In this document: positions 1 through 64,000 of the stretch, one piece after another | How positions within the stretch are numbered: the first letter of the stretch is position 1 | How the letters are laid out: every line of letters begins with the position of its first letter | Assembly: GCA_963705915.1 (NCBI GenBank) | Contig: OY970126.1 | Coordinates: 232,306 to 296,305, forward strand | DNA length: 64,000 nt | Reading direction: 5' to 3' | Source: an uncultured bacterium | Lineage (GTDB): Bacteria > Patescibacteriota > Minisyncoccia > UBA6257 > 2-01-FULL-56-20 | The notes under the pieces: generated by a model | Database searches by the model: none | What the model was told of the DNA's origin: nothing | The model's input: the letters and a program-made list of their open reading frames with translations, nothing else | Program-made: the position numbers and the translations under genes

Positions 1-36
1 TCTTCGGAAGGCCATTTTTTTGCTATACTATGCATA

Positions 37-807
37 ATGTTTGGCGACTATAAAAACCTTGAAGAATTCAAGGAGGCATCTGGCTATACGATTGATGATG
101 TTTGGTATCCGAGAGTCACAAAAATCGTCACGATTAAATCGAAGCCGGCACTCTATTATTATTACGGCGAAGCGAAAAGTTTTAAGGCTGCTCAGGAAGC
201 GACCGAGCAATCAGCAAAAGAAGGTACCATGATCCACGAGGCGGTTGAAGGTTTTTTGCTTGGCAAAAACCCTGAGGTTCCGGACCAAGTGAAGCCCGCC
301 GTCAAATCGTTTTTGGAATTTTTTGATAAAAATAATATTCAGGTGACGTCGGATCTTGTTGAGCGCCGGATCGTGAACTATGATCATCGCTATGCCGGTA
401 CGGTGGATGCGATCGCGCTTATCGGTGGTAAACTCGGCGTCCTCGACATCAAAACATCGCAAGCGATCTATCGAGACTATTCTCTTCAGACGTCGGCATA
501 TATGGATGCGCTCAAGAGCCAATTCCAAAACCTTCAAACGCGATGGATTCTAAAAATCGACCAAGTCCAGTTTTGCAACAAATGTGGCGCACGGCGGCGC
601 ATCAAGGGCGGCCGCGAGAAAATAAAAATTGATTGGCGGAATAGCAAAATGAAAACCTGCGAGCACGAATGGGCAGAGCTTCAGGGAGATATTGAGCTTC
701 AAGAGTTCCCCTATTGGCAGGGTGACTTCCAGGCGTTTCTCGGGGCAAAGAAGCTTTGGGAATGGGAAAATGAGGAGTGGCTTAAAAAAGCAGGATATCT
801 GTCGTAA
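37..807 (+). CDS. PD-(D/E)XK superfamily nuclease (RecB/Cas4-like fold) with C-terminal CxxC...CxH zinc-ribbon-like tail
   Basis: Motifs GTVDAIALIGG (motif II Asp), VLDIKTS (D-x-K), LQTSAYMDA (QxxxY of RecB/Cas4/lambda-exonuclease family); C-terminal CNKCG...CEHEW. Confidence 0.5.
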   Translation: MFGDYKNLEEFKEASGYTIDDVWYPRVTKIVTIKSKPALYYYYGEAKSFKAAQEATEQSAKEGTMIHEAVEGFLLGKNPEVPDQVKPAVKSFLEFFDKNNIQVTSDLVERRIVNYDHRYAGTVDAIALIGGKLGVLDIKTSQAIYRDYSLQTSAYMDALKSQFQNLQTRWILKIDQVQFCNKCGARRRIKGGREKIKIDWRNSKMKTCEHEWAELQGDIELQEFPYWQGDFQAFLGAKKLWEWENEEWLKKAGYLS

Positions 808-849
808 GAAGCAGTTGAAACGTCTCAGGTCTGAATTTCGTATAATACT

Positions 850-1215
850 ATGAAAGGTCGAAGATGGCTGGCAAACAGCCCTTTCGCTTGCTTTTCTCTA
901 GATAAATCGATATCAAACCATTACATAAAAATCATGTCGAAAACAGCATTGTGGATTACCATTGTCGTAGTCGTTGTCCTTATCGGAGCGGGTGTTTGGT
1001 GGTGGAGTATGGCTCAAAACCAAAATAATGCCTCCCCTGCCGTGACGACCGCCCAGCAGGCCGGCTCGAATGGTTCGCAGCCTGTCGGCAATTCAGACGC
1101 AGATATCAGTCAGGAGATGTCAAACGTTAATGCGCAAATGAACGGAATGAGCTCGGACTCAGCAAGCATCAATCAGGGCTTAAATGACCAGCCGGTTCAG
1201 CAATCACAACTCTAA
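850..1215 (+). CDS. hypothetical single-pass membrane protein with Gln/Asn/Ser-rich low-complexity tail; probable true start at 934 (MSKTALWITIVVVVVLIGAGVWWW)
   Basis: Strong N-terminal TM helix followed by low-complexity region; no recognisable domain. Confidence 0.4.
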   Translation: MKGRRWLANSPFACFSLDKSISNHYIKIMSKTALWITIVVVVVLIGAGVWWWSMAQNQNNASPAVTTAQQAGSNGSQPVGNSDADISQEMSNVNAQMNGMSSDSASINQGLNDQPVQQSQL

Positions 1216-1217
1216 CC

Positions 1218-2075
1218 ATGCATAAAACATTACAAACCGTAATCGCCGGAGGCAGCCTGGCGACCCTTCTGCTCGCAGGGCTCGCTCTCCCGGCTTTTGC
1301 GCAGACCTCTCCGGTTACGAGCCTTGGCTTAAGTGCCTCGACAACGGTTTCAGCGTCAGTTCGGGGTGCGGGCTTGGGCGCGAGCATCACCAGCGAAGCA
1401 AGCATCATTGCGATGGCGCAGCAGCGTGCCGACGAGGAAATTGCGCGCCGCATTACCGCATTGAATGCCTTGAGCACACGCATAAATGAGGTACAGAGGC
1501 TTTCTTCAGACGAAAAGAATACTCTCTCAGCATCGATTCAGTCACAGATCACGCTTATGAATAATCTTCAGGCGCAGATTGCGGCTGATGTCCAGTCAAA
1601 TTCGACCTCGTCTCTTAAAACCGACATCCAATCAATCACAAAATCCTACCGGATTTATATATTGATCATTCCGCAAGGAGCAATCGAAGCCGCGTCGGAT
1701 CGGGCGCTCATCATCGCAAACGGTATGAGCACAATTTCCGGTCAACTTCAGGCTCGCATTGCATCATCAACGGACGTGTCGGCATCAGTCATTGCGTCAG
1801 CCGAGGCCTCGCTTTCGGATATGAATGCGAAGGTCGCCGACGCGAATACGCAGGCAACGGCAGCTAACAGCGAAGTTGAGTCGCTCATGCCTGACAACGG
1901 CAACCAATCCGTTGAACAGTCGAACACCGCAGCTCTCAAAGACGCTCGCTCAAAGATCTTGGCTTCACAGCAGGACTTTGTAACGGCGCGTGAGGATGCA
2001 TTGGCCATCATCAAAGACCTTGGCATCAAAATCAGCAGTTCAATTTCTGCTGGTGCATCGACGACGGCACAATAG
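1218..2075 (+). CDS. hypothetical secreted Ala/Ser/Thr-rich coiled-coil protein
   Basis: Signal peptide MHKTLQTVIAGGSLATLLLAGLALPAFAQ; heptad-like Ala/Ser/Gln-rich sequence; followed by terminator. Confidence 0.5.
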   Translation: MHKTLQTVIAGGSLATLLLAGLALPAFAQTSPVTSLGLSASTTVSASVRGAGLGASITSEASIIAMAQQRADEEIARRITALNALSTRINEVQRLSSDEKNTLSASIQSQITLMNNLQAQIAADVQSNSTSSLKTDIQSITKSYRIYILIIPQGAIEAASDRALIIANGMSTISGQLQARIASSTDVSASVIASAEASLSDMNAKVADANTQATAANSEVESLMPDNGNQSVEQSNTAALKDARSKILASQQDFVTAREDALAIIKDLGIKISSSISAGASTTAQ

Positions 2076-2109
2076 GCGTTCGTTAAGTACTCATCATAAA
2101 ACCAAGAGA

Positions 2110-2130
2110 GGCGCGTGAGGCGCCTTTTTT
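2110..2130 (+). terminator. Rho-independent terminator (GGCGC-gtgag-GCGCC + TTTTTT)
   Basis: 5-6 bp GC stem, 5-nt loop, T6 run 35 nt after stop of 1218..2075. Confidence 0.6.
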
Positions 2131-2909
2131 GGTCGGCTAAGATTACGAGAAATAAAAAAACAACCCAGTGCTACAAGAGCTGCTGGGTGTTTCGTCTCCG
2201 CGGGAGAGGGTGGTGAAGCTCGTTCGCTTCTTCGGGTGCATGCCTGCTTGCGCAGAACTTGCATACGGAAGAAGAGAAGGACTCCCCGACCCACTCGCCG
2301 TGAGACTTGTGAGAAAGTTTCTGTACGATCATCCGAAGACGATCAAGACGACATACTCATGATTCTTTACCATCCTTTCGGACGGCGTCGCCTTTTGAAC
2401 CTTGCAAGCGGTTCCCATGTTTCCTTTTCGGCCGAAGCTTTAAAGGTCATAGTGGAATCCACTGCTTTGGATTCAAGTGTTACGGTGAGGGGTAAGCTTC
2501 CCTCTCGCTGATGCTTGTCCGAAATCGCGATCGTGTTCCCATCCAAGGACAGGCGCAACTTTCGCGTTCATCGCTACTTGCATCAAATCTACATCACTGC
2601 AGATTAACCCCAAGCCATTTCTAGCTCGAGACTTTCTCATTCATTTGCCGACTGTCTGTCGCCATACTTCAACCGGATGTGATCCAGTATCAGCAATGCC
2701 ACATTGCTTTATTTAGACGAGATCTCTCTCGCCAATGCGCTGGGACAGATTGAGTCGGGCAAAACTTTTCTTTTTTTAAATTCGTCTACCCGTTGTGCTG
2801 ATATCAATAATACGTCCTACAAAAATAGCGTCAAGGCCAAAAAATGCCTGTAAATGCTAGTAAACTGGATAACCTGTGGAATATCTGTGAAATCCAAAAA
2901 GGCCCTATT

Positions 2910-3590
2910 TTATTGCCAAACCGTCGAAACTGGCACTTCTATGCTGTAACCAAGCGTTGGGAGGCTCGAAGTAGAGGTGTTAAATGAACCAACATCAGCC
3001 ATCCACGTTGTCCCACTGGCCTCTAGTTGCCCAAAAATCATATCCTCGCTTGAGTTCGGAGAACTGCAGCCGTAATAGGCCACTGTGCCACTCGCGGTGA
3101 ACGGCAGTGTTCCTGTGAGCGGTGTGCAGTAGGTTCCGTCGGCCAATGCAACCGCCCACGCCCAGTTTGTCGGCGGGTTCTTTTCGGGTGATGTTTTGGG
3201 CAACGGCTTTGTAAGGTTCAATAAAAACGTTGATGTTCCATACGGTCCTTCCGCCGGGTTTACGCCACAAAGCAAGTTGGTGCTGCTCGCAATTTGAAAG
3301 CATGGATCGCTGATGGCATTGCCGACGGTGCAACGCCAGGCATCGGCCCGATAAGGAGCCGCTATGGAGTTTGCAAAACATGAACCATCTTCGACTGGCG
3401 CAGTTCCCGACGGCGGGGCAGTGGGTGCGAATGCAATCACCTCAGTCGGAGGCGTTGTCGGGGTTTCCGCAGTGGTGGTCGTCGTCGTGTTTTGATTTAT
3501 ATTCGAAAACGCAAAGAATTGGCCGACGCCGAATAATACAACGAGAAGGAGCACGATTATGACAACAATTTTACTGGTTCTATTCATCAA
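2910..3590 (-). CDS. hypothetical membrane-anchored extracytoplasmic protein with poly-Thr/Pro linker and Cys-rich globular domain
   Basis: N-terminal TM helix IVVIIVLLLVVLFGVG, TTTTTTAETPTTPPTE linker, multiple Cys. Confidence 0.5.
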   Translation of the reverse strand: MMNRTSKIVVIIVLLLVVLFGVGQFFAFSNINQNTTTTTTAETPTTPPTEVIAFAPTAPPSGTAPVEDGSCFANSIAAPYRADAWRCTVGNAISDPCFQIASSTNLLCGVNPAEGPYGTSTFLLNLTKPLPKTSPEKNPPTNWAWAVALADGTYCTPLTGTLPFTASGTVAYYGCSSPNSSEDMIFGQLEASGTTWMADVGSFNTSTSSLPTLGYSIEVPVSTVWQ

Positions 3591-3596
3591 ATTGGT

Positions 3597-4316
3597 CTAC
3601 ATAAATCGAAACGTGCTGACGATCCGATCAAGCACCGCAGTCACCGTGGCGTCATCGAACGGGCGCAAGTTGTAGGAAGCGGGATAGTTTTCAATCTGCG
3701 CCGAATGGATGGTGTATTCCACTGAATAGCACTGGCCATTGTGTGTCGTTCGATAATCAGTCGTCTCGTAATAGTTCCCCGCTCCAACTCCCGTGAAGTG
3801 ATACACGAGAAACTGGATGCCATTCACCGTTTTTGTTGAGGTTGAATCTCCAGGGTTAGTGATAGGTCCCGGATTGAGACAATTCTGGAGAGCACTGGCG
3901 TCGCGGCTCGACCCAATGGTGAGCGTTGCGTCGGAGAAATTTGTTTGAGGCTCGAATGCAGATGGAACAGTAAGGGTGAAGAATTGCGTCCCTTCGGTGT
4001 TGTTCGATTCGAGGCTCCAGTTGGCTGTTGGAGATGGTGAATAGTTGTCCTGGGCTTCAAAATCGATCGGATATGCAACGCTAAATCCTCCGCTTGAATT
4101 CTGATCGGTTTGCCACTCGGCGGGGTTTGCATAATATTCCGACGGGCCGCTCGTTTGCGAGCGGCTCGTCGCACCAGTTATTCCTGAGCTTTGTACGGCT
4201 TGGAGTGCCTCTCCATATTGAACGCCCCAATAAAAACCGACAAACGGGAACACGATAAAGATGATGAGCGCGATCAATTTTGAATACCACGTGACTTTAT
4301 TGAATTCGATCTTCAT
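3597..4316 (-). CDS. hypothetical membrane-anchored secreted protein
   Basis: N-terminal TM helix LIALIIFIVFPFVGFYWGV; 6-nt spacing to downstream gene. Confidence 0.5.
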   Translation of the reverse strand: MKIEFNKVTWYSKLIALIIFIVFPFVGFYWGVQYGEALQAVQSSGITGATSRSQTSGPSEYYANPAEWQTDQNSSGGFSVAYPIDFEAQDNYSPSPTANWSLESNNTEGTQFFTLTVPSAFEPQTNFSDATLTIGSSRDASALQNCLNPGPITNPGDSTSTKTVNGIQFLVYHFTGVGAGNYYETTDYRTTHNGQCYSVEYTIHSAQIENYPASYNLRPFDDATVTAVLDRIVSTFRFM

Positions 4317-4346
4317 ATGTACTATTTTACGTTTTTGATATAGTAT

Positions 4347-4805
4347 TTGTCCAGAAGTTTTGACTGGAGAAAGTTCATGACAGGAAGTTCTCGCTTAGCG
4401 TTGGATGCACTTGCCTTGGTGCAGTGTCTTTTCGCCTTACTCACTGGTTTCTATGGCTTTGTGCTGACGCGTCAAGGAGAAATACGATGGCGGGTATCGA
4501 GCGTCAACGATCATCGCAGCTCAGCCATAGGCCTTGCCTTCGTCGCGGTCGCTGCGGTAATAATCGTTGAGGCCGTACTTCTTCCCCATTCTGTACGACT
4601 TGTGCACACGCGACTTTATTGGTTCAATTTCGCCGTGAGCATAATCGGTATCGCCTCTTATGGTACCGCCGCATACTTTAACCCTGAGAGACGTTCCGAT
4701 CTGAAGAAGCTCCATCATGTTTGCGGTCGAATTGCCTGCGCATCTGCTGTCGTCGTAGCCTATAATGGATATCTCTTTTTAGGCCGCATTCCCCCGCTCA
4801 CGTAA
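4347..4805 (+). CDS. hypothetical multi-pass (about 4 TM) membrane protein
   Basis: Four well-formed hydrophobic segments with charged loops; stop codon embedded in a strong plus-strand terminator hairpin. Confidence 0.4.
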   Translation: MSRSFDWRKFMTGSSRLALDALALVQCLFALLTGFYGFVLTRQGEIRWRVSSVNDHRSSAIGLAFVAVAAVIIVEAVLLPHSVRLVHTRLYWFNFAVSIIGIASYGTAAYFNPERRSDLKKLHHVCGRIACASAVVVAYNGYLFLGRIPPLT

Positions 4806-4829
4806 TGCTTTTGAGCGGGGTTTCTTTAT
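4792..4829 (+). terminator. Rho-independent terminator (9-bp stem CCCCGCTCA/TGAGCGGGG + TTTCTTTAT)
   Basis: Perfect 9-bp stem, T-rich tract on plus strand; lies between convergent genes 4347..4805(+) and 4826..5572(-). Confidence 0.5.
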
Positions 4830-5572
4830 ACCTGAATCTTCGAGAAGAAATAGCTGCCGAGTCCAAGGAAGACAATGGTGACTCCTGCGAGCACGATAAA
4901 GTCGACTCCTAAGCCGAAGGTCGTTGTGTTGAGGATGATTGCGCGGAATGAATCGACACCGTAGGACAACGGATCAAATTTTACGATTGCGCTGAGGGCT
5001 GCAGGAAGGCCTCCGAGCGGGAAAAGAGCGCCGGAAAGGAAAAATAGTGGCTGCACAAGGAAGTTCATAATCAATTGGAAGCCCTGCATATCTTCGAGAA
5101 GCGAAGCGATCATGGTGCCGAGTGCCGTGAAGAGCATGGCGACGAGCAACATGAAGACGATAAGTAACGGGACGAGCGCCCAGTTGTACGGAAGTACGCC
5201 AAAGAACAACGTTATGATAAAAACGATAAGTCCTTGGATTGTCGCGACCGTTGCGCCACCGAGTGTCCGGCCAATCATGATGTTTGTGCGTGAAACCGGC
5301 GCGACCATCGTTTCTTTTAAAAATCCGAACTGACGATCCCAGATGAGTTCAATGCCCGAGAAAATGGCCGTGAAGATGATGCTCATGCCGATCACGCCCG
5401 GTGCCAGGAAGTCGAAATAATTCCCCTGCCCCGCTGCTTTAAAGACAGACCCCAAACCGTAACCGAGGGCAAGTAAGAAGAGGATCGGTTGTCCGAGTGA
5501 GCCAACGATACGAGACTTTGAGCGGATATAGCGCTTGAGTGCGCGGAGCCAAAGGATGTAAATAGTTTTCAT
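4826..5572 (-). CDS. ABC-2 family transporter permease
   Basis: 6-TM profile, ABC-2 type permease architecture, immediately downstream of ABC ATPase. Confidence 0.8.
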   Translation of the reverse strand: MKTIYILWLRALKRYIRSKSRIVGSLGQPILFLLALGYGLGSVFKAAGQGNYFDFLAPGVIGMSIIFTAIFSGIELIWDRQFGFLKETMVAPVSRTNIMIGRTLGGATVATIQGLIVFIITLFFGVLPYNWALVPLLIVFMLLVAMLFTALGTMIASLLEDMQGFQLIMNFLVQPLFFLSGALFPLGGLPAALSAIVKFDPLSYGVDSFRAIILNTTTFGLGVDFIVLAGVTIVFLGLGSYFFSKIQV

Positions 5573-5587
5573 AATTTTTTAATACTA

Positions 5588-6394
5588 TTATCGACGACCT
5601 CCGCCGCGCCACATGCGACCCATCTTTCTCATCTGATCGATCGACCCGGCATCTTCATCGCGGATTTCATGACCGGTGAGTTCGAGAAACGCATCTTCAA
5701 GCGAATCTTTCTTGGTTTGCGCTTTAAGTTCGGCTGAAGTACCGGACGCGATGATCGTTCCGTGATCGATGATTGCGATTCGCTGCGCAACGCGATCCGC
5801 TTCTTCCATATAGTGGGTGGTGAAGAATACCGTGATCCCTTCTGATTTATTCAACTCCTGCAAGTAGCTCCACATGTGATTGCGCGTCTGCGGATCGAGG
5901 CCAAGCGTTGGTTCGTCGAGAAACATGACTTTTGGATGATGCAAAAGACCGCGCGCGATTTCGAGCCGCCGCCGCATGCCGCCAGAAAATTCCTTTACCA
6001 GGCTATCGCGCCGGTCGTTGAGGTCGACGAATTTGAGGAGCTGATCGATCCGTTCGCGACGGAGCTTTCGCTCAACGCCGTACACGACGCCATGGAATTC
6101 CATGTTCTCCCAAGCGGTAAGCTCGTCGTCGAGGCTTGGATCTTGGAAAACTATGCCGAATGATTTTCGGACCAAGCTCGCCTCGTTTGCAGGATTATGA
6201 CCGTTTAACATAATCGTTCCGCTCGTTGGATTGAGAAGCGTCGTAAGCATCTTGATCGTCGTCGACTTCCCTGCTCCGTTCGGCCCCAAGAACGCAAAAA
6301 TCTCTCCGGGCTTTACCGAGAACGAAATGTCGTTTACCGCCGTGAAGTCCCCAAACTTCTTCACGAGGTTTGATACTTGAATAATGGAGTCCAT
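5588..6394 (-). CDS. ABC transporter ATP-binding protein (ABC-2 exporter partner)
   Basis: Walker A GPNGAGKST, signature LSGGMRRRL, Walker B MFLDEPTLGLD, H-loop. Confidence 0.9.
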   Translation of the reverse strand: MDSIIQVSNLVKKFGDFTAVNDISFSVKPGEIFAFLGPNGAGKSTTIKMLTTLLNPTSGTIMLNGHNPANEASLVRKSFGIVFQDPSLDDELTAWENMEFHGVVYGVERKLRRERIDQLLKFVDLNDRRDSLVKEFSGGMRRRLEIARGLLHHPKVMFLDEPTLGLDPQTRNHMWSYLQELNKSEGITVFFTTHYMEEADRVAQRIAIIDHGTIIASGTSAELKAQTKKDSLEDAFLELTGHEIRDEDAGSIDQMRKMGRMWRGGGRR

Positions 6395-6523
6395 GTGGTA
6401 TGATTATTGAGAAGCTAAACTATTAAGTAACTTAACTAGTTTATCAGGGTACTATATCTCGTCAAGCATGGTATGTGGATAAGGCGTATATACTAGTACG
6501 AAGATCGTATTATTGATATTACT

Positions 6524-8065
6524 ATGACTCGCAAACGCATCATCTATCTTATCGTCGCGATTCTCGTTGTCGGAGGTTTAATGTACTATTTTGCCACCCG
6601 CAACTCAAGCGGGAAATACCAATTTGTTACCGTTCAACAAGGATCAATCACTGAGGTGGTAAGCGTCACGGGGAATACTACGCCCCAAACAAGCCTCGAC
6701 CTTGCATTTGAAAACGGCGGAACGATTGCGGTTGTCAATAAAAATGTCGGTGACCACGTGAGTCCGGGCGATGTTATCGCAGAGCTCAACACGAGCAATC
6801 TTCAGGCTCAGCTTGCACAAGCTCAGGCCAACGTTGACGAAGAACAGGCGCAGCTCGAAAATCTGCAAGCCGGCGCGCAGCCAGCCGATATTCAATCATC
6901 ACAAGCAGCTCTCCAAGGTGGCGAGCAGACGCTCGCCAATGATTATAGCAGCGTGAGCAACGTCCTCGCGGCCGCCTATGCGAACGCAAACGATGCTGTT
7001 CGCACGCAGCTCCAATCATTTTTCATTAACCCCGAGAGTCAGAACCCACAACTCACGTTTACGATCAATAATTCACAAACGCTCAACAACCTCGACGCAG
7101 CGCGTGCCCAGACGAGCGTTGAGTTGAATACGTGGCAACAGGAAGTCGGATCGCTCAGCGTCTCGTCGCCGTCTTCGTCACTCGACATAGCGCTCACGAA
7201 TGCCCTCAATCACCTAGCCGTCGTTAAAAATCTTTTAGCGCTCGCTTCCACCGCGCTCACCGAGGAGACAAGCCTTTCACCTACAACACTCGCAACCTAT
7301 AACGGCGAGGTGACTGCCGCGACAACCGAAACAAATACCGCGAATACCAACGTGACGACCGCAGCGCAGAATATCGCCTCGCAGAAAATAACCGTAGAGC
7401 AGTTGCAGGCGGAGCTCAACCTCAAACTTGCCGGTTCAACGCCGCAGCAAATCGCCGCCCAACAAGCGGAAGTTGAACAGGCTCAAGCAAGTGAGCAGAG
7501 CGTGCAGGTGCAAATCAACGAGGCTTCGCTGGTTTCCCCTATCGCGGGCGTCATTACCGTGCAAAATGCACAGGTTGGTGAGATTGCAGCTCCCGACGCC
7601 ACGATGACGTCGGTCATTTCAGATAATAACCTTGAAGTCGACGCTTATGTTCCAGAGACCGATATCGGTAAAGTGAATGTCGGCGATCCCGTGAGTATGA
7701 CATTCGATGCGTTCCAAGGACAGACGTTCACGGGTAAAGTATTTTATATCGATCCAGCCGAGACTATTCTCTCTGGCGTCGTCGACTATAAGGTGAAAGT
7801 TTCATTTGACACCGTTGACCCGCAGATGAAGAGCGGCCTTACGGCAAATCTCGATATCGATACTCAAACCGACAACAATGCGCTTATTCTCCCGCAGTAC
7901 GCGGTCCTCCAAAATGACCAAGGTAATTTTGTGGACATTTTGCAAAAAGGCTCGGTCGTGCAAGTCCCCGTGACTCTGGGTATCAGCGACAATCAGGGCA
8001 ATATTGAAATCGCTTCCGGTGTGACGGCTGGCGAACAGGTGCTGAATATCGGACTCAAGCAGTAG
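6524..8065 (+). CDS. HlyD/MacA-family periplasmic adaptor (membrane fusion protein) with long coiled-coil
   Basis: N-terminal TM anchor, biotinyl-lipoyl-like VSPGDVIAEL, extended Gln/Ala coiled-coil, beta-barrel C-terminus; followed by MacB-type ATPase and FtsX permease. Confidence 0.8.
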   Translation: MTRKRIIYLIVAILVVGGLMYYFATRNSSGKYQFVTVQQGSITEVVSVTGNTTPQTSLDLAFENGGTIAVVNKNVGDHVSPGDVIAELNTSNLQAQLAQAQANVDEEQAQLENLQAGAQPADIQSSQAALQGGEQTLANDYSSVSNVLAAAYANANDAVRTQLQSFFINPESQNPQLTFTINNSQTLNNLDAARAQTSVELNTWQQEVGSLSVSSPSSSLDIALTNALNHLAVVKNLLALASTALTEETSLSPTTLATYNGEVTAATTETNTANTNVTTAAQNIASQKITVEQLQAELNLKLAGSTPQQIAAQQAEVEQAQASEQSVQVQINEASLVSPIAGVITVQNAQVGEIAAPDATMTSVISDNNLEVDAYVPETDIGKVNVGDPVSMTFDAFQGQTFTGKVFYIDPAETILSGVVDYKVKVSFDTVDPQMKSGLTANLDIDTQTDNNALILPQYAVLQNDQGNFVDILQKGSVVQVPVTLGISDNQGNIEIASGVTAGEQVLNIGLKQ

Positions 8066-8066
8066 C

Positions 8067-8780
8067 ATGATCGATGTCCGCGACCTCCGAAAAGATTACA
8101 GCGAAGACGGTGAAGTGACGACGTCGGCGCTTCGCGGTGTCACCTTCACTATTAACAAAGGAGATTTTGTCTCGATCATTGGCCCCTCCGGGTCCGGCAA
8201 ATCAACGCTGCTCCAAATTCTCAGTTTTCTCGACCGACCGACGGGAGGCAGCTACACGTTTAACGGCAAAGGCATCGGGGAGATGTCCGATCTGGAGCTC
8301 GCCCATGTGCGCAACAAGCAAATGGGGTTTGTGTTTCAGGCATTCAACCTCCTTTCGCGCCTCACCGTTTATGAAAATGTTGAAATTCCATTGGTCTATT
8401 CGACCGTCGATCCGACGGAACGAAAAAAACTCATCGAGGAAGCCGTCCGATCGGTCGGCCTCGAAGAGAAGCTCTACGTCGAAACGGGCAAACTTTCCGG
8501 CGGACAAAAACAGCGTATCGCGATCGCCCGAGCGCTCGTCAATAACCCCGACATTATTTTTGCCGATGAACCGACGGGCAATCTCGACTCGAAATCCGGC
8601 GCCCAGGTGATGGATATTTTGGATACTTTGAACCATCAGGGCCATACCATTGTTCTTGTGACCCATGAAACTTATACGGCTGAATTTGCAGATCGGATCA
8701 TCGCGCTCCGCGATGGCATGGTTGAGAGCGATAAACCCGTGAAAAATCCGCGACACTCAAAAGATCAATTCTTTAAGTAA
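8067..8780 (+). CDS. ABC transporter ATP-binding protein, MacB/LolD family
   Basis: [38 protein letters not shown]; start overlaps adaptor stop. Confidence 0.9.
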
Positions 8781-8793
8781 TACTATCAAGACT

Positions 8794-10038
8794 ATGAAGC
8801 TCAGCGATTCAATTAAATCAGCGCAAGCGACGCTCAAGCACGGCAAAACCCGTTCGTTTCTTACCATGCTTGGCATCGTGATCGGCATCGCATCGGTGAT
8901 TATTCTCATGTCGATCGGCCAATCGGCACAGGATCTCATTTTGAATCAGGTGCAAGGCATCGGTTCGAATCTTATTTTCATTCTTCCTGGCGGCACGAAT
9001 GGTAAATTTCAATCCCCTGCTGCGGCGCAAGGCGTTGTGATCAAGACGCTCGTGCAAAGTGACGTCGATGCATTGTCGCGCGAGCCTTCGATCAGCGGTG
9101 TCGCACCGATCGTGAACGGCCAAGCGAATGCAGTCTATGGCGACAACAACCTGAGCGTTACCTATCAGGGTGTCACAGGCAATTTCTTTGCTATGCGTAA
9201 TTATACCGTCGTAAACGGCTTTCCATTCACCGATCAGGACGTGGACGCCTATAACGACGTTGCCGTGATCGGAAGCGACCTTGCAACAACACTCTTTGGC
9301 CCGAACATTAATCCAGTCGGCAAAGATTTTCGGCTGGGCAATATCACCTATCGTGTTGATGGTGTCTTGAAGCCAATGGGTATTGGGCCTGGCGGCGTGA
9401 ATCAGGACGACTTGGTGCTCATCCCGATCACCGTCGCGCAGAGCCAGATGCTTGGCATTAACTATTTTCAGTATGTTCTCGTCGAGGCGAATCCTGATTA
9501 CAATATTTCATTCGTGACATCGCGGATTGAGTCTGTGCTTGAACAGGATCACGGCATCACCGACCCCTCGCAGGATGATTTTACCATCGAAACACAGCAG
9601 GATGTATTGGCGATTCTTGGCAGCATCACATCAATCCTCACGATTTTCCTTACCGCAATCGCTTCGATATCGCTTGTCGTAGGAGGTATTGGCATCATGA
9701 ATATCATGCTTGTATCGGTTATCGAACGTACCCGAGAAATCGGATTGCGAAAAGCCGTCGGCGCAACCGATGGCGATATCATGCAGCAATTCCTTGTCGA
9801 GTCCGTAATGCTTACGTTTGTCGGCGGCATTATCGGCATTGCCATTGGCGCTATATTTGTGACGCTTGTCTATCTCGTCCTCGTGCATTTCACGACCGTT
9901 GCATGGGTATTCGCCTTCCCACTTTCAGCGGTCATTATTGCGGTCGTTGTTTCAACGGCGACCGGTATCGGTTTTGGTATCTATCCGGCCCGCCAAGCAG
10001 CGCGCAAAAGCCCGATTGATGCGCTTCGCTACGAATAA
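8794..10038 (+). CDS. ABC transporter permease, FtsX/MacB family
   Basis: N-terminal TM + large periplasmic domain + C-terminal 3-TM FtsX-like domain (ERTREIGLRKAVGAT). Confidence 0.85.
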   Translation: MKLSDSIKSAQATLKHGKTRSFLTMLGIVIGIASVIILMSIGQSAQDLILNQVQGIGSNLIFILPGGTNGKFQSPAAAQGVVIKTLVQSDVDALSREPSISGVAPIVNGQANAVYGDNNLSVTYQGVTGNFFAMRNYTVVNGFPFTDQDVDAYNDVAVIGSDLATTLFGPNINPVGKDFRLGNITYRVDGVLKPMGIGPGGVNQDDLVLIPITVAQSQMLGINYFQYVLVEANPDYNISFVTSRIESVLEQDHGITDPSQDDFTIETQQDVLAILGSITSILTIFLTAIASISLVVGGIGIMNIMLVSVIERTREIGLRKAVGATDGDIMQQFLVESVMLTFVGGIIGIAIGAIFVTLVYLVLVHFTTVAWVFAFPLSAVIIAVVVSTATGIGFGIYPARQAARKSPIDALRYE

Positions 10039-10044
10039 AAAAAC

Positions 10045-10371
10045 CTAGCCTTCTTCCTCTTTGTCCTCGCTTTCCGCCATTTTATCGAGGCTTTTTTTCG
10101 CGATAATCTTCATGTCCCGCTGAATTCGGTCCCATGCGTTTTTCATCTCTTTGCCGGCACGGATCACGTCTTTGATGGCTTGCTTTCGGGCGGCGCGGAT
10201 ATCATCGCCGTCGTCAAAAGTCCCATCTTCAGCTTGGGCTGCCGTCCGCATTTTTTCTTTCATGAGTACATAGGTCGCGCCCATACCAGCGACGGCACCG
10301 ATTGCCATCAAGCCTACCCCGATTTTTAAAGCTGATTTTATTGGATTAAGCATGCATTGTACTACGCGCAA
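10045..10371 (-). CDS. hypothetical small membrane-anchored protein with charged C-terminal tail
   Basis: TM segment IGVGLMAIGAVAGMGATYVLM followed by Lys/Asp/Glu-rich helix. Confidence 0.4.
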   Translation of the reverse strand: MRVVQCMLNPIKSALKIGVGLMAIGAVAGMGATYVLMKEKMRTAAQAEDGTFDDGDDIRAARKQAIKDVIRAGKEMKNAWDRIQRDMKIIAKKSLDKMAESEDKEEEG

Positions 10372-10403
10372 AATCCGCTTAATCTTTCATCAATCTCTAC
10401 AGA

Positions 10404-12176
10404 TCATTCTCCGGCATTCAGCGCCGCACGTGTTGAAGGGCCTACGTATCCTGCTGGATCGATGCCGTGGGCTGTCTGATATTTTTCAACCGCCTCTTCG
10501 GTGAGCGCGCCATAATATCCGGTGACGGGACCGCTGTAGAAACCTTTTTGCAAAAGATATTGCTGGAGGGCTGTCACTTGGCCGTCTTCAGATCCCACGC
10601 TTAGGAATTCTGTAAATGTGTCGGAATTTGAACTTATGGCCGTGTCGGTGTTCGTTCCGATATTTTGCGATGCATCACTCGCGAGTTGGGTTAAGGTCGT
10701 TGCCATCGTTTGGATTTGCGAAACGATTTGAGCGAGTTGGCTTTGCATGGATTGGATGGCCGCGAGAAGCGACTCGTCAGCGTTGGTTGATGTGATCGAG
10801 GTCGATTGGGCGTTCACGGTGACGTAGAGTGTGCCGCATCCGCCGCCTGTGACGCAGACGACGATAGAATCTGAGCCGGCATTCTCTCCGTAAAGTGAGA
10901 TGCTCGATCCGTTGACCGTTGGTTGTGCGATATTTGAGTTTTCGTTCGATGACACGTAATAACTTCCGCCTCCCGAGAGCGATATATTGGATGTTTCCCC
11001 GACGGCGAGCGATGGGTTGGTAATACCAAAAGTAACGTTGCCCGTGACCGACGAAGATCCGACGTTGACTGTGAGGGTTCCGCAGCCGTTGGACGTTGAG
11101 CAGATAGTTACGGATGTTGACCCGTCGGTTATCGCTGAAACCGCGAGCGAAGTGTCGTTGAGTGATAACGAAGCGACGGAGGGGTTTGAGTTGCCAGTAA
11201 TGTAATATCCCGAGCCGCCGGAAATGGTTTCGTTGATGATTTGACCAATCGTCATGGATGGATTTGGTTCGCTGAAGTAGATTGATCCGCTCGTTGATCC
11301 GACATTACCGATCGTGACGTAGAGCGTGGCGCAATTACCGTTATTGTCGCAGACGGTCACATCGGCGTTACCGGTCTCAAGGGGCGAAATACTGATTGAG
11401 TTTCCACTCAAAACTGCCGACATGACGCTTGGGTTTGAATTACTTGTTATGGAATACGTGCCGGAGCCGCCGGAAACAGTAATGGTTGTTCCCTGCCCGA
11501 TCGCGACCGAGAGATTATTTTGGCTGAAGGTTAATACGCTGGCGGTTTGGACGTTTACGGATAGATTGGCACAATCTGATCCGGTTCCGGTATAACAGAC
11601 TCCTAAATTGGTCGAACCAATTTGTTCACCCGTAACCGTGATTTGGGTACCATTTGTCTGCGCCGTCGCCGCCGAAGGGTTCGAATTGGTTGCAATGTAT
11701 ACCGCAGCCGAACTGCCCTGCGAGTAAGCGCTTGCGGACTGGCCAAGGCCAACCGTCAGGGAGGTTTCATTAAGCGTCGGAGTTCCCGTGGGTGATGGCC
11801 AAGTTTGCATGTCTGATTGTGCACCGTCCACGACAACGTAAACAGATTGGCCAGCGTTGATGTTATATGAACCGGCGTTAAGCGTTGTTGAAAAGTATCC
11901 GCTTGAGTTTGTTGTGCCAAGCGTCATGGTCTGCATGCCGCTCGCGCTCGCGACATTATAATAAAACATCACGGTCGCATTGGGGTCGGCGGAAATCGAC
12001 ACGTTTACCGAACCGCCACCAGCACTCGAAAGTGACAGTGTCGGGGTTACAGCCGCGTAGGTCGGCAAGGCAACGATAGCCGCGATTACTATTGCTGCGC
12101 CGATAACGTTGATCGCAGTAGATTTCATCCCTTTATGCGTGATATACGCACGTTCTGCTGAAAAGGGTGCATACAT
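10404..12176 (-). CDS. secreted repeat protein (5-6 Ig-like repeats with conserved Cys pair) with C-terminal peptidoglycan-binding domain; probable true start 12128
   Basis: Signal peptide MKSTAINVIGAAIVIAAIVALPTYAAV; about 70-aa repeats each containing V-C-x3-4-G-x-C-x-T-L; C-terminal LQQYLLQKGFYSGPVTGYYGALTEEAVEKYQ (PG_binding_1-like). Confidence 0.6.
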   Translation of the reverse strand: MYAPFSAERAYITHKGMKSTAINVIGAAIVIAAIVALPTYAAVTPTLSLSSAGGGSVNVSISADPNATVMFYYNVASASGMQTMTLGTTNSSGYFSTTLNAGSYNINAGQSVYVVVDGAQSDMQTWPSPTGTPTLNETSLTVGLGQSASAYSQGSSAAVYIATNSNPSAATAQTNGTQITVTGEQIGSTNLGVCYTGTGSDCANLSVNVQTASVLTFSQNNLSVAIGQGTTITVSGGSGTYSITSNSNPSVMSAVLSGNSISISPLETGNADVTVCDNNGNCATLYVTIGNVGSTSGSIYFSEPNPSMTIGQIINETISGGSGYYITGNSNPSVASLSLNDTSLAVSAITDGSTSVTICSTSNGCGTLTVNVGSSSVTGNVTFGITNPSLAVGETSNISLSGGGSYYVSSNENSNIAQPTVNGSSISLYGENAGSDSIVVCVTGGGCGTLYVTVNAQSTSITSTNADESLLAAIQSMQSQLAQIVSQIQTMATTLTQLASDASQNIGTNTDTAISSNSDTFTEFLSVGSEDGQVTALQQYLLQKGFYSGPVTGYYGALTEEAVEKYQTAHGIDPAGYVGPSTRAALNAGE

Positions 12177-13372
12177 TAGGGTTGATTACGTAATTCGAGC
12201 CGTAGGACGGCTTGCTGCTTTTCCCGGTTCGTCAGTTTTGTTTTTCTTACGGCGTCACCTAGGATGTGGATCGTTTCATCATAGGTTTTCCGGTCAACCA
12301 TATACGGCGTCCCATCTTTGCCACCATGAGCAAAACTGTAGCGGGCTGGATCCTCGTAGGACGGCGTTGCGCCGTAGATCACTTCGCCGACGAGTGCGAG
12401 CGCTCGAACAGTTTTGGGCCCGACGCCCTGGAGCGCAACGAGTTCTTCGTAGGTTTTTGGTTTATGGTCTGTTATCGTGCTCAGAATTTTTTCTAAATAG
12501 CTGCTTTTGTTGAAGTCATCATGGATGACTGGATGATATTTGAATTCGCGCGATTCGAGATTGAGAAGGGTGAGTTGCTGTCCTGAGCCATTTTTGACTG
12601 ACACCATTTGATTGAGAGGTGTTGAATATTTTCTGAGGAGTTGAATGTCTTTTATGAGGGTTGCATAGCCCGACCGTGCGAGTTCGGTTGATATTTCACG
12701 AGTCTTCTCGCTCCCTTTTGCGGTAAGGTCGAGGACGGTTTTCATAATGACGGGCGAACTGATCGCCGCGTGTGGTTCGTCCACGAGGTCGTGGATGTCT
12801 TCCGAAAACCAATGATATCGCCGTGCCGATTTTTTTTCGGCGTTCATCCCCTGTTGCACCACCGCCCACGATCCCGGCTCCTTTCGCCCGGTTTTGGCGT
12901 CACGGCGCACCGAAAAGAAAAATGCGTGATGGTAAAGTTGGAAGCCGTCTTGAACAAGGGCGCTGTCTACTTTGGCGCTCATCTTTGAGTTATAGATAAG
13001 GTTTTCTGCGTGCGTTGTTGGAAGCGACAATCGTTCGCTCCAGGTCCGAATTTCATCGGGTGTTTTCCGCGACGTTTTCCCTTTTCCGCCGCAAATGAAT
13101 ATGCCGAGGTCTTGTTCCTGACTGCGGATGGCTTCTTTGAGGGCTGCGGTGAGAATCGTTGTGAGGCCCGATGCGTTCCAGTCGAATGCGAGTACCGTGC
13201 CAAGCGACTGAAACCAAACCGGGTCGGCTATCCGTTTCACAAATTCATCCGGCCCGTATTCAGCCACAAGCACTTGCACCATTTCTCGCCCGAGCTTAAC
13301 CATGCGCTCGAAAAGCCACGGCGGACAATGTCCCCCGTCGAGCCCGAATGACGCAACGCCTCGATGGATCAT
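12176..13372 (-). CDS. DUF763-family protein with C-terminal helix-hairpin-helix motif (function unknown, likely nucleic-acid binding)
   Basis: N-terminus FGLDGGHCPPWLFERMV resembles DUF763 signature; LVALQGVGPKTVRALALVG HhH-like motif. Confidence 0.5.
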   Translation of the reverse strand: MIHRGVASFGLDGGHCPPWLFERMVKLGREMVQVLVAEYGPDEFVKRIADPVWFQSLGTVLAFDWNASGLTTILTAALKEAIRSQEQDLGIFICGGKGKTSRKTPDEIRTWSERLSLPTTHAENLIYNSKMSAKVDSALVQDGFQLYHHAFFFSVRRDAKTGRKEPGSWAVVQQGMNAEKKSARRYHWFSEDIHDLVDEPHAAISSPVIMKTVLDLTAKGSEKTREISTELARSGYATLIKDIQLLRKYSTPLNQMVSVKNGSGQQLTLLNLESREFKYHPVIHDDFNKSSYLEKILSTITDHKPKTYEELVALQGVGPKTVRALALVGEVIYGATPSYEDPARYSFAHGGKDGTPYMVDRKTYDETIHILGDAVRKTKLTNREKQQAVLRLELRNQP

Positions 13373-13410
13373 ATGCCTATTATACTGCCTGGAACGACAG
13401 AAGGGCCGAG

Positions 13411-14013
13411 CTATAAAGCCCTGATGTCTGCGATAAGCTCAGGAAATACGTCTTGATTGAAGTGTCCGCGATCACGAAATGTCCTTGCTGTGGCTCCCGG
13501 GAACTTGGATTGGAATTTCTTGAAATTGGCAAACGGAGTCACTGGGTCGTCTTCGCTGTGGTACAGCGTTATATCTGGAGCTTGTTGCGATACCAAAGAA
13601 AGACTGCCCTGTAAAACAAAATCAGCGAGTGAATCTTCGGCGGTGCTTTCAAAACAAGGAGCAATCAAAAATAATCCTAAAACTTTTTTAGGCATGGCAT
13701 TTTCTGATAAATATTTTATGAGGAATGTCCCGCCAAGCGAGTGGCCGACAAGAATAATCTCCGGCTCAAGATAGGGAATAAATTTTTCAAACCAGATTTT
13801 CCATTCGACATATTTTGCGTTGGCTTTGTCTGGCATATCGGGCGCAATCACTTCGTAGCCAGTACCAAGTTTTTCGCCGAGCGTCCGTTTCCAGCCGGGC
13901 TTCGAGACTCGATAGCGCTCGAAGTCGATTTGGAAATCCTTTAAAAATGCCAAATAGCTCGCGTAGGTATCAAACGTATCGCCCCCGTGGATTACGACAA
14001 CCTGATGCTTCAT
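13411..14013 (-). CDS. RBBP9/YdeN-family alpha/beta serine hydrolase
   Basis: 200 aa, VVVIHGG, nucleophile elbow GHSLGG, catalytic Asp/His spacing typical of Ser_hydrolase family. Confidence 0.7.
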   Translation of the reverse strand: MKHQVVVIHGGDTFDTYASYLAFLKDFQIDFERYRVSKPGWKRTLGEKLGTGYEVIAPDMPDKANAKYVEWKIWFEKFIPYLEPEIILVGHSLGGTFLIKYLSENAMPKKVLGLFLIAPCFESTAEDSLADFVLQGSLSLVSQQAPDITLYHSEDDPVTPFANFKKFQSKFPGATARTFRDRGHFNQDVFPELIADIRAL

Positions 14014-14021
14014 GAGGGTAG

Positions 14022-15104
14022 TTAAAAGAATCCTCGCACGTCACGAATCGTGATCAGTATCATGAGGGTGATGAGGAGGGCAAAGCCGATCCCGTTCACG
14101 TACGTCTCGATTTTTTCCGGAATCGCCGACCCTTTTATTTTTTCGATAATGATCATGACGAACCGTCCCCCGTCGAGTGCTGGGAATGGAATTAAATTTA
14201 CGATGGCGAGGTTGATTGATATGACGCCGATCAATTGAAGAAGATAGGTCATGCCAATTTTCCCTGTTTCTTCTGCGACGCCAAATATACCGACGGGGCC
14301 GACAACGCCGGCAGGGATCGTAGCGTGGACAAAAAGCTGTTGGATAAGCTGTCCAAACGCCTGGAGCGTCAACCAAAAGATGATTGCTGCGTCGAGAAGG
14401 CCGTCGTAGAGCGCGCTCAGGGGTGGTTCGCGCGGCGTGCCACCTTGCTCAAGAAGAACACCTAAGGCGCCCTCGCCTGCAGGTGGATTCATGCGCGGCG
14501 TGACCGCCACGTCGACTTCCTTGCCGTTGCGAAGCACGGGGATGGTGACTTGTCGCCCTTCGTGGGAGTTCACAAAATTTATAAAGCTTTGCGTGTCCTT
14601 ATAATTCATCACAATATCCCCTGCGGCGATCCCCGCTTGTGACGCCGGTGAATTGGGTTCGGTCCCTGTGATGACGACCGTCTGCGGCGAACCGATCATG
14701 AGCACGATTGAAATAAAAATCCAGCCAAGGATGAAATTCATGACGATACCGGCAAGAATAATAAGCGATTTTTTCCAAGCTGGCTGGCTGAAAAAAAGTC
14801 TCTTTGTGTCGTCCTTGGCTTCATTGTCGGCGGCAGGTTGAACGGCTCCATCCTTTTTTAATTCATCTTGCATGGCAAACTCTCCTCGTTCACCCGAGAT
14901 GCGCACAAAGCCGCCAAATGGCAGCCAGTTCAGGCTATATTCGGTGTCGCCCTTCTTTTTTGCAAATATGCGCGGCGGGAATCCAAAACCAAATTCATCA
15001 ACTTTGAGTCCAAAAAGTTTTGCAACAAAAAAATGGCCAGCTTCGTGGCCAAGGATTAGGAGTGAAAGACCGATGATAACAAGTATGGCGATGAGCATGT
15101 ACAC
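14022..15104 (-). CDS. rseP: RIP metalloprotease RseP (site-2 protease, M50 family) with PDZ domain
   Basis: HEAGHFFVAK zinc motif, PDZ (GDIVMNY), NLIPFPALDGGR LDG motif. Confidence 0.85.
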   Translation of the reverse strand: MYMLIAILVIIGLSLLILGHEAGHFFVAKLFGLKVDEFGFGFPPRIFAKKKGDTEYSLNWLPFGGFVRISGERGEFAMQDELKKDGAVQPAADNEAKDDTKRLFFSQPAWKKSLIILAGIVMNFILGWIFISIVLMIGSPQTVVITGTEPNSPASQAGIAAGDIVMNYKDTQSFINFVNSHEGRQVTIPVLRNGKEVDVAVTPRMNPPAGEGALGVLLEQGGTPREPPLSALYDGLLDAAIIFWLTLQAFGQLIQQLFVHATIPAGVVGPVGIFGVAEETGKIGMTYLLQLIGVISINLAIVNLIPFPALDGGRFVMIIIEKIKGSAIPEKIETYVNGIGFALLITLMILITIRDVRGFF

Positions 15105-15137
15105 CTATAATACCACGAAAGCGCCCGATTGGGTTCG

Positions 15138-15698
15138 CTATTCACCGAGCTCTCCGAGCTTGACGTTCACCATCCCTTCAACGTCGCCATTCGCCTTCTC
15201 GGTGGCTTTTTGGATTTTATCCTTGCCTTTAAATGCGTCGTCTTCGGTTATCGATTTACTACCCTCCGCATCCTTCAGGCGTTTGATGGCGTCTTCGCGC
15301 TTGGCGCGCACCTGAATGCGCGCTGCCTCGGCAGTTTTTTTGACAACCTTTGTGAGTTCGTCTCGACGTTCGTTGCCGAGCGGTGATAGCATCGCCCGAA
15401 TATTGTTGCCATCATTCGTTGTTGAAAGGCCGAGATGGGCATTGTCGATCGCCTTCATAACCGCACCAAGTGCGCCGGGATCCCAAACGGTGATTTGGAT
15501 CGTTCGAGGCGGAAGGACAGAGAGCGATCCAAGTTCGCGAATCGAAAGATTTTGGTCGTACAGGCTCACCCGCAGATTTTCGAGCATTTCAACCGAAGGA
15601 CGGTTGCCGCGAATCTGCCCAAGCTCCTGTTTGAGTTTTTGCGTGACGCTCAAGAGCGACGCTTCGAGGTCTTTAATAATTTGTTCTGACAGTGTCAT
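15138..15698 (-). CDS. frr: ribosome recycling factor
   Basis: 186 aa, full-length similarity to RRF. Confidence 0.9.
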   Translation of the reverse strand: MTLSEQIIKDLEASLLSVTQKLKQELGQIRGNRPSVEMLENLRVSLYDQNLSIRELGSLSVLPPRTIQITVWDPGALGAVMKAIDNAHLGLSTTNDGNNIRAMLSPLGNERRDELTKVVKKTAEAARIQVRAKREDAIKRLKDAEGSKSITEDDAFKGKDKIQKATEKANGDVEGMVNVKLGELGE

Positions 15699-15701
15699 AG
15701 G

Positions 15702-16571
15702 TTAAGCAGCAAGTAATGCCTCAAGTTGTAATCGTGGGTTCAAGCCAAAATTATTAGCGTTCCCGTAGAGTTCAAGGGTCCGATGCCAAAGAACCGTTCG
15801 GGTTTTGGATGGCTTTGTCCAGGCAAGGTTTATTATAACCGAATCGAGGAAGATGCGTAAATTGAAATCATCCGGGTCAATGATTTTTTTTATGAGATCC
15901 TTTCGACCCGCTTGAGGCGCTTTGAGATATTTTTCGGCGAGTTCAAGATTCTTCTGGAGTGCTTTGTCATGCAACAACCGATACGCAAGGCCTGGTTTTC
16001 CGAGCGCCTGCTTGGCGAGTGATGCCGCTTTTGCTTTCGTGAGGCCCTGGCCTCGAGTCAGCCATTTTTCGACCTCGTCGTCTTTTACGGGGCTAAAATA
16101 GATTTTTGGGAGACGGGAAACAATCGTCGGTAAAATACTTTCAATATCAGAGGTTACGAGGATGAGAAGTGCAGACGTCGGAGGCTCTTCGGTGACTTTG
16201 AGGAGTGCGTTCTGCGCTTCGGTTGTGAGGAGTTCGGCCTCGTCGATAATGAGTGTCCGTCGGGCGCTCACTGCCGGCTTTTGCCAGAGGAAATTTTTTA
16301 TTTCGCGTGCTGCATCAATGCCGATAGAGTCTTTAGCGGTCGAGTCGAGCTGCTTCATGGAGGCAAGGTTGATGATTTTCGCGTCTTGAAGGACTGAATT
16401 TTCGGCGGCTGGCTCAAATGTTTTTGTCTCTAAAAAGTTTGCGAGGCCCGAGGCAAATGTTCGCTTTCCTATCATCGCTGGGCCGTAAAAAATATAGCCG
16501 TGGCCGAGCGCCCCGTTTTTGAGTAATTTTTTGAAATCAGCTTGGGCAGCTTCGTGCCCCACAATTTCCAT
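15702..16571 (-). CDS. holB: DNA polymerase III delta-prime subunit
   Basis: AAA+ fold, GHGYIFYGPAMIGKRTFA, degenerate Walker B LIIDEAE, sensor motifs; sits between mreB and frr. Confidence 0.75.
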   Translation of the reverse strand: MEIVGHEAAQADFKKLLKNGALGHGYIFYGPAMIGKRTFASGLANFLETKTFEPAAENSVLQDAKIINLASMKQLDSTAKDSIGIDAAREIKNFLWQKPAVSARRTLIIDEAELLTTEAQNALLKVTEEPPTSALLILVTSDIESILPTIVSRLPKIYFSPVKDDEVEKWLTRGQGLTKAKAASLAKQALGKPGLAYRLLHDKALQKNLELAEKYLKAPQAGRKDLIKKIIDPDDFNLRIFLDSVIINLAWTKPSKTRTVLWHRTLELYGNANNFGLNPRLQLEALLAA

Positions 16572-16578
16572 AGGCTCA

Positions 16579-17586
16579 CTATCGTTTATTCAGGAGCGTT
16601 CGCTTATACGTGTCGAGGTGGTTTAAGATAAGGCCGGTTCCTTTTGCCACGCAGAAAAGCGGGTCTTCGGCGAGATAGGCTTGGACACCGAGAAAGCGTT
16701 CGAGAAATTCTGGCAAATGATGGAGTTGGACGCTGCCGCCGGAAAGGATAATCCCTTTTTCCATGATGTCTGCGACAAGTTCAGGGGGCGTCACGTTAAA
16801 AACATTTTGGATGGAGGTCGCGATTTCAACGAGTAACGGATTGAGAGCTTCGGCAATTTCATTTGAATTCAAAATAATATCTTTTGGTAGGCCGGTCACG
16901 AGGTCGCGTCCCCTGATTTGATATTCCATCTTTTCCTTTGTTGGCATTGCGGAGCCGATCTCAATCTTCACTTGTTCGGCCGTTTGCTCGCCGATCGCGA
17001 GGGAATATTTCTTCTTTACATAATCCATAATTGCCTGGTCGAACTTGTTACCGGCAATACGCAAGCTGTTCCATGAGACGATATTTCCGAGCGCGATCAC
17101 GGCTTGTTCGGATGTACCGCCGCCAATGTTGATGATCATGTTGCCTGAGCGCGCGTTGATTGGAATGCCGGCGCCGAGTGCCGCAAGGATCGGTTCGCGG
17201 ACGATAAACGCGCTTCCTGCGCCCGCTTCTCGCGCAGCGTTCATCACGGCGCGACGCTCGGTTTGTGTAATGCCGGCAGGAACCGAAATCACAACGTCCG
17301 GTTTCATCACGTTGAACCAGCCCGACGCTTTTGAAATAAAGTACGTGAGCATGGCCTTCGTAATGTAGTAATCAGCGATGACACCATCTTTGAGCGGCCG
17401 GTATGCAACGATTTCATCGGGTGTCCGGCCGATCATCTCCTTCGCTTCGGCGCCCACCGCAAGTACGGTATTGTCCGGCCGCGTTAGAGCCACAATCGTC
17501 GGTTCATTGATGATAAAGCCTTTTCCGGGAACAAAAACGACCGTGTTAGCCGTCCCCAAGTCGATGCCGATTTTTTTCCCGAACAT
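16579..17586 (-). CDS. mreB: rod shape-determining protein MreB (actin homolog)
   Basis: IGIDLGTANTVV, phosphate-1/2 and adenosine motifs, 335 aa. Confidence 0.9.
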   Translation of the reverse strand: MFGKKIGIDLGTANTVVFVPGKGFIINEPTIVALTRPDNTVLAVGAEAKEMIGRTPDEIVAYRPLKDGVIADYYITKAMLTYFISKASGWFNVMKPDVVISVPAGITQTERRAVMNAAREAGAGSAFIVREPILAALGAGIPINARSGNMIINIGGGTSEQAVIALGNIVSWNSLRIAGNKFDQAIMDYVKKKYSLAIGEQTAEQVKIEIGSAMPTKEKMEYQIRGRDLVTGLPKDIILNSNEIAEALNPLLVEIATSIQNVFNVTPPELVADIMEKGIILSGGSVQLHHLPEFLERFLGVQAYLAEDPLFCVAKGTGLILNHLDTYKRTLLNKR

Positions 17587-17637
17587 AGGACTGATTTTAT
17601 CTAAATTTAAGAAAAAAGAAAAGGCTTAAACCCAACG

Positions 17638-18960
17638 CTAAATTCTTTGGATGTTTGCGCCAAGTTGTCTAAGGCGCTCGTCCATTTTTTCATATCCCCG
17701 ATCGATCTCTTCCACGCCATCAACTTCAGAGACGCCTTTCGCAACAAGGGCAGCGATGATGTCCACCATGCCCGATCGTAGATCTCGCACGCTGAGGTTT
17801 TTGCTTGTGAGGGGCGTCGCGCCTTTGATGACCGCGAAGTGGTAGCAACCTTTACCCGCAAAACGGCATGGTTCGTTTGGCGGGCATTCTGTTGAAACTT
17901 TCACGTCCGCGCCCATTTCGTTTAAGTCGAGTGCGTAACCGAAACGATCTTCATAAATAGTCTCGTGGATCGTTGAAATACCTTCCGCTTGGGTGAGGAG
18001 CACGGCGAGCGGCTGTTGCCAATCAGTCATATAACCAGGGTGCACGTCGGTACGAATCTCAAGCGGGCGGAGCGCAGGTGGTTTCGCTTGCTCTTTTGAG
18101 GCGGCGAGGCCGGCGAATGCAATGCCATCGTTTGTCACTTCATACTCTGCGCCAAGTCGCCGCACGGTATTCAAAAATGTTATTAGATGTTCCTGAACTG
18201 CATCTTTCACGAAGATTCGGCCGTTCGTTGCGATCGCGAGGCAAGCGAACGAGACCGCTTCGTTGCGGTCGGGAATAATTCTGTGCGAAACGCCATGCAA
18301 CCGCGGAACGCCTTCAATCATGATCGTACGCGGCGGGCAAAGTTCTATGATGGCACCCATTTTTTGGAGCATTTTCATAAGGTCCAAAATCTCAGGTTCG
18401 AGAGCTGCGTTTTTGATGAGCGTTTTCCCATGGGCGAGTACGGCGGCGAGCATGGCGTTTTCCGTTGCTCCAACGCTCGGGAACCTAAGCTCAATCTCCG
18501 CGCCGTGCAACCCATCCGGCGCCCATGCCTGATAGCTGTGCTTTGTGATCTGCATTTTTGCACCAAGCTTGGCGAGAGCTTCAAGATGGATGTCGACCGG
18601 TCGCGGACCGATCTTATCCCCTCCCACGATTGGCACCTCGGCCTCTTTTGCACGTGCAAGAAGCGGGCCGAGTGCAAGAATTGGGATACGATTCCGGCGC
18701 GTGAGCTCCGTTACCTTGCTGTTCTTGATCGTTGGCGTGACAATTTTTGCTGTGCCGCCGGCGATATCGATCTCACTGCCGATATTTTTGAGAAGCTCAG
18801 TGATGATATCGACTTCGTCGATTTGCGGAACGTTCTCAAAAAGACACGGTTCCTCGGTGAGGAGCGAGGCGATCATCATTTTTGAGACCGCATTCTTTGC
18901 ACCAGCGAGTGTTATTTCGCCAAAAAGCGGCTTTCCTCCGTTAACGATAAATTTTGGCAT
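17638..18960 (-). CDS. murA: UDP-N-acetylglucosamine 1-carboxyvinyltransferase
   Basis: MPKFIVNGGKPLFGEITLAGAKNA N-terminus, 440 aa, two-domain EPT fold; 20-nt overlap with glyQS stop. Confidence 0.9.
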   Translation of the reverse strand: MPKFIVNGGKPLFGEITLAGAKNAVSKMMIASLLTEEPCLFENVPQIDEVDIITELLKNIGSEIDIAGGTAKIVTPTIKNSKVTELTRRNRIPILALGPLLARAKEAEVPIVGGDKIGPRPVDIHLEALAKLGAKMQITKHSYQAWAPDGLHGAEIELRFPSVGATENAMLAAVLAHGKTLIKNAALEPEILDLMKMLQKMGAIIELCPPRTIMIEGVPRLHGVSHRIIPDRNEAVSFACLAIATNGRIFVKDAVQEHLITFLNTVRRLGAEYEVTNDGIAFAGLAASKEQAKPPALRPLEIRTDVHPGYMTDWQQPLAVLLTQAEGISTIHETIYEDRFGYALDLNEMGADVKVSTECPPNEPCRFAGKGCYHFAVIKGATPLTSKNLSVRDLRSGMVDIIAALVAKGVSEVDGVEEIDRGYEKMDERLRQLGANIQRI

Positions 18961-20281
18961 GAAGGAATGATTCGAGGTCTTTTATGGCAACGCGTTCTTG
19001 CTTGCCGGTATCGCGGTCGCGCACCGTTACCGTGTCTTTCATGTTTGGATCATCCCCGTCGCCCAGAGTGTCAAAATCGATTGTGATGCAATATGGCGTT
19101 CCGATTTCATCCTGAGAATAATAACGCTTGCCGATGTTGCCGCGATCATCCCACGCAACAAAAAATTTCTTGCGGAGATCGTTGTAAATTCCTCGAGCTT
19201 TTTCGACGAGCACCGGCTTGTTTGCGAGCAATGGGAAAATCGCAGCCTTGTATGGCGCGAGTTTTGGTGGAAGTTTTAGGAAGATCCGGTCATCTGATTC
19301 CGTGTAGGCGTCGAGCAGGGTGACGAGCACTGATCGGTCGAGGCCGAACGCCGGCTCGATCACATGCGGCCAAAACGCCTCGCCGGTTTGGGGATCTTTG
19401 TATGGTGCATCTTTATAATGACGTTTCAAATCAAAATCGGTGCGATACGCTAAGCCGTAGAGTTCCTTGCGGCCGAATGGATAGTCATATTCAAAATCAA
19501 TTGTTCGTTTGGAGTAGTGAGCTAAATCCCCTTTCTCGATATCATTCTCGTGAACATGAGATTTCTCAATGCCAAGGTCGTCCGTTATCCATGCCCAAAT
19601 TTCTTTTCGCCACATTTCAAAGAATGATTCCCAGTCGGCGTCGCGCATTGGTGCAGGGATAAAATATTCGAGTTCCATAAGCTCGAACTCACGCGTCCGG
19701 AAAATGAAATTCCCTGGCGTTATCTCATTGCGAAATGCCTTGCCGCTTTGCGCGATCCCGAATGGCAGGTTTTTCCTCGCCGTATCAACGACGTTTTTGA
19801 AATCGACGAACATAGCTTGGGCCGTTTCGGGGCGGAAATAAACTTCATTGGATTTTTCTTCGGCGGGACCCAAGAAAGTTTTCAACATCAAATTAAATTG
19901 CTTTGCTTCAGTGAACGTGTTCTTTTTTCCGCAATTCGGACATGCTGCCTTCGTATCAATTTGATCTTCACGAAAGCGTTCGTGGCAGTTTTTGCATTCA
20001 ACGAGCGGGTCGGTGAAATTCTGAAGGTGTCCGCTTGCCTCCCATACTTTTGGATTCATAATGAGCGCCGAATCAAGGCCGACCATATCGTCGCGGCGAT
20101 GGACGAAACGATCCCACCAGGCGTTTTTAATATTGTTTTTAAGCTCAACGCCGAGCGGGCCGTAGTCCCAGGAATTTGCGAGGCCGCCATAGATTTCGGA
20201 TCCGGGAAAAATAAAACCGCGCCGCTTGGCGAGCGAAACGATTTTTTCCATCAGGCTGTTTTCTTCAGGAGGTTTTTTCAT
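18941..20281 (-). CDS. glyQS: glycine--tRNA ligase (homodimeric alpha2 type)
   Basis: class II aaRS motifs, N-terminus EKIVSLAKRRGFIFPGSEIYGGLANSWDYGPLG typical of alpha2 GlyRS. Confidence 0.9.
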   Translation of the reverse strand: MKKPPEENSLMEKIVSLAKRRGFIFPGSEIYGGLANSWDYGPLGVELKNNIKNAWWDRFVHRRDDMVGLDSALIMNPKVWEASGHLQNFTDPLVECKNCHERFREDQIDTKAACPNCGKKNTFTEAKQFNLMLKTFLGPAEEKSNEVYFRPETAQAMFVDFKNVVDTARKNLPFGIAQSGKAFRNEITPGNFIFRTREFELMELEYFIPAPMRDADWESFFEMWRKEIWAWITDDLGIEKSHVHENDIEKGDLAHYSKRTIDFEYDYPFGRKELYGLAYRTDFDLKRHYKDAPYKDPQTGEAFWPHVIEPAFGLDRSVLVTLLDAYTESDDRIFLKLPPKLAPYKAAIFPLLANKPVLVEKARGIYNDLRKKFFVAWDDRGNIGKRYYSQDEIGTPYCITIDFDTLGDGDDPNMKDTVTVRDRDTGKQERVAIKDLESFLHAKIYR

Positions 20282-20291
20282 TGGTATGCCG

Positions 20292-22262
20292 CTATTGCGT
20301 CACCGTTTTGTTATCAACGTGGTCCAGTGATGCATCGTCCGGTAATTGGGTCGTAATCGGCTGATCGGACGCCGAAAGTGTTTCACCGGTAAAGTCATCC
20401 GTCGCCGTGAGCGAGGTCTGTCCGACGAGGTTCACGATCTGCCCAACCTGGTTCACTGCTGGAGTATCGCTTATTTGGAACGTCGCTTCAAGGGGTTGGC
20501 CCAAAACCCCAGTTGTCGCGGCAATATGCGGAATAGTCCAACTCACGAGGCCGGTGCCTGGGTCGTAGACCGGCGTGTCGGACGCAACGCTGCTTGTTGC
20601 GACGCCTGTAAAGGTACTTCCGGACTGCAGATAGGCTGAGACCGTGACGTTGTCGATATCGGTTGCGTAATTTGCAAGCACCCAGCGCACCGTATATTCC
20701 GTCGGCTGATTTACCTTCGGTGGGTATGGACCGGTATTTTTAATGCCCGACGGATCATGGAAAAACCCCTGTGCAGCAACGGTTACATCGCCAGCCACTT
20801 TGGTATCCATTTCTGCAATCGATTGCGTACCGGTGCCGCCTGCAGTGTTCGGCGGAACCGTTGGCGAAGAAATCGTGGCGACGGTTTTCAGGACAAAATC
20901 CTTGTCGCTCGGAAGTTTGATGGGGTAGTTAGCTTTGGCAGCCAATTCAAAATTAACCGACCCCGACTGTCCCGGCGCGAGTGATGCGAGTTGCGGGTCG
21001 GTTGCGGCGTTCCAGGTGATGGTGTCTGAAATCGAATTGAAAGAGCCGTCGCTATGCAATTGTGAAAAATCGAACATCGTTCCGGTAAGCTTGGCGGTGA
21101 TGTTCGGCGCTTGGAACGTGATGTTTGATGTATTCGTGTAAGTGAGTACGTAATTCAGTTCGTTCCCTGCACCTGCGATATAACTTGACGTGCCATTGAG
21201 CGCAATCGATATGGATAGCGGCGCCTGAGCGATCGTCACGTTCGTTGACTGTGTTGCAACCGGATATGTCTGGCCTTCAAACGATCCCTGCAGCGTACCA
21301 TTCAAAGGGTATGGCGCATTTGCCGGGCCGCTGATATTTGCGAGCACCGTAAAGCTGCTTGAGGCGCCTGCGATGACTTTTCCAAGGTCCCATGCGATAG
21401 TTCCAGGTTCATTGGTGCTCCCAGTGACGAGTGGAAGACTACTCGAAACAATCGTGAGTGCTGGTGGATAATTCAGGATAAAGGTTCCATCGGTGAGATC
21501 CTGTGGGCTCTGGTTTGCGTAATTTATGGTAATCGGAAAATTTTGTCCGCTAAATACGTTTGCTGGAACGTTAAAACTGAAGCCGAGCGCCGCGGAACCT
21601 AACGCAATATCAGTTTGTCCTGTGGCTTCGTATTGATTTGCCGTGTTGTTCCCTGAGCTATACGTCATCGTCGCCTGAAGATGTTGAACGCTATTTGGAT
21701 TGGTTGTTGCAATAACGTCGAATGTTGTGCTGCTCGTATTTCCCGCCGCAATGTCGGGAAGATTCACTTCCGCAACCCGCTGGGTTTGCGGCTCGTTTAT
21801 AAAAGAAATTCCAGCGGGCAATAAAACAGAAAGTTGTGCGTCTTGCAGTGTTTGTTCAGAATCATTTGAAAAAGAAACAGTGAGGATGAATGGATCCCCT
21901 ACAAATGTTTGGGTTGGGGCGCTGAGGGTCAACGTGAGTTGCGGGATTGGACGATTTTTTATAAATACCACGATCGCGGCTGCCACGCCAAGCATGATGA
22001 TCAGTCCTGCGGCGAACCAAGCGAGGCCGTGGCCTTTGAATATGGATTTTTTGCCGCCGTCGCCGCCACTCTCACCCCCGCCTCCAGGTTGCTGTATCGG
22101 GGGCTTTTCGGCCGGTTTGTCTTGCGGCTTTTCCGCTCCTGTTGCCGCAGCTGCCGTTGCCTGCGGTCCCGTGAGTGACGAAGGCTGCGGACCCTTTCCA
22201 GGGACGTAGACATATTCTTTCTTTTTGCTGCCCCAAATGGAATTCGGGTTGTAGGTTGCCAT
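20292..22262 (-). CDS. large type-II-oriented surface protein (cytoplasmic N-terminus, one TM, about 550-aa extracytoplasmic beta-rich repeats); start moved to MATYNP to avoid overlap with recO
   Basis: TM LAWFAAGLIIMLGVAAAIVVFI after Gly/Pro/Lys-rich cytoplasmic segment; Thr/Ser/Asn-rich beta-strand repeats. Confidence 0.5.
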   Translation of the reverse strand: MATYNPNSIWGSKKKEYVYVPGKGPQPSSLTGPQATAAAATGAEKPQDKPAEKPPIQQPGGGGESGGDGGKKSIFKGHGLAWFAAGLIIMLGVAAAIVVFIKNRPIPQLTLTLSAPTQTFVGDPFILTVSFSNDSEQTLQDAQLSVLLPAGISFINEPQTQRVAEVNLPDIAAGNTSSTTFDVIATTNPNSVQHLQATMTYSSGNNTANQYEATGQTDIALGSAALGFSFNVPANVFSGQNFPITINYANQSPQDLTDGTFILNYPPALTIVSSSLPLVTGSTNEPGTIAWDLGKVIAGASSSFTVLANISGPANAPYPLNGTLQGSFEGQTYPVATQSTNVTIAQAPLSISIALNGTSSYIAGAGNELNYVLTYTNTSNITFQAPNITAKLTGTMFDFSQLHSDGSFNSISDTITWNAATDPQLASLAPGQSGSVNFELAAKANYPIKLPSDKDFVLKTVATISSPTVPPNTAGGTGTQSIAEMDTKVAGDVTVAAQGFFHDPSGIKNTGPYPPKVNQPTEYTVRWVLANYATDIDNVTVSAYLQSGSTFTGVATSSVASDTPVYDPGTGLVSWTIPHIAATTGVLGQPLEATFQISDTPAVNQVGQIVNLVGQTSLTATDDFTGETLSASDQPITTQLPDDASLDHVDNKTVTQ

Positions 22263-22284
22263 AAAAAATCCGACCGTGCGGATA

Positions 22285-22779
22285 TTACAATAATAATACC
22301 GCATCGCGCTCCAGCTTTGAAGCGCAGTTCTCACAAAAATATTCCTGGCGTCGGACGTAGAATGCTGCAACATCGTTGCGCCCGCACGCGGCACATACGG
22401 CCCCTTCTGGATCCCAGCCGAGGACGCTGAGAACGCGCGGCCAGGAGAATGCTTCTTGAAACATTAAACTCCAAAGTTCCGGTTCGGGTTGGCCTTCGGG
22501 GAGTAATTCAGCCAAAAAATGTAGGTCAAGAAACGAAACGGATGAAATCCTGCCCACTTTTAATGCATCCACAATTTGCGTGCCGTGTTGTTCGATATAA
22601 CGCACGCGCGAGACCATCCCCGGCTCCAGGTGTGGAGCAAGTTTGGATGTGATTTTGCGCGAGCTCGTGGTTTTGCCGACCACTTTCCCGAATTGTTCAG
22701 TAAAAAAAGCATACCGCCCATCCAGGTCGCGAAGTGGATCTTTTTTGAGAACGATAGTGTTCGCAACATATTCTTGCAT
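22285..22779 (-). CDS. recO: DNA repair protein RecO (miniaturised, 164 aa)
   Basis: N-terminal OB-fold pattern TIVLKKDPLRDLDGRYAFFTEQFGKVVGKT; C-terminal zinc finger CAACG...CENC. Confidence 0.7.
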   Translation of the reverse strand: MQEYVANTIVLKKDPLRDLDGRYAFFTEQFGKVVGKTTSSRKITSKLAPHLEPGMVSRVRYIEQHGTQIVDALKVGRISSVSFLDLHFLAELLPEGQPEPELWSLMFQEAFSWPRVLSVLGWDPEGAVCAACGRNDVAAFYVRRQEYFCENCASKLERDAVLLL

Positions 22780-22844
22780 GAGTTCATTTTATCATTTTGT
22801 GCGCAGGCGTGGACGCCTTTCAAACTTCGCCTTACAACAACGCC

Positions 22845-22873
22845 TTGTTAAGTAAGGGTAATCCTGATATTCT
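22845..22873 (+). promoter_or_regulatory. sigma70-like promoter TTGTTA-N17-TATTCT, 3 nt upstream of ATG (leaderless or near-leaderless)
   Basis: -35 22845-22850, -10 22868-22873, ATG 22877; alternative ATG 22895 with GAGG at 22887-22890. Confidence 0.3.
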
Positions 22874-22876
22874 GCA

Positions 22877-23071
22877 ATGAGAAAGCGAGGTTTTATGTAC
22901 GAGTGTCACTGCCCTTGTCACGGAAAGAATGGCGTAGGCATAGCGGACCATTGCAGGCCTTGTTGCGAGCTGTGTCCCCATTGCCACACCAACATCATGA
23001 TTGGATGCATGGAAGCGCACCTCAAAGAAAGTCATCCCGGCGTAGACGCGTCAGCCGTTTTCCCGAGCTAG
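22877..23071 (+). CDS. putative Cys/His-rich small protein (64 aa; 9 Cys, 7 His), possible metal-binding peptide
   Basis: ORF bracketed by candidate promoter and strong Rho-independent terminator 38 nt after stop; sequence YECHCPCHG...HCRPCCELCPHCH. Confidence 0.3.
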   Translation: MRKRGFMYECHCPCHGKNGVGIADHCRPCCELCPHCHTNIMIGCMEAHLKESHPGVDASAVFPS

Positions 23072-23108
23072 CAGCGGAAGCGGCGAAGAAGCCTTCGTAT
23101 CGACCAAA

Positions 23109-23140
23109 TCGACGATTCCGTTATCGTCGATTTATTTTTT
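23109..23140 (+). terminator. Rho-independent terminator (8-bp stem TCGACGAT/ATCGTCGA + TTTATTTTTT)
   Basis: Perfect 8-bp stem, 6-nt loop, 10-nt T-rich tract. Confidence 0.6.
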
Positions 23141-23144
23141 CATC

Positions 23145-23160
23145 GTGCGCAGGGCAGGAT
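23145..23160. repeat. 16-nt exact direct repeat of the tRNA-Tyr 3' end (GTGCGCAGGGCAGGAT; second copy 23318-23333 inside the tRNA)
   Basis: Exact 16/16 match in the same orientation, 157 nt apart; looks like an att-site duplication. Confidence 0.6.
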
Positions 23161-23161
23161 G

Positions 23162-23315
23162 GCGCGTAAGAACGCGCGGAATTGGTTCGCTCGGAGAAAA
23201 TACAATCTTCCATTCTATTTTCTCCTCGCTGCCAATTCCCGAACCCTGAAGGGTTCTCATCCCGCCTTCATACGAGCAACAAAAATGAATGTCTTTTAGA
23301 CATTCATTTTTGTTG
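23162..23315. repeat. highly structured 154-nt tRNA trailer: four consecutive hairpins including a perfect 17-bp palindrome abutting the tRNA 3' end
   Basis: H1 23162-23177 (GCGCGT/ACGCGC), H2 23178-23239 (GGAATTGG...CCAATTCC with inner 10-bp stem), H3 23241-23256 (GAACCC/GGGTTC), H4 23277-23315 (CAACAAAAATGAATGTC-ttta a-GACATTCATTTTTGTTG). Confidence 0.7.
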
Positions 23316-23400
23316 TGGTGCGCAGGGCAGGATTCGAACCTGCGTAGCCCATTGGGCGACAGATTTACAGTCTGTTGCGATTGGCCGCTCCGCCACCTGC
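23316..23400 (-). tRNA. tRNA-Tyr(GTA), class II with long variable arm, CCA encoded
   Basis: Minus-strand sequence GCGCAGG...anticodon loop CUGUAAA...long variable arm...TPsiC GGTTCGAATCC...CCTGCGC-A-CCA; 7-bp acceptor stem. Confidence 0.85.
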
Positions 23401-23444
23401 GCAGAGCAATATTGTTATACTATGTTTCCGAAAAATACGGAAGG

Positions 23445-23858
23445 TTACACCGGCAAATTGTCGGCGCTGTCGCCGTCTTCCTTGAGGCGGTCTGCTGCGC
23501 GACGGCCAAAGCGGCGCCGGTCCTCCGTGCGACGGTCGCCGCCTGCGATCTCTCGAAAATCGATTACTGATTTTCGTTCCTGCTCGGCCTCCTTTGCTTT
23601 CATTTTTTGGAGATGAGATCCGAGCGTGTTGTCGAGTTTTAATATGACAACTTTTATTTTGCGGAGAAATTTGAAGAGAAATCCATTGAGAGCGATGTCT
23701 ATTTTCTCCGGAATCTGCGAATGAGCCCATCGATCAAGAAACCCACCAACCTTTCCCGTTGTAGGCTCTTCTTCGATCCGCGGTAATGTGCGAACCATAA
23801 GATAGAGCACTGCCGAAAGGCAGACCATGAGAATCGTCGTAAAAACGAATTCAACCAT
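23445..23858 (-). CDS. hypothetical membrane-anchored protein with Arg/Asp/Glu-rich C-terminal tail
   Basis: N-terminal TM FVFTTILMVCLSAVLYLMV; co-directional between tsf and tRNA-Tyr. Confidence 0.45.
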   Translation of the reverse strand: MVEFVFTTILMVCLSAVLYLMVRTLPRIEEEPTTGKVGGFLDRWAHSQIPEKIDIALNGFLFKFLRKIKVVILKLDNTLGSHLQKMKAKEAEQERKSVIDFREIAGGDRRTEDRRRFGRRAADRLKEDGDSADNLPV

Positions 23859-23865
23859 CTGATTA

Positions 23866-24321
23866 TTATACCTCGATCCGATAGAACTGATTCACTGTCA
23901 CGTTCTCCCCTACCTTCGCGATCACGTCGTTCACTAAGTCTCTTACGGTCTTTGATTCATCTTTTATGTAAGGCTGGGCAAGCAGTTCCTCGGTATTCGT
24001 TGGAGCCATAGCTGAGATCTGCATCGCAAGCTCGTGGGCGAGCTTTTGGAATGGTTCTGAACGCACCACGAAATCCGTCTCCGCCCGCAGGTCGAGCAAT
24101 ACGCCGATTCGTTCATTGTGCACATATGAATGCACCAAGCCTGCGCCGGTTTCCCGTCCCGCGCGCTTTTCGACTTTAGCCAAACCTTTCTCGTGTATGA
24201 TTTTTATCGCCGCATCGATGTCGCCGTCGGCCTCAATGAGCGCTTTGCGGCAATCCATCACACCGGCACTCGTCATCTCACGCAGTTTTTGAACCGCTTC
24301 CGCGGAAATATTTTTTGCCAT
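23866..24321 (-). CDS. tsf: elongation factor Ts (short form, 151 aa)
   Basis: UBA-like N-terminus VQKLREMTSAGVMDCRKAL, TDFV motif; directly downstream of rpsB. Confidence 0.85.
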   Translation of the reverse strand: MAKNISAEAVQKLREMTSAGVMDCRKALIEADGDIDAAIKIIHEKGLAKVEKRAGRETGAGLVHSYVHNERIGVLLDLRAETDFVVRSEPFQKLAHELAMQISAMAPTNTEELLAQPYIKDESKTVRDLVNDVIAKVGENVTVNQFYRIEV

Positions 24322-24340
24322 GGGTTATAGTATACCAAAC

Positions 24341-25114
24341 CTATGCCGCCTTTGCATCCTCTGCCGCTTTCGCTGCTTGTTGTGCGCGCAACGTCGTCCC
24401 CTCTTGAATTGCTGCTTCAATATTTCCAAGGAACCAATCGATACTGCGTTTTGCTTTGTCGTTTCCAGGGACGAGATAGTCAACTTCATCGGGGTTGGCA
24501 TCAACGTTCGCAAGGGCCACGATCGGTATCTTCTTTAAACGAGCTTCCCGAATCGCCGTTGTGTGGACAACCGGGTCAATCATGATTATTGCATCTGGTT
24601 CGCGGGTCATGTTTTCGAGGCCGCCCATGAGTTCCTCGAGGCGACGCATCTCGCGTTCAAGTTCGAGGCGTTCTTTCTTGGTGTATTTATCGAGAGCTCC
24701 AGAAGCAAAATCGGCACGAAGCTTCTTGAGATATTCAATGCGCTTTGAGATGATCTTGAAATTCGTGATTGCTCCGCCAACCCATCGGGATGACACATAG
24801 GGCATGGAAAACTTCTTTCCGATCTCTACAACCCGCGCTTCTGCCGCCGGAATGGCACCCACAATGAGCACGAGTCCGCCGCTACGCACCTTTTCTTTAA
24901 TGAAAGCGGTGGCAGCTTCGAGCATTTCTGAGGTTCTTTGCAGATTGATAATTTCAATGCCGCCGCGGTTTGCAATGATGAATTGCCGCATCTTGGGGTT
25001 TGTCTTGCTCTTTTTGCGGCCATAAAAAACACCCGCATCCATCATTTCGCGGGAAGCTTCTGAGGGATACCCAAGGTCTTGGGTTGTGCCCGGAGCGGTA
25101 ATATCGTTTGCCAT
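24341..25114 (-). CDS. rpsB: 30S ribosomal protein S2
   Basis: Full-length S2 similarity (FYGRKKSKTNPKM, IANRGGIEIINL). Confidence 0.9.
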   Translation of the reverse strand: MANDITAPGTTQDLGYPSEASREMMDAGVFYGRKKSKTNPKMRQFIIANRGGIEIINLQRTSEMLEAATAFIKEKVRSGGLVLIVGAIPAAEARVVEIGKKFSMPYVSSRWVGGAITNFKIISKRIEYLKKLRADFASGALDKYTKKERLELEREMRRLEELMGGLENMTREPDAIIMIDPVVHTTAIREARLKKIPIVALANVDANPDEVDYLVPGNDKAKRSIDWFLGNIEAAIQEGTTLRAQQAAKAAEDAKAA

Positions 25115-25152
25115 ACGAAGGATAGTATAGCAAATCGGACGAATTGGTCAAC

Positions 25153-26199
25153 CTAGAATGCGCGGGAGAGGAAAAAGACTACGAGGCCAAGTGCACAGAA
25201 AATTGCCGAGATGATCCAAAAGCGCATGGTCACCTGCGACTCGGGCCAGCCAAGGGCTTCAAAATGGTGATGGATCGGCGTCGAGCGGAACACTTTTTTG
25301 CCACGCAGTTTTTTGGAAATAACCTGAATGATCACGGAGAGCGATTCGATCACAAGAATAAAAGCAAAAAATGGGAGGATAAGCGTTGTGTTTGTGAGCA
25401 TGGCGATCACGCCGATCGTGACGCCGAGCGACATGGAACCCGTGTCGCCCATGAAGAACTTTGCGGGATAGATGTTGTACCAAAGAAATGCGAGCAACGC
25501 GCCAATCATCGTTCCGCCAAACGCTGCAAGATTGTAGCGATGCAAGACGAAGGCAACGGTTGTAAGCGCGACGAATGCAAAAAGCGAAACGCCACCCAGG
25601 AGTCCGTCGAGGCCGTCGGTTTCGTTCGCCGAAAATGCGCTTGCGAAGATGATGAAGATGAATATGGGAATATACCACCAGCCGATCGTTATATTTCCGA
25701 CGAACGGCACAAAAAGCACATCCCATTGGAGCCTGAAATAGAACCACCATGCGCCGATGATGGCCATGATGAAATATAAGACCGACTTCTGACGGATTTT
25801 GAGGCCTCCGCCGTTTGCGCCGCCGAGCTTGAGGACGCCGAGCCAATCATCGAGAAGGCCGAGCAGCGCGGCGCCTGCAAGCGCGGCGAGCGGTAAATAG
25901 GTCTCAGCCCGGTTTATAAAATCAAAGTAGTTCCAGAAACCCCCGAAGAAATGGTCGAGAAGTCCAAAAAAGATGGCCATACCGAGCACCGTTGACCAGA
26001 TAATGATGCCACCCCCCGTCGGAGTCCCAACCTTATTTTTATGGAGGTTATGGAAAACGGGTGTCTTTGTATCGTCGCGGAGGTTTTTCCCGAAGTTCTT
26101 ATTCTTGAGGAACGTAAACCAAAATGGAGTTACGAAAAGAGCTGTGAAAAATGCGATAGTGGCAAGGATGGTAACGCGTACGGTTTCGGCGACGAGCAT
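25153..26199 (-). CDS. mraY: phospho-N-acetylmuramoyl-pentapeptide-transferase
   Basis: 10-TM profile, HKNKVGTPTGGG (KxGTPTMGG motif), LLDDWLG DD motif, FMGDTGSMSLG. Confidence 0.8.
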   Translation of the reverse strand: MLVAETVRVTILATIAFFTALFVTPFWFTFLKNKNFGKNLRDDTKTPVFHNLHKNKVGTPTGGGIIIWSTVLGMAIFFGLLDHFFGGFWNYFDFINRAETYLPLAALAGAALLGLLDDWLGVLKLGGANGGGLKIRQKSVLYFIMAIIGAWWFYFRLQWDVLFVPFVGNITIGWWYIPIFIFIIFASAFSANETDGLDGLLGGVSLFAFVALTTVAFVLHRYNLAAFGGTMIGALLAFLWYNIYPAKFFMGDTGSMSLGVTIGVIAMLTNTTLILPFFAFILVIESLSVIIQVISKKLRGKKVFRSTPIHHHFEALGWPESQVTMRFWIISAIFCALGLVVFFLSRAF

Positions 26200-26217
26200 A
26201 GAAATGTTAAAAAATCA

Positions 26218-27234
26218 TTAACGATAATTTGCCTTTGCCCAATCAAATAGTTTTGTCGAATCGCCAAATCGGTCGTTCGTACCAAGGGCAAGGACGAACA
26301 GCGGATGCCCGTCGTAATTAAAGATGGTGAGAAGATTGCCGCTTGCTTCGTCGGTATGTCCGGTTTTGCCGCCGATGAAATCCGGTTCTCCGGAGAAAAG
26401 ATCAATGCTATCAACCGCAACCTTCCTTCCGCTGGTAAGATTCGTGATCATTACATGCGGCACACGCGTGATCGCTAAGATTTGCGGATAGTTTTGATAG
26501 ATTTGCTCGGCAAGCAAAAGAAGATCGTTCGCACTTGATTGGTTCGCGGCCGAAAGCCCCGACGGGTCGGCGTAATAGGTATTCACCATCCCCCACTGGG
26601 CAGCCTTTGCGTTCATGAGTGCCATGAATTGTGTATAGCCATACGTATCGGCAAGTGCCTCTGCGGCAACGTTGCTCGACGGCAATAAAAGCACACGGAG
26701 CAAGTCAGAAACAGTGTAGGTGCCCCCGACTTGGAGTGTGTATTCCTGGGGATCAACAGAAAACATCTGCGGAGTAATGGTGATGGTTTGATTCATATCC
26801 ATACGATCAAACACAATCGCAGCCGTCATAAGTTTTGTAAGCGAAGCCATCGGCCAACGGGCATTCGTGTTGAGCGAAAGCATCGGCGTTCCACTTGCGA
26901 GATCTGCAACGAGCGCCTCGGCGTCGGGAAGCGATGGCGGCGTGGTGCTCGCAACTTTAGTGAATGATGCCGTTGAGCCCCCGACGACAAATCCAATACC
27001 GGTGCTTTGTGCTACGGCGACCGAAGGAGAAGTAGTAGTGGATACGGACACGGTGCTTGGAGCTTGCAAGGCGACTATCGGTGCGGAATTATTGGAAGAC
27101 GATGAGATCGTGGATTGCGCTTCATCAGCTGACAGATTCGGTATTATCGAAAACGTTGGATAGACCGCGTGCGAAAAGAATATCGCGCCAATGACTACAA
27201 AAAGAAATAAGAATTTGAGGGCGTTTTGGGACAT
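26218..27234 (-). CDS. D-alanyl-D-alanine carboxypeptidase (S11 family, PBP5-like); start moved to MSQNALK (signal/TM anchor)
   Basis: SxxK (SLTK), SxN (SSN), KTG (KTGHT) motifs; N-terminal anchor FLFLFVVIGAIFF. Confidence 0.8.
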   Translation of the reverse strand: MSQNALKFLFLFVVIGAIFFSHAVYPTFSIIPNLSADEAQSTISSSSNNSAPIVALQAPSTVSVSTTTSPSVAVAQSTGIGFVVGGSTASFTKVASTTPPSLPDAEALVADLASGTPMLSLNTNARWPMASLTKLMTAAIVFDRMDMNQTITITPQMFSVDPQEYTLQVGGTYTVSDLLRVLLLPSSNVAAEALADTYGYTQFMALMNAKAAQWGMVNTYYADPSGLSAANQSSANDLLLLAEQIYQNYPQILAITRVPHVMITNLTSGRKVAVDSIDLFSGEPDFIGGKTGHTDEASGNLLTIFNYDGHPLFVLALGTNDRFGDSTKLFDWAKANYR

Positions 27235-27241
27235 TGGCGGG

Positions 27242-27847
27242 CTATGGTTGAGACGATTGCGGAGTTGGGATGTCGGTTCCATTGGTATCGTTCCCCGTTT
27301 CAAAAACCTTCAAGAGTTCTTGGAATTTTTGATACTCCGGCAAGTCTTCTTTATTTTTTATCCCCAAATGTTTCATGAGGTCAAACGTTGTTTGATATAA
27401 AAATCCTGAAGCGTGTTCTGGGTCTGGAAAACGTTCAACAAGGCCGCGGATCATGAGGCTGCGCAAGATAACGATTGAGTTTACTCCGCGAAGATATTCA
27501 AGTTTCGCCCGCGAAATTGGTCCGAGATAAGCGACGATCGAAAGCGCCTCAAGGCTCGCTGGCGTGAGGTCTTCGGTAATCTCTTCCTTAACGAAATCCT
27601 CGAGTATCTTATTGAACTCGGGCTTCGTTGCAAGCTGGGCCTTCTCGCGGTCGGCGATAAGTTGTAGGCCGCGGCCGGAAGATTCAAGCGATTGGCGATA
27701 CTGCTCGATCACGCCGTTTAGTTCATCCGGCGCGATGCCGAGCAGTGTCCCGATCTTTTTATACGTGAGTGGCTCACCGTGCACGAAAAGCAATGCTTCA
27801 AGCGCCGCGAATTTTTGTTCGGGATTTTCCATGTTATTCAGAGCCAC
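27242..27847 (-). CDS. scpB: segregation and condensation protein B
   Basis: Tandem winged-helix pattern, ALEALLFVHGEPLTYKKIGTLLG. Confidence 0.85.
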   Translation of the reverse strand: MALNNMENPEQKFAALEALLFVHGEPLTYKKIGTLLGIAPDELNGVIEQYRQSLESSGRGLQLIADREKAQLATKPEFNKILEDFVKEEITEDLTPASLEALSIVAYLGPISRAKLEYLRGVNSIVILRSLMIRGLVERFPDPEHASGFLYQTTFDLMKHLGIKNKEDLPEYQKFQELLKVFETGNDTNGTDIPTPQSSQP

Positions 27848-28607
27848 GATGCCTCACCATTATATCAGAAAAATTATCGAGTTGCTCTAAGAAAACGAGC
27901 TGTTCCCGGGCAAGGTGAAGCACGGCAAGAAACACAACAATCATCTCGGAGCGGGACTTTTCGTCGGAAAGGTTTTTGAAGTGCATATCCCCTTCCTTTT
28001 GGATTCGTCCAAGCACCTCGCCAATTTTTTCTTCTAGCGTGACAATTTTTTCTTTTATCGTCTCAGTCTCAAGCTCATATGTTTTGATTGTCTCAAAAAT
28101 GCCACCGAGCGCTTCGTGTAAGTGATCGCTTGTGGTTGTGGCTCCTGGGTAAAAAACCGTCTGACCCGGAGCCATGCCGGCGCTGCTTCCGCGACCCAAA
28201 AAATAGGGGCGGCTGTACGAATGATGGCTCTCGCTCCAAAGCTCACTCACATAGTTGAGCGCAGGTTTCAGCCTCTGATAAATCTTGAGATGTTCTTCAA
28301 GGTCTTTGATATCCGCCTCCTCTTCGCTTGTGAGTGAGAGTCCCGGCAGTAAATATTTCGACTTCAAAAAAATGAGCCGGCTCGCGACTGAAATAAAATC
28401 TGCGAGGATACGAAGGTCAACCCGAAAGCGGTCTTCATCGCCAAATCCCCCGCCCTGCTTGAACTCGTCAAGGTATTTAAGAAAACCGTCGGTGACCTGC
28501 GCAAGGCTCACCTCGCTTACGCTAAGCTTCTGTTCTTCTATTAATTCGAGGAGTTTATCGAGAGGGCCTTTGAACTCTCCGACGCGCAGTTCGTACGAGG
28601 TCGCCAT
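27834..28607 (-). CDS. scpA: segregation and condensation protein A (kleisin)
   Basis: N-terminus YELRVGEFKGPLDKLLELIEEQKL; overlaps scpB start by 14 nt. Confidence 0.85.
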   Translation of the reverse strand: MATSYELRVGEFKGPLDKLLELIEEQKLSVSEVSLAQVTDGFLKYLDEFKQGGGFGDEDRFRVDLRILADFISVASRLIFLKSKYLLPGLSLTSEEEADIKDLEEHLKIYQRLKPALNYVSELWSESHHSYSRPYFLGRGSSAGMAPGQTVFYPGATTTSDHLHEALGGIFETIKTYELETETIKEKIVTLEEKIGEVLGRIQKEGDMHFKNLSDEKSRSEMIVVFLAVLHLAREQLVFLEQLDNFSDIMVRHRGSE

Positions 28608-28656
28608 ATGTGCTTCATCATACGATATTCAAGCGTTTTAAGGTATACTGGAGCAT

Positions 28657-29769
28657 ATGCCGCAAGCGTTGTATCGAAAATATCGCCCCAAAAAACTCGA
28701 CGACGTTCTTGGGCAAGAAACGAATGTCGAGATTTTAAAGAGTGCGGCGAAAACCGGACGGCTTGGACAAGCGTATATTTTTTACGGCCCGCGCGGCACC
28801 GGGAAAACGACTACGGCCCGCCTTATGGCCAAACTGCTCAATTGTGAAAAGCGCCGCACCGATCCGGAATTCGCAAAACTCGGCGAGCCGTGCAACGTCT
28901 GCCGTGAGTGTCAAGAAATCGACGCGCAAACGTCATTCGATGTGATTGAGATTGACGCAGCTTCAAATCGTGGCATTGATGAGATACGAAACTTAAAGGA
29001 AAGTATCAAAACGGCGCCAGCCTCCGCGGAACACAAAGTGTATATCATCGACGAGGCGCATATGCTTACCGGTGCCGCCTTTAATGCCCTCTTGAAAACG
29101 CTCGAAGAGCCGCCTCGACACGCCGTCATCATTCTTGCGACCACCGAATTTGAAAAGCTGCCGCCAACGATAACGTCCCGCGCTCAACGGTTCATTTTCA
29201 AAAAACTGACCAAGGCAACGATGGTCACCAAGCTCTCCGAAATTGCGAAAAAAGAACATATCAAGATTGACGACGCCGCACTTGAACTTGTTGCCGCTGC
29301 GGCCGAAGGAAGTTTTCGCGATGCCGAATCCCTTCTTGATCAAATCTCTTCATTTTCTTCTTCGAAGAGCGGGGGTATAACACTCGCCGATGTTGAACGG
29401 GCGACGGGACGGACCGGTCTCAAGAAAGTCCACGCCCTTGCCGAAAGGATTATAAAAAAAGACTTAAAAGAGTCGGTGGCCTACCTTGCAGAGTTAAATG
29501 ACGAAGGCAATAATGTCGTGCAATTTACGAAAGATCTGATTCACTATCTCCGAAAGATACTTTCCCTCACAATAAATCCGGCAATCGAAAAATTACTTGA
29601 TAAAGATTTAACGAAAGACGAACTTGCCGCCGCAAAGAAATTGGCGGCCTCGGCAGATACAGCGTTCTTGATATTATTATTAAAAGCGCTCATCCGGGCC
29701 TATGCCGAGATGCGTTATTCCCCTTTCGCTTCCGTGCCACTTGAAGTCGCCCTTGCCGAAAATCTTTGA
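28657..29769 (+). CDS. dnaX: DNA polymerase III gamma/tau subunit, short form (370 aa; domains I-III only)
   Basis: YRPKKLDDVLGQE, Walker A GPRGTGKTT, zinc module CEKRRTDPEFAKLGEPCNVCRECQ, SRC motif TSRAQRF. Confidence 0.85.
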   Translation: MPQALYRKYRPKKLDDVLGQETNVEILKSAAKTGRLGQAYIFYGPRGTGKTTTARLMAKLLNCEKRRTDPEFAKLGEPCNVCRECQEIDAQTSFDVIEIDAASNRGIDEIRNLKESIKTAPASAEHKVYIIDEAHMLTGAAFNALLKTLEEPPRHAVIILATTEFEKLPPTITSRAQRFIFKKLTKATMVTKLSEIAKKEHIKIDDAALELVAAAAEGSFRDAESLLDQISSFSSSKSGGITLADVERATGRTGLKKVHALAERIIKKDLKESVAYLAELNDEGNNVVQFTKDLIHYLRKILSLTINPAIEKLLDKDLTKDELAAAKKLAASADTAFLILLLKALIRAYAEMRYSPFASVPLEVALAENL

Positions 29770-30764
29770 TGCGTAAATTTCTTGCCACTCATCAATATCT
29801 CATCATTTGGCTCTCCGGCCTCGTTATCATAGGCGCGCTTGCCGTACTCGTCCTTCAATTGAACAGCTCATTCTTGCCAACGCTCACATCGCTCAGTCAG
29901 CCGTTGCCTACCCCGCCGCCTGCTCCAAGCGTGCAACTTACGATCCAAACTAATGGAAGTCAAAAATCGCTTGTTGTGGCATGGAGCAATTTGCCGAGCG
30001 GCACGACGGTGCTCGATATCTTTCGTGGGAAAGGTGCCGATACCAGTACGTGGACCCTCTGGAAAACTATCCTTATTAACTTTAACGATCTGAACGGCGA
30101 AGCGAATTTTAATTTGAACGCGAGTGATTTGGGATACGAATATTACGTGCAGGCGCTTGGCGGCGGGTCAGGTGGTAATTCGGGCGGACCGATACTCTGG
30201 TCTTCTGGCCCCGGGGATCCAGGAACGAGTTCTTCAACGCAAGGCTCGGGCGGAGGGAGTGGCGATGGAGGAAATAACGGTGGAAACAATGGCGGCAATG
30301 GTGGCGGCCAAAGCGGCGGCGGGCAGAACGGTAACGGATCGAGCACCGGCGGACAAAGTGGCAATGGATCTTCAACGAACGGCTCCAGTACTGGCAGTGG
30401 AGGCGGAACAGGCGGCAGTAATTCTGGCACTAGTGGAAACCCGTATTACGATCCGCAGATCCAAATCACAGGTTATGGAACGGGCAATGGTGATTTTTGG
30501 GCCCAACACCTCGATCAAAGCATTGAACTTGGCTGGCAAAACCTCCCGGCGAATACAACCGATATCGTTTTCTACCGATCATCCAATCAGGACGGTCCAT
30601 GGAGTCAGTTCCTTGAGCAAGAAAACCCGGGAAGCACCGGATCGTATTCGCTGCAGATTGTTGATGGAACATTGAACGATCCGTATTACTACGAAATGAT
30701 TGCATCGCAGGGAACGACATCGAGTGCAACGTACGGTCCTATCTATCTGCCGCCAGAGCAGTAA
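29766..30764 (+). CDS. membrane-anchored protein with two similar beta-rich domains separated by a long Gly/Asn/Ser low-complexity linker
   Basis: ATGA overlap with dnaX stop; TM LIIWLSGLVIIGALAVLVLQL; internal duplication (W-NLP--TT...Y-Y); Gly/Asn/Ser low-complexity run. Confidence 0.5.
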   Translation: MMRKFLATHQYLIIWLSGLVIIGALAVLVLQLNSSFLPTLTSLSQPLPTPPPAPSVQLTIQTNGSQKSLVVAWSNLPSGTTVLDIFRGKGADTSTWTLWKTILINFNDLNGEANFNLNASDLGYEYYVQALGGGSGGNSGGPILWSSGPGDPGTSSSTQGSGGGSGDGGNNGGNNGGNGGGQSGGGQNGNGSSTGGQSGNGSSTNGSSTGSGGGTGGSNSGTSGNPYYDPQIQITGYGTGNGDFWAQHLDQSIELGWQNLPANTTDIVFYRSSNQDGPWSQFLEQENPGSTGSYSLQIVDGTLNDPYYYEMIASQGTTSSATYGPIYLPPEQ

Positions 30765-30767
30765 AAA

Positions 30768-31214
30768 CTAGCGTGTAACCGAAATAGTTTTATTGAGTTC
30801 CGCATGCGGCGCCGATAACGTGACGCTGCCTGATGCATTTTGTATGATCGAATATCCGGTATTGTAGTTTGTGACCGTATTATAGTAAGCGCTTGAAGCA
30901 GACGGATCGAACGGCATTAATGAAAGATAGGTCGGAACGAGGCACGGAGCGATATTATAACTCCCCGAGGCACTTCCCATATTTGTGGTTGTCGTCGGGA
31001 TGGCCCCGGAAGAACACCCAAATTGGCCGTTGCCTTGGTCGGCAATGTTCTGACGAACGGCAATAAGCAATCCCTCGAGGTCTGTTGTGCGGCGATTGTT
31101 GCGCGCTCCCGCCAGCTGCCCGGCAGGGTTTGCGACCAAGAAATAAACACCGACGAGGATTGCGATGATCGCAATCGTTACAATAATTTCAATGAGGGTG
31201 AGTCCTTTGCGCAT
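30768..31214 (-). CDS. type IV pilin (prepilin-type N-terminal cleavage/methylation domain; probable major pilin)
   Basis: MRKG|LTLIEIIVTIAIIAIL class III signal with Glu+5; 148 aa; C-terminal Cys pair. Confidence 0.75.
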   Translation of the reverse strand: MRKGLTLIEIIVTIAIIAILVGVYFLVANPAGQLAGARNNRRTTDLEGLLIAVRQNIADQGNGQFGCSSGAIPTTTTNMGSASGSYNIAPCLVPTYLSLMPFDPSASSAYYNTVTNYNTGYSIIQNASGSVTLSAPHAELNKTISVTR

Positions 31215-31221
31215 GAGATAA

Positions 31222-32631
31222 TTATTTAATTTCCTGCCAGGAAAGCAACTGGTAGCCGTTCGTCGTCAACGGAAAACTCGGCGGCGGGCTGTAGAGAAGG
31301 TTCGCGTCGTAATTATACGTGCGTGTCTGGAATCCGCTCGGCGAGTAGTTAAATGCCGAACGTAAATTGGTGCCCATAATGCCGAACGTCGTCAGTGAAT
31401 TCAGGGTGTAATTGCTTCCGCAGCTCGAGCTGTAATAATACCGACCTATCCAGCCGTTTTGCGCGATAAGCGCGGCGTCGATTGTGAGGTTATTGTCTGC
31501 GTTTAAGCCCACATTGATATCGTTTTGCGAAATAAGCGCGATGGTATCTGATCCGTTAAAATTTCCGTAGGTGAGGCTGTTGTCTACGGTAATATTGGAA
31601 TACGTTGCCGGGTTCACGGGGAATCTGCCAGAAGCAATAGTCACGCGCACACCGCTTATATGGCCGCGCACCCAGAGATTGTCCTCAAAGAACATATTTC
31701 CATTTTGCGGAATAGTTCCCGTGGCGAACTGCGTTTCAGTTTTAATGCTCCACGTCCCCCATCCGGTTTGATTGAGGTCGTTCGAACAATTGTGCGGTGC
31801 AGAAACAAGTGCGTTCACTTTGTATAACGTATAGGATGTTGTTGCAAGCACAAGATCATAGCCGAGGGCACTCGAGCTCGCAAAGTATGTTCCCGACGCT
31901 TGCGCGTCGGCTTTGACGGTTGCGAGGTCCTCGGTGATGTTCGCAAAATCAATGGCGGGCACGCCGAGCGAGCGGCCGGCAAGGAAAATATTTGGCTGTT
32001 GTGGTAACGCCGTCGGAGGCTGCGGGTCGGCTGGCGGCCCGTCGGTGTACACAGCCCATTCATTGAGGCCCGTGTCAGGGTCGGTGTATGTTGTAAGCGC
32101 ACTTTCGACTTCGTTGTGGGCCACGCCATCAAAGTGGACGCCGCTGTTTGAATAGATCGTGCCATACACTTGCGCGGTCGAACCGAACGCGACTGGGCTA
32201 TTTAGTACCCAGGCGTATTGAGCAAAGGATGGAACGCCGAGGCGCACAGTGATTTCCTTTACGATAGTGGCATCGGCCAAAACGCTGCCAGTACTCGTGA
32301 TCGTGACGATGGTAGACCCCGATGGCGGCGCCGTGATGTTCAGTGAAAACTGACCGATGGCAGTTCCCTCTTTGTTGTAGTACGTATGGACATATGGCCC
32401 AGCTTTCCCCGTGCCGTCGGTGAAGTCTTGCGGGCTATAGGCAAGATGCCACTTATAATATTCGATTCCCGCTTCAGCGATCGCGAATGCTTGTGCTTCA
32501 TTTTGCGATCGAACCGAAAGGTTGAGAAATGAAACGGCAAGCGACACAAAACCACCGACCAACGTGATCACGATAGCCGAAAGGAAAAGCAATTCGACGG
32601 CCAATTGTCCGCGGCGGGATTTTAGCATCAT
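31222..32631 (-). CDS. large pilin-like protein (469 aa) with class III signal; candidate minor or tip pilin
   Basis: RRG|QLAVELLFLSAIVITLVGG (Glu at +5); large beta-rich C-terminal domain. Confidence 0.55.
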   Translation of the reverse strand: MMLKSRRGQLAVELLFLSAIVITLVGGFVSLAVSFLNLSVRSQNEAQAFAIAEAGIEYYKWHLAYSPQDFTDGTGKAGPYVHTYYNKEGTAIGQFSLNITAPPSGSTIVTITSTGSVLADATIVKEITVRLGVPSFAQYAWVLNSPVAFGSTAQVYGTIYSNSGVHFDGVAHNEVESALTTYTDPDTGLNEWAVYTDGPPADPQPPTALPQQPNIFLAGRSLGVPAIDFANITEDLATVKADAQASGTYFASSSALGYDLVLATTSYTLYKVNALVSAPHNCSNDLNQTGWGTWSIKTETQFATGTIPQNGNMFFEDNLWVRGHISGVRVTIASGRFPVNPATYSNITVDNSLTYGNFNGSDTIALISQNDINVGLNADNNLTIDAALIAQNGWIGRYYYSSSCGSNYTLNSLTTFGIMGTNLRSAFNYSPSGFQTRTYNYDANLLYSPPPSFPLTTNGYQLLSWQEIK

Positions 32632-32635
32632 GATA

Positions 32636-33256
32636 TTAATTGCTATCCAAATTTCTGAGATCCACGAGCGTTGAAAAAGTGAGGATGGGTGATTTTTTGA
32701 TCGTCGACGTCTGATTTAATTGTACCTCGAAAGAAACGTCGACAAGCCGGATATTTGAGATCGCGATCGGATATGTCATTGGTGACTGTGTGCCAGTGTA
32801 AGAGCTGTCATAGTATGAGAAGAGAGAGGTTGAAGTTGGAATGATCACATGGTCGATCAAATCCGTAATAACCCCACTCGACGTTGGATAGGTCGCAGGC
32901 GTTCCGGTTGGCGCAATCACTTCCTGATAAATGGTCGACGTTGAGTAGAAATAGGTAACATAGTCAGCCGTTCCATTTTTATTAATATCAGTGTAGAAAC
33001 CAAACGAGCTGGTCCCTACGGAACCTATCGCATACGCCCCGTTTGCCGAAGACTCGGCCGATTGGATGGCTTCAGTCATAATTTGCAACGATTGGGTGAC
33101 GTCTGACTTCGACTGAAGCTGACCAGAAACAAGCGTGTCGAGGCCGGTGATGTTGTTGCTAAAATTGCCAACAACAATAACGACAGCCGATGCAATGGCA
33201 ACGACGACGAGAACTTCGATAAGTGAAAAGCCGGCGCGTGACGGGTTCTTTTCCAT
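32636..33256 (-). CDS. pseudopilin/minor pilin (prepilin-type N-terminal domain)
   Basis: RAG|FSLIEVLVVVAIASAVV. Confidence 0.7.
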   Translation of the reverse strand: MEKNPSRAGFSLIEVLVVVAIASAVVIVVGNFSNNITGLDTLVSGQLQSKSDVTQSLQIMTEAIQSAESSANGAYAIGSVGTSSFGFYTDINKNGTADYVTYFYSTSTIYQEVIAPTGTPATYPTSSGVITDLIDHVIIPTSTSLFSYYDSSYTGTQSPMTYPIAISNIRLVDVSFEVQLNQTSTIKKSPILTFSTLVDLRNLDSN

Positions 33257-34999
33257 CTAAAGTGCTGTCATGGGTATCGTTATCGACTGTTCGCCTGAGC
33301 CGACCGAAACTGTGCCAGTCGTCTCTTCGTAATTGGGAGCGATGATATCAATTGCGTAGGTACCTTGAGGAAGGTTCGTGAATAGTACCTGTGTCGGCGG
33401 AACGCAGCTCGCCGTGAAATCGACGGAAACATTATTAAGTTGAGGCGTACTTGAGGGATTTTGCGTATTCATCAAAACTTCATAACGGAAATAGCGATTC
33501 CCAGCGAGAGAAGCCGGCAGACTTGAGCTTGTTATGAAATACGTGTTTGCCGTGCCGTCTGGGCCAACAAAATTCCAGGTGGCGTTATCGTTGTTCGCGG
33601 CGACTTGAAATTCGAGGAGCGTAGAACTCGGTTGCGTGGCCGGAATCCAGCTCATCGTATTAAATGTAGAACTCGCACTGCCGACGTCAAACGTATTTGA
33701 AATGAGCCAATCGGTGGTTGACGTGGAATATGCAGACGAGGCGTTGGCAAGCAGAGTGAGTTCGCCCGGCGTTGATGTGCTTATGCCGCCGTCTTCGCTT
33801 GAGTATTCTCCAGCCGACCAATCGGATTGGGAGAATGCTGCATGATTGGTGACAAGATTCGCGGAGAAACCACCCTTTGTGATCGTCACATTCGCGTTTG
33901 GAATGTTTGCGCCGGTTGTCGCGTCATCCACGGAAACGAGAAGTGATGGATCGGCTGCCGGTTGCACAATAAATTGGAAAGGGATGGTCGTGCTCGGATT
34001 TATCGTGACGGGATCGAGCGGGATCGTACCAGCGATGTCCTGCGTAGCGCTCGAGAGCGTGAGCGTATACGTGTCCCATTCAAGGTTGGAAAATGTGAAC
34101 GTGCCGCTCGCATTGGTTGCTGAACTGGTCGAGAATTTAAGGACGTTCGGATTTGTGCCGATCGTTTTTGTTCCCTGAATTGAGAATGGATCCTCGCCAA
34201 CCGCCATGCAACGGTTGCTTTCTGTTGAAACATTGAGGGTGCTCACGTGGTCGATGGCGAACGTCACATCGCTCACCGTTCCCGTTGTCACGGTTATATT
34301 CGGTTGAGTTGGATTGGGATTGCCCGCGCCGCCAACGGGATAGGTTTGCTCACTTGAATAGCCGCTCTTTGAAACAAAAATTTGATATCCCTGAGAGCTT
34401 GTTGGCACACCGATCAGCTTCAGAACGCCGCTCACGTTTGTGATGTCAGTGAGGTTAATCGTCGGCGTAACCGACGCGTTCACAACCTGAACCGTTGCGC
34501 TTGTCACTGGATTCCCATTTGCATCGATGGCGTAGATGAAAATCGATCCGTAGCCAGTCCCCTCGTCGAGGAGCGATGGCGCAACGGTCGTTGTGATCTC
34601 AACGGGGACAAAATTTGTGCACAACGGACACGAAGCGGTTATATCGAGCAGTTTGTAATCGGCGACCGGAGAACTCGAAGGCGATGTGTCGTAGGGATCT
34701 TGGATGTTGAGCACCGTGGTTTGCAACGTGAAGGTGAATGCACCCTGTACGACCGTCTGCGATTGCGGGATCACGCCAGATGGAACGCCGTTCACCGTTC
34801 CCACGTCGGCGTACGGGAGATTGCGGGTCATCTCTATTTCGTTATTGATTGCTTCTGCTGCAGCGCTTCGCACATTCACGTTAGACACCGCAGTCTCAAT
34901 TGAAAAATAAACCAAATACACGCCACCAAAGAGCAGCGCGATGATCGCCATGCTCATCACGAGGTCCAAGAGGGTCGTCCCGGCGCGCGATCTTTTCAT
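33257..34999 (-). CDS. giant pilin-like protein (580 aa) with class III-like signal (Asp at +5)
   Basis: RAG|TTLLDLVMSMAIIALLFGG; Thr/Ser/Asn-rich beta domains; first gene after pilC. Confidence 0.55.
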   Translation of the reverse strand: MKRSRAGTTLLDLVMSMAIIALLFGGVYLVYFSIETAVSNVNVRSAAAEAINNEIEMTRNLPYADVGTVNGVPSGVIPQSQTVVQGAFTFTLQTTVLNIQDPYDTSPSSSPVADYKLLDITASCPLCTNFVPVEITTTVAPSLLDEGTGYGSIFIYAIDANGNPVTSATVQVVNASVTPTINLTDITNVSGVLKLIGVPTSSQGYQIFVSKSGYSSEQTYPVGGAGNPNPTQPNITVTTGTVSDVTFAIDHVSTLNVSTESNRCMAVGEDPFSIQGTKTIGTNPNVLKFSTSSATNASGTFTFSNLEWDTYTLTLSSATQDIAGTIPLDPVTINPSTTIPFQFIVQPAADPSLLVSVDDATTGANIPNANVTITKGGFSANLVTNHAAFSQSDWSAGEYSSEDGGISTSTPGELTLLANASSAYSTSTTDWLISNTFDVGSASSTFNTMSWIPATQPSSTLLEFQVAANNDNATWNFVGPDGTANTYFITSSSLPASLAGNRYFRYEVLMNTQNPSSTPQLNNVSVDFTASCVPPTQVLFTNLPQGTYAIDIIAPNYEETTGTVSVGSGEQSITIPMTAL

Positions 35000-35004
35000 G
35001 GCGA

Positions 35005-36174
35005 TTAGTTGATGCCCTGTGAAATCGAGTAGATCGGCGTGATGATGGAGAGCGCCACAAAGCCCACGAGGAGGCCCATGAGCAGAAGCATGAGCGGCTC
35101 AATGAGCGACGTCAGTGAGTGGAGCTTATTGTCGACTTCTTCGTCATAATAGCCCGACAAATATTCAAGGTTTTCCTCAAGATTTCCCGTGCTTTCGCCG
35201 ATGAGCACCATGCCCGAAACAAGCGGTGGGAAAAGTTTTTTACGTGTTGAAAGATACGCGCCCATCTGCGCACCTTTTTTAACCTCTTCGGCACTCGCAA
35301 GAATAACCTTCCTATAAACAAGGTTATTAAATGTGGCCGCCGTGATATCAAGCGCTTCAACGATCTTCACGCCGCTCTTCAGCAGTAACCCCAGCACGCG
35401 TGTGAAGTTCACCATATTCACCCCAACGGTAAGATCGGAGACGACAGGGATCAAGAGTAGGATCCGGTCGATAACGTACTGCACGAACTTTACGCGGCTC
35501 ACGAGGATTTTTACGATGATGATAAGAACGATAATGCCCGCAAGCAATTGTATGCCGTAGGTTTCCACAAAGTGCAGCGTTGCAAGCAATATGACTGTTG
35601 TGAGTGGTAATTGTACATTCAAGCTGCTGAAGACGGGGATTAATTTTGGAAATACATAAAACGTGAGGAATCCGGCAACGGCAATCGTTGCGCACAAGAT
35701 GACGAGCGGATAGATCATCGCTGAGCGGACTTTACCTTCAAGCACTTTCGAGCGATTGAGTTCGTCGGCAAGGTACAATAAATTCTTTGCAAGCGTACCG
35801 CTCGACTCCCCCACCCGTACAATGTTCACAAAAAACGCGCCGAATAAGTACTCGTATCGTTCGAGGCCGTCGGCAAGAAATTTTCCATTATTGACGTCGG
35901 CAAGCAAACTATCGAGCACATCTTTTAAAACCTTCGACTCGGTTTGTGACTGGATAATCTTTAGCCCTTCAAATATTGGTAAGCCCGCTTTAATAACCAG
36001 TGAAAGATGTCGGGCAAAATTGATTCGATCCTGAACGGAAATCCGCCCAAATATACGGGAAAAAATGCTTGGCCCTGTTTTCCTAATTCCTTTTGGGGGC
36101 TTCGCTAAAGGCGGCGGTTGCCCGGCTGTCGCGATTTTTTGGGTCGACTCAAGTGTGGGTCGCGGTATATCCAT
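35005..36174 (-). CDS. pilC: type IV pilus assembly platform protein PilC (GspF family); start set at MDIP to avoid overlap with pilB
   Basis: Two T2SSF repeats, 3 TM helices; ORF as called (to 36252) would overlap pilB by 74 nt. Confidence 0.8.
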   Translation of the reverse strand: MDIPRPTLESTQKIATAGQPPPLAKPPKGIRKTGPSIFSRIFGRISVQDRINFARHLSLVIKAGLPIFEGLKIIQSQTESKVLKDVLDSLLADVNNGKFLADGLERYEYLFGAFFVNIVRVGESSGTLAKNLLYLADELNRSKVLEGKVRSAMIYPLVILCATIAVAGFLTFYVFPKLIPVFSSLNVQLPLTTVILLATLHFVETYGIQLLAGIIVLIIIVKILVSRVKFVQYVIDRILLLIPVVSDLTVGVNMVNFTRVLGLLLKSGVKIVEALDITAATFNNLVYRKVILASAEEVKKGAQMGAYLSTRKKLFPPLVSGMVLIGESTGNLEENLEYLSGYYDEEVDNKLHSLTSLIEPLMLLLMGLLVGFVALSIITPIYSISQGIN

Positions 36175-36178
36175 GGGG

Positions 36179-37408
36179 TTATTCATGAACCACGCGCAGA
36201 ATTTCTTCGATCGACGTGAGGCCCAGTGATGCTTTTCGGAGCGCGTCTTCAATCATGGTCGTCATGCCGTTTTTCACTGCTTGCTCTTTGATTTCGTGAG
36301 CCGATGCATGGTTCATGATGAGCTGGCGTACATCATCCGTCACTTCAAGAACCTCCCGCACGCCGAGACGTCCTTGGAATCCGCTACCATTACACTCGGC
36401 GCACCCTTGCGCCTTAAAAAATTTCATTTCAGGTCGCAACGTCGGAATGATCTCTAGGAGGCTTTTAAATTCATCGAGCGTGAGCTTTCGCTCGGTTTTG
36501 CATTTTTGGCACAACATGCGGACAAGGCGCTGGCCGATCGCAACGTTCACCGTTGATGCGACGAGAAACGATGGCACGCCCATATCGAGCAAGCGTGGAA
36601 ATGTTGTTGCGGAGTCGTTGGTATGAAGCGTCGAAAGCACGAGGTGGCCGGTGAGCGCAGCGTTCACGGCAATCGACGCCGTTTCTTCATCGCGAATTTC
36701 ACCGACCATCACGATGTTCGGATCTTGGCGCAATATCGAACGCAATCCGCTCGCAAAGGTGAATCCAATTTCTGCGTTGGTTTGGATCTGCGTCGTGCCA
36801 TCGAGCGAGTATTCGATCGGATCCTCAATCGTCACGATGGACGCCTCAGAACTATTCAATTGCTTTAATAAGGTGTAGAGCGTCGTTGTTTTTCCAGAAC
36901 CCGTCGGGCCGTTCGCAAGGATCATGCCGTATGGCTTCCCTATTGCGCCCATAACCTTCTTCAAATCCTCCGCGCTGAACCCTAAATCTTTTAATTCAAA
37001 ATTTTGCGTTCCAGCAAGCACGCGGAGAATCGCATTCTCACCGTAATACGTCGGGATAATTGAAACGCGCACATCCACGTCGCCGAAATCTTGAATGGCG
37101 ATGCGCAACCTTCCGTCTTGTGGAAGTAAGTGTTCGTCGGTTCGGAGACCTGAAAGCACCTTGATGCGGCTTATGATCTCCGGATGAAGCCGCATATCAA
37201 TCTTCTTCTCGAACACGTCAAAGAGCAATCCGTCGATGCGGTAGCGAACGCGCAGTTGATCCCTTGTCGGTTCAATATGAATATCCGAGGCATTCGCAAT
37301 ATAGGCGTATTCCACGAACAAATCGACGAGGTTGATAATCGAAATGCTCTCGAGCGATTCTCCGAGCAAATTTTCAATAAGGGGCTTTAGCGATTTGATA
37401 TCGCGCAT
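36179..37408 (-). CDS. pilB: type IV pilus assembly ATPase PilB (GspE family, short N-terminus)
   Basis: Walker A GPTGSGKTTT, Asp box, Walker B, His box, tetracysteine motif CQKCK...CAECNGSG. Confidence 0.85.
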   Translation of the reverse strand: MRDIKSLKPLIENLLGESLESISIINLVDLFVEYAYIANASDIHIEPTRDQLRVRYRIDGLLFDVFEKKIDMRLHPEIISRIKVLSGLRTDEHLLPQDGRLRIAIQDFGDVDVRVSIIPTYYGENAILRVLAGTQNFELKDLGFSAEDLKKVMGAIGKPYGMILANGPTGSGKTTTLYTLLKQLNSSEASIVTIEDPIEYSLDGTTQIQTNAEIGFTFASGLRSILRQDPNIVMVGEIRDEETASIAVNAALTGHLVLSTLHTNDSATTFPRLLDMGVPSFLVASTVNVAIGQRLVRMLCQKCKTERKLTLDEFKSLLEIIPTLRPEMKFFKAQGCAECNGSGFQGRLGVREVLEVTDDVRQLIMNHASAHEIKEQAVKNGMTTMIEDALRKASLGLTSIEEILRVVHE

Positions 37409-37424
37409 GTTTTTATTGTATCAT
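37395..37424 (+). promoter_or_regulatory. candidate promoter for tRNA-Gln (TTGATA-N18-TATCAT), overlapping the first codons of pilB on the opposite strand
   Basis: -35 37395-37400, -10 37419-37424, about 30 nt upstream of tRNA 5' end. Confidence 0.3.
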
Positions 37425-37455
37425 AGGAAACGCACACGATTTTCGCAGTATATTT

Positions 37456-37527
37456 TGCCGGATCGTCTAATGGTAGGACTCCGCTCTCTGGAAGCGGGTA
37501 TCTTGGTTCGAATCCAGGTCCGGCAGC
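37456..37527 (+). tRNA. tRNA-Gln(CTG); U1-A72 acceptor pair, CCA not encoded
   Basis: TGCCGGA acceptor, D-stem GTCT/GGAC, anticodon stem CCGCT/AGCGG with loop CUCUGGA, TPsiC CTTGG-TTCGAAT-CCAGG, TCCGGCA-G. Confidence 0.8.
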
Positions 37528-37530
37528 AAG

Positions 37531-38442
37531 CTAAGCCACCTTTTTCTTATTGGTAAACCACCTCCAATGCGTGACTGCGAGATAGGCAAGATAGGCATAG
37601 AGCAAGCCGAGTGCGACGTCGAAAAAATAATGTTCGCCAAGATAGATGACGGCAAAGGCGACTCCGATAGCGTAGAGAATAAGTGGCGCGATAGTGCGCG
37701 GATATTTTTTGCCGATATAGAGGGCGGTGAAAAACGGATAGGCGGCGTGAAGCGATGGAACGGCAGCAGTTAAATTTGGCCCAAAATATTTATAGACGGT
37801 CGGAAGGGCGATGAAAGCATAGAAATGAGCGAAGACGATGTTCGTGATGTGGGTGACGGGCGGGATGATCCCGTATTGCGCGGCGAGCCACGGCGGCGCG
37901 GCAGGGAATACAAGATACGTGAGATAGGCCATGAACGAAAGGCCTACCATGCCGAAGATATACCCTTCAAAATCCTCGCGATCGACGAGCCATAGGATGA
38001 AGGCGATAAAAAGCGGCACAACAAAAAAAATTGAGTAGAGAAATCCGCTCATGTAATCGTACCAGTGCAAATAATTTGGATTGAAGAGCAGGTGTTGCAA
38101 CCAAACCGTTGGCAACTGGCCAAAGATAAACGTATCGAACTTCGGCATGAAATAGTAATGGACGTCCGGGTTGATCTTGGGAATGAGCGTCCGCAGATAT
38201 TCATAGACGAGCAGAAGCAGGATTGGGGGCGTCCAATCCTTAATAAAATTTTTGCCTTGACCTATCAGCACTGCGAAGATGAGTGCAAACACAAAAAATT
38301 GATCCGGTGAATAGGGTGCCTGATGGAGGATGAGGAAAAATCCGATGATGCCCAAATATAATAAAGAGGCGACAATAAGAAAGCGATCGTATCGCCGCTT
38401 GCTTTGCCAATATGAGCGAAGTTTCAATATCGGGTTGGACAC
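37531..38442 (-). CDS. polytopic membrane protein of the PAP2/AUR1-like (PAP2_3) superfamily
   Basis: About 8 TM helices; PSLHAAYP and YLGEHYFFDV resemble PAP2 motifs C2/C3 (PSGH, SRxxxxxHxxxD). Confidence 0.5.
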   Translation of the reverse strand: MSNPILKLRSYWQSKRRYDRFLIVASLLYLGIIGFFLILHQAPYSPDQFFVFALIFAVLIGQGKNFIKDWTPPILLLLVYEYLRTLIPKINPDVHYYFMPKFDTFIFGQLPTVWLQHLLFNPNYLHWYDYMSGFLYSIFFVVPLFIAFILWLVDREDFEGYIFGMVGLSFMAYLTYLVFPAAPPWLAAQYGIIPPVTHITNIVFAHFYAFIALPTVYKYFGPNLTAAVPSLHAAYPFFTALYIGKKYPRTIAPLILYAIGVAFAVIYLGEHYFFDVALGLLYAYLAYLAVTHWRWFTNKKKVA

Positions 38443-38492
38443 AAGAAATTAGGGATAGCCCACTTTTATATCATATATATTACAATGACTTC

Positions 38493-38828
38493 ATGGAAAT
38501 CCCCGAAACAACCCAAAAGCAAATAATCGCCCTCGTGAGAAAGATCCCGAGCGGCACGGTGATGAGTTACGGACAAATTGCCTCGGAGCTTGGCATTCAG
38601 GATGCGCGCGTCGTCGGCTGGACGATGCATACGGCTGGTGGTGCGGATGGCGTGCCGTGGTGGCGAGTGCTTAACAATGAAGGCAAAATCACTATTAAAG
38701 ACGCCGTGGAGCGGATGAAGCAGAAGGAGCTGCTTATGCGAGAAGGCGTGTACGTGAATGAAAATTTTATTTTGGATATAGACAAATACCGTCACGGAAC
38801 CGTTCCGGGGCAAAGGAAGCTACTTTAA
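38493..38828 (+). CDS. alkyltransferase-like (ATL) protein: MGMT-family DNA-binding domain with Trp replacing the active-site Cys
   Basis: IPSGTVMSYGQIA helix-turn-helix region, Arg/Tyr lesion-binding residues, VPWWRVL in place of PCHRV. Confidence 0.7.
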   Translation: MEIPETTQKQIIALVRKIPSGTVMSYGQIASELGIQDARVVGWTMHTAGGADGVPWWRVLNNEGKITIKDAVERMKQKELLMREGVYVNENFILDIDKYRHGTVPGQRKLL

Positions 38829-38871
38829 CCAGTTTTGACATATTTCGGATATCAATCTTAAATCAAGAGAT

Positions 38872-40071
38872 ATGGCATTTATCGCCTCCATTTTGGCATC
38901 GTTTATTTCTTTTATAGGAAGTGTCGGCGGTGTTTTTAATGCACCGACCGTAATGCAAAGTCTTCCTCCGCAAGCGGCCATTGTGCAGATTTCCGCTTCT
39001 CCCCTACTGTCATTAAAACCTCATGTAAACGCCACGTCATCGCCGATGTCTTTTGCAGTTACGCTCACATCAGTTCAACCGAATTTACTGCCGACGGTCA
39101 AAATCTCTGCGAAGCCTCTCGTGGTTTTACAAGCGGTATCGCAGCCAACGTCAAAACCAGCGCAGACCGAGAATCAGGAACAGACACTGCCACCTGAGAT
39201 TGCGATGAATGCGCAATCGTTCTTAAATGCAACAACACTCTCGCTTAATGAACGACATGACGGACCATACGAAGCTCAACTCACCACGAACCTCGGGGCT
39301 GGCCAATCGATACTATGGAATCTTTCAGACGCCACCGTTGGTAGTTCAACTCCGTTTTCAACATCGTATACCTGCGTACCAGAACCAATCCCTCCGATCG
39401 CACTCGACCCTGACCAAAATCCAACGTTTACGCAACGGACACCATACACCTGCACCATATCACTTACGCCACTTTCCGGGACCGATCTTCGCACCCAATC
39501 AAAACAATTCACATTCACAGCACCCCCAGGCAAACTTATCGTGACGCCGCCGGCGAGTATGGATACAGTCTTAAAAGATACCGAGAATGATGGCGGCTTT
39601 GTTTTTACGAACGATGACACCCAACCGATCACCGTGACCAACCTCACCTTCAACGTTGCCTATAATGACCTTACAAATGCGTACGGCCCCACGATCCTCC
39701 GTTTTATAAATCCCGTGACGGGCGCGCCTGCCGGCGATTTTGACATCAGCAACTTACCTGCCGTTTCCGGAGGGTCATATACGAACGAGCAAGACGGTCT
39801 TTCTGCGCCAGTGTCATTAACCATCCCCCCGGATGACGAACGCTTGCTGCCAATCGCCATCCTCGGGGCTCACCCGCTGAGTGTCCAAAGCACGACACCA
39901 ACCCTCAGCGTGACACTCAAAGGCGTAACGATAAGCGCTCCTGACGTGCAGACCGTGTTGAACAGCGCTTCGATTTCGTGGAGTTGCACGGTAACCTTCG
40001 CCATCTATGATCCGAATGCAACCAGTGGAGCGTTGGTCTCTGGACAAGCATGCAACGTTGGAGGGAACTAG
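38872..40071 (+). CDS. hypothetical secreted protein
   Basis: N-terminal hydrophobic anchor/signal FIASILASFISFIGSVGGVF; Thr/Pro/Ser-rich. Confidence 0.5.
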   Translation: MAFIASILASFISFIGSVGGVFNAPTVMQSLPPQAAIVQISASPLLSLKPHVNATSSPMSFAVTLTSVQPNLLPTVKISAKPLVVLQAVSQPTSKPAQTENQEQTLPPEIAMNAQSFLNATTLSLNERHDGPYEAQLTTNLGAGQSILWNLSDATVGSSTPFSTSYTCVPEPIPPIALDPDQNPTFTQRTPYTCTISLTPLSGTDLRTQSKQFTFTAPPGKLIVTPPASMDTVLKDTENDGGFVFTNDDTQPITVTNLTFNVAYNDLTNAYGPTILRFINPVTGAPAGDFDISNLPAVSGGSYTNEQDGLSAPVSLTIPPDDERLLPIAILGAHPLSVQSTTPTLSVTLKGVTISAPDVQTVLNSASISWSCTVTFAIYDPNATSGALVSGQACNVGGN

Positions 40072-40101
40072 TTCGTATATTATCGTGTTACACTAAAACG
40101 T

Positions 40102-40605
40102 ATGAAAACATCCTCGGTCATTTTGCTCGTTGTGATAGTGGTGCTCATCGTGGTGGGCGTCTGGTTTTTTGTAACCTATAACCAAAATCAGTACGCTACT
40201 GGGCCGGCCACCTATGTACCGACATCAACGGTAAGCACGTCGCCGAGTTCCACAAGCGCGGCCCTTGTGAGCGTCGGCCAAAGCCCGGCGCTTGGAACCT
40301 ATCTCACCGCAGAAAATGGCATGACGCTGTATAAATTCACCAACGACACTCCGGGATCCGGCGTGAGCACGTGCACGGGACAATGCGCAGTTCTCTGGCC
40401 GCCATACACGATCCCGTCATCTTCTTCTATTGCCGAGATCTTGGTTCCGGGCGCCACGGGAACATTTGACACGATCACCCGAAGCGACGGAACGATCCAA
40501 CTCACCTATAACGGCTACCCGCTTTATTACTATGCAAAAGATGCCATGCCAGGCGATACGAACGGGCAGAACGTTGGCGGCGTATGGTTCGTGGTAAATC
40601 CATAA
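40102..40605 (+). CDS. membrane-anchored protein of the secreted-repeat Yx(FWY)xxD lipoprotein family (Lipoprotein_15/COG4315-like)
   Basis: Two repeats G-TLY-F-ND---S-C-G-CA--WPP and G-PLYYYAKDAMPGDTNGQ. Confidence 0.6.
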   Translation: MKTSSVILLVVIVVLIVVGVWFFVTYNQNQYATGPATYVPTSTVSTSPSSTSAALVSVGQSPALGTYLTAENGMTLYKFTNDTPGSGVSTCTGQCAVLWPPYTIPSSSSIAEILVPGATGTFDTITRSDGTIQLTYNGYPLYYYAKDAMPGDTNGQNVGGVWFVVNP

Positions 40606-40606
40606 C

Positions 40607-41317
40607 ATGCAAATAACGGATAAGGTTGTCATCGTGACCGGTGCCTCCGAAGGCATCGGTCGAGCAGTTTCGAAGACGCTTGCACGCGAAGGCGCCATTG
40701 TTGTACTCGCAGCACGTTCGGACGACAAGATCGCCGAACTCGCCCACGAATTACCGAAAGCGCTTGCCGTACATGCGGATATGCGCAACGCCGCAGATAT
40801 TCAGAACCTCGTCGATCGGGCGATTGCCGTCTATGGCCGAATCGATATTTTGGTGAACAACGCCGGACAAGGGATGTATGGGCCCGTCGATTCCATTGAT
40901 GTAGAAAAGTATCGCAACATTATGGAGTTGAACGTGTACGGTCCCCTCATCGCAATGCAGGCTGTCATCCCCCACATGCGAACACAAGGCGGCGGCATGA
41001 TAGTGAACGTAAGCTCACGTGTTTCCAAAAATTATTTTCCACGCCTTGCAGCATATGCTTCGACGAAATACGCCCTGAATGCTTTATCTTTAACGGCACG
41101 CGAAGAATTGAAGAACGACAATATTATCGTGAGCGTGATGCACCCCAAGATGACGGCAACTGCTTTCGGCAAAAATGCTATCACCGGTGGCGCTTCACGT
41201 CCGGCGCAGCCTGCAGGAACCGCTCGACCCGCAGGGATGGATGTTGATTCGGCGGAAGACGTGGCAGAAAAGATTATTGAACTCATTCATTCTGAAGCGC
41301 CAGAGGCAGAGATGTAG
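40607..41317 (+). CDS. SDR-family oxidoreductase
   Basis: VVIVTGASEGIGRA, NNAG, catalytic YASTKYAL (YxxxK). Confidence 0.85.
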   Translation: MQITDKVVIVTGASEGIGRAVSKTLAREGAIVVLAARSDDKIAELAHELPKALAVHADMRNAADIQNLVDRAIAVYGRIDILVNNAGQGMYGPVDSIDVEKYRNIMELNVYGPLIAMQAVIPHMRTQGGGMIVNVSSRVSKNYFPRLAAYASTKYALNALSLTAREELKNDNIIVSVMHPKMTATAFGKNAITGGASRPAQPAGTARPAGMDVDSAEDVAEKIIELIHSEAPEAEM

Positions 41318-41344
41318 GCAACGTGGTCATGGTACCATAGAACC

Positions 41345-42307
41345 ATGCTGATTGATGAAGTTTCGATTAAAATCCAGGCTGGGCATGGTGGCAAAGGCTC
41401 GGCTGCATTTAATAAGAATTTAATGTCTCTGGGGCCCGCTGGCGGTTCTGGAGGGCTTGGCGGCAGCGTTTATGCCCTTGGCGTGTCGGACCTCTCGGCG
41501 CTTGGTCAGTTTCGGTTTAAAAAAGCGTTCGCCGCCGAGAATGGTCACGACGGCCGAGGTCAGTTCCGCGACGGTCACACAGGCAAAGATCTCGTTTTAA
41601 AGCTGCCCGTTGGCACCGTTATCCATAACCTTACGACCGGCAGCGACACAGAAATCGTAAAGGTTGGCGAGAAAATTGTGCTGGCAAAGGGCGGCATTGG
41701 CGGCAAGGGCAATTTTCAATTTCGATCATCGCGTAATACGTCACCAAAATTTGCGCAAGACGGCCGTCCCGGCGAAGAATTCAGGCTTCACCTTGAGCTC
41801 AAATACATTGCCGATGTCGGTTTTGTTGGTTTACCAAACGTTGGCAAATCAAGTTTATTGAACAAACTCACGAATGCCCGGAGTAAGGTTGCCAATTATC
41901 ACTTCACAACCCTCGAACCCAATCTCGGTGTTTATTATGAAATCATTCTCGCCGACATCCCGGGACTCATCGAAGGGTCGTCCACCGGCAAAGGCCTCGG
42001 TATCAAGTTTTTGCGGCATATCGAGCGCACCGGCACGCTCTTCCATTTTATCTCTGCGGAGTCCGAACATCCCGCGCAGGATTATAAAACGATCCGAAAG
42101 GAGCTTGGCGCATACAACAAAGCGCTCCTCGATAAACCGGAGTATCTATTTTTGACAAAAATCGATTTACTATCCCCTGCTGAACTGAAAAAGAAGGTTG
42201 CGACACTCAAGAAGATCGATCCGCATGTGATGTCGATTTCGATTCATGATTCGGAAAGCATCAAGGAAGTTGAGAGGGTTTTGAATAAGATTAAGGCGAG
42301 AAAGTAA
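41345..42307 (+). CDS. obg: GTPase Obg (lacks C-terminal extension)
   Basis: Gly-rich Obg fold GHGGKGSAAF...GGSGGLGGSVY, G1 GLPNVGKSSLL, G3 DIPGLIEG. Confidence 0.9.
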   Translation: MLIDEVSIKIQAGHGGKGSAAFNKNLMSLGPAGGSGGLGGSVYALGVSDLSALGQFRFKKAFAAENGHDGRGQFRDGHTGKDLVLKLPVGTVIHNLTTGSDTEIVKVGEKIVLAKGGIGGKGNFQFRSSRNTSPKFAQDGRPGEEFRLHLELKYIADVGFVGLPNVGKSSLLNKLTNARSKVANYHFTTLEPNLGVYYEIILADIPGLIEGSSTGKGLGIKFLRHIERTGTLFHFISAESEHPAQDYKTIRKELGAYNKALLDKPEYLFLTKIDLLSPAELKKKVATLKKIDPHVMSISIHDSESIKEVERVLNKIKARK

Positions 42308-42328
42308 GCCCCGACTTGCGCAGGTCGG

Positions 42329-42700
42329 TTACTTCTTCTCCAACTCCAAGCACACCGAATTAATGCAGTAGCGTTTGCCGCCTTTGTCTGCGGGGCCGTC
42401 GTCAAAGACATGGCCGAGGTGTGCCCCGCAGGTTTTACAGACTACTTCGACGCGGTGCATGCCATAGGCATCGTCAGGGCGAAGAATAACTTTTTCGAGA
42501 TTGGCGGGCTCGGTAAAGCTTGGCCAGCCAGTGCCAGAATCAAATTTGGTATCGGATGAAAATAACTCCGTGCCGCAGATCGCGCACTTGTACATGCCTT
42601 TTTCGTGATTATCCCAGTACGCGCCGGTGAACGGAGCTTCGGTGCCGCCTTTGCGAGCAACGTTATAGAGTTCGGGCGGAAGTTCGTTGTCTTGTTTCAT
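42329..42700 (-). CDS. msrB: peptide-methionine (R)-S-oxide reductase
   Basis: CAICGTELFSSDTKFDSGTGWPSF, CKTCGAHLGHVF, RYCINSV. Confidence 0.9.
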   Translation of the reverse strand: MKQDNELPPELYNVARKGGTEAPFTGAYWDNHEKGMYKCAICGTELFSSDTKFDSGTGWPSFTEPANLEKVILRPDDAYGMHRVEVVCKTCGAHLGHVFDDGPADKGGKRYCINSVCLELEKK

Positions 42701-42735
42701 AATAGTATTACTTTTTAAAATTTATTTCGTGTAGA

Positions 42736-43287
42736 TCACTTGGAGTGGGTCTTCAATAATTCTGAAAACTTTTCCTGTAATTTCTCGACTTTTGGCTCAA
42801 TAATGATTTGGCAGTATGGAGCTCCACGATTGTTCTTGAAATAATTTCGGTGGTAGTCTTCGGCCGGATAGAACACATCGAGCGAGAGCGGCGTGATTTC
42901 CGTGACAATTGGCTTGCCACCCGGATCAGACGCTTGGAGGTCAGCAATAAATTTCTCGGCTTCAGCCTTTTGTTCGGGTGTCGTATAGAAAACTGCCGAG
43001 CGATATTGGGTGCCAACATCATTCCCCTGCCGGTTGAGCGTCGTCGGGTCGTGCGTGGCAAAGAATACCGTTAAGAGATCATGGAATGTAATTTGCGAAG
43101 GATCGTAATCAACGCGAATCACCTCGGCGTGACCAGTCGCACCGCTCGATACTTGCTCGTACGTTGGGTGCTTCACCATGCCGCCGGCATAACCAGGCAA
43201 AACCGAACTCACGCCGCGGAGTTCGCTGAAAACAGCTTCCGTGCACCAGAAACATCCCCCGCCAAATATCGCTACCTGTTTTTCCAT
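42736..43287 (-). CDS. msrA: peptide-methionine (S)-S-oxide reductase; start set at MEKQVAIFGGGCFWC
   Basis: GCFWC active site; upstream 60 codons of the called ORF are non-homologous. Confidence 0.9.
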   Translation of the reverse strand: MEKQVAIFGGGCFWCTEAVFSELRGVSSVLPGYAGGMVKHPTYEQVSSGATGHAEVIRVDYDPSQITFHDLLTVFFATHDPTTLNRQGNDVGTQYRSAVFYTTPEQKAEAEKFIADLQASDPGGKPIVTEITPLSLDVFYPAEDYHRNYFKNNRGAPYCQIIIEPKVEKLQEKFSELLKTHSK

Positions 43288-43304
43288 GCTTGTTATTGTA
43301 ATAA

Positions 43305-43949
43305 TTATCCTTCGAGCGAAAATGGGTGCTTCTTTAACAATTGCGCATAGTAGACCAAACTCTTTGCCAGATTCTCTGCCATGTGCGGCGTTGCCTTGTT
43401 CTTGCGTCGTCGGGCGCGATCGGTTTTTACCGGCATACCAACTTCGCCAACCCAATAGGCACAGCAATTCGGCGGCAGCGTGAAGTTCATAAACGTGAGC
43501 ACCTCCATGATTCCCGCAAGCGTCGCCTGGGCACCGTCTTCGCTGCCGGTTATTACGACGCCCGCGACTTTATTCAAAAGCTCGGCACGGCCGCCGGCAA
43601 TCACCTCTTCGTCGAAGGCATCGAGGCGTTCGATAATCCGTTGCATAAGACTCGAGCGGCCACCCCACCAGATCGGCGTGGCAAAGATCACGATATCAGC
43701 CCTTCGGATTTTATTGACGATCGCCGGCCAGTCATCACCCTTGCCTTCGTTGAAACCTAGTCCGACGGGAATATTTTTATCAGAGAGCCTGATGATCTCG
43801 GCATTGATTTCCGCGCTTTTCAAACTACGCATGTGCTTCAGAACCAGCTCGGTGACCTCTTCGGTATTTGACGGCTCTTTGTCACGCCGATGTTTGAGCG
43901 ACGCGTTCAAGACAAGAACGTTAAGCGAGTCATGTTTTGTTTTTGGCAT
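43305..43949 (-). CDS. NAD(P)H-dependent FMN reductase / flavodoxin-like fold protein
   Basis: LVLNASLK...IVIFATPIWWGG pattern of Flavodoxin_2/FMN_red family. Confidence 0.65.
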   Translation of the reverse strand: MPKTKHDSLNVLVLNASLKHRRDKEPSNTEEVTELVLKHMRSLKSAEINAEIIRLSDKNIPVGLGFNEGKGDDWPAIVNKIRRADIVIFATPIWWGGRSSLMQRIIERLDAFDEEVIAGGRAELLNKVAGVVITGSEDGAQATLAGIMEVLTFMNFTLPPNCCAYWVGEVGMPVKTDRARRRKNKATPHMAENLAKSLVYYAQLLKKHPFSLEG

Positions 43950-43981
43950 GGTCTAAGTATAGCAAGATTATACGAACACGG

Positions 43982-45193
43982 TTACCCAAAGGTAAATGTG
44001 AACGCTTGCAGCCCTGGCGAATTGACGATGAGTTCGAGCGTATGATCGCCGCCACCGTCGGCATTGTTTACCAAGTTGTACAAGCGACTCGAACTTATCG
44101 TTACCGTGCCATTGTGGACGTCGCTCCCGGCGTCGGCTGCAGGGATCGGCTGACCGTCCTGGAGGACTTGCAACGTGACCGGCGAGGAAGACGCGCTCGC
44201 GACGATATATACTTTTCCGGCGTCATATTGATAGAGAACTTCGGCCCCAGAACTTACATTCGTTGCATATTGGTCCGCAAAATCCCACGTACCGCCAAGA
44301 TAGAGCGTGTTGAGCTGCGCGCTCGCGGACGATGGCGCGGTGAGCGTCTGAAGGCCGTCTTGCATCTGTGTACCGTTCCCAAGATATTCATTCCTTGCCG
44401 CACCAAAATAGGTTTCCGGACTATTGATCTCGTTCAAATTCGCGTTTTGGACATCAACGGTTCCTGTGCTCACGTTATCCGGAAGCCCGAGTACCTGGTC
44501 ACGCTGTGTAAGTAATTTTTGTATTTCAGCTTCGGTCTCGTCGTAATTTCCTTCGCCTACCTGATCGTGCACGATGTAACCAGCGATGTCGATCAAATAT
44601 TCATGCGGCCAATACAGGTTGCCATAGGCGTCCCACGTTCCATAATTGCTATCAAGCACCACGGGGTATTGAATGCCGTATTGCTGCACCGCCGCTTGGA
44701 CATTGTTAATATTTTTTTCAAATTCAAATTCTGGTGTGTGAATGCCGACGATCTCCAACCCTTCGTTCCCATATTTTGAATACCACGATGTGAGGTAGGG
44801 CAACGTACGGATGCAGTTGATACAGCTATACGTCCAGAAGTCGAGGAGGATTACCTTTTTACCAATGAGGTTCGCGAGGTTGAATCCCGATGTTGCATTG
44901 ATGAATCCGGTTGGGTCGGCGATTTCAATTGCCGGTTGGTCGCCCGCCTTGGCGTCAGCGGCTGCAATTGCCTGGAGCCCTTCCTGCATGGTACTCGACG
45001 AGGAGCCGATCGGCGGCATGCTTGAAATGCCAGGGGAAGAACTCGTGAGGGCCGTACCTGTTGCGTTTATGTTAATCGGCGTTCCGCCGCCGGCAGTGCC
45101 ACTTGGATGCACCTGGATCGCTTCGAGATACCAAATGGCGCCGATGATGAGGACGACGAGAACACCAAGCCAGATTTTTTTATTTTTTGTCAT
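43982..45193 (-). CDS. membrane-anchored extracytoplasmic thioredoxin-fold protein (TlpA/ResA-like CxxC) with extra C-terminal beta-rich domain
   Basis: N-terminal TM; FWTYSCINCIRTLPYL CxxC thioredoxin motif; immediately downstream of ccdA. Confidence 0.7.
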   Translation of the reverse strand: MTKNKKIWLGVLVVLIIGAIWYLEAIQVHPSGTAGGGTPININATGTALTSSSPGISSMPPIGSSSSTMQEGLQAIAAADAKAGDQPAIEIADPTGFINATSGFNLANLIGKKVILLDFWTYSCINCIRTLPYLTSWYSKYGNEGLEIVGIHTPEFEFEKNINNVQAAVQQYGIQYPVVLDSNYGTWDAYGNLYWPHEYLIDIAGYIVHDQVGEGNYDETEAEIQKLLTQRDQVLGLPDNVSTGTVDVQNANLNEINSPETYFGAARNEYLGNGTQMQDGLQTLTAPSSASAQLNTLYLGGTWDFADQYATNVSSGAEVLYQYDAGKVYIVASASSSPVTLQVLQDGQPIPAADAGSDVHNGTVTISSSRLYNLVNNADGGGDHTLELIVNSPGLQAFTFTFG

Positions 45194-45197
45194 GGGA

Positions 45198-45926
45198 TTA
45201 TAGATGATGGGCTAATAAGAAGTTATTAACGAAACCGAAGTTTGCGATGAGCGTGAGGCTTTGCGTGAAAACCAAAATGCCCAAAGCGATGAGGATGACA
45301 CCGAACACCGGATTGATCCATTCGAGCTTAGTCGCGATGCGATTGATCGCTTCTGAGCTCTGCGCGACGAAAAGGCCGACGATGAGAAACGGCACGCCGA
45401 GGCCGATGGCATAGGAAAGCAGGAGGTAAAACGCCGACCCGGGCGCTGATGCGGCGAGCCCGAGAATCCCACCGAGCACCGGGCCTACGCACGGCGTCCA
45501 ACCTGCAGCAAACGCGAATCCAAAAAGGAGCGACGTGAGGTAGCGCGAACGAAAATGCAACTTTACGCCCATCTTATGGTCATACTCCAAAAATGGGATT
45601 TTAAAGAAACCCATAAGGTAGATCCCGAAAAAGATCACAATCAATCCGCCGATCCACGCAAGCCACTGTTGTACGGCATACGCGGCGTGCGCGAGGACGG
45701 TATTTAAAAGAACGCCGAGCAATGCAAAGACTATCGAGAATCCGAGCACAAAGAAGAAGCTGCTCAAAAAAACATTCCACCGCGAAGGCCTTTTGCCCGA
45801 AGCTTGTGCAGACGTCGTATCCCCCGCCAGGTAACCGAGGAACCCAGGAATGATCGGCAAAACACACGGCGAAAGGAAAGAGATGATTCCTCCGATGAAT
45901 GCGCCGATGATCGGAACATCAAGCAT
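45198..45926 (-). CDS. ccdA: cytochrome c-type biogenesis / disulfide-reductant transporter CcdA (DsbD beta-domain family)
   Basis: 6 TM; FLSPCVLPIIPGF and GWTPCVGPVLG conserved Cys-Pro motifs. Confidence 0.85.
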   Translation of the reverse strand: MLDVPIIGAFIGGIISFLSPCVLPIIPGFLGYLAGDTTSAQASGKRPSRWNVFLSSFFFVLGFSIVFALLGVLLNTVLAHAAYAVQQWLAWIGGLIVIFFGIYLMGFFKIPFLEYDHKMGVKLHFRSRYLTSLLFGFAFAAGWTPCVGPVLGGILGLAASAPGSAFYLLLSYAIGLGVPFLIVGLFVAQSSEAINRIATKLEWINPVFGVILIALGILVFTQSLTLIANFGFVNNFLLAHHL

Positions 45927-45938
45927 GAATTATGGTGA

Positions 45939-46301
45939 TTACAATTTATTTTTTCCGTAGATAAGCCCTGCGACCTTTCCGATGATCATGGCAGCGAGCG
46001 CAAATAGGAGCCAAGGATCGAGCGCGTGGGAAAGCTCCTCGATGATGATGGCGACGAGCAAAAGTCCGGAGCCCAAAAGATACGCAACGCGATCGGCAAA
46101 GAAACGGTAGAAGCGTTCATGCTCGTCGCCGCGACCTTCATTCCAAAAGAAAATAGCAAATACGGCGAAGAGTGCAACGATGCCTACGAGCAGGCCCATC
46201 ACGGCGTAGCCGGGCATAAACACGCTCCATGGGTTAAAAATCACAAAAAGCAGAATCAATAAACCGATAGCAACGGCAATTTCACCGCGGAGGTTTTTCA
46301 T
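45939..46301 (-). CDS. small 3-TM membrane protein, partner of upstream XRE regulator
   Basis: 4-nt overlap with XRE stop; hydrophobic profile. Confidence 0.45.
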   Translation of the reverse strand: MKNLRGEIAVAIGLLILLFVIFNPWSVFMPGYAVMGLLVGIVALFAVFAIFFWNEGRGDEHERFYRFFADRVAYLLGSGLLLVAIIIEELSHALDPWLLFALAAMIIGKVAGLIYGKNKL

Positions 46302-46504
46302 GAAGATAACAAAAATATTTTTTCAACCGGCTGCTTAAAAAACCTGGCAATCTTAAGTGCGAGGAGGACCGATGGGACATAATTCCCTCTCTCGATGGCA
46401 ATGATCGTTTGCCGGCTTACCCCAATCTTTTCCGCAAGCTCTTCTTGGGTTATTTCTGCCGCCGTTCTCGCGTCGTGAACATGGTTGCGCACCCGTTCTT
46501 CCAT
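46298..46504 (-). CDS. XRE-family helix-turn-helix transcriptional regulator (68 aa)
   Basis: ITQEELAEKIGVSRQTIIAIERG HTH_3 motif. Confidence 0.75.
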   Translation of the reverse strand: MEERVRNHVHDARTAAEITQEELAEKIGVSRQTIIAIERGNYVPSVLLALKIARFFKQPVEKIFLLSS

Positions 46505-46511
46505 AGATCCA

Positions 46512-46540
46512 ATGATATCGTCTTCGCAACCGATGTCAAG
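46512..46540 (-). promoter_or_regulatory. sigma70 promoter TTGACA-N17-TATCAT with -10 ending 7 nt before the XRE ATG (leaderless transcript predicted)
   Basis: Perfect -35 at 46540-46535 and -10 at 46517-46512 on minus strand. Confidence 0.4.
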
Positions 46541-46541
46541 T

Positions 46542-48197
46542 TTACTTTACATCGCTCCCTGCTGACATTTCGGGCATACTCACATGAAAGGCGCTTCCCT
46601 TGCCTTCGCCGGGTGATTCAGCCCAAAGCTTGCCACCGTGGGCTTCGGTGATTTTGCGGGCAATATAGAGCCCGAGACCGGTGCCCAAGATTTGCTTTTT
46701 CACGCGCTCGTCACGGATAAATTCCTCGAAGAGATGCGGCGCAAGGTCCGACGAGAAACCGACGCCAGAATCGGAAACGGTCACCATCGCAACCGGCGGT
46801 TGGCCTGGGGTTTGTGAGGGCACTTCTTTTAGTTCGACGTGCACGAAGCCGCTCGGGGTGTATTTGATCGCATTGTCGGTAAGATTTTGAATAACCTGCT
46901 TCAGTTTTTCCGCATCGGCGTTCACGGGAATTTCTTTGTCTGGTGCAATAAGCGTGAATTCCAGCTTCTTCGTTTCAGCGAGGCCCTTGAGCAAGTCCAC
47001 GACGTCCGTCACGAGTTTTTTTAAATCGGTGCGGGCCATTTGATATTCCATCTTCCCTTCTTCAACTTTACGCATATCAAGCAACGTGTTTATCAGGCTG
47101 ATGAGGCTATTGGCTGATTCGCCCATCTTACCAACGGTTTCTTTCACTTTATCCGACACGGGGCCGTATGAGCCGCCGACGATGAGCGTGCCGAAGCCTT
47201 TGATCGCCGCAAGTGGTGAACGAATCTGATGCGACGCGAGCGAGAGGAGTTCCGATTTGAAGTGCGAAAGTTCTTCGAGTTGTTTGTTTGTAGCGTCGAG
47301 CTTGGCGTTCAGCCGCTCAAGTTCTTCACGTTGCTCGACTTCCCGCTGCACGCTTTGGATAAGTAAAATACCGAATGAAAGTACGAGGACAAAGACCGCG
47401 CTCTGGAATAAGATTTGCGCGAAGCCTTGGGCAAAAATTATTTCTGCGAACGTGGTGACGGCGAGGGTAAAAGTGAGCGCCTGTGCTGCAAAAACCTTAA
47501 TTTGTAAAAGATGATGCTTTATAACGGCGTACGTCGTAAACGCGATGAGCGGAAAAATGAATACGGCGCCAAGCGGCAAAAAGCGCGGCTCATTAAAGAA
47601 CGCGGGCAAAATGAAATTGAAAATGATATGGAGCGAAAACGTTATGATGGCACCAGCAAGGATAAGTCCGTAGGCAGCCCGATCGCCTTTTTCGGCATGG
47701 ATAAGTTTTTTTGTGAGGACGACGAATGAGCCGATGATGAGACCAAGTACAAAAATTCCAAAAATAACGATGCCAAATCCCGGCTGGGCAACGGAGACTT
47801 GCCCCGCCTTATTTATTTGGTCGACCCGCTCAAGTGCATACGGAGACAACGTGAAAAGCGAAACGAGGACCGTGGCAGGAACAAGGAAGCGCTTATACCA
47901 TTTTGGAAATTCGATTGATTCCGTCGGGAATACATAGAAAAATTGGAAAAGTGAAAAACAGTACCATACCGCGAAAAAGAGAATAAGCCTAAAAAGCCAG
48001 ATGATAACCTCCGGTGACCCCGATTGGTAACTAAGGTAATTGACGATGCTCCACGCAGATGCCGCGAGCGCGAGGAACAGAAAGCTAATATTCGAAATGC
48101 TTTTTCGTTTATTAAAATAGGCGATGAATCCGAGAATTGCATTCGCGGCGAAAGCAACGGCGACAGATAAAAGATCAACATTAACAAAGGAGTTCAT
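46542..48197 (-). CDS. sensor histidine kinase with N-terminal 7TM-type membrane sensor domain
   Basis: At least 7 TM helices; HisKA H-box LSLASHQIRSPLAAIKG; HATPase N/G1/G2 boxes (DNAIKYT, DSGVGF, GTGLGL). Confidence 0.85.
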   Translation of the reverse strand: MNSFVNVDLLSVAVAFAANAILGFIAYFNKRKSISNISFLFLALAASAWSIVNYLSYQSGSPEVIIWLFRLILFFAVWYCFSLFQFFYVFPTESIEFPKWYKRFLVPATVLVSLFTLSPYALERVDQINKAGQVSVAQPGFGIVIFGIFVLGLIIGSFVVLTKKLIHAEKGDRAAYGLILAGAIITFSLHIIFNFILPAFFNEPRFLPLGAVFIFPLIAFTTYAVIKHHLLQIKVFAAQALTFTLAVTTFAEIIFAQGFAQILFQSAVFVLVLSFGILLIQSVQREVEQREELERLNAKLDATNKQLEELSHFKSELLSLASHQIRSPLAAIKGFGTLIVGGSYGPVSDKVKETVGKMGESANSLISLINTLLDMRKVEEGKMEYQMARTDLKKLVTDVVDLLKGLAETKKLEFTLIAPDKEIPVNADAEKLKQVIQNLTDNAIKYTPSGFVHVELKEVPSQTPGQPPVAMVTVSDSGVGFSSDLAPHLFEEFIRDERVKKQILGTGLGLYIARKITEAHGGKLWAESPGEGKGSAFHVSMPEMSAGSDVK

Positions 48198-48203
48198 GTC
48201 GGG

Positions 48204-49271
48204 CTAGGTATACGTGATATCTGGTGGAAGCCTGAGCGATTGCCACGCAAGCGGCTTACCCTTGCCGACGCGCATGAGAAATACCATTGTGTCGCCTCCG
48301 ATACCCGCGATCTCTTTAATAGCCGCATGCGAAGCGTTTATGGTATCGACTTGTTTCGCTGAAAAATCTTGTGCTTCGTTTCTTAAAATTCGCTGCTCAA
48401 AGAAAAGAATCGCGCTGATCGGTTGCACGTCATAGCCAAGCCTATTAGCGGTAAGCCAAAATCGTTGGACCATGCTGCCTCCCTTAAGAAAATCAACCTT
48501 CGTGTTCCCTGGCATGGTGAATATCGCGATACCCGAAACATTCGCATAAAGTTTCACATTGCCTTGAGCGGCGATCTTTGGGAAACCGATGGCACGGAAG
48601 AAATGCAGAAATCCATGGCTTCGGAGTAATTTGAATGTTGCTTCCTGCGGCCCAGCGAGCCCCAGCTCTTTCACGTAAAAACCGCTTTTATGTTCTTCGG
48701 CTTCTTTCGTCGACCAATAAATATGCCCGAATAAAAAGTCGTGAATCTTATCACTCTCAAAGAGAAGCCGATCACCGTAACTAAGCGCTTTGGCAATGTG
48801 CTCCTTTTGGGTTTTATCTTCTATGAGCTTTATCTTCCCGCCGTATGAAAATTCATTCGCCACGCCAAGTAGTGCTTTCCGTTCGTCCTCAGAAAACGTC
48901 GCAGCGCCATTATAATGCGTGCGATTCGATACCCGCTTGGGGATGACATCCATCAATGGATCTGCACTTACCCCATCTTCTTTTTTAAACGTGATATTTG
49001 CGACATGATTTTCATCTGTTTGCGACGGAAAGAATGTCGGCTCCGCCGCGTATTGGAACGCAGAGGCAGCAATCATAATATTCTCAATGAGCGCTCCATG
49101 AGCCACAAAAGAGCCGAGCTGGTCGATATTATAGAGCGACCTGTCCCGATCCGGGAGATTATAGATGGAAAGCATATCGCCGCTCATCACGAACCGCCAC
49201 GGTTGGGAATTTTCTCCTGATGGCGCCCTCACGCCGGCCTCTAAAATTTTTTCAATCGTGTTTCGATCCAT
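48204..49271 (-). CDS. tandem nitroreductase-fold FMN protein (Acg/SagB-like double NTR domain)
   Basis: RAPSGENSQPWRF FMN-binding motif in the first half, second degenerate NTR-like half; 355 aa. Confidence 0.65.
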   Translation of the reverse strand: MDRNTIEKILEAGVRAPSGENSQPWRFVMSGDMLSIYNLPDRDRSLYNIDQLGSFVAHGALIENIMIAASAFQYAAEPTFFPSQTDENHVANITFKKEDGVSADPLMDVIPKRVSNRTHYNGAATFSEDERKALLGVANEFSYGGKIKLIEDKTQKEHIAKALSYGDRLLFESDKIHDFLFGHIYWSTKEAEEHKSGFYVKELGLAGPQEATFKLLRSHGFLHFFRAIGFPKIAAQGNVKLYANVSGIAIFTMPGNTKVDFLKGGSMVQRFWLTANRLGYDVQPISAILFFEQRILRNEAQDFSAKQVDTINASHAAIKEIAGIGGDTMVFLMRVGKGKPLAWQSLRLPPDITYT

Positions 49272-49277
49272 GCGTGG

Positions 49278-50465
49278 CTATAGCCCAAACATTTTTCGGA
49301 ACGAATCCGCAATGTCGGTGCGTTCTTTTACGGCCGCCGGTGAGTTGTAGTCAGGAATAAGTTTTTCATCGAGCGAGACGAGGGCGCGATTCGATTCTAT
49401 CGGTTGGCCGTTCACAATTTTCCGGACACAGTATGCCACCGCAGCACCATTCAGCCACGCGGCGCCTCCAAGTTGTGGCCAAGAAACGATCGTTTTACCC
49501 ATCTCGAGGAGCGACTGCTGCATACGCGGCGTAATATTTTCAGGCCCGATATGTTTCGTGATTGTCTTCCCGATGCCAAATTTATCAAGGGACGTGAGTT
49601 CTTTGTAGGTTACATTGCCAAGGCGCCCTTGGAAAAAGGGCAAATTCGGGTCGAGGTCGTAGCGCTCCACATCGACGACGGCATTATCACCATTGTCTGC
49701 GGCCATCACGAGCGGCAGTTTATACTTCTTGGCATACTCACGAATGAGATACTTCACGCCGAGACTGTCCAATTCATCGATTACAATGTCGAGCTTCGGC
49801 GGTCCGGCAAAAAACTTTTCCAAGTTTTCTTTGGTGAGCCCCTCGGAAAAAAGTTCGATTTCCGCGTAGGGGTTTAGTTCATAAATCTGCCGAGCGGTCA
49901 TCTCGGTCTTCTGAAGCCCAAGGTTTTGCACGCCGGCACGAATGCGATTGATGTTCGTGAGAGCAAGCCGATCAAAGTCAGCAATGCGAAAATGCTTTCC
50001 GCCTCCCTGCTGAACGATAGATAAAACAACATTATTGCCAACGCTCAAACCACCGATGCCGATGACGGCGTTATAAAATTTTTCCTGCTCCTCGGCGTTG
50101 ATAAGATTCTTATTTCTCGCCGTTCGGACTTTTTGAAAATCGGCGTCTTCGAGAACGTGTACGAGCGATGAAAGCCATGGATAAAATATCCAACGGCCTT
50201 GCCGCGTAAACGGCTTTTGTTTTTTGAGGTCCTCAAGATATGCCTCGGTTTTCTCTTTAAATCCTGGCGCGTAGACCATCGAGGGGTTATTGATGGCAAA
50301 CAGTTCACGAAGCTGTTCTTCGTAATCGTCTCCGACGCTTTGTATGATATTCGAAGCGAAAAGTTCGGCCGCTCGAACACCATCTTTTTCTTGATTCAAA
50401 TCCAAGATCTCCGGTTTTGAAACACTCTGCTTAGCGGTTAATTTGTTCTGAAGATCGTCATTCAT
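49278..50465 (-). CDS. E1-like / ThiF-MoeB family adenylyltransferase-fold protein with about 130-aa N-terminal extension, no C-terminal CxxC
   Basis: Rossmann motif VIGIGGLSVGNNV, RIADFDRLALTNINR (conserved Arg/Asp of E1 fold), MAADNGDN. Confidence 0.7.
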   Translation of the reverse strand: MNDDLQNKLTAKQSVSKPEILDLNQEKDGVRAAELFASNIIQSVGDDYEEQLRELFAINNPSMVYAPGFKEKTEAYLEDLKKQKPFTRQGRWIFYPWLSSLVHVLEDADFQKVRTARNKNLINAEEQEKFYNAVIGIGGLSVGNNVVLSIVQQGGGKHFRIADFDRLALTNINRIRAGVQNLGLQKTEMTARQIYELNPYAEIELFSEGLTKENLEKFFAGPPKLDIVIDELDSLGVKYLIREYAKKYKLPLVMAADNGDNAVVDVERYDLDPNLPFFQGRLGNVTYKELTSLDKFGIGKTITKHIGPENITPRMQQSLLEMGKTIVSWPQLGGAAWLNGAAVAYCVRKIVNGQPIESNRALVSLDEKLIPDYNSPAAVKERTDIADSFRKMFGL

Positions 50466-50486
50466 GGTGTTATTGGTATAGATTCA

Positions 50487-51992
50487 TTATAGTGTGCTTG
50501 GCTTCAAAACCCATTTTTGTTTGATGCCAGGCTTAAAATACGTGGGCGTTTCATAACCCCATAGTACGACGACCGGCGTCACTTTATGCGGGATAGCGTT
50601 GTGATTATTCCTGTATTCCGCATTGCGTTTTATGAGTGATTCAACGATATGGTGTTGCACTCTTTTCTCAAGCGCTTTCGACATTTTTATATTGCGCTTG
50701 GTCTCGACATCGATCTCGAGATATTCATCTTGCTTCTTATTAAACTTTGTTATCATAGTGAACTTTCCGGTCACGAATGGCCGAAGCGATTTATGCGCCA
50801 AGCCCTCACGGACATGCTCCGGATAGATGATCGCTCCGTAAAGTTTTGCGGAGAAATCACTCCGCTCATATACATACACAAAGGGCATTTCGGTGAGCGG
50901 TGCGTTCACGTGACGCAATTCTTTTTCTATTGAAATATCATGAAGCGCCATATTCTCTCTGGCTTCAATCATTGAGAATACCCCCCCATTATCGCCCAAA
51001 GCGTATCGCACGAGCGGCAAGGCATTATCCCCGGTAAGCATGATCTCGCCATCGGGAGCCTCGAATGTCGCGAACAGTGGATTATATTGCGCAACGGTCG
51101 GCGTTTTTGCGATATTCGAAAAAAACGTCTTAAAGAGATGCGGATTCGCGAGTGTAAGTCTGCGGACGAGAATGCTCGTCGGTGTTTCGAACGCCATCGC
51201 GCCGAGGTCTGCGGTGCCATAAATATTTAGTGTGTCCCGATATATATTTTTTATACCGGTTTCCTTCGCGAGATAGTCTCGAAAGGGCTCAGTGAATGCT
51301 TCTGCGGCGAAAAGTAATCTCATGTGTAATTTCTTGAGGTCGATCCCCTCCGCTATCGCTTCTTCCAGGACGTCTTTCACGAAAGGCGGATAACCAATCA
51401 GCACCGTTTGTCCGAATCGCGGAGCAAGAGACCGTAGCGCGTGAAAAATTTCTCCTTTATTGATGCCCGGGGTGATTACGGAAACAACGTGTTTCATCCG
51501 GTGACTCGCGATCTCAAACGCTTTGTAGGTCAAAACGCCTCCGATCCAAACGCCCATCCCAAACCCCACGATCACAAGCGTTGATTTTTCGCTGCCCCGC
51601 GAACTATTTTTCAAAAACATTTCTGCGAGCACCGAATATTGTTCATCCAACTGTTCGGTTCGCGGAAAATAAAAGGGTGCGCCCGTCGATCCGGATGTAG
51701 ACGTCCACACGATCCCGTTTCCTAATGTACCTCCCCAGACTAGCTTGTCCGGAGGATATTGTCGCAAATAGTTTTTCCTATCTACCGGCGGGACAAGCTG
51801 AAAATCTTTAAAAGTCTTGATCTTTCCTGACGCGATTTTGTGTTTTTTTAAGAAATCTTTATATGCCGGTACGCCATGGGCTGCCCGGTGAAAAAGATCG
51901 AGCGCCCGATGCTCGCGAGTTTTATCCCAAAATGCGGCTTTCTCACGCCTTACCTTATCCAAGACGCCCTCAATGGAACGATCATTATTCAT
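50487..51992 (-). CDS. PaaK-like adenylate-forming enzyme (phenylacetate-CoA ligase / F390-synthetase family)
   Basis: N-terminal VPAYKDFLKKH...DFQLVPPVDRKNYLRQYPP pattern and P-loop TSTSGSTGAPFYFP analogous to PaaK SSGTTGKP. Confidence 0.7.
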   Translation of the reverse strand: MNNDRSIEGVLDKVRREKAAFWDKTREHRALDLFHRAAHGVPAYKDFLKKHKIASGKIKTFKDFQLVPPVDRKNYLRQYPPDKLVWGGTLGNGIVWTSTSGSTGAPFYFPRTEQLDEQYSVLAEMFLKNSSRGSEKSTLVIVGFGMGVWIGGVLTYKAFEIASHRMKHVVSVITPGINKGEIFHALRSLAPRFGQTVLIGYPPFVKDVLEEAIAEGIDLKKLHMRLLFAAEAFTEPFRDYLAKETGIKNIYRDTLNIYGTADLGAMAFETPTSILVRRLTLANPHLFKTFFSNIAKTPTVAQYNPLFATFEAPDGEIMLTGDNALPLVRYALGDNGGVFSMIEARENMALHDISIEKELRHVNAPLTEMPFVYVYERSDFSAKLYGAIIYPEHVREGLAHKSLRPFVTGKFTMITKFNKKQDEYLEIDVETKRNIKMSKALEKRVQHHIVESLIKRNAEYRNNHNAIPHKVTPVVVLWGYETPTYFKPGIKQKWVLKPSTL

Positions 51993-52049
51993 CGCATGTA
52001 ATGGGGATTTACTAACATTATAGCACGAACGAAGCGCAAAACTTGATTT

Positions 52050-53108
52050 TTATTTCTTATTCTTTCTTCCCTTCAAAAATATATTCTCGGCAAGCTGGTC
52101 TGCTACTTCGTTCATCGATTTCTTCTTTTCTTTCGAAAGCGCAATGATCGTGCTCACGGTCTCGCGGATCTGTAAAACTTTTTCGCGCACGCGCTCTTTG
52201 GAATATCCTTTTTTATCCAATTCAGAGACGACGTCGATCAACCCACCGGCATTCGCGACATAATCGGGCACATAGAGAATGCCGAGTCGTTGAAGGACGC
52301 GGCCGTACGAACTTGATTTAAGCTGATTATTCGATCCACCGCAAATGATGCTACAGCGAAATTGGTCGATCGTGCGCTCATCAATTTCCGTACCGAGCGC
52401 ATTCGGGCTATAGACGTCCACTTTTTGTTTGTGGATCTCTTTCGGGCTCACAAATTTTATGCCTTTTATCTTTCGCCGTGCCGCACTCATAGCCTCTTCG
52501 CGAATATCACTTGCGATGATTTTCCCACCATGACGATCGACGAGAATGGCGACCTCCATGCCAACTTTACCGAGGCCTCGTATGGCGACGCTTCGATTCC
52601 GAAGTTCGTCGCTCCCAAAAACTTCTTTGAGCGCCGCCTGGAGTGCCTGAAAAACACCGAGTGCGGCCCACGGGCTCGGATCCCCTCCTAGGCGTTTTCG
52701 CCCAATAATATAAGGTGAATATTTGGCGAGCTGGTTCGCGTCGTTTTGATCGACACCGACGTCTTCGCCCGTGAAAAACCCTCCGTGAAATAAATTGATT
52801 CGGCGCGCATAAGCTGCTAAAAACTTTTTATTTTTTAAATTCTGATGGTTGCCGATGATGACCGCTTTTCCCCCGCCATATGGAAGCCCAGCGAGCGCAC
52901 ACTTATACGTCATGGCACGCGAAAGCCGCAATGCGTCTTTGAGCGCTTCCTGCTCGGAGCCGTAGTGCCAATATCGCGTACCGCCGGTAGCCGGACCAAG
53001 ATTGGTGTTATGGATACAGATATACCCTCGCAAGCCGACGCTCTCGTCTGCAATATATGAGACAAGCTCGTGATTATCAAACTCCGGAAGGTCGACGAAA
53101 TTTTCCAT
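52050..53108 (-). CDS. Glu/Leu/Phe/Val-family amino-acid dehydrogenase (Leu/Phe-dehydrogenase-like)
   Basis: LGPATGGTRYWHY, catalytic Lys box LPYGGGKAVIIG, Rossmann GLGKVGMEVA. Confidence 0.85.
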   Translation of the reverse strand: MENFVDLPEFDNHELVSYIADESVGLRGYICIHNTNLGPATGGTRYWHYGSEQEALKDALRLSRAMTYKCALAGLPYGGGKAVIIGNHQNLKNKKFLAAYARRINLFHGGFFTGEDVGVDQNDANQLAKYSPYIIGRKRLGGDPSPWAALGVFQALQAALKEVFGSDELRNRSVAIRGLGKVGMEVAILVDRHGGKIIASDIREEAMSAARRKIKGIKFVSPKEIHKQKVDVYSPNALGTEIDERTIDQFRCSIICGGSNNQLKSSSYGRVLQRLGILYVPDYVANAGGLIDVVSELDKKGYSKERVREKVLQIRETVSTIIALSKEKKKSMNEVADQLAENIFLKGRKNKK

Positions 53109-53110
53109 GA

Positions 53111-53497
53111 CTACATGAGGCTTTTGACACGTTCGGCGAGACGACCAATATCGTCGGTTTTACTAAGAATCGTGACGGGGCCAACGTGCTGCATCATCAT
53201 AGTTCGATCGTCGCGAAATTCAAGCCATGGATCTCGGAGGCTCGTAAAAAGCGCGAAATGGATATCACGGGTCTTTGCGTCCTTGCGAAGTGCGAGCGCC
53301 AAGTCCCAACCATTGGGCCCAGGCGGCATGTAGACATCACTCAAGACCATATCGGGACTTACGGAAGCTATAGCATCGAGCGCTTCGGGAACGCTATGGG
53401 CCTTTACGACATCAAAGTCGCCAGCAAGCTGGGTTGAAGCGATTTCGAGAAATGCATCTTCATCGTCCACGATCACTATGAGCGGCTTCGATCTCAT
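53111..53497 (-). CDS. stand-alone response-regulator receiver domain (CheY-like)
   Basis: IVDDE, phospho-acceptor Asp in MVLSDVYMP, conserved Thr/Lys. Confidence 0.8.
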   Translation of the reverse strand: MRSKPLIVIVDDEDAFLEIASTQLAGDFDVVKAHSVPEALDAIASVSPDMVLSDVYMPPGPNGWDLALALRKDAKTRDIHFALFTSLRDPWLEFRDDRTMMMQHVGPVTILSKTDDIGRLAERVKSLM

Positions 53498-53540
53498 GCA
53501 TTCATTATAACAATAGGGCCTTATTTGCGTATATCTTTAT

Positions 53541-53693
53541 ATGCTTGTAACCATTGCTGTGATTTTATTAATCTTGTGGGTCCTGGGCCTCGTGACATCC
53601 TATACGATCGGTGGTTTCATCTATATCCTCCTGGTCGTCGCGATCATCCTATTTCTTATCAGGATCATCCAAGGGAAAAACCCGGTCCAATAA
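53541..53693 (+). CDS. lmo0937-family small membrane protein (50 aa, two TM helices)
   Basis: Own translation: MLVTIAVILLILWVLGLVTSYTIGGFIYILLVVAIILFLIRIIQGKNPVQ; below the 60-aa ORF-track cutoff. Confidence 0.6.
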   Translation: MLVTIAVILLILWVLGLVTSYTIGGFIYILLVVAIILFLIRIIQGKNPVQ

Positions 53694-53722
53694 AACGTGG
53701 GGTACAAAAACAGCGCTTTTTA

Positions 53723-55555
53723 CTAAGCGCTGTTTTTATTTGCTCGCTTGCGATCGTTGTCGGTGAGATATTTTTTCCGGATACGGACGTTCTGCGGCGT
53801 CACTTCTACCAGTTCATCATCGCCAATATAATCGAGGGCATCCTCAAGTGAAAGTGTGAGTGGTGTTTCGAGCTGATCGGCCAAACCTTCGTTTTTCGCG
53901 CGGAAGTTCGTGAGCTGTTTCTCGCGCGCAACGTGCACCATGACGTCGCCGTCTTTTGCGTTTTGCCCGACGACCATCCCTTCGTAAACCTCAATGCCGG
54001 GTCCGATGAAAAGCGTACCGCGTCCTTGGGCTGTCACCAAGCCGTAGTTGTTGGATTTTCCCGACTGCGTGGCAACGATGGAGCCGAACGGAAGCGCCGT
54101 GATGTCTCCCTTGTATGGTTCATAGCCCAAGAAAATGCTGTTCATGATGCCGGTGCCCTTCGTTGCCGTGAGAAATTTATTGCGGATACCAATAAGGCCG
54201 CGTGTCGGGACGTCGAAGTCCATAAACGCGATTTTCTTGTCGTCGACTTTCATATTCTTCATCAAGCCGAGGCGCTTGCCGAGCATTTCAATTACCGTGC
54301 CGGAATAGGCTTCGGGCACTTCAATCGAAACGAGTTCAATCGGTTCAAGTTTTTTACCGTTCTCTTCCTTGAAAATAACCTGCGGCTTTGAAACCTCCAC
54401 TTCGTATCCTTCGCGACGCATTTTTTCGATGAGAATTGAAAGGTGTAATTCGCCGCGTCCTGCAACAATCCATTTATCGGTTGTGTCGGTTGGCGTAACC
54501 TTCAACGCAACGTCAGTTTCCAGTTCATGATCCAATCGCTCCTTTATGTTGCGCGACGTAGTAAATTTTCCTTCGCGCCCACGAAATGGCGAGGTATTCA
54601 CCGCAAATGTCATCTTGATCGTTGGCTCGTCAATTTCAATGGTTGGCAAAGGTTTTGGATCGTCAGGGTCAGTAATAGTTTCGCCGATGGTAATATCTGG
54701 GATACCCGCGATAGCAACGATGTCGCCGGCATACGCCTCTTCAACGTCCACGCGGCCAAGACCATCGAACACCATCACCGATGTGATCTGCTCTTTTTTG
54801 ATTGCTCCATCGCGTGTGATATGCGCCACGGTCGCCGCTTTCTTTAATGTGCCAGCGTACAAACGGCCAACGCCAAGTTTGCCTTTGTAATTGTCCGGTG
54901 CCAAATTAACCGTCAAAAACTGGAGCGTCGTTATCTCGCTCCCGTCGGCATTCTTTGGAATTTGAGGGGCGGGAATATGCTTGATAATCTCGTCGAAAAT
55001 CGGCACGATGTCTTTCATCTCGCTCAAGTTTTTATTCAGCCCGGCTTTTCCTTCGCGCGCGGCGGCATAAATTACCGGGAACTCGATTTGCGCTTCCGTT
55101 GCGTCGAGCTCAAAAAACAAATCATACGTGGCGTTGAGTGCCCATTCAGGCCGTGCGTCAGGCTTATCAATTTTATTGATCACGACGACAATTTTGTGTC
55201 CCGCCTGGATCGCCTTCCGCAAAACAAATTTTGTCTGCGGCATCGGCCCTTCCTTTGCGTCGACGAGCAGGAGAACTCCGTCAACCATGCGCATAATACG
55301 TTCAACTTCGCCGCCAAAGTCAGCGTGGCCCGGCGTGTCCACAATATTTATCTTCGTGTCGTGATAGATGACGGCGGCATTTTTTGAAAAAATAGTTATG
55401 CCGCGCTCCCTCTCAAGCTCGTTTGAATCCATGATAAGTTCGCTCTGCGCCCCGGTTTTTAACTTAAAGCTCGCCGACTGCTTGAGGAGCGCGTCGACGA
55501 GGGTGGTTTTGCCGTGGTCTACGTGGGCAATGATAGCGATGTTTCGAATGTCCAT
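53723..55555 (-). CDS. typA: translational GTPase TypA/BipA; start set at MDIRNIAIIAHVDHGKTT
   Basis: G1-G5 motifs, EF-G-like domains, 610 aa. Confidence 0.9.
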   Translation of the reverse strand: MDIRNIAIIAHVDHGKTTLVDALLKQSASFKLKTGAQSELIMDSNELERERGITIFSKNAAVIYHDTKINIVDTPGHADFGGEVERIMRMVDGVLLLVDAKEGPMPQTKFVLRKAIQAGHKIVVVINKIDKPDARPEWALNATYDLFFELDATEAQIEFPVIYAAAREGKAGLNKNLSEMKDIVPIFDEIIKHIPAPQIPKNADGSEITTLQFLTVNLAPDNYKGKLGVGRLYAGTLKKAATVAHITRDGAIKKEQITSVMVFDGLGRVDVEEAYAGDIVAIAGIPDITIGETITDPDDPKPLPTIEIDEPTIKMTFAVNTSPFRGREGKFTTSRNIKERLDHELETDVALKVTPTDTTDKWIVAGRGELHLSILIEKMRREGYEVEVSKPQVIFKEENGKKLEPIELVSIEVPEAYSGTVIEMLGKRLGLMKNMKVDDKKIAFMDFDVPTRGLIGIRNKFLTATKGTGIMNSIFLGYEPYKGDITALPFGSIVATQSGKSNNYGLVTAQGRGTLFIGPGIEVYEGMVVGQNAKDGDVMVHVAREKQLTNFRAKNEGLADQLETPLTLSLEDALDYIGDDELVEVTPQNVRIRKKYLTDNDRKRANKNSA

Positions 55556-55636
55556 TTTTATTGAATAAAATCCGCGCCTCATGGCACGGCCTCCTACGAG
55601 CAATTATTATAGTAAAATCAAGGCGAAAGAGCAAGT

Positions 55637-55667
55637 TTGATGATATCCGACTATCTGCCTGTATAAT
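55637..55667 (+). promoter_or_regulatory. extended -10 promoter (TGTATAAT) 6 nt upstream of the bcp ATG; weak TTGATG -35; predicts leaderless bcp mRNA
   Basis: TG-TATAAT at 55660-55667, ATG at 55674. Confidence 0.35.
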
Positions 55668-55673
55668 AAAGAC

Positions 55674-56150
55674 ATGGAAGAACTTCGCTTAGAAATTGGC
55701 ATGCAGGCTCCGGATTTCACCCTTCCCGACCAGGATGGCAAGCTTCACACCCTTTCGGACTATCGGGGCAAATCGGTGTTGCTCTACTTTTATCCTAAAG
55801 ACGACACCCCGGGGTGCACCAAAGAAGCCTGTATGCTCCGTGACGCATTCCCCCATTTTGAAAAATTGAACGCTGTGGTTCTCGGCGTGAGCGTGGACTC
55901 CGTGGCAAGCCATAAAAAGTTTATTGAAAAATATAATTTGCCGTTCACGCTATTATCCGACGAACATAAAAAAGTCGTGGATCTCTACCATGTTTGGGCG
56001 AAAAAACGTCTTTACGGACGCGAATATGATGGCATCTTACGAACTTCTTTCCTCATCGATCAGGAAGGCGATATCGAAAAGATCTACCACGACGTAAAAC
56101 CTGAGAAGCACGCCGAAGAAGTTATACACGACCTGAGCGCATCAGATTAG
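55674..56150 (+). CDS. bcp: thiol peroxidase Bcp (peroxiredoxin, AhpC/TSA family)
   Basis: [14 protein letters not shown] peroxidatic/resolving Cys motif. Confidence 0.9.
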
Positions 56151-56161
56151 TGCAGAAAAGA

Positions 56162-56191
56162 AAACGTCCCATCGGGCGAGACGGGACGTTT
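56162..56191 (-). terminator. terminator hairpin (AAACGTCCC...GGGACGTTT) between convergent bcp and 56196..56621; T-tract on minus strand
   Basis: 9-bp stem; minus-strand flank TTTTCTTTTCTG. Confidence 0.5.
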
Positions 56192-56195
56192 ACGG

Positions 56196-56621
56196 TTAGA
56201 ACCACGGCCACCCAAGAAGGCCTTTCTTTTTATTGTTTTTTGGGACGCTACACGGCTCGAGGCGGCAGAGATCGGTCATTGCCTCTTTCACTTCTGCATT
56301 CCATCGCGGACATTGTGGATCCCACGTCTTCCGGCAGCTCTGATGGATCTTTGTCACAGCATCAAACAGTTTGTCCTTGGCGGCTTTCGCAAGCTGCGCA
56401 CGGCGCAAAGCTTCTGCCTGATCGCCTTCAGTCGAAGACAATGCATCGAGCTCACTCTTGTGCGGAATCTCCTGGCAAGGAACGTGGTTGATGGATGATT
56501 GTTGCAGGCTCGGCGGCAGAGCCCCACATGGCATCTGAACTTGAGCATGCCCAGCTTGCAGGAATAGTAACCCTACTGCAACAAACAGCAAGGCGTGCAT
56601 TTTCCCTGTGTATAGGCGCAT
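56196..56621 (-). CDS. hypothetical small secreted protein with 6 Cys
   Basis: Signal peptide MHALLFVAVGLLFLQAGHAQ. Confidence 0.45.
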   Translation of the reverse strand: MRLYTGKMHALLFVAVGLLFLQAGHAQVQMPCGALPPSLQQSSINHVPCQEIPHKSELDALSSTEGDQAEALRRAQLAKAAKDKLFDAVTKIHQSCRKTWDPQCPRWNAEVKEAMTDLCRLEPCSVPKNNKKKGLLGWPWF

Positions 56622-56792
56622 CGCTATCCTCCCCCTGGTGCGACGTTCTGATTACATTCTACCAAAGCTCCGCGCAGGCATGCTATCCCCAGAGCCTTCT
56701 AACATTTCTCTAAAAAAGGAGTATAATACGGCTAGAACATTGCCATATATTTCGAGCTCCTTGATAGCCGATATCTTTTAAAGGCCGTCATA

Positions 56793-57779
56793 TTGCAGTT
56801 AAAAAACTTACCATTTATGAAAAAAATACTTTATTTCGCAGTTGGTATGCTTGCAATCGTGGGCTTCGGAATGAATATAGGTCTTGCGCACGCACAAAGT
56901 GTTCCGGGCGCAGGAACCCCTTCCACAGCAACATTGCAGCAGGAACTCCAGGTTGCAAAAGCAACACTCGTCAATCTTGAGATGCAAGCGGGCATGATCC
57001 CTGCGGGTGATAACAACGTGCCGGCAACAGGATCTGCTTCGGCTGGATTATCCGTGAGCGATCGCACAACGATTTCGAACGCCCTTGGCTCATTGGTCTC
57101 GGCGCTCTCGTCGCTTAATGCCACGCTTGCAGCGAATCCAACGGAGGCAACAACGCATCAAGCTGCCATCGCTTCCGTCTTGAGCGGTATGCAAAGCACA
57201 CTCGTCGCCATGAACAATACGCTCACGAACGGCAACCAGATTTCTGGCGGCGGGGCAGCCTCTGCTCCGATTGCCGTGAACGCACCCTCGACCGGCAACT
57301 CGGGCAGCGCCGCTGCTTCGACCGGCTCGAATTCCGGTTCGAACGCACCAGCTCCGATCGCACAAACACAGCCAAGCACTCCGGCAATGCCTTCCACCGG
57401 GTCGCTCGCTCCGACAGCCGCTCCGACGGCGGGATCGAATAACACCCCACAGACGGCGCAAGCCTCGAATGCCTGGACGTTCGTGGTTGCCCACTGGCCG
57501 ACGATCACGATTATCATTCTCGTAGCCCTCATCCTCCTCATTTTGTTCTGGCCAAGTAGTGATGAGAAGAAAAATGATCATCATGGCGCTCCAGCCTCGC
57601 GGCCTCAAACGCCAAATCGTCCGATTGTGACGACGACCGTACAGAGCTCACGCACCGAAACGCAAACCGCCACACCGGTTTCGACCGTTGTAGCGGCTCC
57701 AGCGCAAAAAGTTGAGGCGCAGCAGAGCAAAGTGACCGTAATCCGACCTCAACAAAACCCGCCGAAACAGATTGCGTAG
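56793..57779 (+). CDS. hypothetical bitopic protein: signal peptide, Ala/Ser/Thr-rich ectodomain, C-terminal TM and basic cytoplasmic tail
   Basis: Signal MKKILYFAVGMLAIVGFGMNIGLAHA; C-terminal TM WPTITIIILVALILLILFW. Confidence 0.5.
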   Translation: MQLKNLPFMKKILYFAVGMLAIVGFGMNIGLAHAQSVPGAGTPSTATLQQELQVAKATLVNLEMQAGMIPAGDNNVPATGSASAGLSVSDRTTISNALGSLVSALSSLNATLAANPTEATTHQAAIASVLSGMQSTLVAMNNTLTNGNQISGGGAASAPIAVNAPSTGNSGSAAASTGSNSGSNAPAPIAQTQPSTPAMPSTGSLAPTAAPTAGSNNTPQTAQASNAWTFVVAHWPTITIIILVALILLILFWPSSDEKKNDHHGAPASRPQTPNRPIVTTTVQSSRTETQTATPVSTVVAAPAQKVEAQQSKVTVIRPQQNPPKQIA

Positions 57780-57792
57780 CATAGATAAAAAA

Positions 57793-57818
57793 GGATCCCT
57801 TCACGGGGTTCTTTTTTA
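57793..57818. terminator. bidirectional Rho-independent terminator (GGATCCC-ttcac-GGGGTTC with G-U pairs, T-tracts on both strands)
   Basis: Located between stop of 56793..57779(+) and stop of small ORF 57821..57991(-). Confidence 0.55.
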
Positions 57819-57820
57819 TA

Positions 57821-57991
57821 TTATGGTACGTGCGAGGCGGAACAGGTCTCAATAATAATTGGGGCGTGATTGAATGTCTGGTCGGCAAGGTAACCAAGTC
57901 CGAAACTCAATGAAGCCGTAATAAAAACGATGACACCGAGCACCATCTCCCGTCCATGAGCATAAAGCCAGCCACGAATGTTCTCACGCAT
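57821..57991 (-). CDS. putative 56-aa single-TM small protein (MRENIRGWLYAHGREMVLGVIVFITASLSFGLGYLADQTF...)
   Basis: Own translation; 51 nt downstream of exonuclease gene, terminator immediately after stop; below ORF-track cutoff. Confidence 0.35.
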   Translation of the reverse strand: MRENIRGWLYAHGREMVLGVIVFITASLSFGLGYLADQTFNHAPIIIETCSASHVP

Positions 57992-58041
57992 GATATGCTC
58001 ATCATACTCACCGCAGATTAAATTTTTCTAAAATTTCCGGG

Positions 58042-58767
58042 CTAAAAATTCAAATACGAATCCCACTTTTCATAGAGCGAACGGGTCGCCCGTAAATCAC
58101 CGACATTATATCGTGCAATATCCAGAAATCGCTTCTTCTTGAATAACGGCTGAACGTCATCCCCGCTCACGCCACCGGACTTCGGACTTTCGATACCGAA
58201 CGCCCGGGACCAAAGATGAAGACTCCCCTTGCGCCGAACGGCACCATAGAAGCTCAATTGATCATAGAGATCGACGTGTACGGCACCATCGTTTCGCGCC
58301 TGCCATGGATACCGGGCCTGCATAAGATCTTTCGTCGGCCGGATGCCATGGATTGCAGAGCGAATCATGAGAAACGGCACATCGAATCCGCGACCGTTGA
58401 ACGTGACGAAGATTTGATACTTCAACGCGAGTTCCCAAAACTTTTTGAGCATGTCGGCTTCAGTCATCTGCTTCAAAACGACGCCGTCTTCTTTTTCTTC
58501 CTCATTTTTCTGTCCGGGCGCCTGATAATACACTGCGCCTTCATTCTTATGGAAATCAAGGACCCCCAGCGCAACGATCTCGCCGGTGAGCGGCGAGAAG
58601 CCGAGACCGTTTTTGAGGTCCTGGAGCGCAAGTTTATACTCCTCCTCGTTATTTGAATCTTTTTTGATCCACCGCGTGAGATTTTCCTGCGTGGCCTTGT
58701 CGAGTGCATCAAAATCCTCGCCGATGGTTTCTATATCGAAAATAAGCTTATTCGCCGGGGTTGACAT
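58042..58767 (-). CDS. DEDD-family 3'-5' exonuclease (RNase H-like, PolB-exonuclease-related)
   Basis: Exo I FDIETIGE, Exo II VTFNGRGFDVPFL, Exo III HVDLYDQ (YxxxD). Confidence 0.7.
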   Translation of the reverse strand: MSTPANKLIFDIETIGEDFDALDKATQENLTRWIKKDSNNEEEYKLALQDLKNGLGFSPLTGEIVALGVLDFHKNEGAVYYQAPGQKNEEEKEDGVVLKQMTEADMLKKFWELALKYQIFVTFNGRGFDVPFLMIRSAIHGIRPTKDLMQARYPWQARNDGAVHVDLYDQLSFYGAVRRKGSLHLWSRAFGIESPKSGGVSGDDVQPLFKKKRFLDIARYNVGDLRATRSLYEKWDSYLNF

Positions 58768-58799
58768 AGCTTATAGTGTAGCATAGAATAGTAACCACT

Positions 58800-59078
58800 A
58801 TGGCCCATACCAAAGCAATAGGCTCCACCAAACTTGGCCGAGATTCCATCGCGAAACGTCTCGGCGTTAAGCTACAAGACGGCCAAAAAGTGAACGTTGG
58901 ACAAATTATTATCCGCCAGCGCGGTACAAAATATGTTCCCGGACGCAATGTGATTCGCGCCGAGGATGACACGCTTTACGCCGGAAAGAACGGCGTTGTA
59001 AAATTCATCCGCAAAACGAAAGCCCGTTTCGACGGTTCCCGCAGAAAGGCAACGATGGTCTACGTGCAGACAGCATAA
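58800..59078 (+). CDS. rpmA: 50S ribosomal protein L27
   Basis: [16 protein letters not shown]...IIRQRGTK. Confidence 0.9.
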
Positions 59079-59087
59079 AAAATAAAA

Positions 59088-59113
59088 CCGCCTTCGGGCG
59101 GATTTATTTTTTT
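59088..59113. terminator. bidirectional Rho-independent terminator (CCGCC-ttcg-GGCGG flanked by A- and T-tracts)
   Basis: Between convergent rpmA and rplI. Confidence 0.6.
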
Positions 59114-59553
59114 GCTTTAACGACAATCTTCAACGTCGCGGTGATCCCCTTTTTGAGATCCACCGGAACGGTATACTCGCCTATTTTTTTGATTGGGTGA
59201 TCGAGTACAACATCGACGCGCTCATTGCGGACAATGGCGTGTTCGCGAAGTGCTTTACCAATCGCCTCTTTATTCACCGAGCCAAAGACCGATCCGTGCT
59301 CATCGGCCTCAATTTCAAATTGCAGACCGAGTTCATTGATCTGCCCCGCGATTTCATGAAGCCGTTTGATCAATTCCTGATCTTCATGCTCCGCACTTGT
59401 TTTCATCTTGTCGAGCTTCGCAAGCGCGCCAGCCGTTGCGGGTTCGGCAAGCTTGTTTACAAAGAGAAAATTCCTGGCGTAACCGTCGCTCACGTCTTTC
59501 ACGTCATATTTTTTGCCAATATTTCGGACGTCCTGCAAAAGGATTATTTTCAT
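59104..59553 (-). CDS. rplI: 50S ribosomal protein L9; start set at MKIILLQDV
   Basis: N-domain MKIILLQDVRNIGKKYDVKDVSDGYARNFL. Confidence 0.85.
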   Translation of the reverse strand: MKIILLQDVRNIGKKYDVKDVSDGYARNFLFVNKLAEPATAGALAKLDKMKTSAEHEDQELIKRLHEIAGQINELGLQFEIEADEHGSVFGSVNKEAIGKALREHAIVRNERVDVVLDHPIKKIGEYTVPVDLKKGITATLKIVVKAKK

Positions 59554-59590
59554 GGTTGTCTCATCGTACTCGTTTTTAGACCGAATGCAA

Positions 59591-60850
59591 CTACTGCGCA
59601 GTGCTCGTCGCCGCAGCAATCTCTGCCTGCACTACTTGCAATGCCTTATCAAGCTGTGGATCCTGGCCGGCGGCTGCTTCGGCGTCGGTTGTCGAGACAT
59701 TGTATGTCGGTGCAAGACCGACGCCAAACTGCAGGATTTCACCCGAAGGCAAAACCCAGTGGGCAACGGTCAGTTTGATCGCCGACCCGTCGGCAAGCGG
59801 CTCGAGCTCCTGAACCGTCCCTTTGCCAAAGCTGTGTTGGCCGACGAGCGGAATACCGCGATCGTCATGGAGTGCGCCCGCGAGAATTTCTGCCGCCGAC
59901 GCAGAACCATTGTCGATCAAAATGGCCATTGGCATATCGGCAAGCGCACCGCTGCCATTTGCCGTGAAATCTTGCTCTGGCACTGAACGGCCTACTTCTT
60001 TTACAACGGGCGAGCCTGGCTTCAAGAAATATCCGGCGAGATCAACGGCCACCTCAAGATAGCCGCCCGGATTATCACGTAAATCGAGCACGATGCCCTG
60101 GGCGTTATTATCCACCGCCTGGATAAGGGCGTTATAAAAATCCGAATCGGCGTCTTGGGTAAACTCATTGAGGGTAATGTGCGCAATGTCACCCTTCATT
60201 TCGAAATCCACATTCGGAACCTGGATGTCGCTGCGGACAATTTTGAAATCTTTCGGAGCCGTCCAGCCTTGCCGCAAAACACTCAGGGTTACCGTTGTCC
60301 CCGGGTTCCCTCGGATCAAATTCACGGCATCATCAACCGACATGTCGGCCGTAGAGGTTCCGTTGATGCCAACGATAATGTCGTCGGGTTTCAAGCCGGC
60401 TTGGGCAGCAGGGGTTCCTTTGATCGGCGCGATGATCACGACATCGCCCTGAGCATCACTTCCCAGCTGTGCGCCGATGCCACCAAAATCACCTGTGATA
60501 TCCTGCTGAAATTCCTGATTGTCTGAGGGCGAGAAAAATTCCGTATACGGATCGCCGAGCGAATTCACAAGCCCGTTTATGGCGCCGTACACTTTTTGCT
60601 GATTTGTCGTGCTTGGGTTATTCAAGTAGTCGCTGTTGATGAGTTGCCAAGCCTGCCAGAACGTGCTGAAATCGGCTGTTGTCGAAGACGGTGTTGCGAT
60701 ATTCGAAACGCCGGTTACAACGATATTCGTTGGATACTGACGCCCTTCCGCCCATCCGAGCCAGAAACCGCTCCCTAAAACGACGACGCCGAGAACGACG
60801 GCAACGATAATTTCTAGTATCTTTTTCTTACGCAAGGACATATCGCTCAA
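59591..60850 (-). CDS. ctp: S41-family C-terminal processing peptidase with PDZ domain
   Basis: N-terminal TM, PDZ GDVVIIAPIKGTPAAQAGLKPDDIIVGINGTS, S41 catalytic region DLRDNPGGYL with Ser/Lys dyad. Confidence 0.85.
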   Translation of the reverse strand: MSDMSLRKKKILEIIVAVVLGVVVLGSGFWLGWAEGRQYPTNIVVTGVSNIATPSSTTADFSTFWQAWQLINSDYLNNPSTTNQQKVYGAINGLVNSLGDPYTEFFSPSDNQEFQQDITGDFGGIGAQLGSDAQGDVVIIAPIKGTPAAQAGLKPDDIIVGINGTSTADMSVDDAVNLIRGNPGTTVTLSVLRQGWTAPKDFKIVRSDIQVPNVDFEMKGDIAHITLNEFTQDADSDFYNALIQAVDNNAQGIVLDLRDNPGGYLEVAVDLAGYFLKPGSPVVKEVGRSVPEQDFTANGSGALADMPMAILIDNGSASAAEILAGALHDDRGIPLVGQHSFGKGTVQELEPLADGSAIKLTVAHWVLPSGEILQFGVGLAPTYNVSTTDAEAAAGQDPQLDKALQVVQAEIAAATSTAQ

Positions 60851-60904
60851 TTATATCATACGGTGAATGACAAATGCCAAAAACTCTATTAAAATCTTAG
60901 TACG

Positions 60905-61177
60905 ATGACGAGCCTCAAAGATCGCTATTCGGCGGAGCTCAAACGGAGGGCTAAAGAATCACGGATATATCGAAAATATCAGCTCACCGGTCTCACCATA
61001 GCCGGCATATTAAAAGACGAGAGACATAAGGCGCTCTATATAAAGCTCGCCAGGGATTTGAATGGCCAAAAATTACTTCGCTTAGCAAAAGATGTCGCTG
61101 AACGAGGCCAGGTTAAAAATAAGGGGGCGTATTTCATGCGGCTCGTCACCATGGAACCAGGAGCCTTCAAGAAATAA
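60905..61177 (+). CDS. hypothetical small basic protein (90 aa)
   Basis: ORF only; Lys/Arg-rich; precedes def-fmt. Confidence 0.4.
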   Translation: MTSLKDRYSAELKRRAKESRIYRKYQLTGLTIAGILKDERHKALYIKLARDLNGQKLLRLAKDVAERGQVKNKGAYFMRLVTMEPGAFKK

Positions 61178-61185
61178 GCGCATAC

Positions 61186-61698
61186 ATGACAAATACTATC
61201 CTGCTTGCCGAGCATAAGAAAGAAGAAAAGATATTGCGAAAAAAAACTTCTGCTTTTGACTTTGCGGAGCATTCTTCAAAAGAAATTCGCGAGCTCGTCG
61301 CATGTATGCGGCGGATCATGCGTGAAGCAAACGGCATCGGACTCTCGGCAAATCAAATCGGTCTCGACCTTCGGTTGTTCGTTGCAGAGATCCCAAATCA
61401 CGACGGCGGAACAAAATTTTATGCCGTATTCAATCCTGTCATTGAAAAAATCGGGACTGAAAAAAAACTTCTCGAAGAAGGGTGTCTCAGCGTTCCAGGG
61501 AAATACGGGAATGTTGAACGCGCGACCCAAATCACGGTCAACGGATTTGATAAATATGGAAAACCAGCGCGCATCAAAGCATGGGGGCTTCTCGCCCACG
61601 TGTTCCAACATGAAATCGACCATCTGAACGGCATACTTTTCATTGACAAGGCAAAGCAGCTGCACGAATCCTCGACCACTGAAAAAAGCGCCCGATGA
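61186..61698 (+). CDS. def: peptide deformylase
   Basis: GIGLSANQIG, EGCLSVPG, HEIDHLNG. Confidence 0.9.
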   Translation: MTNTILLAEHKKEEKILRKKTSAFDFAEHSSKEIRELVACMRRIMREANGIGLSANQIGLDLRLFVAEIPNHDGGTKFYAVFNPVIEKIGTEKKLLEEGCLSVPGKYGNVERATQITVNGFDKYGKPARIKAWGLLAHVFQHEIDHLNGILFIDKAKQLHESSTTEKSAR

Positions 61699-62537
61699 AT
61701 TACGTCTTCTTTGGCAGTCCCCGCTTTGCAACCATCGTCCTCATCCGCCTCATGGATGCCGGCCTTATGCCGGCCGCTCTCGTTTGTAACCCAGACCGCC
61801 CGGCGGGACGAAAACAAATCATGACTGCGCCACCGACAAAGGATCTCATGCTCGGGCGCATGCAAACGGCTCCCATCCTCCAACCTGAAAAACTGACGAG
61901 TTCTTTCGCCGCTGAGCTAAAAGTTTTGAACCCGGACTTTTTTATCGTGGCAGCGTACGGGGCCATCATCCCGGAAGCCGTGCTCGAAATTCCAAAGTTC
62001 GGAACGCTCGGGACGCATCCATCGCTCCTGCCAAAATACCGCGGCGCATCCCCTATTCAATCGGCGCTTTTAGACGGCGAGGCAACCACGGGAACGAGCA
62101 TCTACCTTATGGACGACAAAGTGGATCACGGCCCGATCCTTGCACAGGCATCACTCACTGTTTCTGCGGGTGAAAATTATGAATCGCTTGAAGCGAGACT
62201 CGGAACACTCTCCGGTGGGTTACTTGCCGATGTACTGGCGAATTTCTCGGCCGGAACCATGAAGCCAAAACCCCAGGATGAAGCTCAAGCAACCTATACA
62301 AAAAAATTTGATACGCAAGACGCTTTTATCGACAATAATGACCTTCAAAAAGCGCAGACTGGCGACGTGGCCGTAGGCACAACAATCTACCGGAAAATAA
62401 AGGCGCTCAATCCTGAGCCCGGATGCTGGACCATGCAAGGCGGCAAACGCATAAAACTTCTCGAAGCTTCCATGACGAACGGCGTGTTCAACCTTATCAC
62501 CATCCAAGAAGAAGGCGGCTTGCCGAAGAAAGTTTAA
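61695..62537 (+). CDS. fmt: methionyl-tRNA formyltransferase (short form)
   Basis: N-terminal formyltransferase fold FFGSPRFA, HPSLLPKYRG SLLP motif; ATGA overlap with def. Confidence 0.9.
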   Translation: MNYVFFGSPRFATIVLIRLMDAGLMPAALVCNPDRPAGRKQIMTAPPTKDLMLGRMQTAPILQPEKLTSSFAAELKVLNPDFFIVAAYGAIIPEAVLEIPKFGTLGTHPSLLPKYRGASPIQSALLDGEATTGTSIYLMDDKVDHGPILAQASLTVSAGENYESLEARLGTLSGGLLADVLANFSAGTMKPKPQDEAQATYTKKFDTQDAFIDNNDLQKAQTGDVAVGTTIYRKIKALNPEPGCWTMQGGKRIKLLEASMTNGVFNLITIQEEGGLPKKV

Positions 62538-62538
62538 C

Positions 62539-63933
62539 TTAAGGATTTTTATCGATATCTTCTTCGAGGTGCTGTACCTCCCCTTTGAGTCTATCGTTTC
62601 CGGTGCCAAGGTCACGCTCAATCGCATGGACATCACGATCAAGGCGATCGCGGAATTCGTGCATTTCACGCTGCATCCCTGATCGCCATCGGAAGAGCAG
62701 ATAGATGGCGATACACGCTCCAAGGGCAATTATGAAGCCGATGATGAACACGAGCCACGCCCATGCATCCAAGAATTCACTGACAGCGCAGTTGATAAAG
62801 AAGCTGGTGGTTCCGCATGAACCTTCGACTTGGAAGTTGATCGTCTCGTCGCGATAGTTGCCGGCTTCGTCAAAGGCGCGTACCGTAAGCGTTCTGCTCG
62901 CCGCAGGAAATTGCGACGGCAATGTGTATTCGGACGACGTTCCGTCTTCTATAGAAGACGCATTGAACCAATCGCCGTCGCCGATTTTCACCTCGTAATA
63001 GGCGATACCCGACGTTTTGTCCGTCGCAACCCATTGGAAAACCGGTTGGCTGTCCATCAAGTTTGTATCTTCACGAACAATGACAAACGGATCGGGCGGT
63101 GTGCGGTCGAGCCACATTGGCTTCACGGCGGGTGCAGACCATGTTCTTCCACTCTCAAAACTTACGAAGAAATACCACTGCCCGTCATCAAACGTGGTGA
63201 GGTCGTACGCGGTTTGCGATACGAGGCCCTGACTCACGTCGGGTAACTGGTAATTTGGGTTATTCGAAATGTTATAATCGACACCGTCAGCGTCCGATGG
63301 CACGCTCCAGTTGAATGTGATTGCGTTCAAATTGTACCAAGTTCCATTGACGATCGACGGGTTTGACGTGATGAGCACGGTCGACCCCGCGTTGTTATTT
63401 GACGACGATGGGCCGGGGGCCAATGGCGTGAGCGTAAAGTTCGCCCCGGACATCGTATCTAAGATCTCCGTCCCTTGGCCATCGTTCGCAAGCACTGATC
63501 CCGACGAAAACGCTATGGATGCAGCGCCCGGAGCAACCGCCTGGAACGTTACGGTGACGATATTTCCGCCAGAACCTTCGAAGCCCGGATTGATAACCAC
63601 GCCCTGGAAATTAACGCTCCCATCCTGATTTGAAAACGAGGGCTGCTCAACCCATAAATTGACGATCGAGTTTCCTGTGGAAACCGAGAGTACGTGGAGA
63701 AGGTCGCTCGGAAAAGAAAGACTTCCCTGCACGGCGTTCATGGCCTGATCGGATGAGTCGACAAGCACGTTCACGCTAAAACTTCGGCCGACAAAATATT
63801 CTCCGGACGCAGGTGACAAACTGAGCGTTGCAGCGGAAGCCGCCTTCGGTACTATAAGGGCGAAGAAAATCCCAAGAATAATTCCCGCGCCCGCTAACGC
63901 TTTCCCTTTCGTCGAACGAGCCATATAGACCAT
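62539..63933 (-). CDS. hypothetical bitopic surface protein (signal peptide, beta-rich ectodomain, C-terminal TM, coiled-coil cytoplasmic tail)
   Basis: Signal MVYMARSTKGKALAGAGIILGIFFALIVPKAASA; C-terminal TM WAWLVFIIGFIIALGACIAIYLLF; tail RDRLDRDVHAIERDLG. Confidence 0.5.
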   Translation of the reverse strand: MVYMARSTKGKALAGAGIILGIFFALIVPKAASAATLSLSPASGEYFVGRSFSVNVLVDSSDQAMNAVQGSLSFPSDLLHVLSVSTGNSIVNLWVEQPSFSNQDGSVNFQGVVINPGFEGSGGNIVTVTFQAVAPGAASIAFSSGSVLANDGQGTEILDTMSGANFTLTPLAPGPSSSNNNAGSTVLITSNPSIVNGTWYNLNAITFNWSVPSDADGVDYNISNNPNYQLPDVSQGLVSQTAYDLTTFDDGQWYFFVSFESGRTWSAPAVKPMWLDRTPPDPFVIVREDTNLMDSQPVFQWVATDKTSGIAYYEVKIGDGDWFNASSIEDGTSSEYTLPSQFPAASRTLTVRAFDEAGNYRDETINFQVEGSCGTTSFFINCAVSEFLDAWAWLVFIIGFIIALGACIAIYLLFRWRSGMQREMHEFRDRLDRDVHAIERDLGTGNDRLKGEVQHLEEDIDKNP

Positions 63934-64000
63934 CCTAACACAACAACCAACGCGCCGATGACAATATCGACCAAAAGGATATTGGGAGCAGAATGCGGAT

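Follow-up and report, generated by a model that had tools for sequence, protein, structure and literature searches.

Organization of the locus

The window, i.e., the whole 64,000-nucleotide stretch of DNA that was analysed, contains a mini-gene that adjoins the gene for RecO. Its longest open reading frame (22877–23071, + strand) begins at the ATG at 22877 and encodes 64 amino acids, 9 of them Cys and 7 His, just as the first-pass annotation had read it. Ahead of this frame is a promoter at 22845–22873 (+), read from the sequence, which is composed of TTGTTA (22845–22850) and TATTCT (22868–22873) separated by a 17-nt spacer. The two hexamers agree with the sigma-70 consensus at 8 of 12 positions, and because the minimum in the consensus scan was 9, the promoter was not listed by the scan. 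The promoter assignment is borne out by the closest homologue (locus L009/L010), where identical hexamers are found upstream at the same 17-nt spacing, although the intervening 17 nt and the neighbouring genes are different; this conservation concerns one independent homologous locus.

Two start codons had been offered for the gene, and both are present in the sequence. The first ATG (22877) is situated only 3 nt downstream of the –10 hexamer, which is too near to it for a transcript to include the codon. The second ATG (22895) is preceded at a distance of 4 nt by a Shine-Dalgarno sequence, GAGG (22887–22890, +), likewise read from the sequence, and the alignment with the homologues begins in the region of this ATG (YECHC). 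For these reasons the second option is favoured and the first is not, and the true start is probably at 22895, which would give a coding sequence at 22895–23071 (+) for a product of 58 residues, MYECHCPCHGKNGVGIADHCRPCCELCPHCHTNIMIGCMEAHLKESHPGVDASAVFPS, followed by the stop codon.

Downstream of the gene, an intrinsic terminator is located at 23106–23143 (+). The stem-loop (23106–23133) begins 34 nt past the stop codon and is formed by a stem of 11 base pairs and a 6-nt loop, after which comes ATTTTTT (ATTTTTTCAT). A terminator had been recognized here from the outset, but its stem is 11 bp long instead of 8, and its distance from the stop codon is 34 nt instead of 38. Terminator-like sites as such are not over-represented in the region, with 3 observed where 2.9 would be expected. 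On the mini-gene strand no Rfam family scored above threshold; the only Rfam match in the region is the tRNA, and ylbH reached 24.6 bits relative to a cut-off of 50 bits.

Comparable signals accompany the homologous genes. The gene encoding P0001, the homologue at L009/L010, has an AGGAGG Shine-Dalgarno sequence upstream and a GC hairpin with T6 downstream, a GGAG-type Shine-Dalgarno sequence precedes all other cellular homologues examined, and a hairpin with a T-run is located 3′ of four of five of them. The segment 22845–23143 forms a self-contained unit, with a sigma-70-like promoter, a short leader that carries GAGG, a gene of 58 codons and an intrinsic terminator, and the signals listed here lend strong support to an independent expression unit.

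Conservation of the reading frame

A phmmer search of 1.84 billion representatives returned 29 relatives at E ≤ 1e-3, of which P0001 is the best (E = 7.6e-16, 63% identity over 54 residues). When the window gene is compared with the P0001 gene (L009) over 52 aligned codons, the differences at the three codon positions number 15, 15 and 34, and 20 of the 34 identical residues are encoded by different codons. The corresponding pN is 0.28, and pS is 0.97, i.e., saturated. The substitutions relative to the closest homologue are thus biased according to the reading frame, in agreement with the initial view of the ORF as a real small gene rather than a random one. The family gene is identical in L009 and L010, and there is no close pair for dN/dS. 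The other genes of L010 have no orthologues in the window by which the divergence could be calibrated.

Several searches of other collections were negative. A word-index search of a 5.8-billion-protein collection with the peptide gave no match, which is explained by the ORF not having been called in the public assembly, where the gene finder passed over it on an identical Logan contig (L004). There was no match in a tblastn-confirmed scan of 185,579 species genomes, none among GenBank phages (DNA and protein) or PLSDB plasmids, and none when IMG/VR was scanned with single proteins. Members in IMG/VR were found by two degenerate DNA motif scans, of whose 40 matches about half were false and were removed by means of the family HMM, which left about 13 distinct contigs with true family members. 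The lone metagenome match (L003) proved spurious; it represents an antisense frame of a Gfo/Idh/MocA-like oxidoreductase gene on a high-GC contig, and its E-value against the family HMM is 0.26.

It might be argued that the ORF itself is spurious, with the promoter and terminator serving a non-coding RNA, or that it is a decayed remnant of an integrated element. Such a reading could draw on the missing gene call on L004, the absence from the word index, and the location in decayed inserted DNA, but it leaves unexplained the 29 homologues with their invariant Cys/His pattern, the strong third-position bias in the substitutions, and the score of 72 bits that the window ORF attains against the family HMM, and Rfam offers no match for such an RNA. 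We regard the spurious-ORF reading as already refuted by this conservation. Because the substitutions are frame-biased, homologues are numerous, and promoter, Shine-Dalgarno sequence and terminator are shared between loci with unlike flanks, the comparison strongly supports a real small-protein gene that is selectively maintained.

Conserved ligand pattern and probable metal binding

The family was aligned in sets of 26, 32 and 47 sequences (A1, A2 and A4), and conservation was tabulated for 48 sequences. Residue numbers refer to the 64-residue form unless the 58-residue form is indicated. Cys10, Cys12, Cys14, His15, Cys29, Cys30, Cys36 and His48 are conserved in all 48 sequences, and His25 and Cys33 in 47. 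The last ligand is provided by His53 in 27 of the sequences and by Cys52 in 20. Thus, 11 positions (Cys10, Cys12, Cys14, His15, His25, Cys29, Cys30, Cys33, Cys36, His48, and His53, or Cys52 in some members) are invariant or nearly so as Cys or His, which agrees with the metal-binding composition noted at first sight. Cys26 is present in only 24 of the 48 sequences. Among other residues, Pro28, Pro34, Asn39 and Ile40 are each conserved in 35–42 of the 48. Conservation peaks over the central 45 residues, including the His ligands, and the termini are variable.

The seven N-terminal ligands follow the pattern CxCxCH-x7-13-H-x3-CC, and the four C-terminal ligands C-x2-C-x11-H-x3/4-(H/C). In the window protein, the spacing of the latter is C33-x2-C36-x11-H48-x4-H53, which falls within the finger pattern C-x2-4-C-x11-12-H-x3-5-(H/C). 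Because the Cys and His residues make up the conserved core, metal binding by this core is very likely. Judging by the number of ligands, the eleven side chains would coordinate structural Zn(II), with two or three ions per protein. The seven N-terminal ligands divide awkwardly into two tetrahedral sites. The net charge of the family core is slightly acidic on average (median –1.5, range –10 to +8), which argues against a conserved surface for nucleic-acid binding, and going by these values the core is not that of a uniformly basic nucleic-acid binder.

No family model exists in Pfam, NCBIfam, PHROGs or PADLOC, the window protein has no Pfam match at E ≤ 1, and literature searches for the family motif and for small zinc fingers of CPR bacteria retrieved nothing. 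The product is a member of a family of small proteins rich in Cys and His that has not been described before, and which it either founds or joins. A new small zinc-finger protein is in itself not very surprising. What gives the family its interest is that it is conserved and has been missed by gene callers and domain libraries alike, with the ORF uncalled even on an identical public contig, and that the unusual signature of eleven Cys/His ligands is common to ultra-small CPR bacteria and phages.

Predicted structure

Two AlphaFold2 (AF2) models were obtained, with pLDDT values of 75.5 for the first and 83.0 for the second, which represents the 58-residue form. The second model has β-strands at residues 24–26 and 33–35 and a helix at residues 39–46 (58-residue numbering), with pLDDT values of 88–92 in these segments. 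The four C-terminal ligands are thereby predicted to belong to a ββα finger of C2H2/C2HC type in which the helix carries the last two ligands. A profile search of the PDB matched the C-terminal finger only, and weakly, with CTCF (0.0036) and the UBZ of RAD18 (0.007), as well as LYAR and FLN29. The only family member to score above the cut-off of the Pfam model zf_UBZ (26.2 versus 25.6 bits) is P0013, which comes from a Candidatus Buchananbacteria MAG. Local superpositions on C2H2 fingers gave rmsd values of 1.4–2.2 Å over 25–29 residues, with Foldseek E-values that are not significant, and the fold searches revealed no significant whole-domain match among solved structures or predicted viral structures.

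Based on the models, a conserved core in which the Cys/His ligand set includes a C-terminal ββα finger is strongly supported. The four C-terminal ligands would form a classical ββα finger of the C2H2/C2HC (UBZ/TRAF-like) kind. For the N-terminal CxCxCH...H...CC segment, profile searches gave no match, and the first seven ligands may form a metal-binding knot without a described counterpart.

Distribution in bacteria and phages

The cellular copies are intact stand-alone genes with their own promoters, found among housekeeping genes in CPR-like genomes. One is near rplI, cysS and dnaB (L005), the P0001 gene is placed between cca, for the CCA-adding enzyme, and pheS (L009/L010), one comes after the atp operon (L011), one is upstream of rpsL-rpsG-fusA-tuf (L013), and one has rplE and rpsN on either side within the spc operon (L017/L018), where it adjoins the gene for an S14 protein of 61 residues (zinc type). 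The neighbours of the P0001 gene are absent from the window, and the cellular neighbourhoods as a whole are heterogeneous with no conserved partner gene. In small CPR genomes, nearly every neighbour is a housekeeping gene. Relatives of the window organism that were traced through RecO carry the label Candidatus Paceibacterota, and as far as the identified members tell, the family is common to Paceibacterota-like (CPR) bacteria and phages.

Among phages, the gene order polA-DUF4326-X-NADAR is found in L006–L008, where X is the family member and overlaps the DUF4326 gene. The order is SSB-X-DUF4326 in L015/L016, where X is a 340-residue protein that bears the domain, and its gene again overlaps that for DUF4326. 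The overlap amounts to 10–20 nt in these two unrelated phage lineages. In two IMG/VR members there is an N-terminal fusion with a SLOG domain of the YspA/DprA-like kind (PF10686, 3e-11; PF02481, 7e-9), and the family domain is also found inside proteins of 170–340 residues. The DUF4326 and SLOG associations were each seen in two phage lineages. Other viral neighbours encode ribonucleotide reductase, thymidylate synthase (ThyA), DHFR, PolA, RNase H and nucleases, and they also include 7-deazaguanine synthesis genes and two Acb1 (anti-CBASS) genes.

Probable integration at the tRNA-Tyr gene

The tRNA-Tyr gene (GTA anticodon, 23316–23402, – strand) is the integration target at this locus. A perfect 16-nt copy of its 3′ end (copy B, 23145–23160, –; ATCCTGCCCTGCGCAC on the – strand) marks the inner boundary of the mini-gene cassette, and the same 16-mer, GTGCGCAGGGCAGGAT, is found at 23145 and within the tRNA gene at 23318. 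On its outer side the inserted DNA is bounded by copy A (22785–22825, –), an old, degenerate tRNA-Tyr end copy of about 25 nt with the core CTGCGCAC. Its sequence, gtttgaaaggcgtccacgcCTGCGCAC, is located 19 nt ahead of the start codon of RecO and overlaps a promoter-like site that faces RecO (TTGAAA-N18-CAAAAT). Within copy A, a third, shorter copy of the repeat (GTGCGCAGG, + strand) is at 22799–22807. This 9-mer is present 3 times in the 64 kb, where 0.49 would be expected, and all occurrences are between 22799 and 23326. The att-like repeat reported beside the mini-gene is confirmed by the 16-mer and by this enrichment. No comparable repeats accompany the tRNA-Gln gene in the window.

Copy B and the tRNA-Tyr gene are separated by a non-coding segment of 155 bp (23161–23315) with hairpins at 23193–23225 and 23277–23315. 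The second hairpin is the probable terminator of tRNA-Tyr, and the segment is likely to be what is left of a later insertion. Starting from the 3′ end of tRNA-Tyr, the order is thus the 155-bp segment, copy B, the mini-gene cassette pointing toward the tRNA, copy A and RecO, a layout that fits repeated integration at the tRNA 3′ end with the displaced original end left beside RecO. The 508 bp between tRNA-Tyr and copy A contain only the mini-gene and hairpins, with no gene for an integrase or recombinase, and neither an empty tRNA-Tyr–RecO site nor an active element was identified. The GC content of the mini-gene ORF is 0.548 (GC3 0.627), relative to 0.50 in the window and 0.50–0.52 in neighbouring genes, a difference that is small and in part dictated by codon requirements.

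The closest relatives of RecO for which DNA is available (L059–L064, with RecO 71–76% identical) share the synteny RecO-DUF11-aaRS-murA-mreB with the window. None of them has a family member within ±5 kb of RecO. In L061, the arrangement rpsB-tsf-131aa-tRNA-Tyr is kept, and a DUF1003 gene flanked by two tRNA-end copies is located between the tRNA gene and RecO. In L063 the interval from tRNA-Tyr to RecO is occupied by about 3.2 kb of other genes and has tRNA-end copies at 990 and 1938, and in L059 a tRNA-Leu gene is directly ahead of RecO. Two RecO relatives from the species-genome set (L001 and L002, about 50% identity) were not close enough to allow a comparison of synteny. Because relatives hold other inserts that are bounded by similar tRNA-end copies, the comparison supports the tRNA-Tyr flank being a hot spot for integration with changing cargo, the mini-gene being one such cargo. 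The cassette, placed between the degenerate and the perfect copy, would be the cargo of an old integration at the tRNA-Tyr 3′ end. The earlier suggestion of horizontally acquired cargo gains from both observations, i.e., that tRNA-end copies bracket the cassette and that the closest relatives lack it at the syntenic site. The locus would then represent a tRNA-Tyr flank in Paceibacterota-like genomes that gathers small cargo segments, with decayed copies of the tRNA end between them.

Functional implications

The explanation that we favour, with moderate confidence in it as a whole, combines an independent expression unit, an undescribed, probably zinc-binding family, a binding module as the product, and an old cargo at tRNA-Tyr. 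The protein would act as a small zinc-stabilized binding module that serves as an adaptor for a partner protein or a nucleic acid. We infer that such a role is the most likely one for it, rather than catalysis, the storage of metal or service as a precursor peptide, and this is the weakest step of the explanation. The partner might tentatively be sought in DNA replication, recombination or nucleotide metabolism, as hinted by the phage neighbours for polymerase, SSB, ribonucleotide reductase and ThyA, the overlap with DUF4326, the fusion to SLOG, and the adjacent RecO in the window. If the partner does belong to recombination or replication (RecO, SSB, DprA-like SLOG), or to ADP-ribose or nucleotide processing (DUF4326, NADAR), the family would offer a handle on the little-understood biology of CPR bacteria and of phages.

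The phage contexts also admit a different explanation, in which the gene is a phage-derived accessory (a 'moron') engaged in virus-host conflict. The protein would then be the zinc module of a viral network that processes NAD+/ADP-ribose or nucleotide signals, binding either an immune protein or a ligand of ADP-ribosyl or nucleotide type, and the copies in bacteria would have been domesticated or left behind by prophages. The 10–20-nt overlap with DUF4326 in two unrelated phage lineages, with NADAR adjoining in one case, the SLOG fusion on two IMG/VR contigs, the two Acb1 genes, and the position of the window copy within DNA that was inserted at a tRNA att site can all be accommodated. These are few independent observations, however, and most of the approximately 13 viral contexts are made up of generic genes for replication and nucleotide metabolism. 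Furthermore, no PADLOC or PHROG family matches, and the cellular copies are intact genes with their own promoters among housekeeping genes. On balance we consider this explanation unlikely, although it has some claim to attention. A more far-reaching proposal would make the CxCxCH...H...CC and C2H(H/C) module a new zinc domain for the recognition of ligands or targets in a phage network that processes NAD+/ADP-ribose and nucleotide signals, partnering phosphatase-like DUF4326, NADAR and SLOG domains in phages, and captured by CPR bacteria in the form of integrase-less mini-cassettes, from promoter to terminator, that build up at tRNA 3′-end att sites; this we put forward as a speculation with a rather small chance of being correct.

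The composition of the protein had initially suggested a metallothionein-like peptide. In that case, a thiolate cluster would act as a metal buffer or zinc chaperone for storage, detoxification or delivery, e.g., to zinc-ribbon ribosomal proteins. Cys accounts for 15.5% of the protein and His for 12%, its Cys-x-Cys-x-Cys motif is typical of metallothioneins, and the family member in the spc operon is beside the gene for a zinc-type S14. Bacterial SmtA and BmtA, which have about 56 residues, use His together with Cys as ligands and have a zinc-finger-like sub-fold. However, no metallothionein model in Pfam or NCBIfam, including the bacterial metallothionein family of Pfam, matches any of 32 members, and the window protein matches no model of any kind. 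The conserved Pro28, Pro34, Asn39 and Ile40, the conserved ligand spacing, and the ββα fold predicted with pLDDT values up to 92 speak for a defined structure, and the domain also occurs in fusions, with SLOG among others, and in phage replication modules. Neither ArsR/SmtB-type nor other metal regulators or transporters are encoded nearby in the window or in L005, L009–L013 and L017. The metallothionein-like assignment is thus not upheld, and we judge a buffering or chaperone role to be quite improbable.

A precursor of a RiPP, i.e., a Cys-rich peptide that is modified (thioether, thiazole, disulfide-rich) and exported, had also been considered because of the small size, the Cys richness and the promoter and terminator of its own, but it is effectively refuted by the contexts and the conservation pattern, since neither the window nor any of about 20 homologous contexts has an adjoining gene for a radical-SAM enzyme, a YcaO protein, a lanthipeptide synthetase, a protease or a transporter, conservation extends over a whole domain with invariant His and Cys and a predicted globular fold instead of a leader with a variable core, and the domain is also found within proteins of 170–340 residues.

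Comparison with known systems

With respect to its position in the genome, the preferred reading of the mini-gene as an old cargo at tRNA-Tyr can be compared with tRNA-targeted islets, with which the locus shares the bracketing of the insert by directly repeated tRNA 3′ ends, the original end displaced and decayed beside RecO, and a cargo that varies among relatives. It differs from them in that the insert is only about 0.5 kb, contains no integrase, and has a single mini-gene, from promoter to terminator, as its cargo.

As for the protein, SmtA and BmtA are alike in size, in their mixed Cys/His ligation, in the Cys-x-Cys motifs, and in the several metal ions expected per approximately 55 residues. 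The mini-gene family differs from these metallothioneins by the conserved spacing and the conserved non-ligand residues, by the prediction of a regular finger, and by the absence of a metal-regulatory context. The small CPxCG-type zinc-finger micro-proteins of archaea and bacteria, and small zinc-ribbon regulators such as YacG and anti-TRAP, are similar as stand-alone proteins of 50–70 residues that are often unannotated, have a CPxCG knuckle and serve in partner binding. Unlike those proteins, which are C4 zinc ribbons built from two or four CxxC knuckles, the mini-gene family has one CPxC knuckle, a helix end with His-His/Cys, and a unique CxCxCH/H/CC segment, and no homology to CPxCG micro-proteins, YacG or anti-TRAP was detected.

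The closest resemblance in ligand pattern noted for the C-terminal part is to UBZ4-type fingers (RAD18, WRNIP1; zf_UBZ, PF18439) and to TRAF and LYAR fingers, which have the same CP-x-C-x11-H-x3/4-(H/C) pattern with a hydrophobic Asn-Ile after the second Cys, and whose two short strands and helix are predicted for the mini-gene family as well. The family core is acidic to neutral and not basic as in these fingers, and in contrast to UBZ fingers the family belongs to bacteria and phages, which have no ubiquitin. In addition to the finger itself, the mini-gene family has, ahead of the finger, the seven-ligand CxCxCH...H...CC segment, which those fingers lack and which apparently packs against the finger.

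Genomic setting of the mini-gene

In this Paceibacterota-like lineage, the tRNA-Tyr–RecO interval is an insertion hot spot. When the interval in the window (22785–23333) is compared with those at the loci of two RecO relatives (L061:3584–4540 and L063:708–1950), small inserts are seen to differ from genome to genome: the mini-gene (probably encoding a 58-residue Cys/His-rich putative zinc-finger protein), a DUF1003 gene, and a stretch of about 3.2 kb including a Laminin_G_3 protein. In all three, the inserts are separated by sequences that repeat the 3'-terminal ~25 nt of tRNA-Tyr, either perfectly or in degenerate form. No integrase was seen in these three intervals.

The degenerate copy near the RecO start (copy A) overlaps a promoter-like site facing RecO, TTGAAA-N18-CAAAAT (22794–22823, minus strand), and the decayed T-arm of this copy contributes the −35-like hexamer. 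L061 (at 4526) and L063 (at 1938) show comparable layouts of tRNA-end copy and promoter-like site upstream of the genes that follow. Between the perfect 16-nt copy (copy B) and tRNA-Tyr there are two hairpins, at 23193–23225 and 23277–23315. One has 14-nt arms with 93% complementarity, and the other, a perfect 18-bp stem immediately after tRNA-Tyr, is probably the tRNA-Tyr terminator. An Rfam "ylbH leader" match across this stretch scores 24.6 bits, below the 50-bit cut-off.

A public contig (L004, Logan ERR11523672) is identical to the window across the mini-gene region, yet the mini-ORF (296–490, minus strand) has no gene call there, which explains both the absence of the protein from the large protein collection and the failure of the word-index search. 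The sole metagenome tblastn "relative" of the peptide (L003:3808–3867) was rejected as a chance Cys-rich stretch; its frame runs antisense to a Gfo/Idh/MocA-like oxidoreductase gene on a high-GC contig.

Homologues of the mini-gene protein

A cellular family member, P0004 (L017:8001–8243; L018:2784–3026), is inserted in the spc operon of ribosomal-protein genes, with rplE on one side and a 61-residue rpsN on the other; a 71-residue ORF and a DUF2283 gene accompany it there. The architecture of the family varies. Among P0005, P0013 (with two copies), P0002, P0007, and P0028, some repeat the Cys/His domain in tandem and others join it to regions of 100–200 residues without Pfam match; P0007 also has a separate CxxC...CxxC motif at its start. 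Two IMG/VR contigs (L020:5947–6471; L024:11106–11585) encode the Cys/His domain as the N-terminal fusion partner of a YspA/DprA-like SLOG domain (PF10686, 3e-11; PF02481, 7e-9).

An overlap of 10–20 nt between the gene for the family member and a DUF4326 gene occurs in two different phage lineages, with the gene order reversed between the lineages (L006:2330–2781; L015:8001–9357; also L007, L008, and L016), and NADAR or SSB adjoins these gene pairs. The 94 genes that neighbour viral family members (IMG/VR L019–L058) include two for the anti-CBASS phosphodiesterase Acb1; the neighbours at L023 are genes of the 7-deazaguanine pathway (FolE2, QueD-like, and QueE-like).

Follow-up and report, generated by a model that had tools for sequence, protein, structure and literature searches.

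The trailer of the tRNA-Tyr gene in the window (the whole 64,000-nt stretch of DNA analyzed here) is, judging from sequence and predicted structure, probably a divergent RtT-like repeat unit linked to the tRNA, an element of a known kind encountered here in a lineage new to it. The tRNA-Tyr(GTA) gene, with an encoded CCA, is located on the minus strand at 23316..23402 (ARAGORN; 60.6 bits with the Rfam tRNA model). The earlier note had pointed to a 16-mer recurring in the same orientation, and the search of the window located both exact occurrences of GTGCGCAGGGCAGGAT, at 23145-23160 and 23318-23333; among 100 dinucleotide shuffles, none contained two or more matches, even with two mismatches allowed. 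Read on the tRNA strand, the 16-mer is ATCCTGCCCTGCGCAC and comprises the last two bases of the T-loop, the 3' strand of the T-stem, the 3' strand of the acceptor stem, the discriminator A, and the first C of CCA. The proximal copy (23333..23318, minus strand, from the 16-mer search) corresponds to the last 16 nt of tRNA-Tyr before the final CA. The distal copy of the tRNA 3' end, AUCCUGCCCUGCGCAC (23145..23160, minus strand, from the 16-mer search, the fold, and the table of tails), is followed by GA in place of CA. The repeat period is 173 nt, and the copies are separated not by 154 nt, as first described, but by 157 nt (23161-23317), 155 of them past the encoded CCA. The element is not an assembly artifact, since an independent short-read contig (Logan, run ERR11523672; contig L104, equivalent to window positions 23347-20285) is 100% identical across it.

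On the tRNA strand, the trailer begins with a perfect 18-bp hairpin with a 3-nt loop, CAACAAAAAUGAAUGUCU AAA AGACAUUCAUUUUUGUUG (23277..23315, minus strand, inverted-repeat search). Its arms (23277-23294 and 23298-23315), previously described as a 17-bp palindrome, measure 18 nt, start at the first base past CCA, and form an A-tract, a stem, and a U-tract. This hairpin is probably the intrinsic terminator or attenuator of the tRNA, or a processing stem. Homologues with compensatory changes were found at four related loci (L045, L016, L020, and L065), and a terminator hairpin is present at this position also in relatives without the element. It escaped the simple terminator scan, its T-run being located inside the extended stem. 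A linker, CUCGUAUGAA (23267..23276, minus strand, from the alignments), connects the hairpin to the scaffold of the unit; its (C)TCGTATG is kept in the tRNA-Tyr-linked copies of the A type described below. The promoter scan called no promoter-like site between the post-CCA hairpin and the first helix (P1) of the unit.

The RtT-like unit itself, which combines the scaffold with the tRNA-end copy, extends over 23145..23266 on the minus strand, the same as that of tRNA-Tyr, and starts 50 nt past the CCA (minimum free energy [MFE] fold, consensus fold of 11 copies, and covariance model [CM] R1). In the MFE fold, all on the minus strand, the 5' strand of P1, GGCGGGAUG (23266-23258), is followed by H1 (GAACCC-UUCA-GGGUUC, 23256-23241), by H2, a long hairpin with CAGCGA/GAGCGAA internal loops (23239-23178), by H3 (GCGCG-loop-CGCGC, 23177-23162), by the 3' strand of P1, CAUCCUGCC (23161-23153), and by a single-stranded tail, CUGCGCAC (23152-23145). 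The trailer had been described as four consecutive hairpins. The last three are not merely consecutive: in the predicted fold they are enclosed by the 9-bp P1 helix (23266-23258 with 23161-23153), resulting in a four-way junction. The fold of the unit has an MFE of -70.2 kcal/mol (z = -8.4 versus shuffled controls), and the whole region including the tRNA has a folding z of -11.0. Within the distal repeat copy, the first 8 nt provide one side of P1 (its 3' strand), and the remaining 8 nt are the unpaired tail. As P1 thus uses the first half of the distal 16-mer for its 3' strand, its 5' strand is antisense to the 3' strand of the tRNA T-stem. Next to the unit there is an 11-bp hairpin flanked by an A-run and a T-run (23106..23133, inverted-repeat search; terminator-like site on the plus strand). 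This hairpin is a neighbor, outside the repeat unit, and terminates a convergent plus-strand ORF that is small and Cys-rich; it is possible that the hairpin also terminates the RtT-like unit on the minus strand. A terminator hairpin is likewise found behind most RtT-like copies at other loci.

The scaffold, ca. 125 nt long, was found in 10 further copies in related Paceibacteria (CPR) genomes, which together with the window copy we call A type. Five of them are behind tRNA-Tyr (L020, L045, L058, L065, and L075), two are at L016 with cargo between them, one is behind tRNA-Met and has a tail that is the tRNA-Met end (L053), and L051 and L086 complete the set. L016 and L020 were found through EF-Ts synteny alone and the remaining seven loci (L045, L058, L065, L075, L053, L051, and L086) by a pattern scan of metagenomes, most of whose 52 matches were discarded as chance or coding. 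The scan pattern forced GGAT..GAAC, GAGCGAA, and CCTGCC; consequently, these three motifs are ascertainment biased in the scan-derived sequences and unbiased in E. coli, L016, and L020. Related units of a different build, which we call B type, are located behind tRNA-Tyr at L022 (two copies), L031, and L035, and a C-type unit at L084 is also behind tRNA-Tyr. Sister units were found behind tRNA-Arg (L046 and L067) and tRNA-Gln (L048 and L095). L022, L046, L067, and L016 carry two units each; the 64-kb window contains a single unit, with no second copy of the element.

In 14 other tRNA-linked copies, the local tRNA end is repeated exactly over 11 to 20 nt. The tRNAs involved are tRNA-Tyr with three different acceptor stems, tRNA-Met, tRNA-Arg(TCG), tRNA-Arg(CCT), and tRNA-Gln, and the repeat ends ca. 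155 to 220 nt past the tRNA end across CPR, proteobacterial, and E. coli loci. At L016 and L020, the 3' repeat is the end of their own tRNA-Tyr, whose acceptor stem differs from that of the window. The earlier note had named relatives with the same trailer and no 16-nt repeat as the finding that would speak against it; the opposite was seen, the repeat of the relatives matching their own tRNA. L086 and L053 have the scaffold and an identical H3 hairpin in common, with a tail that belongs to tRNA-Tyr in the former and to tRNA-Met in the latter. The tail has been lost and the scaffold kept in L065 and L084, and the tail of the second unit of L067 is mismatched to its tRNA. The gene order S2, EF-Ts, small membrane protein, and tRNA-Tyr is kept in ca. 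30 species representatives. The neighboring EF-Ts is 100% identical to a protein on an 827-kb contig, and the names of its relatives (Paceibacterota/Minisyncoccia) put the organism in the CPR. The unit is absent from the closest relatives (87 to 89% EF-Ts identity); an empty site was not found in these nearest relatives, whose flanks are too diverged to align with the flank that follows the unit in the window.

Several lines of evidence support that the unit is a conserved, covarying, and strand-specific structure. When folded one by one, the 11 copies all adopt the same P1/H1/H2/H3 junction. Across these A-type copies, P1, H1, and the base of H2 are nearly invariant, and variation is found in H3 and the tip of H2, with compensation. 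H3 appears as GCGCG/CGCGC, GCUGA/UCAGC, GCGGA/UCCGC, and GCAAA/UUUGC, and the consensus fold of the 11 copies has double changes in four more base pairs. In this fold, the tRNA strand has nine G.U versus two A.C pairs. CM R1, built from the 11 CPR copies only (window copy included), gives the copies 122 to 143 bits in the sense orientation versus 32 to 44 bits in antisense, a margin of ca. 90 bits; for the window copy, the values are 122 bits on the minus strand versus 35 bits on the plus strand. The same ca. 125-nt scaffold is present across genomes whose EF-Ts proteins are just 73 to 81% identical, and DNA identity between genomes is 0.74 to 0.92 for the scaffold versus 0.68 to 0.81 for the EF-Ts gene and 0.51 to 0.64 for the adjacent flank. 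We also considered an antisense role, with the unit providing a complement of the tRNA 3' end resembling a primer-binding site, and rejected it: both the wobble asymmetry and the CM scores favor the tRNA strand, and the CCA complement is not kept.

RtT has been known as an oddity of E. coli tyrT since the late 1970s; the original descriptions are reportedly those of Egan and Landy in 1978, Rossi et al. in 1981, and Bosl and Kersten in 1991. In E. coli K-12, a single RtT unit lies between tyrT and tyrV, and three more follow tyrV; the one annotated as rttR, with the tpr ORF inside, is the first of these three. The E. coli units, whose period is 178 nt, start with GGGGAAGGAUGAGAAGCUUCGACCAAGGUUCGA and finish with AAUCCUUCCCCCACCACCA, the 3'-terminal 19 nt of tRNA-Tyr, and they score 133 to 138 bits with the Rfam model RF00391, which we take to be centered on enteric and related Gammaproteobacteria. 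The window copy gave no match to RF00391 at E <= 10 in searches of 901 nt and 156 nt, staying below the gathering threshold. With both gathering and permissive thresholds, Rfam detected in the window and the CPR relatives solely the tRNA and chance matches of the microRNA type. The tRNA-Gln-linked unit at L048 did reach 47.7 bits, versus a gathering score of 45 for RF00391; its ORF neighborhood, lolB-ispE-tRNA-Gln-prs-ctc-pth-ychF, is a gene order of the Pseudomonas (gammaproteobacterial) type.

Covariance models built from each side point to a connection. CM R1 aligned to the four E. coli RtT units over their full length and on the right strand (24.6, 22.7, 22.0, and 14.5 bits). E-values, rough because of a quick calibration, were 0.006 to 0.026 for the top three E. 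coli units in 427 kb, the fourth being unlisted there, and (equally rough) 5e-4 to 0.13 over the four units in a 32-kb search with filters off. Beyond the A-type copies, the E. coli units were the best matches of CM R1, save for an isolated H2-like hairpin in L009 that scored higher (38 bits). In the reverse direction, CM R2, built from the four E. coli units only, matched L048 (52 bits), L020 (24 bits, E = 0.0016), L016 (21 bits), and L058 (20 bits); the sibling copies were in the range of 20 to 24 bits, with rough, quickly calibrated E-values of 0.0016 to 0.014. For the window copy, the alignment was full length and at the right coordinates, with a nonsignificant score of 9.4 bits (E = 1.3 in 64 kb). 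Since this score is low when taken alone and there is no RF00391 match, the proposed homology of the window copy to RtT is transitive, via the sibling copies and the shared anatomy.

This shared anatomy is extensive. Both units are located directly 3' of a tRNA gene, tRNA-Tyr in both cases, and on the same strand, with a unit length or period of 173 nt in the window and 178 nt in E. coli, and both end in an exact copy of the tRNA 3' end (16 and 19 nt, respectively). The closing helix joins the copied 3' strand of the T-stem to a 5' GG..GGAUGAGAAC segment. The context of P1 is GGCGGGAUGAGAACCCUUCAGGGUUC in the window versus GGGGAAGGAUGAGAAGCUUCGACCAAGGUUC in E. coli, and P1 and the motif align to the same Rfam consensus positions. 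In both, GAUGAGAAC is followed by H1, a multibranch interior, and a free 3' tail formed by the acceptor strand; H1 is GAACCYU...AGGGUUC, and the internal loops are CAGCGAG.../...GCGAA. Relatives carry tandem copies, as E. coli does. There are differences, however. The window has one unit versus 3.14 tandem copies in E. coli; its body forms a neat four-way junction in which H2 is long and H3 resembles a T arm, the E. coli unit being branched differently; between tRNA and unit, the window has a perfect 18-bp hairpin and E. coli has none; and the window copy ends in ...GCAC-GA, without CCA. The tpr-like ORF is not conserved either: the ATG within GGATGAGAAC reads ATA or ATC in 6 of the 11 CPR copies, and a conserved Tpr-like peptide was discarded as a candidate. 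Finally, the host is a member of the Paceibacteria (CPR), with a genome of ca. 0.83 Mb, versus a gammaproteobacterium.

The reading of the trailer as a structured RNA module, one of the possibilities raised in the earlier note, is thus the one supported, by a conserved, covarying, strand-specific structure that is probably homologous to the RtT units of E. coli tyrT. The rtT (rttR) RNA of E. coli measures 171 nt. The rttR sequence is one repeat unit of the tyrT operon (PMC3318445), and in E. coli and Actinobacillus the RNA is known to come from the primary tRNA transcript as a discrete stable species (PMC3318445, PMC4986893). RtT RNAs are freed from tRNA operon transcripts, have been detected by Northern blotting in Actinobacillus (Pasteurellaceae), and have been linked to amino acid limitation and the stringent response (PMC4986893; bioRxiv 10.1101/2024.07.17.603846). 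By analogy, the unit in the window would be transcribed from the tRNA promoter by read-through of the post-CCA hairpin and excised as a discrete stable RNA; excision is proposed on the grounds that its 3' terminus would resemble a tRNA end to the enzymes that trim tRNA 3' ends. The product would be a small RNA imitating the 3' half of a tRNA without the partner strand, and the link to the starvation response could be extended to it from E. coli. It should be noted, as a counterpoint, that a strong hairpin separates the tRNA and the unit and that no promoter-like site precedes the latter. A promoter belonging to the unit was also considered and set aside, with no promoter-like site called and the -35/-10 candidates inspected by hand being inconsistent among copies. 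As for the dynamics of the element, the 16-nt direct repeats 173 nt apart could lead to duplication or precise loss of the unit through replication slippage or unequal recombination, and the same exchanges might keep the tail identical to the tRNA end. Such a process would explain the tandem arrays, the patchy occurrence among close relatives, and the tail that tracks the tRNA. Slippage predicts alleles that are one 173-nt unit apart; a circular junction (ATCCTGCC...-tail plus hairpin side) would point to site-specific excision.

The main rival is that the repeats are a scar of the attL/attR type or a mini-element mobilizable in cis: a tyrosine integrase acting at the T-loop or 3' end would have inserted an element bringing its own copy of the tRNA end, and the 157-nt segment would be a remnant, or be moved by an integrase in trans. 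We consider this unlikely, even if several features of the locus fit it. The segment is bounded by direct repeats that begin in the T-loop and run to the tRNA 3' end, a pattern said (Williams, 2002) to be the classic integrase footprint. The interval between tRNA-Tyr and RecO is a hot spot of variation, spanning 537 nt in the window and >4.5 kb elsewhere. In relatives, small gene cassettes are found there, and a conserved tRNA-3'-like motif closes each of them. Cargo can be flanked by RtT-like units (L016), one scaffold is found behind both tRNA-Tyr and tRNA-Met, and the unit is missing from the nearest relatives. The resemblance to att repeats and CIMEs is therefore in the tRNA 3'-end direct repeat from the T-loop, the intact tRNA gene, and the hot spot in relatives; the unit departs from them in its lack of integrase and cargo, in having only 157 nt between the repeats, and in the conserved structured RNA family, rather than element DNA, that these enclose. 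No recombinase was seen between or beside the repeats, either in the window or at the loci examined. The statement that neither integrase nor cargo is present at the window locus agrees with our inspection of its ORFs and Pfam matches, by which the neighbors are RecO, EF-Ts, a DUF11 protein, and two ORFs without matches. Cargo genes at related loci code for NUDIX, ASCH, SET, and DUF488 proteins, with no recombinase in the cargo of L016 and L045 or, by inspection, in the ORF contexts of the 11 metagenome loci. The sole recombinase seen was a XerC/D-like gene, 2.2 kb away in L046. Searches of IMG/VR viral contigs, INPHARED phages, and PLSDB plasmids gave no matches to the element, nor did the viral, phage, and plasmid searches return anything for the cassette-end motif. 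The segment is of constant size, conserved, covarying, and strand specific, unlike a random deletion remnant or variable cargo, and the probable E. coli homologue is a transcribed tandem repeat without an integrase. With an integrase crossover in the T-loop, moreover, the correct acceptor strand would have to travel along with any element that went from tRNA-Tyr to tRNA-Met. The deletion scar suggested at the outset is not supported as the primary explanation, given the conserved scaffold inside, the lack of an integrase, and the lack of phage, plasmid, or viral copies.

Two other explanations have less in their favor. One is that the segment has no selected role, the hairpins being the terminator region of the tRNA and the repeat a product of chance or slippage duplication. 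The first hairpin is indeed terminator-like, relatives without the unit have one too, local duplications are favored by short direct repeats, and close relatives manage without the unit. Nevertheless, the scaffold is more conserved than the coding DNA of EF-Ts, with flanks at background, H3 and H2 show compensatory changes, and the family is recognizable from CPR bacteria to E. coli, all of which makes a functionless by-product quite unlikely. The other, which we regard as very improbable, is a nonautonomous insertion at the tRNA 3' end, similar to a MITE or a casposon, with a 16-bp target-site duplication. Exact copies do flank a short noncoding segment, and the tail usually equals the local tRNA end, as a target duplication would. 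Casposons are reported (Krupovic et al.; Beguin et al., 2016) to duplicate 14 to 16 bp at tRNA 3' ends. However, the MITE-like insertion proposed in the earlier note fails on terminal inverted repeats, since the sequence between the repeats begins with CACAACAAAA... and ends with ...CGCGCC, and on copy number, with no second copy in the 64-kb window. Neither a Cas1 nor a transposase gene was seen, and the E. coli units are arranged in tandem, head to tail. The repeat is, besides, structurally integrated into the unit, as P1 forms between its 5' strand and a portion of the supposed duplication.

Returning to the RtT-like unit, a recognizable and probable homologue in Paceibacteria, behind several tRNAs and with a tail that tracks each of them, offers a comparative handle on RtT. 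Paceibacteria have genomes of ca. 0.8 Mb and have shed most nonessential sequence. The invariant features defined by the comparison are a P1 helix that incorporates the T-stem copy, GAUGAGAAC, H1, and the GA-rich H2 loops; the tpr peptide frame, not conserved among the CPR copies, is left out. The comparison also suggests that the tRNA-end copy has a functional place in the RNA, as opposed to being a footprint of recombination. In annotation, direct repeats of a tRNA end whose copies are separated by 150 to 180 nt should be compared with RtT before being labeled att sites. An old RNA family is thereby widened, and its constant features become apparent. A more far-reaching idea, which we find doubtful, is that RtT-like units are ancient "tRNA 3'-half mimic" RNAs, ranging from CPR bacteria to Gammaproteobacteria and attaching to any tRNA with a T arm of the GCAGG/CCUGC type, with the antisense segment and the tail acting as functional guides. 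It is compatible with the pair L086 and L053, as the same scaffold and identical H3 are combined with a tRNA-Tyr and a tRNA-Met tail, respectively. If true, the units might have spread and been rematched to new tRNAs by template switching or recombination at the T arm, a homing-like mobility free of proteins; alternatively, they might act in trans on the processing or surveillance of the cognate tRNA, or on the starvation response.

The presence in one RNA of segments identical and complementary to the target led us to consider the bridge RNA of IS110, the omega-RNA of TnpB, and integron attC sites. These analogies were dropped, as no matching protein gene was seen nearby at the loci examined and the proposed homology to RtT explains the anatomy. 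A second tRNA, an intron-containing tRNA, and a tmRNA were also discarded, with ARAGORN finding tRNA-Tyr alone and with neither an acceptor 5' strand nor a tag frame present; lacking this 5' strand, the unit has no acceptor stem that could be aminoacylated. Compared with tmRNA and the bacterial Y-RNA-like YrlA, the unit has no tag reading frame, and neither ARAGORN nor the Rfam tmRNA models gave a match. It does copy T-arm and acceptor 3'-strand features of a tRNA, as do the tRNA-like domain of tmRNA and YrlA, and the B-type relatives start with GGAUUCGAAC on the 5' side and carry GUUCGACUC on the 3' side, a pair similar to the two halves of this tmRNA domain.

A conserved motif of ~33 nt, AAATAGGTTCGAACCTGGTCCGATACCCCGCAC, resembling the T-loop and 3' end of a tRNA, was present in four of the loci fetched for comparison with the window, three times in L016 (6559-6591, 7727-7760 and 8406-8438) and once each in L020 (6255-6287), L004 (7050-7082) and L010 (10393-10425). 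In relatives, small gene cassettes are stacked from tRNA-Tyr to RecO, each of them ending in this motif, and they carry a 141-aa ORF with no match in Pfam, ASCH and SET genes, and small membrane ORFs. No integrase was seen among these cassettes. By analogy, the layout looks like an integron-style array in which the tRNA gene would be the anchor.

The same interval of the window contains a degenerate third tRNA-3'-like copy, GTTTGAAAGGCGTCCACGCCTGCGCAC (22799-22825, minus strand), located directly upstream of RecO, where it overlaps a promoter-like site for this gene. Its final 9 nt are identical to the end of tRNA-Tyr, and a clear homologue, CGTTCGAAGATCGTCCAGGCCCGCGCAC, was found in a close relative (L100, ~4350-4385). 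A 64-aa ORF rich in cysteine and histidine (22877-23071, plus strand) converges on the RtT-like unit; it had no Pfam match and no homologue among the fetched loci, and it may be lineage-specific cargo of this variable interval. In another locus, L009, the RtT-like scaffold is represented by an isolated copy of its H2 hairpin, GGCAGCGAGGA...GACGAACGAACC (5466-5520, minus strand), directly after EF-Ts; this copy scores 38 bits with the covariance model built from the CPR copies.

At the tRNA-Arg(TCG) locus L046 (8287-10237), an RtT-like unit (8384-8506) comes after the tRNA, and the 3' end of the tRNA is copied exactly a second time ~190 nt further on (8684-8702). This second copy lies within the called gene for the CCA-adding enzyme (8618-10237), which starts 112 nt past the unit, and a XerC/D-like recombinase is located 2.2 kb further on. 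Behind tRNA-Met in L053 (1250-1620, minus strand), the hairpins before and after the unit look alike (AACAGCAAAAGCACCGA... versus AACAAAAGCATCGAC...). This resemblance hints that, at one time, the tRNA terminator was duplicated together with the 16-mer.

In E. coli, the start codon of Tpr, a protamine-like peptide, lies inside the family motif, GGAUGAGAAC (position 1177 of L098, the E. coli locus). A 42-aa ORF of the window opens at the equivalent ATG (23260), and the majority of CPR copies have AUA or AUC at this position.

Follow-up and report, generated by a model that had tools for sequence, protein, structure and literature searches.

The thirteen-gene array analysed here is made up of two separable units that are joined only in one small lineage. 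It lies in the genome of a patescibacterium (CPR; Paceibacteria/Parcubacteria), on the minus strand of the window, by which we mean the whole 64-kb stretch of DNA under study. We think it rather probable that two autonomous modules have come to lie head to tail in this run, and that their juxtaposition is specific to the lineage. The first, block A (REC to the histidine kinase, 53497-46542), would hold a small-molecule pathway in a two-component system, and the second, block B (XRE to MsrB, 46504-42329), would be a repair operon.

The 13 ORFs run from 53497 to 42329 (Table 1) with successive gaps of 2, 57, 21, 6, 6, 37, -4, 12, 4, 32, 17 and 35 nt. The maximum of 57 nt is the limit given in the original prediction, but only one of the two 4-nt overlaps claimed there exists, at 46301-46298, where the XRE gene runs into that of the 120-aa membrane protein. 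The identities first proposed for REC, the kinase (HK), ThiF/E1, the nitroreductase, XRE, CcdA, thioredoxin, FMN reductase, MsrA and MsrB were all recovered by Pfam or NCBIfam. Close co-directionality is by itself no proof of a functional unit, as 13-gene runs are not unusual in this window: another occupies 10045-23035 of the minus strand, further co-directional runs comprise 7, 7 and 6 genes, and the coding fraction is about 94%.

Table 1. Features of the array, listed from block A to block B
Feature	Position	Strand	Evidence or remark
Candidate block A promoter	53504..53512	-	extended -10 box TGtTATAAT, ends 6 nt before REC ATG
REC, stand-alone receiver, 128 aa, first block A gene	53111..53497	-	Pfam Response_reg 7e-9
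ScyB-like amino-acid dehydrogenase (Glu/Leu/Phe/Val family), 352 aa	52050..53108	-	Pfam ELFV_dehydrog_N 1e-23, ELFV_dehydrog 3e-17
PaaK-family (ANL) adenylate-forming ligase, 501 aa	50487..51992	-	NCBIfam PaaK 1.7e-11
ThiF/E1-like adenylating enzyme, 395 aa	49278..50465	-	Pfam ThiF 5e-20
FDO, nitroreductase (NTR)-superfamily flavin oxidase, 355 aa	48204..49271	-	NCBIfam PRK14851 207 bits, Acg family 140 bits
Sensor histidine kinase, 551 aa	46542..48197	-	Pfam HisKA_7TM 3e-10, HisKA 2e-11, HATPase_c 2e-23
Palindromic operator-like site ATGTAAAG-N4-CTTGACAT	46533..46552	minus-strand letters	overlaps -35 box and HK stop codon
Block B promoter TTGACA-N16-TATCAT	46512..46539	-	7 nt 5' of XRE ATG (leaderless)
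XRE-family HTH regulator, 68 aa	46298..46504	-	Pfam HTH_3 1e-14
TM120, 4-TM membrane protein, 120 aa	45939..46301	-	four hydrophobic segments
CcdA-type transmembrane thiol-disulfide electron transporter	45198..45926	-	Pfam DsbD_TM 2e-15
Membrane-anchored extracytoplasmic thioredoxin-fold protein, 403 aa	43982..45193	-	Pfam AhpC-TSA, Redoxin, Thioredoxin_10 1e-32
NADPH-dependent FMN reductase, 214 aa	43305..43949	-	Pfam FMN_red 5.5e-20
Cytoplasmic MsrA, 183 aa from ATG 43287	42736..43287	-	Pfam PMSR 2e-62
Cytoplasmic MsrB, 123 aa	42329..42700	-	Pfam SelR 3.5e-50

Block B and its promoter

The expectation of at least two transcription units was borne out, as block B has a promoter before XRE. 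This promoter lies in the 37-nt gap where it had been placed, but its boxes (TTGACA 46539-46534, TATCAT 46517-46512) are 16 and not 17 nt apart; with 11 of 12 matches it gives the top score in the 15 kb scanned. In an initial comparison of six sequences both boxes and the 16-nt spacing were conserved, but not the letters of the spacer. Inverted repeats had been reported near 46505-46545, and they are real but located at 46531-46554, where they overlap the -35 box as well as the stop codon of the kinase. The palindrome ATGTAAAG-N4-CTTGACAT is exact in seven sequences (the window, L001, L012, L048, L064, L084 and L169), has one mismatch in four others (L165-L168), and is kept whether or not block A lies upstream; a second copy was not found in the window, including 5' of block A. 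It is a candidate operator through which XRE probably autorepresses block B. In L007, which has no XRE, TATACT-N6-ATG stands before ccdA.

TM120 is translationally coupled to XRE by the overlap ATGA. Searches of Pfam and NCBIfam with this protein gave no match, and only 24 homologues were found. In all contexts XRE and TM120 accompany CcdA/thioredoxin, not the kinase, and this includes the distant L103 and L109.

The catalytic motifs of block B are intact. CcdA has exactly two cysteines (C21 and C146), and the anchored thioredoxin combines a single N-terminal TM segment and an S/T-rich linker with an invariant C124-I-N-C127. MsrA carries GCFWC at residue 11 and neither a signal peptide nor a TM segment, and MsrB has two CxxC motifs and RYCIN, again with no TM segment. 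The FMN reductase is optional, being present in L001, L048 and L084 and absent from L007, L012, L064, L086, L164 and L165. The start of MsrA is most likely ATG 43287, 17 nt past the FMN-reductase stop, as in relatives; a 243-aa ORF from a TTG at 43467 was rejected as over-extended, the Pfam match starting at residue 66.

Block B would form a self-contained, largely leaderless operon for the repair of oxidised proteins under its own promoter. CcdA would move reducing equivalents across the membrane to the anchored thioredoxin, and cytoplasmic MsrA and MsrB would reduce methionine sulfoxide. The CcdA-thioredoxin pair resembles a split DipZ. In Mycobacterium tuberculosis, DipZ is a CcdA-thioredoxin fusion and its C-terminal domain defines the Pfam family Thioredoxin_10; the block B thioredoxin carries this domain at its C-terminus, and a fused, DipZ-like form is found in the distant relatives L103 and L109.

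Synteny of the two blocks

The ThiF side of the array was surveyed at 80 non-duplicate Paceibacteria loci. FDO adjoins ThiF in 42 of 70 Paceibacteria loci, and the 7TM kinase is downstream of FDO in 39 of the 56 loci that have no block B. Block B lies downstream of block A in 5 of 47 informative Paceibacteria loci, about 90% being without it, and loci with block B have block A upstream in seven cases and not in nine. In L086, L164 and L165 block B has the same flanks (PrxQ(-), BipA, (-)DUF2127 ... MsrB, (-)ABC-F, (-)Obg) and block A is absent, as it is from L084, where the order is BipA, (-)DUF2127, XRE, TM, CcdA, Trx. We attribute the adjacency of the blocks to an event in one sub-lineage, in which DNA was inserted or deleted between BipA-DUF2127 and XRE, and not to their being an obligate unit. 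The physical link of the redox cassette to the kinase and the E1/NTR genes, as originally predicted, is kept in seven genomes (the window, L001, L007, L012, L048, L064 and L167), but the two halves are separable. Comparison of five of these seven by tblastn gave BipA identities of 72-87%.

Nevertheless the two blocks are not absolutely independent, because their adjacency is kept in the seven genomes although the deaminase/ligase cassette has been swapped among them, because the 37-nt HK-XRE gap contains no terminator, so that transcription could continue past the end of block A into block B, and because in L004 and L043/L056 the gene for the kinase or for REC is directly followed by genes for a glutaredoxin-like protein and TrxB. 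These observations would suit a single integrated oxidative or envelope-stress locus, in which a redox or envelope signal is detected by the 7TM kinase and REC, and these either control CcdA-Trx-Msr, through read-through or via XRE, or are co-expressed with them. So would L007, where ccdA follows the kinase directly, the precedents of Fusobacterium nucleatum msrAB2-ccdA-eTrx-modRS (PMC12288474) and E. coli HprSR-MsrPQ (PMC9805139), and the sensitivity to ROS of the M. tuberculosis tyzC mutant (PMC10404671), TyzC being related to the block A enzymes discussed below. We regard such a locus as fairly unlikely, however, since the conserved promoter, operator and regulator belong to block B in every context, relatives that are just as close have block B at the same site but no block A, and the kinase keeps to block A where block B is missing. 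In addition, there is no DNA-binding response regulator, block A has no copy of the operator on its 5' side, and at 72 of the 80 block A loci the neighbourhood contains no thiol-redox gene. The idea of one stress-responsive locus is thus only in part supported: the missing terminator and the thiol-redox genes after the kinase in two other lineages speak for it, and the separability of the modules and block B's own promoter and operator against.

Block A as a putative oxazolone pathway

Analysis of the signalling genes supports the statement that no DNA-binding response regulator lies near the kinase. REC stands alone, with no output domain detected by Pfam in its 128 aa, and in other lineages the partner of the kinase is a REC-REC protein that likewise has none. 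REC residues D11, D12, D54, S86 and K113 are invariant among six orthologues. The kinase is membrane-embedded, with an N-terminal multi-TM sensor (about eight hydrophobic segments) and the H-box HQIRSPL at residue 323. A -10-like box is found 6-12 nt 5' of the REC ATG in all six genomes compared. Within the window, TATAAT-N6-ATG is the commonest spacing of such boxes, and from this position the REC mRNA would be leaderless. As part of the block A module, the multi-TM kinase and stand-alone REC may sense a lipophilic product or control its synthesis.

The first reading of the enzyme module did not recognise the 352-aa ORF as a ScyB-like amino-acid dehydrogenase, which the ELFV matches indicate in place of a signalling protein, and it missed both the PaaK-family ligase in the 501-aa ORF and the split Rv1355c/TrzS chemistry. 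Against the NCBIfam Trp dehydrogenase ScyB the 352-aa protein scores 291 bits, below the 600-bit cut-off. It occupies a variable deaminase slot, which in other loci holds IlvE (in L001, 366 bits vs an equivalog cut-off of 279) or a tyrosine ammonia-lyase (Lyase_aromatic; 12 of 59 testable loci, profile-checked in L048 and L064); in 28 of the 59 no recognisable deaminase lies beside the ligase. The 501-aa ligase had no match in a Pfam search, but its AF2 model (pLDDT 86.9) matches PaaK1 (2y27) in Foldseek with E 1.6e-21 and TM 0.70/0.81, and it has the P-loop TSGSTG at residue 99. It lies immediately 5' of ThiF in 67 of 71 Paceibacteria loci. Slot and ligase co-vary strictly: all 12 tyrosine ammonia-lyases are paired with ligase subtype 2, and all 19 slot enzymes of the dehydrogenase or IlvE kind with subtype 1.

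Judged by sequence, ThiF and FDO together make up a protein of the Rv1355c/TrzS family split in two. ThiF is the homologue of its N-terminal half (Rv1355c family in NCBIfam, 332 bits, model 5-349; next-best ThiF-family match 68 bits) and FDO that of its C-terminal half (186 bits, model 374-713), and neither reaches the 476 bits that the fusion model requires of an equivalog; FDO also matches MsAcg in the PDB (2ymv, 4e-7). Across Paceibacteria ThiF is about 65% identical, with GIGGLSVG, D163/D165, N171/N173/R174 and D230/D233 invariant and a well-predicted N-terminal domain of 110 aa. FDO is missing at some loci (L043, L056).

Block A seems to encode an oxazolone pathway in a CPR version not described before. 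A deaminating enzyme, here the ScyB-like dehydrogenase, would convert an aromatic or branched-chain amino acid to a carboxylic acid, which the PaaK-family ligase would adenylate and, presumably, couple to an amino acid, forming an N-acyl amino acid. The array lacks the third gene that marks known oxazolone clusters, one for an N-acyl amino acid synthase (OxzA/TyzA/TrzA/NasY type), and the ligase may stand in for this synthase; to our knowledge no PaaK-family enzyme is known for this step of the pathway. The ThiF-like enzyme would then adenylate the amino-acid carboxylate and cyclise it to an oxazolone, and FDO would desaturate this with O2. Rv1355c, or TrzS, is an ATP-dependent cyclase and O2-dependent desaturase that yields N-acyl tryptazolones in Mycobacterium (PMC12856293), and TyzB/TyzC are a split form of such an enzyme (PMC10404671); cyclisation and desaturation have been shown experimentally for TyzB/TyzC, TrzS and OxzB (PMC10404671, PMC12856293, bioRxiv 10.1101/2020.06.11.147165).

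It seems to us unlikely that block A serves instead for salvage or catabolism of aromatic or branched-chain amino acids, by a deaminase and an aryl-acid CoA ligase, or for modification of a peptide, protein or tRNA, with ThiF adenylating a macromolecular carboxylate and the NTR acting as a dehydrogenase (cf. azole-forming RiPP systems). PaaK enzymes are classically catabolic CoA ligases, IlvE of L001, above its cut-off, could be plain housekeeping, and an acyltransferase is absent; the identity of ThiF is unusually high and commoner in housekeeping roles such as tRNA modification, and its 110-aa domain and best solved relative (TcdA, 1.6e-14) could point the same way. But the match of ThiF to the Rv1355c family includes the N-terminal extension, FDO matches the same fusion family, and no conserved small precursor-peptide or ubiquitin-like ORF adjoins the genes, nor is there a YcaO-type partner. 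The fixed ligase-ThiF-FDO order and the tracking of ligase subtype by the deaminase favour a dedicated pathway, as proposed in the oxazolone reading.

Comparison with known systems

E. coli HprSR (YedVW)-MsrPQ also ties a two-component system to methionine sulfoxide repair, but its Msr is the molybdoenzyme MsrP with MsrQ, it has a DNA-binding regulator, and its regulatory link has been demonstrated, whereas that of the window is hypothetical (PMC9805139). The F. nucleatum cluster msrAB2-ccdA-eTrx-modRS also has a two-component system beside CcdA, a cytoplasmic Msr and a thioredoxin that is exported or anchored, the Msr lacking a signal peptide in both. It differs in that ModR is a conventional regulator of its operon while the window receiver has no output domain, the window kinase is part of another module that can be separated from block B, and block B is equipped with an XRE regulator of its own and has MsrA and MsrB as separate genes (PMC12288474). 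With the surface repair system CcdA-Etrx-MsrAB2 of Streptococcus pneumoniae (PMC3914529) and with DipZ, block B shares a CcdA conduit and an extracytoplasmic CxxC thioredoxin; unlike them it has cytoplasmic Msr enzymes and FMN reductase as an optional extra.

The pairing of tyrosine ammonia-lyase and ligase in 12 of 59 testable loci recalls flexirubin FlxA (tyrosine ammonia-lyase) and FlxY (acyl-CoA ligase). The Lyase_aromatic protein of L064 is closest to FlxA among NCBIfam models (578 bits) and the adjoining ligase weakly matches FlxY, but both scores are below the equivalog cut-offs, polyketide machinery is absent, and the window slot holds a dehydrogenase. TcdA, the tRNA t6A dehydratase, likewise forms an oxazolone ring by ATP-dependent cyclodehydration (PMC12596934); only the Rossmann core of ThiF (residues 136-262) aligns with it, and TcdA acts on tRNA and has no FDO or ligase partners.

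Block A is best compared with the acyl-oxazolone clusters, namely TrzAS (Rv1356c/Rv1355c) and TyzACB (Rv2336-2338c) of M. tuberculosis (PMC12856293, PMC10404671), OxzAB of Pseudoalteromonas rubra (bioRxiv 10.1101/2020.06.11.147165) and NasY-ThiF-NTR of Planctomycetota (PMC12479983). It departs from these in its CPR host, its variable deaminase slot (dehydrogenase, IlvE or TAL), the 7TM histidine kinase and REC of the conserved module, the PaaK-family ligase that usually takes the upstream position (67/71), and the lack of a gene for an N-acyl amino acid synthase. In common with them it has a ThiF-like adenylating cyclase adjoining an NTR-superfamily flavin oxidase, and aromatic amino-acid enzymes close by. 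Its ThiF and FDO are separate, as in TyzB/TyzC, and each aligns end-to-end with one half of the Rv1355c family model.

Organisation and promoters of the array

The 13 consecutive minus-strand genes between 53497 and 42329 do form the co-directional array of the original prediction, as borne out by the ORF listing and the junction analysis (see table). The successive intergenic gaps are 2, 57, 21, 6, 6, 37, -4, 12, 4, 32, 17 and 35 nt, with a single 4-nt overlap, between the XRE gene and that for the 120-aa membrane protein (TM120), where two had been claimed. The start of MsrA is most likely ATG 43287. A 243-aa ORF from TTG 43467 is an over-extension, as it would overlap the FMN reductase gene by 163 nt and its Pfam match begins at residue 66. 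Upstream the array is bordered by a plus-strand DUF5670 mini-gene and then BipA, and downstream by a convergent Obg gene. The DUF5670 gene encodes a 50-aa small membrane protein (Pfam 4.7e-14) on the opposite strand within the 225-nt BipA-REC gap, a position held in relatives by a minus-strand DUF2127 gene. The listed BipA ORF begins at TTG 55603; its homologues start with MD(I/L)RNIAIIAHVDHGKT, which corresponds to ATG 55555. Long co-directional runs are ordinary in this window, which is approximately 94% coding and contains a second minus-strand run of 13 genes.

Features of the array, its surroundings and related loci (positions are those of the window unless a locus is named)
Feature	Position	Length	Description
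Block A	53497-46542 (-)		REC to histidine kinase
REC		128 aa	stand-alone receiver
Amino-acid dehydrogenase		352 aa	ELFV family, ScyB-like (291 bits, cut-off 600)
Adenylating ligase		501 aa	no Pfam match; PaaK match weak
ThiF/E1-like protein		395 aa	Pfam ThiF
NTR-superfamily protein (FDO)		355 aa	nitroreductase; flavin oxidase
Histidine kinase (HK)		551 aa	HisKA_7TM sensor
Block B promoter	46539-46512		TTGACA-N16-TATCAT
Block B	46504-42329 (-)		XRE to MsrB
XRE		68 aa	HTH_3
Membrane protein TM120		120 aa	4 TM segments, no family
CcdA		242 aa	DsbD_TM
Anchored thioredoxin		403 aa	Thioredoxin_10 domain
FMN reductase		214 aa	FMN_red
MsrA		183 aa	PMSR
MsrB		123 aa	SelR
Second 13-gene run	10045-23035 (-)		co-directional genes
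DUF5670 gene	53541-53693 (+)	50 aa	upstream border of array
Thiol peroxidase gene	55674-56150 (+)		BCP/PrxQ
ECF-type sigma factor	L164 8558-9202		between BipA and DUF2127
rve-family transposase	L165 14962-15852		between ABC-F and Obg
Glutaredoxin-like and thioredoxin reductase genes	L004 15422-16654; L043 6009-7175; L056 13320-14488		second, different thiol-redox neighbour of block A
SAM methyltransferase	L004 11203-11799 (-)		between ThiF and FDO
Protein with no Pfam family	L051 12256-13173 (example)	~305 aa	5' of 7TM kinase
Chorismate mutase (CM_2) and Trp-repressor-like genes	L002/L003/L018 14851-15201, 15478-15771		after REC-REC gene

The promoter of block B was the best match in a 15-kb scan, although its spacer measures 16 nt and not the 17 nt first given. 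The inverted repeat reported near 46505-46545 is real, with 11-nt arms, but lies at 46531-46554. Its form, ATGTAAAG-N4-CTTGACAT, is found exactly 5' of XRE in seven sequences (the window, L001, L012, L048, L064, L084 and L169), with one mismatch in L165, L166, L167 and L168, and in a more degenerate state in L164. Conservation extends, in the first six sequences compared, to the -35 box inside the right arm, the 16-nt length of the spacer (variable in sequence) and the -10 box; the ATG follows the -10 box by 6-7 nt in five of them, the spacing in L084 being longer. These features are kept regardless of which gene lies upstream (the kinase, DUF2127 or another). Such a phylogenetic footprint shows the promoter to be genuine and makes the left arm a predicted protein-binding site. 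Taking the ATG as the start, the palindrome is centred near -38.5. As the palindrome overlaps the promoter of the XRE gene itself (HTH_3 1.3e-14) and covers the -35 box, it is likelier that XRE would occlude this box and hence repress its own synthesis. There is no second copy of this single-copy motif across the window at up to 3 mismatches, and no sign of XRE control of block A.

Promoters close to start codons are not confined to this site. In L007, which has no XRE gene, TATACT-N6-ATG precedes ccdA; the REC gene is preceded by TGtTATAAT-N6-ATG, and a -10-like box lies 6-12 nt before the REC ATG in all six genomes compared. Among the window genes of at least 100 aa, a Shine-Dalgarno-like 4-mer is found 5' of only 5 of 64, which is no enrichment over a background of 11%, whereas TANNNT ending 5-10 nt before the ATG is found at 24 of 64 against a background of 7.6%, with TATAAT-N6-ATG the most frequent spacing. 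This suggests that leaderless or very short-leader mRNAs are widespread. Perfect TATAAT boxes also occur 5' of the ligase (TGcTATAAT, 24 nt), ThiF, thioredoxin and FMN reductase genes, and there are probably more than two promoters in the array. The earlier view that there are at least two transcription units is supported. Scans and RNA folds gave no convincing intrinsic terminator at HK-XRE, amino-acid dehydrogenase-ligase or BipA-REC, after msrB (fold z-scores -1.0 to +0.8), or anywhere inside the array, so the block boundary could not be set by terminators; transcriptional read-through from block A into block B is possible. No Rfam family was found in 41000-57000 at E <= 0.1. Given a compact genome, little use of Shine-Dalgarno sequences and many promoters just 5' of start codons, long co-directional arrays in genomes of this kind should not be annotated as operons unless comparative evidence supports it.

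Separability of the two blocks

Synteny was compared from both sides. A scan of one genome per species gave 80 loci, all in Patescibacteria, and tblastn maps were made of 80 non-duplicate block A loci. By the names of its homologues, the organism belongs to Patescibacteria (Parcubacteria/Paceibacteria). The PaaK-like ligase lies directly upstream of ThiF in 67 of 71 testable loci; FDO is adjacent to ThiF in 42 of 70 and within 4 kb of it in 44 of 56; and a 7TM kinase is present within 3.5 kb downstream in 39 of 56. The CcdA to MsrB block follows downstream in 5 of 47 testable loci (L001, L007, L012, L048 and L064), all five with BipA upstream. In L004, the closest block A relative (ThiF 83% identical), both BipA and block B are missing.

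From the side of block B, loci were collected by scanning metagenomes with an anchored-thioredoxin alignment and by look-ups of TM120 homologues. L086, L164 and L165 have the order PrxQ(-), BipA, (-)DUF2127, [XRE, TM,] CcdA, Trx, MsrA, MsrB, (-)ABC-F, (-)Obg, with the flanks of L001 but without the REC to HK block. L084 (BipA, (-)DUF2127, XRE, TM, CcdA, Trx, FMN reductase) also lacks block A, and in L048, L064 and L167 block A sits exactly between (-)DUF2127 and XRE. When block B loci with informative upstream sequence are counted, seven, including the window, have block A and nine do not. The TM120 proteins of L164 and L165, loci without block A, are 71% identical to that of the window and hence no more distant from it than those of block A-bearing loci (60-68%). 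In the distant loci L103 and L109, XRE and a TM protein precede fused CcdA-Trx (DipZ-like) genes. Taken from both sides, synteny shows that XRE and its TM partner go with the thiol-redox genes and the kinase with the enzymes; the two blocks are demonstrably separable.

As to mobile insertion of block A, its two junctions share no repeat of at least 8 nt, and the difference in GC content, also considered as a sign of insertion, is small (48.4% vs 50.9%). An ECF-type sigma factor gene in L164 and an rve-family transposase gene in L165 mark this chromosomal neighbourhood as prone to insertions and deletions. A thiol peroxidase gene (NCBIfam 174 bits, cut-off 140) lies divergently beside BipA in the window and is conserved in L001, L007, L012, L048, L064, L086, L164 and L165, with or without block A, so an antioxidant gene is near the array regardless of block A.

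The repair operon and its relation to the kinase

As a repair cluster, block B is of a known and ordinary kind, notable only for its conserved XRE operator and for promoters just before start codons. CcdA (DsbD_TM 1.7e-15) has exactly two cysteines, C21 and C146, in the membrane. The anchored thioredoxin has one N-terminal TM segment, an S/T-rich linker and a C124-I-N-C127 (CINC) motif that is invariant in 5 orthologues, with a Thioredoxin_10 domain (1.4e-32) after it. Together they appear to be a split DipZ-like conduit, predicted to serve extracytoplasmic disulfide reduction. MsrA (PMSR 2e-62) has GCFWC at residue 11 with its catalytic Cys at residue 12, and MsrB (SelR 3.5e-50) has RYCIN and two CxxC motifs. 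Neither sequence contains a signal peptide or a TM segment, and both proteins should act in the cytoplasm. In this they differ from the surface-exported MsrAB2 of S. pneumoniae and resemble MsrAB2 of F. nucleatum, which is cytoplasmic and is encoded in a cluster of the same layout (PMC12288474). The FMN reductase is optional among relatives, and TM120 has no Pfam or NCBIfam family, with 24 homologues found.

The kinase at the end of block A has a HisKA H-box (H323), a HATPase_c domain with DSGVG and GTGLG, and a sensor that is almost wholly membrane-embedded. All phospho-acceptor residues are present in REC (D11, D12, D54, S86 and K113, all invariant), and Pfam and NCBIfam detect no second domain in it; the partner elsewhere is a REC-REC protein. 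REC is thus stand-alone, and the predicted absence of an adjacent DNA-binding response regulator holds. A REC is present in 28 of the 80 block A loci, and its link to the kinase is one of co-location. A protein of approximately 305 aa, recurrent in nine loci (L009, L011, L014, L024, L030, L042, L051, L079 and L080), is always immediately 5' of the 7TM kinase, even where the kinase is several kb from FDO, and may be a kinase accessory protein. In L002, L003 and L018 a chorismate mutase gene follows the REC-REC gene, and in L002 (L018 is the same contig) a Trp-repressor-like gene lies 3' of CM_2, another aromatic amino-acid theme beside block A.

The original prediction joined the kinase, the enzymes and the repair genes in one integrated stress locus. 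The physical arrangement on which it was based stands, but the interpretation is only partly supported, and we consider it rather unlikely. Adjacency of the blocks is kept in seven genomes in spite of differing cassettes (dehydrogenase in the window, IlvE in L001 and L012, none in L007, tyrosine ammonia-lyase (TAL) in L048, L064 and L167), and no terminator separates them. In L004, and in L043 and L056, which are related to each other, the kinase or REC is directly followed by a glutaredoxin-like gene and TrxB. However, a thiol-redox neighbour is lacking at 72 of the 80 block A loci, and the separability of the blocks, the block B regulator and promoter, and the lack of a DNA-binding output all argue against integration. 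In favour of a link, precedents exist for Msr operons coupled to two-component systems (PMC12288474, PMC9805139). Also in its favour, the FDO reaction consumes O2, a mutant in tyzC is sensitive to ROS, and the authors of the M. tuberculosis work suspect a role in stress or signalling (PMC10404671, PMC12856293).

Block A and the oxazolone pathways

Block A is the more interesting part of the array. The ThiF protein (Pfam 5e-20) and FDO, whose genes are 6 nt apart, each match one half of a single NCBIfam model, that of the Rv1355c family, which describes a 722-residue fusion. ThiF scores 332 bits over model positions 5-349 and FDO 186 bits over 374-713, each below the cut-off of 476 bits; their simple sum is 518. 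The nucleotide-binding motifs of ThiF are intact (invariant GIGGLSVG, D163/D165, N171/N173/R174 and D230/D233). Its best solved sequence relative is TcdA, an enzyme whose ATP-dependent cyclodehydration also yields an oxazolone ring (PMC12596934). When its N-terminal 110 aa were tried as an RRE/MccB-clamp peptide-binding domain, Foldseek matches were mainly to the Rossmann core, with MccB/PaaA at TM ~0.4; the top structural match was AclA of Tenacibaculum discolor (9egb). FDO also matches PRK14851 (207 bits) and the Acg family (140 bits), and among solved structures MsAcg (2ymv, 4e-7).

The ligase model (AF2, pLDDT 86.9) matches PaaK1 in Foldseek (E 1.6e-21, TM 0.70/0.81), with the benzoxazole ligase ClxA and 2-hydroxyisobutyryl-CoA ligase among its other neighbours, and profile matches to PaaK in the PDB are at ~1e-8. 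With TSGSTG at residue 99, the modelled protein shows the PaaK-type two-domain fold and phosphate-binding loop of the ANL PaaK family. It scores 43 and 29 bits against the NCBIfam PaaK phenylacetate-CoA ligase equivalogs (cut-offs 700 and 646) and has no Pfam AMP-binding match at E <= 0.01, so a substrate is not assignable from these families. Dehydrogenases, aminotransferases and ammonia-lyases each strip the alpha-amino group from an amino acid to leave a carboxylic acid, and all three occur just 5' of the ligase: an ELFV dehydrogenase in 14 loci, a class IV aminotransferase in 5 (the L001 copy above the IlvE cut-off, 366 vs 279 bits) and an aromatic amino-acid ammonia-lyase in 12 (Pfam Lyase_aromatic, checked in L048 and L064). 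For the L064 lyase the nearest match is FlxA, the tyrosine ammonia-lyase of flexirubin synthesis (578 bits). The lyase is found only with a divergent ligase subtype, 33% identical to the window ligase (12/12), and the dehydrogenase or aminotransferase only with the other (19/19). This co-variation is the main argument from which we infer that the ligase uses the deaminated acid. The ligase would then supply an N-acyl amino acid to be processed by ThiF and subsequently by FDO. In L041 two ThiF matches lie ~3.8 kb apart in tandem ligase-ThiF modules, one TAL-type with ligase subtype 2 and the other with subtype 1, which suggests duplication or diversification of the pathway.

It could be imagined that block A is a metabolite-based signalling circuit widespread in Paceibacteria, in which ligase, ThiF and FDO make an O2-dependent N-acyl oxazolone or dehydroamino acid that is perceived by the 7TM kinase and relayed through the output-less REC. 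We regard this as a long shot. Were it true, formation of the product would signal the oxygen or redox state, or else the density of cells or hosts, and such a role would be mirrored in the thiol-redox genes found repeatedly 3' of the kinase (CcdA-Trx-Msr in a single lineage and Grx-TrxB in two more). CPR bacteria would moreover have a small-molecule signal of their own, and a physiological role would be assigned to oxazolones, which have no established function even in M. tuberculosis. CPR bacteria have tiny genomes with hardly any biosynthesis, yet the ligase-ThiF pair occurs across Paceibacteria, with ThiF at ~65% identity and in most cases accompanied by FDO and the membrane sensor kinase. 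The authors who described oxazolone pathways propose signalling or stress adaptation (PMC10404671, PMC12856293).

Several forms of the pathway are known. TrzS of M. tuberculosis (Rv1355c) turns N-acyl-tryptophan into N-acyl tryptazolone through a cyclisation that depends on ATP and a desaturation that depends on O2 (PMC12856293), TyzB and TyzC are a split version with tyrazolones as products (PMC10404671), and OxzB is the fusion form in proteobacteria (bioRxiv 10.1101/2020.06.11.147165). Planctomycetota carry NasY-ThiF-NTR clusters, and the SAM methyltransferase gene of L004 recalls the methyltransferase-ThiF-NTR order of the stieleriacine clusters of Stieleria (PMC12479983). Among the 13 array proteins, Pfam and NCBIfam detect no acyltransferase domain of the OxzA/TyzA/TrzA/NasY type. 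To our knowledge, an N-acyl amino acid synthase is part of all known oxazolone clusters. The ~305-aa protein was considered for this role and rejected; it matches no family, and the window does not encode it. Judged by its sequences, block A appears to be a Paceibacteria-wide variant of the ThiF-FDO oxazolone pathway, undescribed in the literature searched and set apart by its PaaK-family ligase, swappable deaminase slot and embedded two-component system. ThiF and FDO are common to block A and the known clusters (OxzAB/TyzACB/TrzAS), whereas the acyltransferase is absent from the array and a PaaK-family ligase is in its place. With an ATP-dependent ligase at the acyltransferase position and a two-component system inside the module, the CPR version would broaden the chemistry of the pathway and offer a tractable test of the idea of oxazolone signalling.
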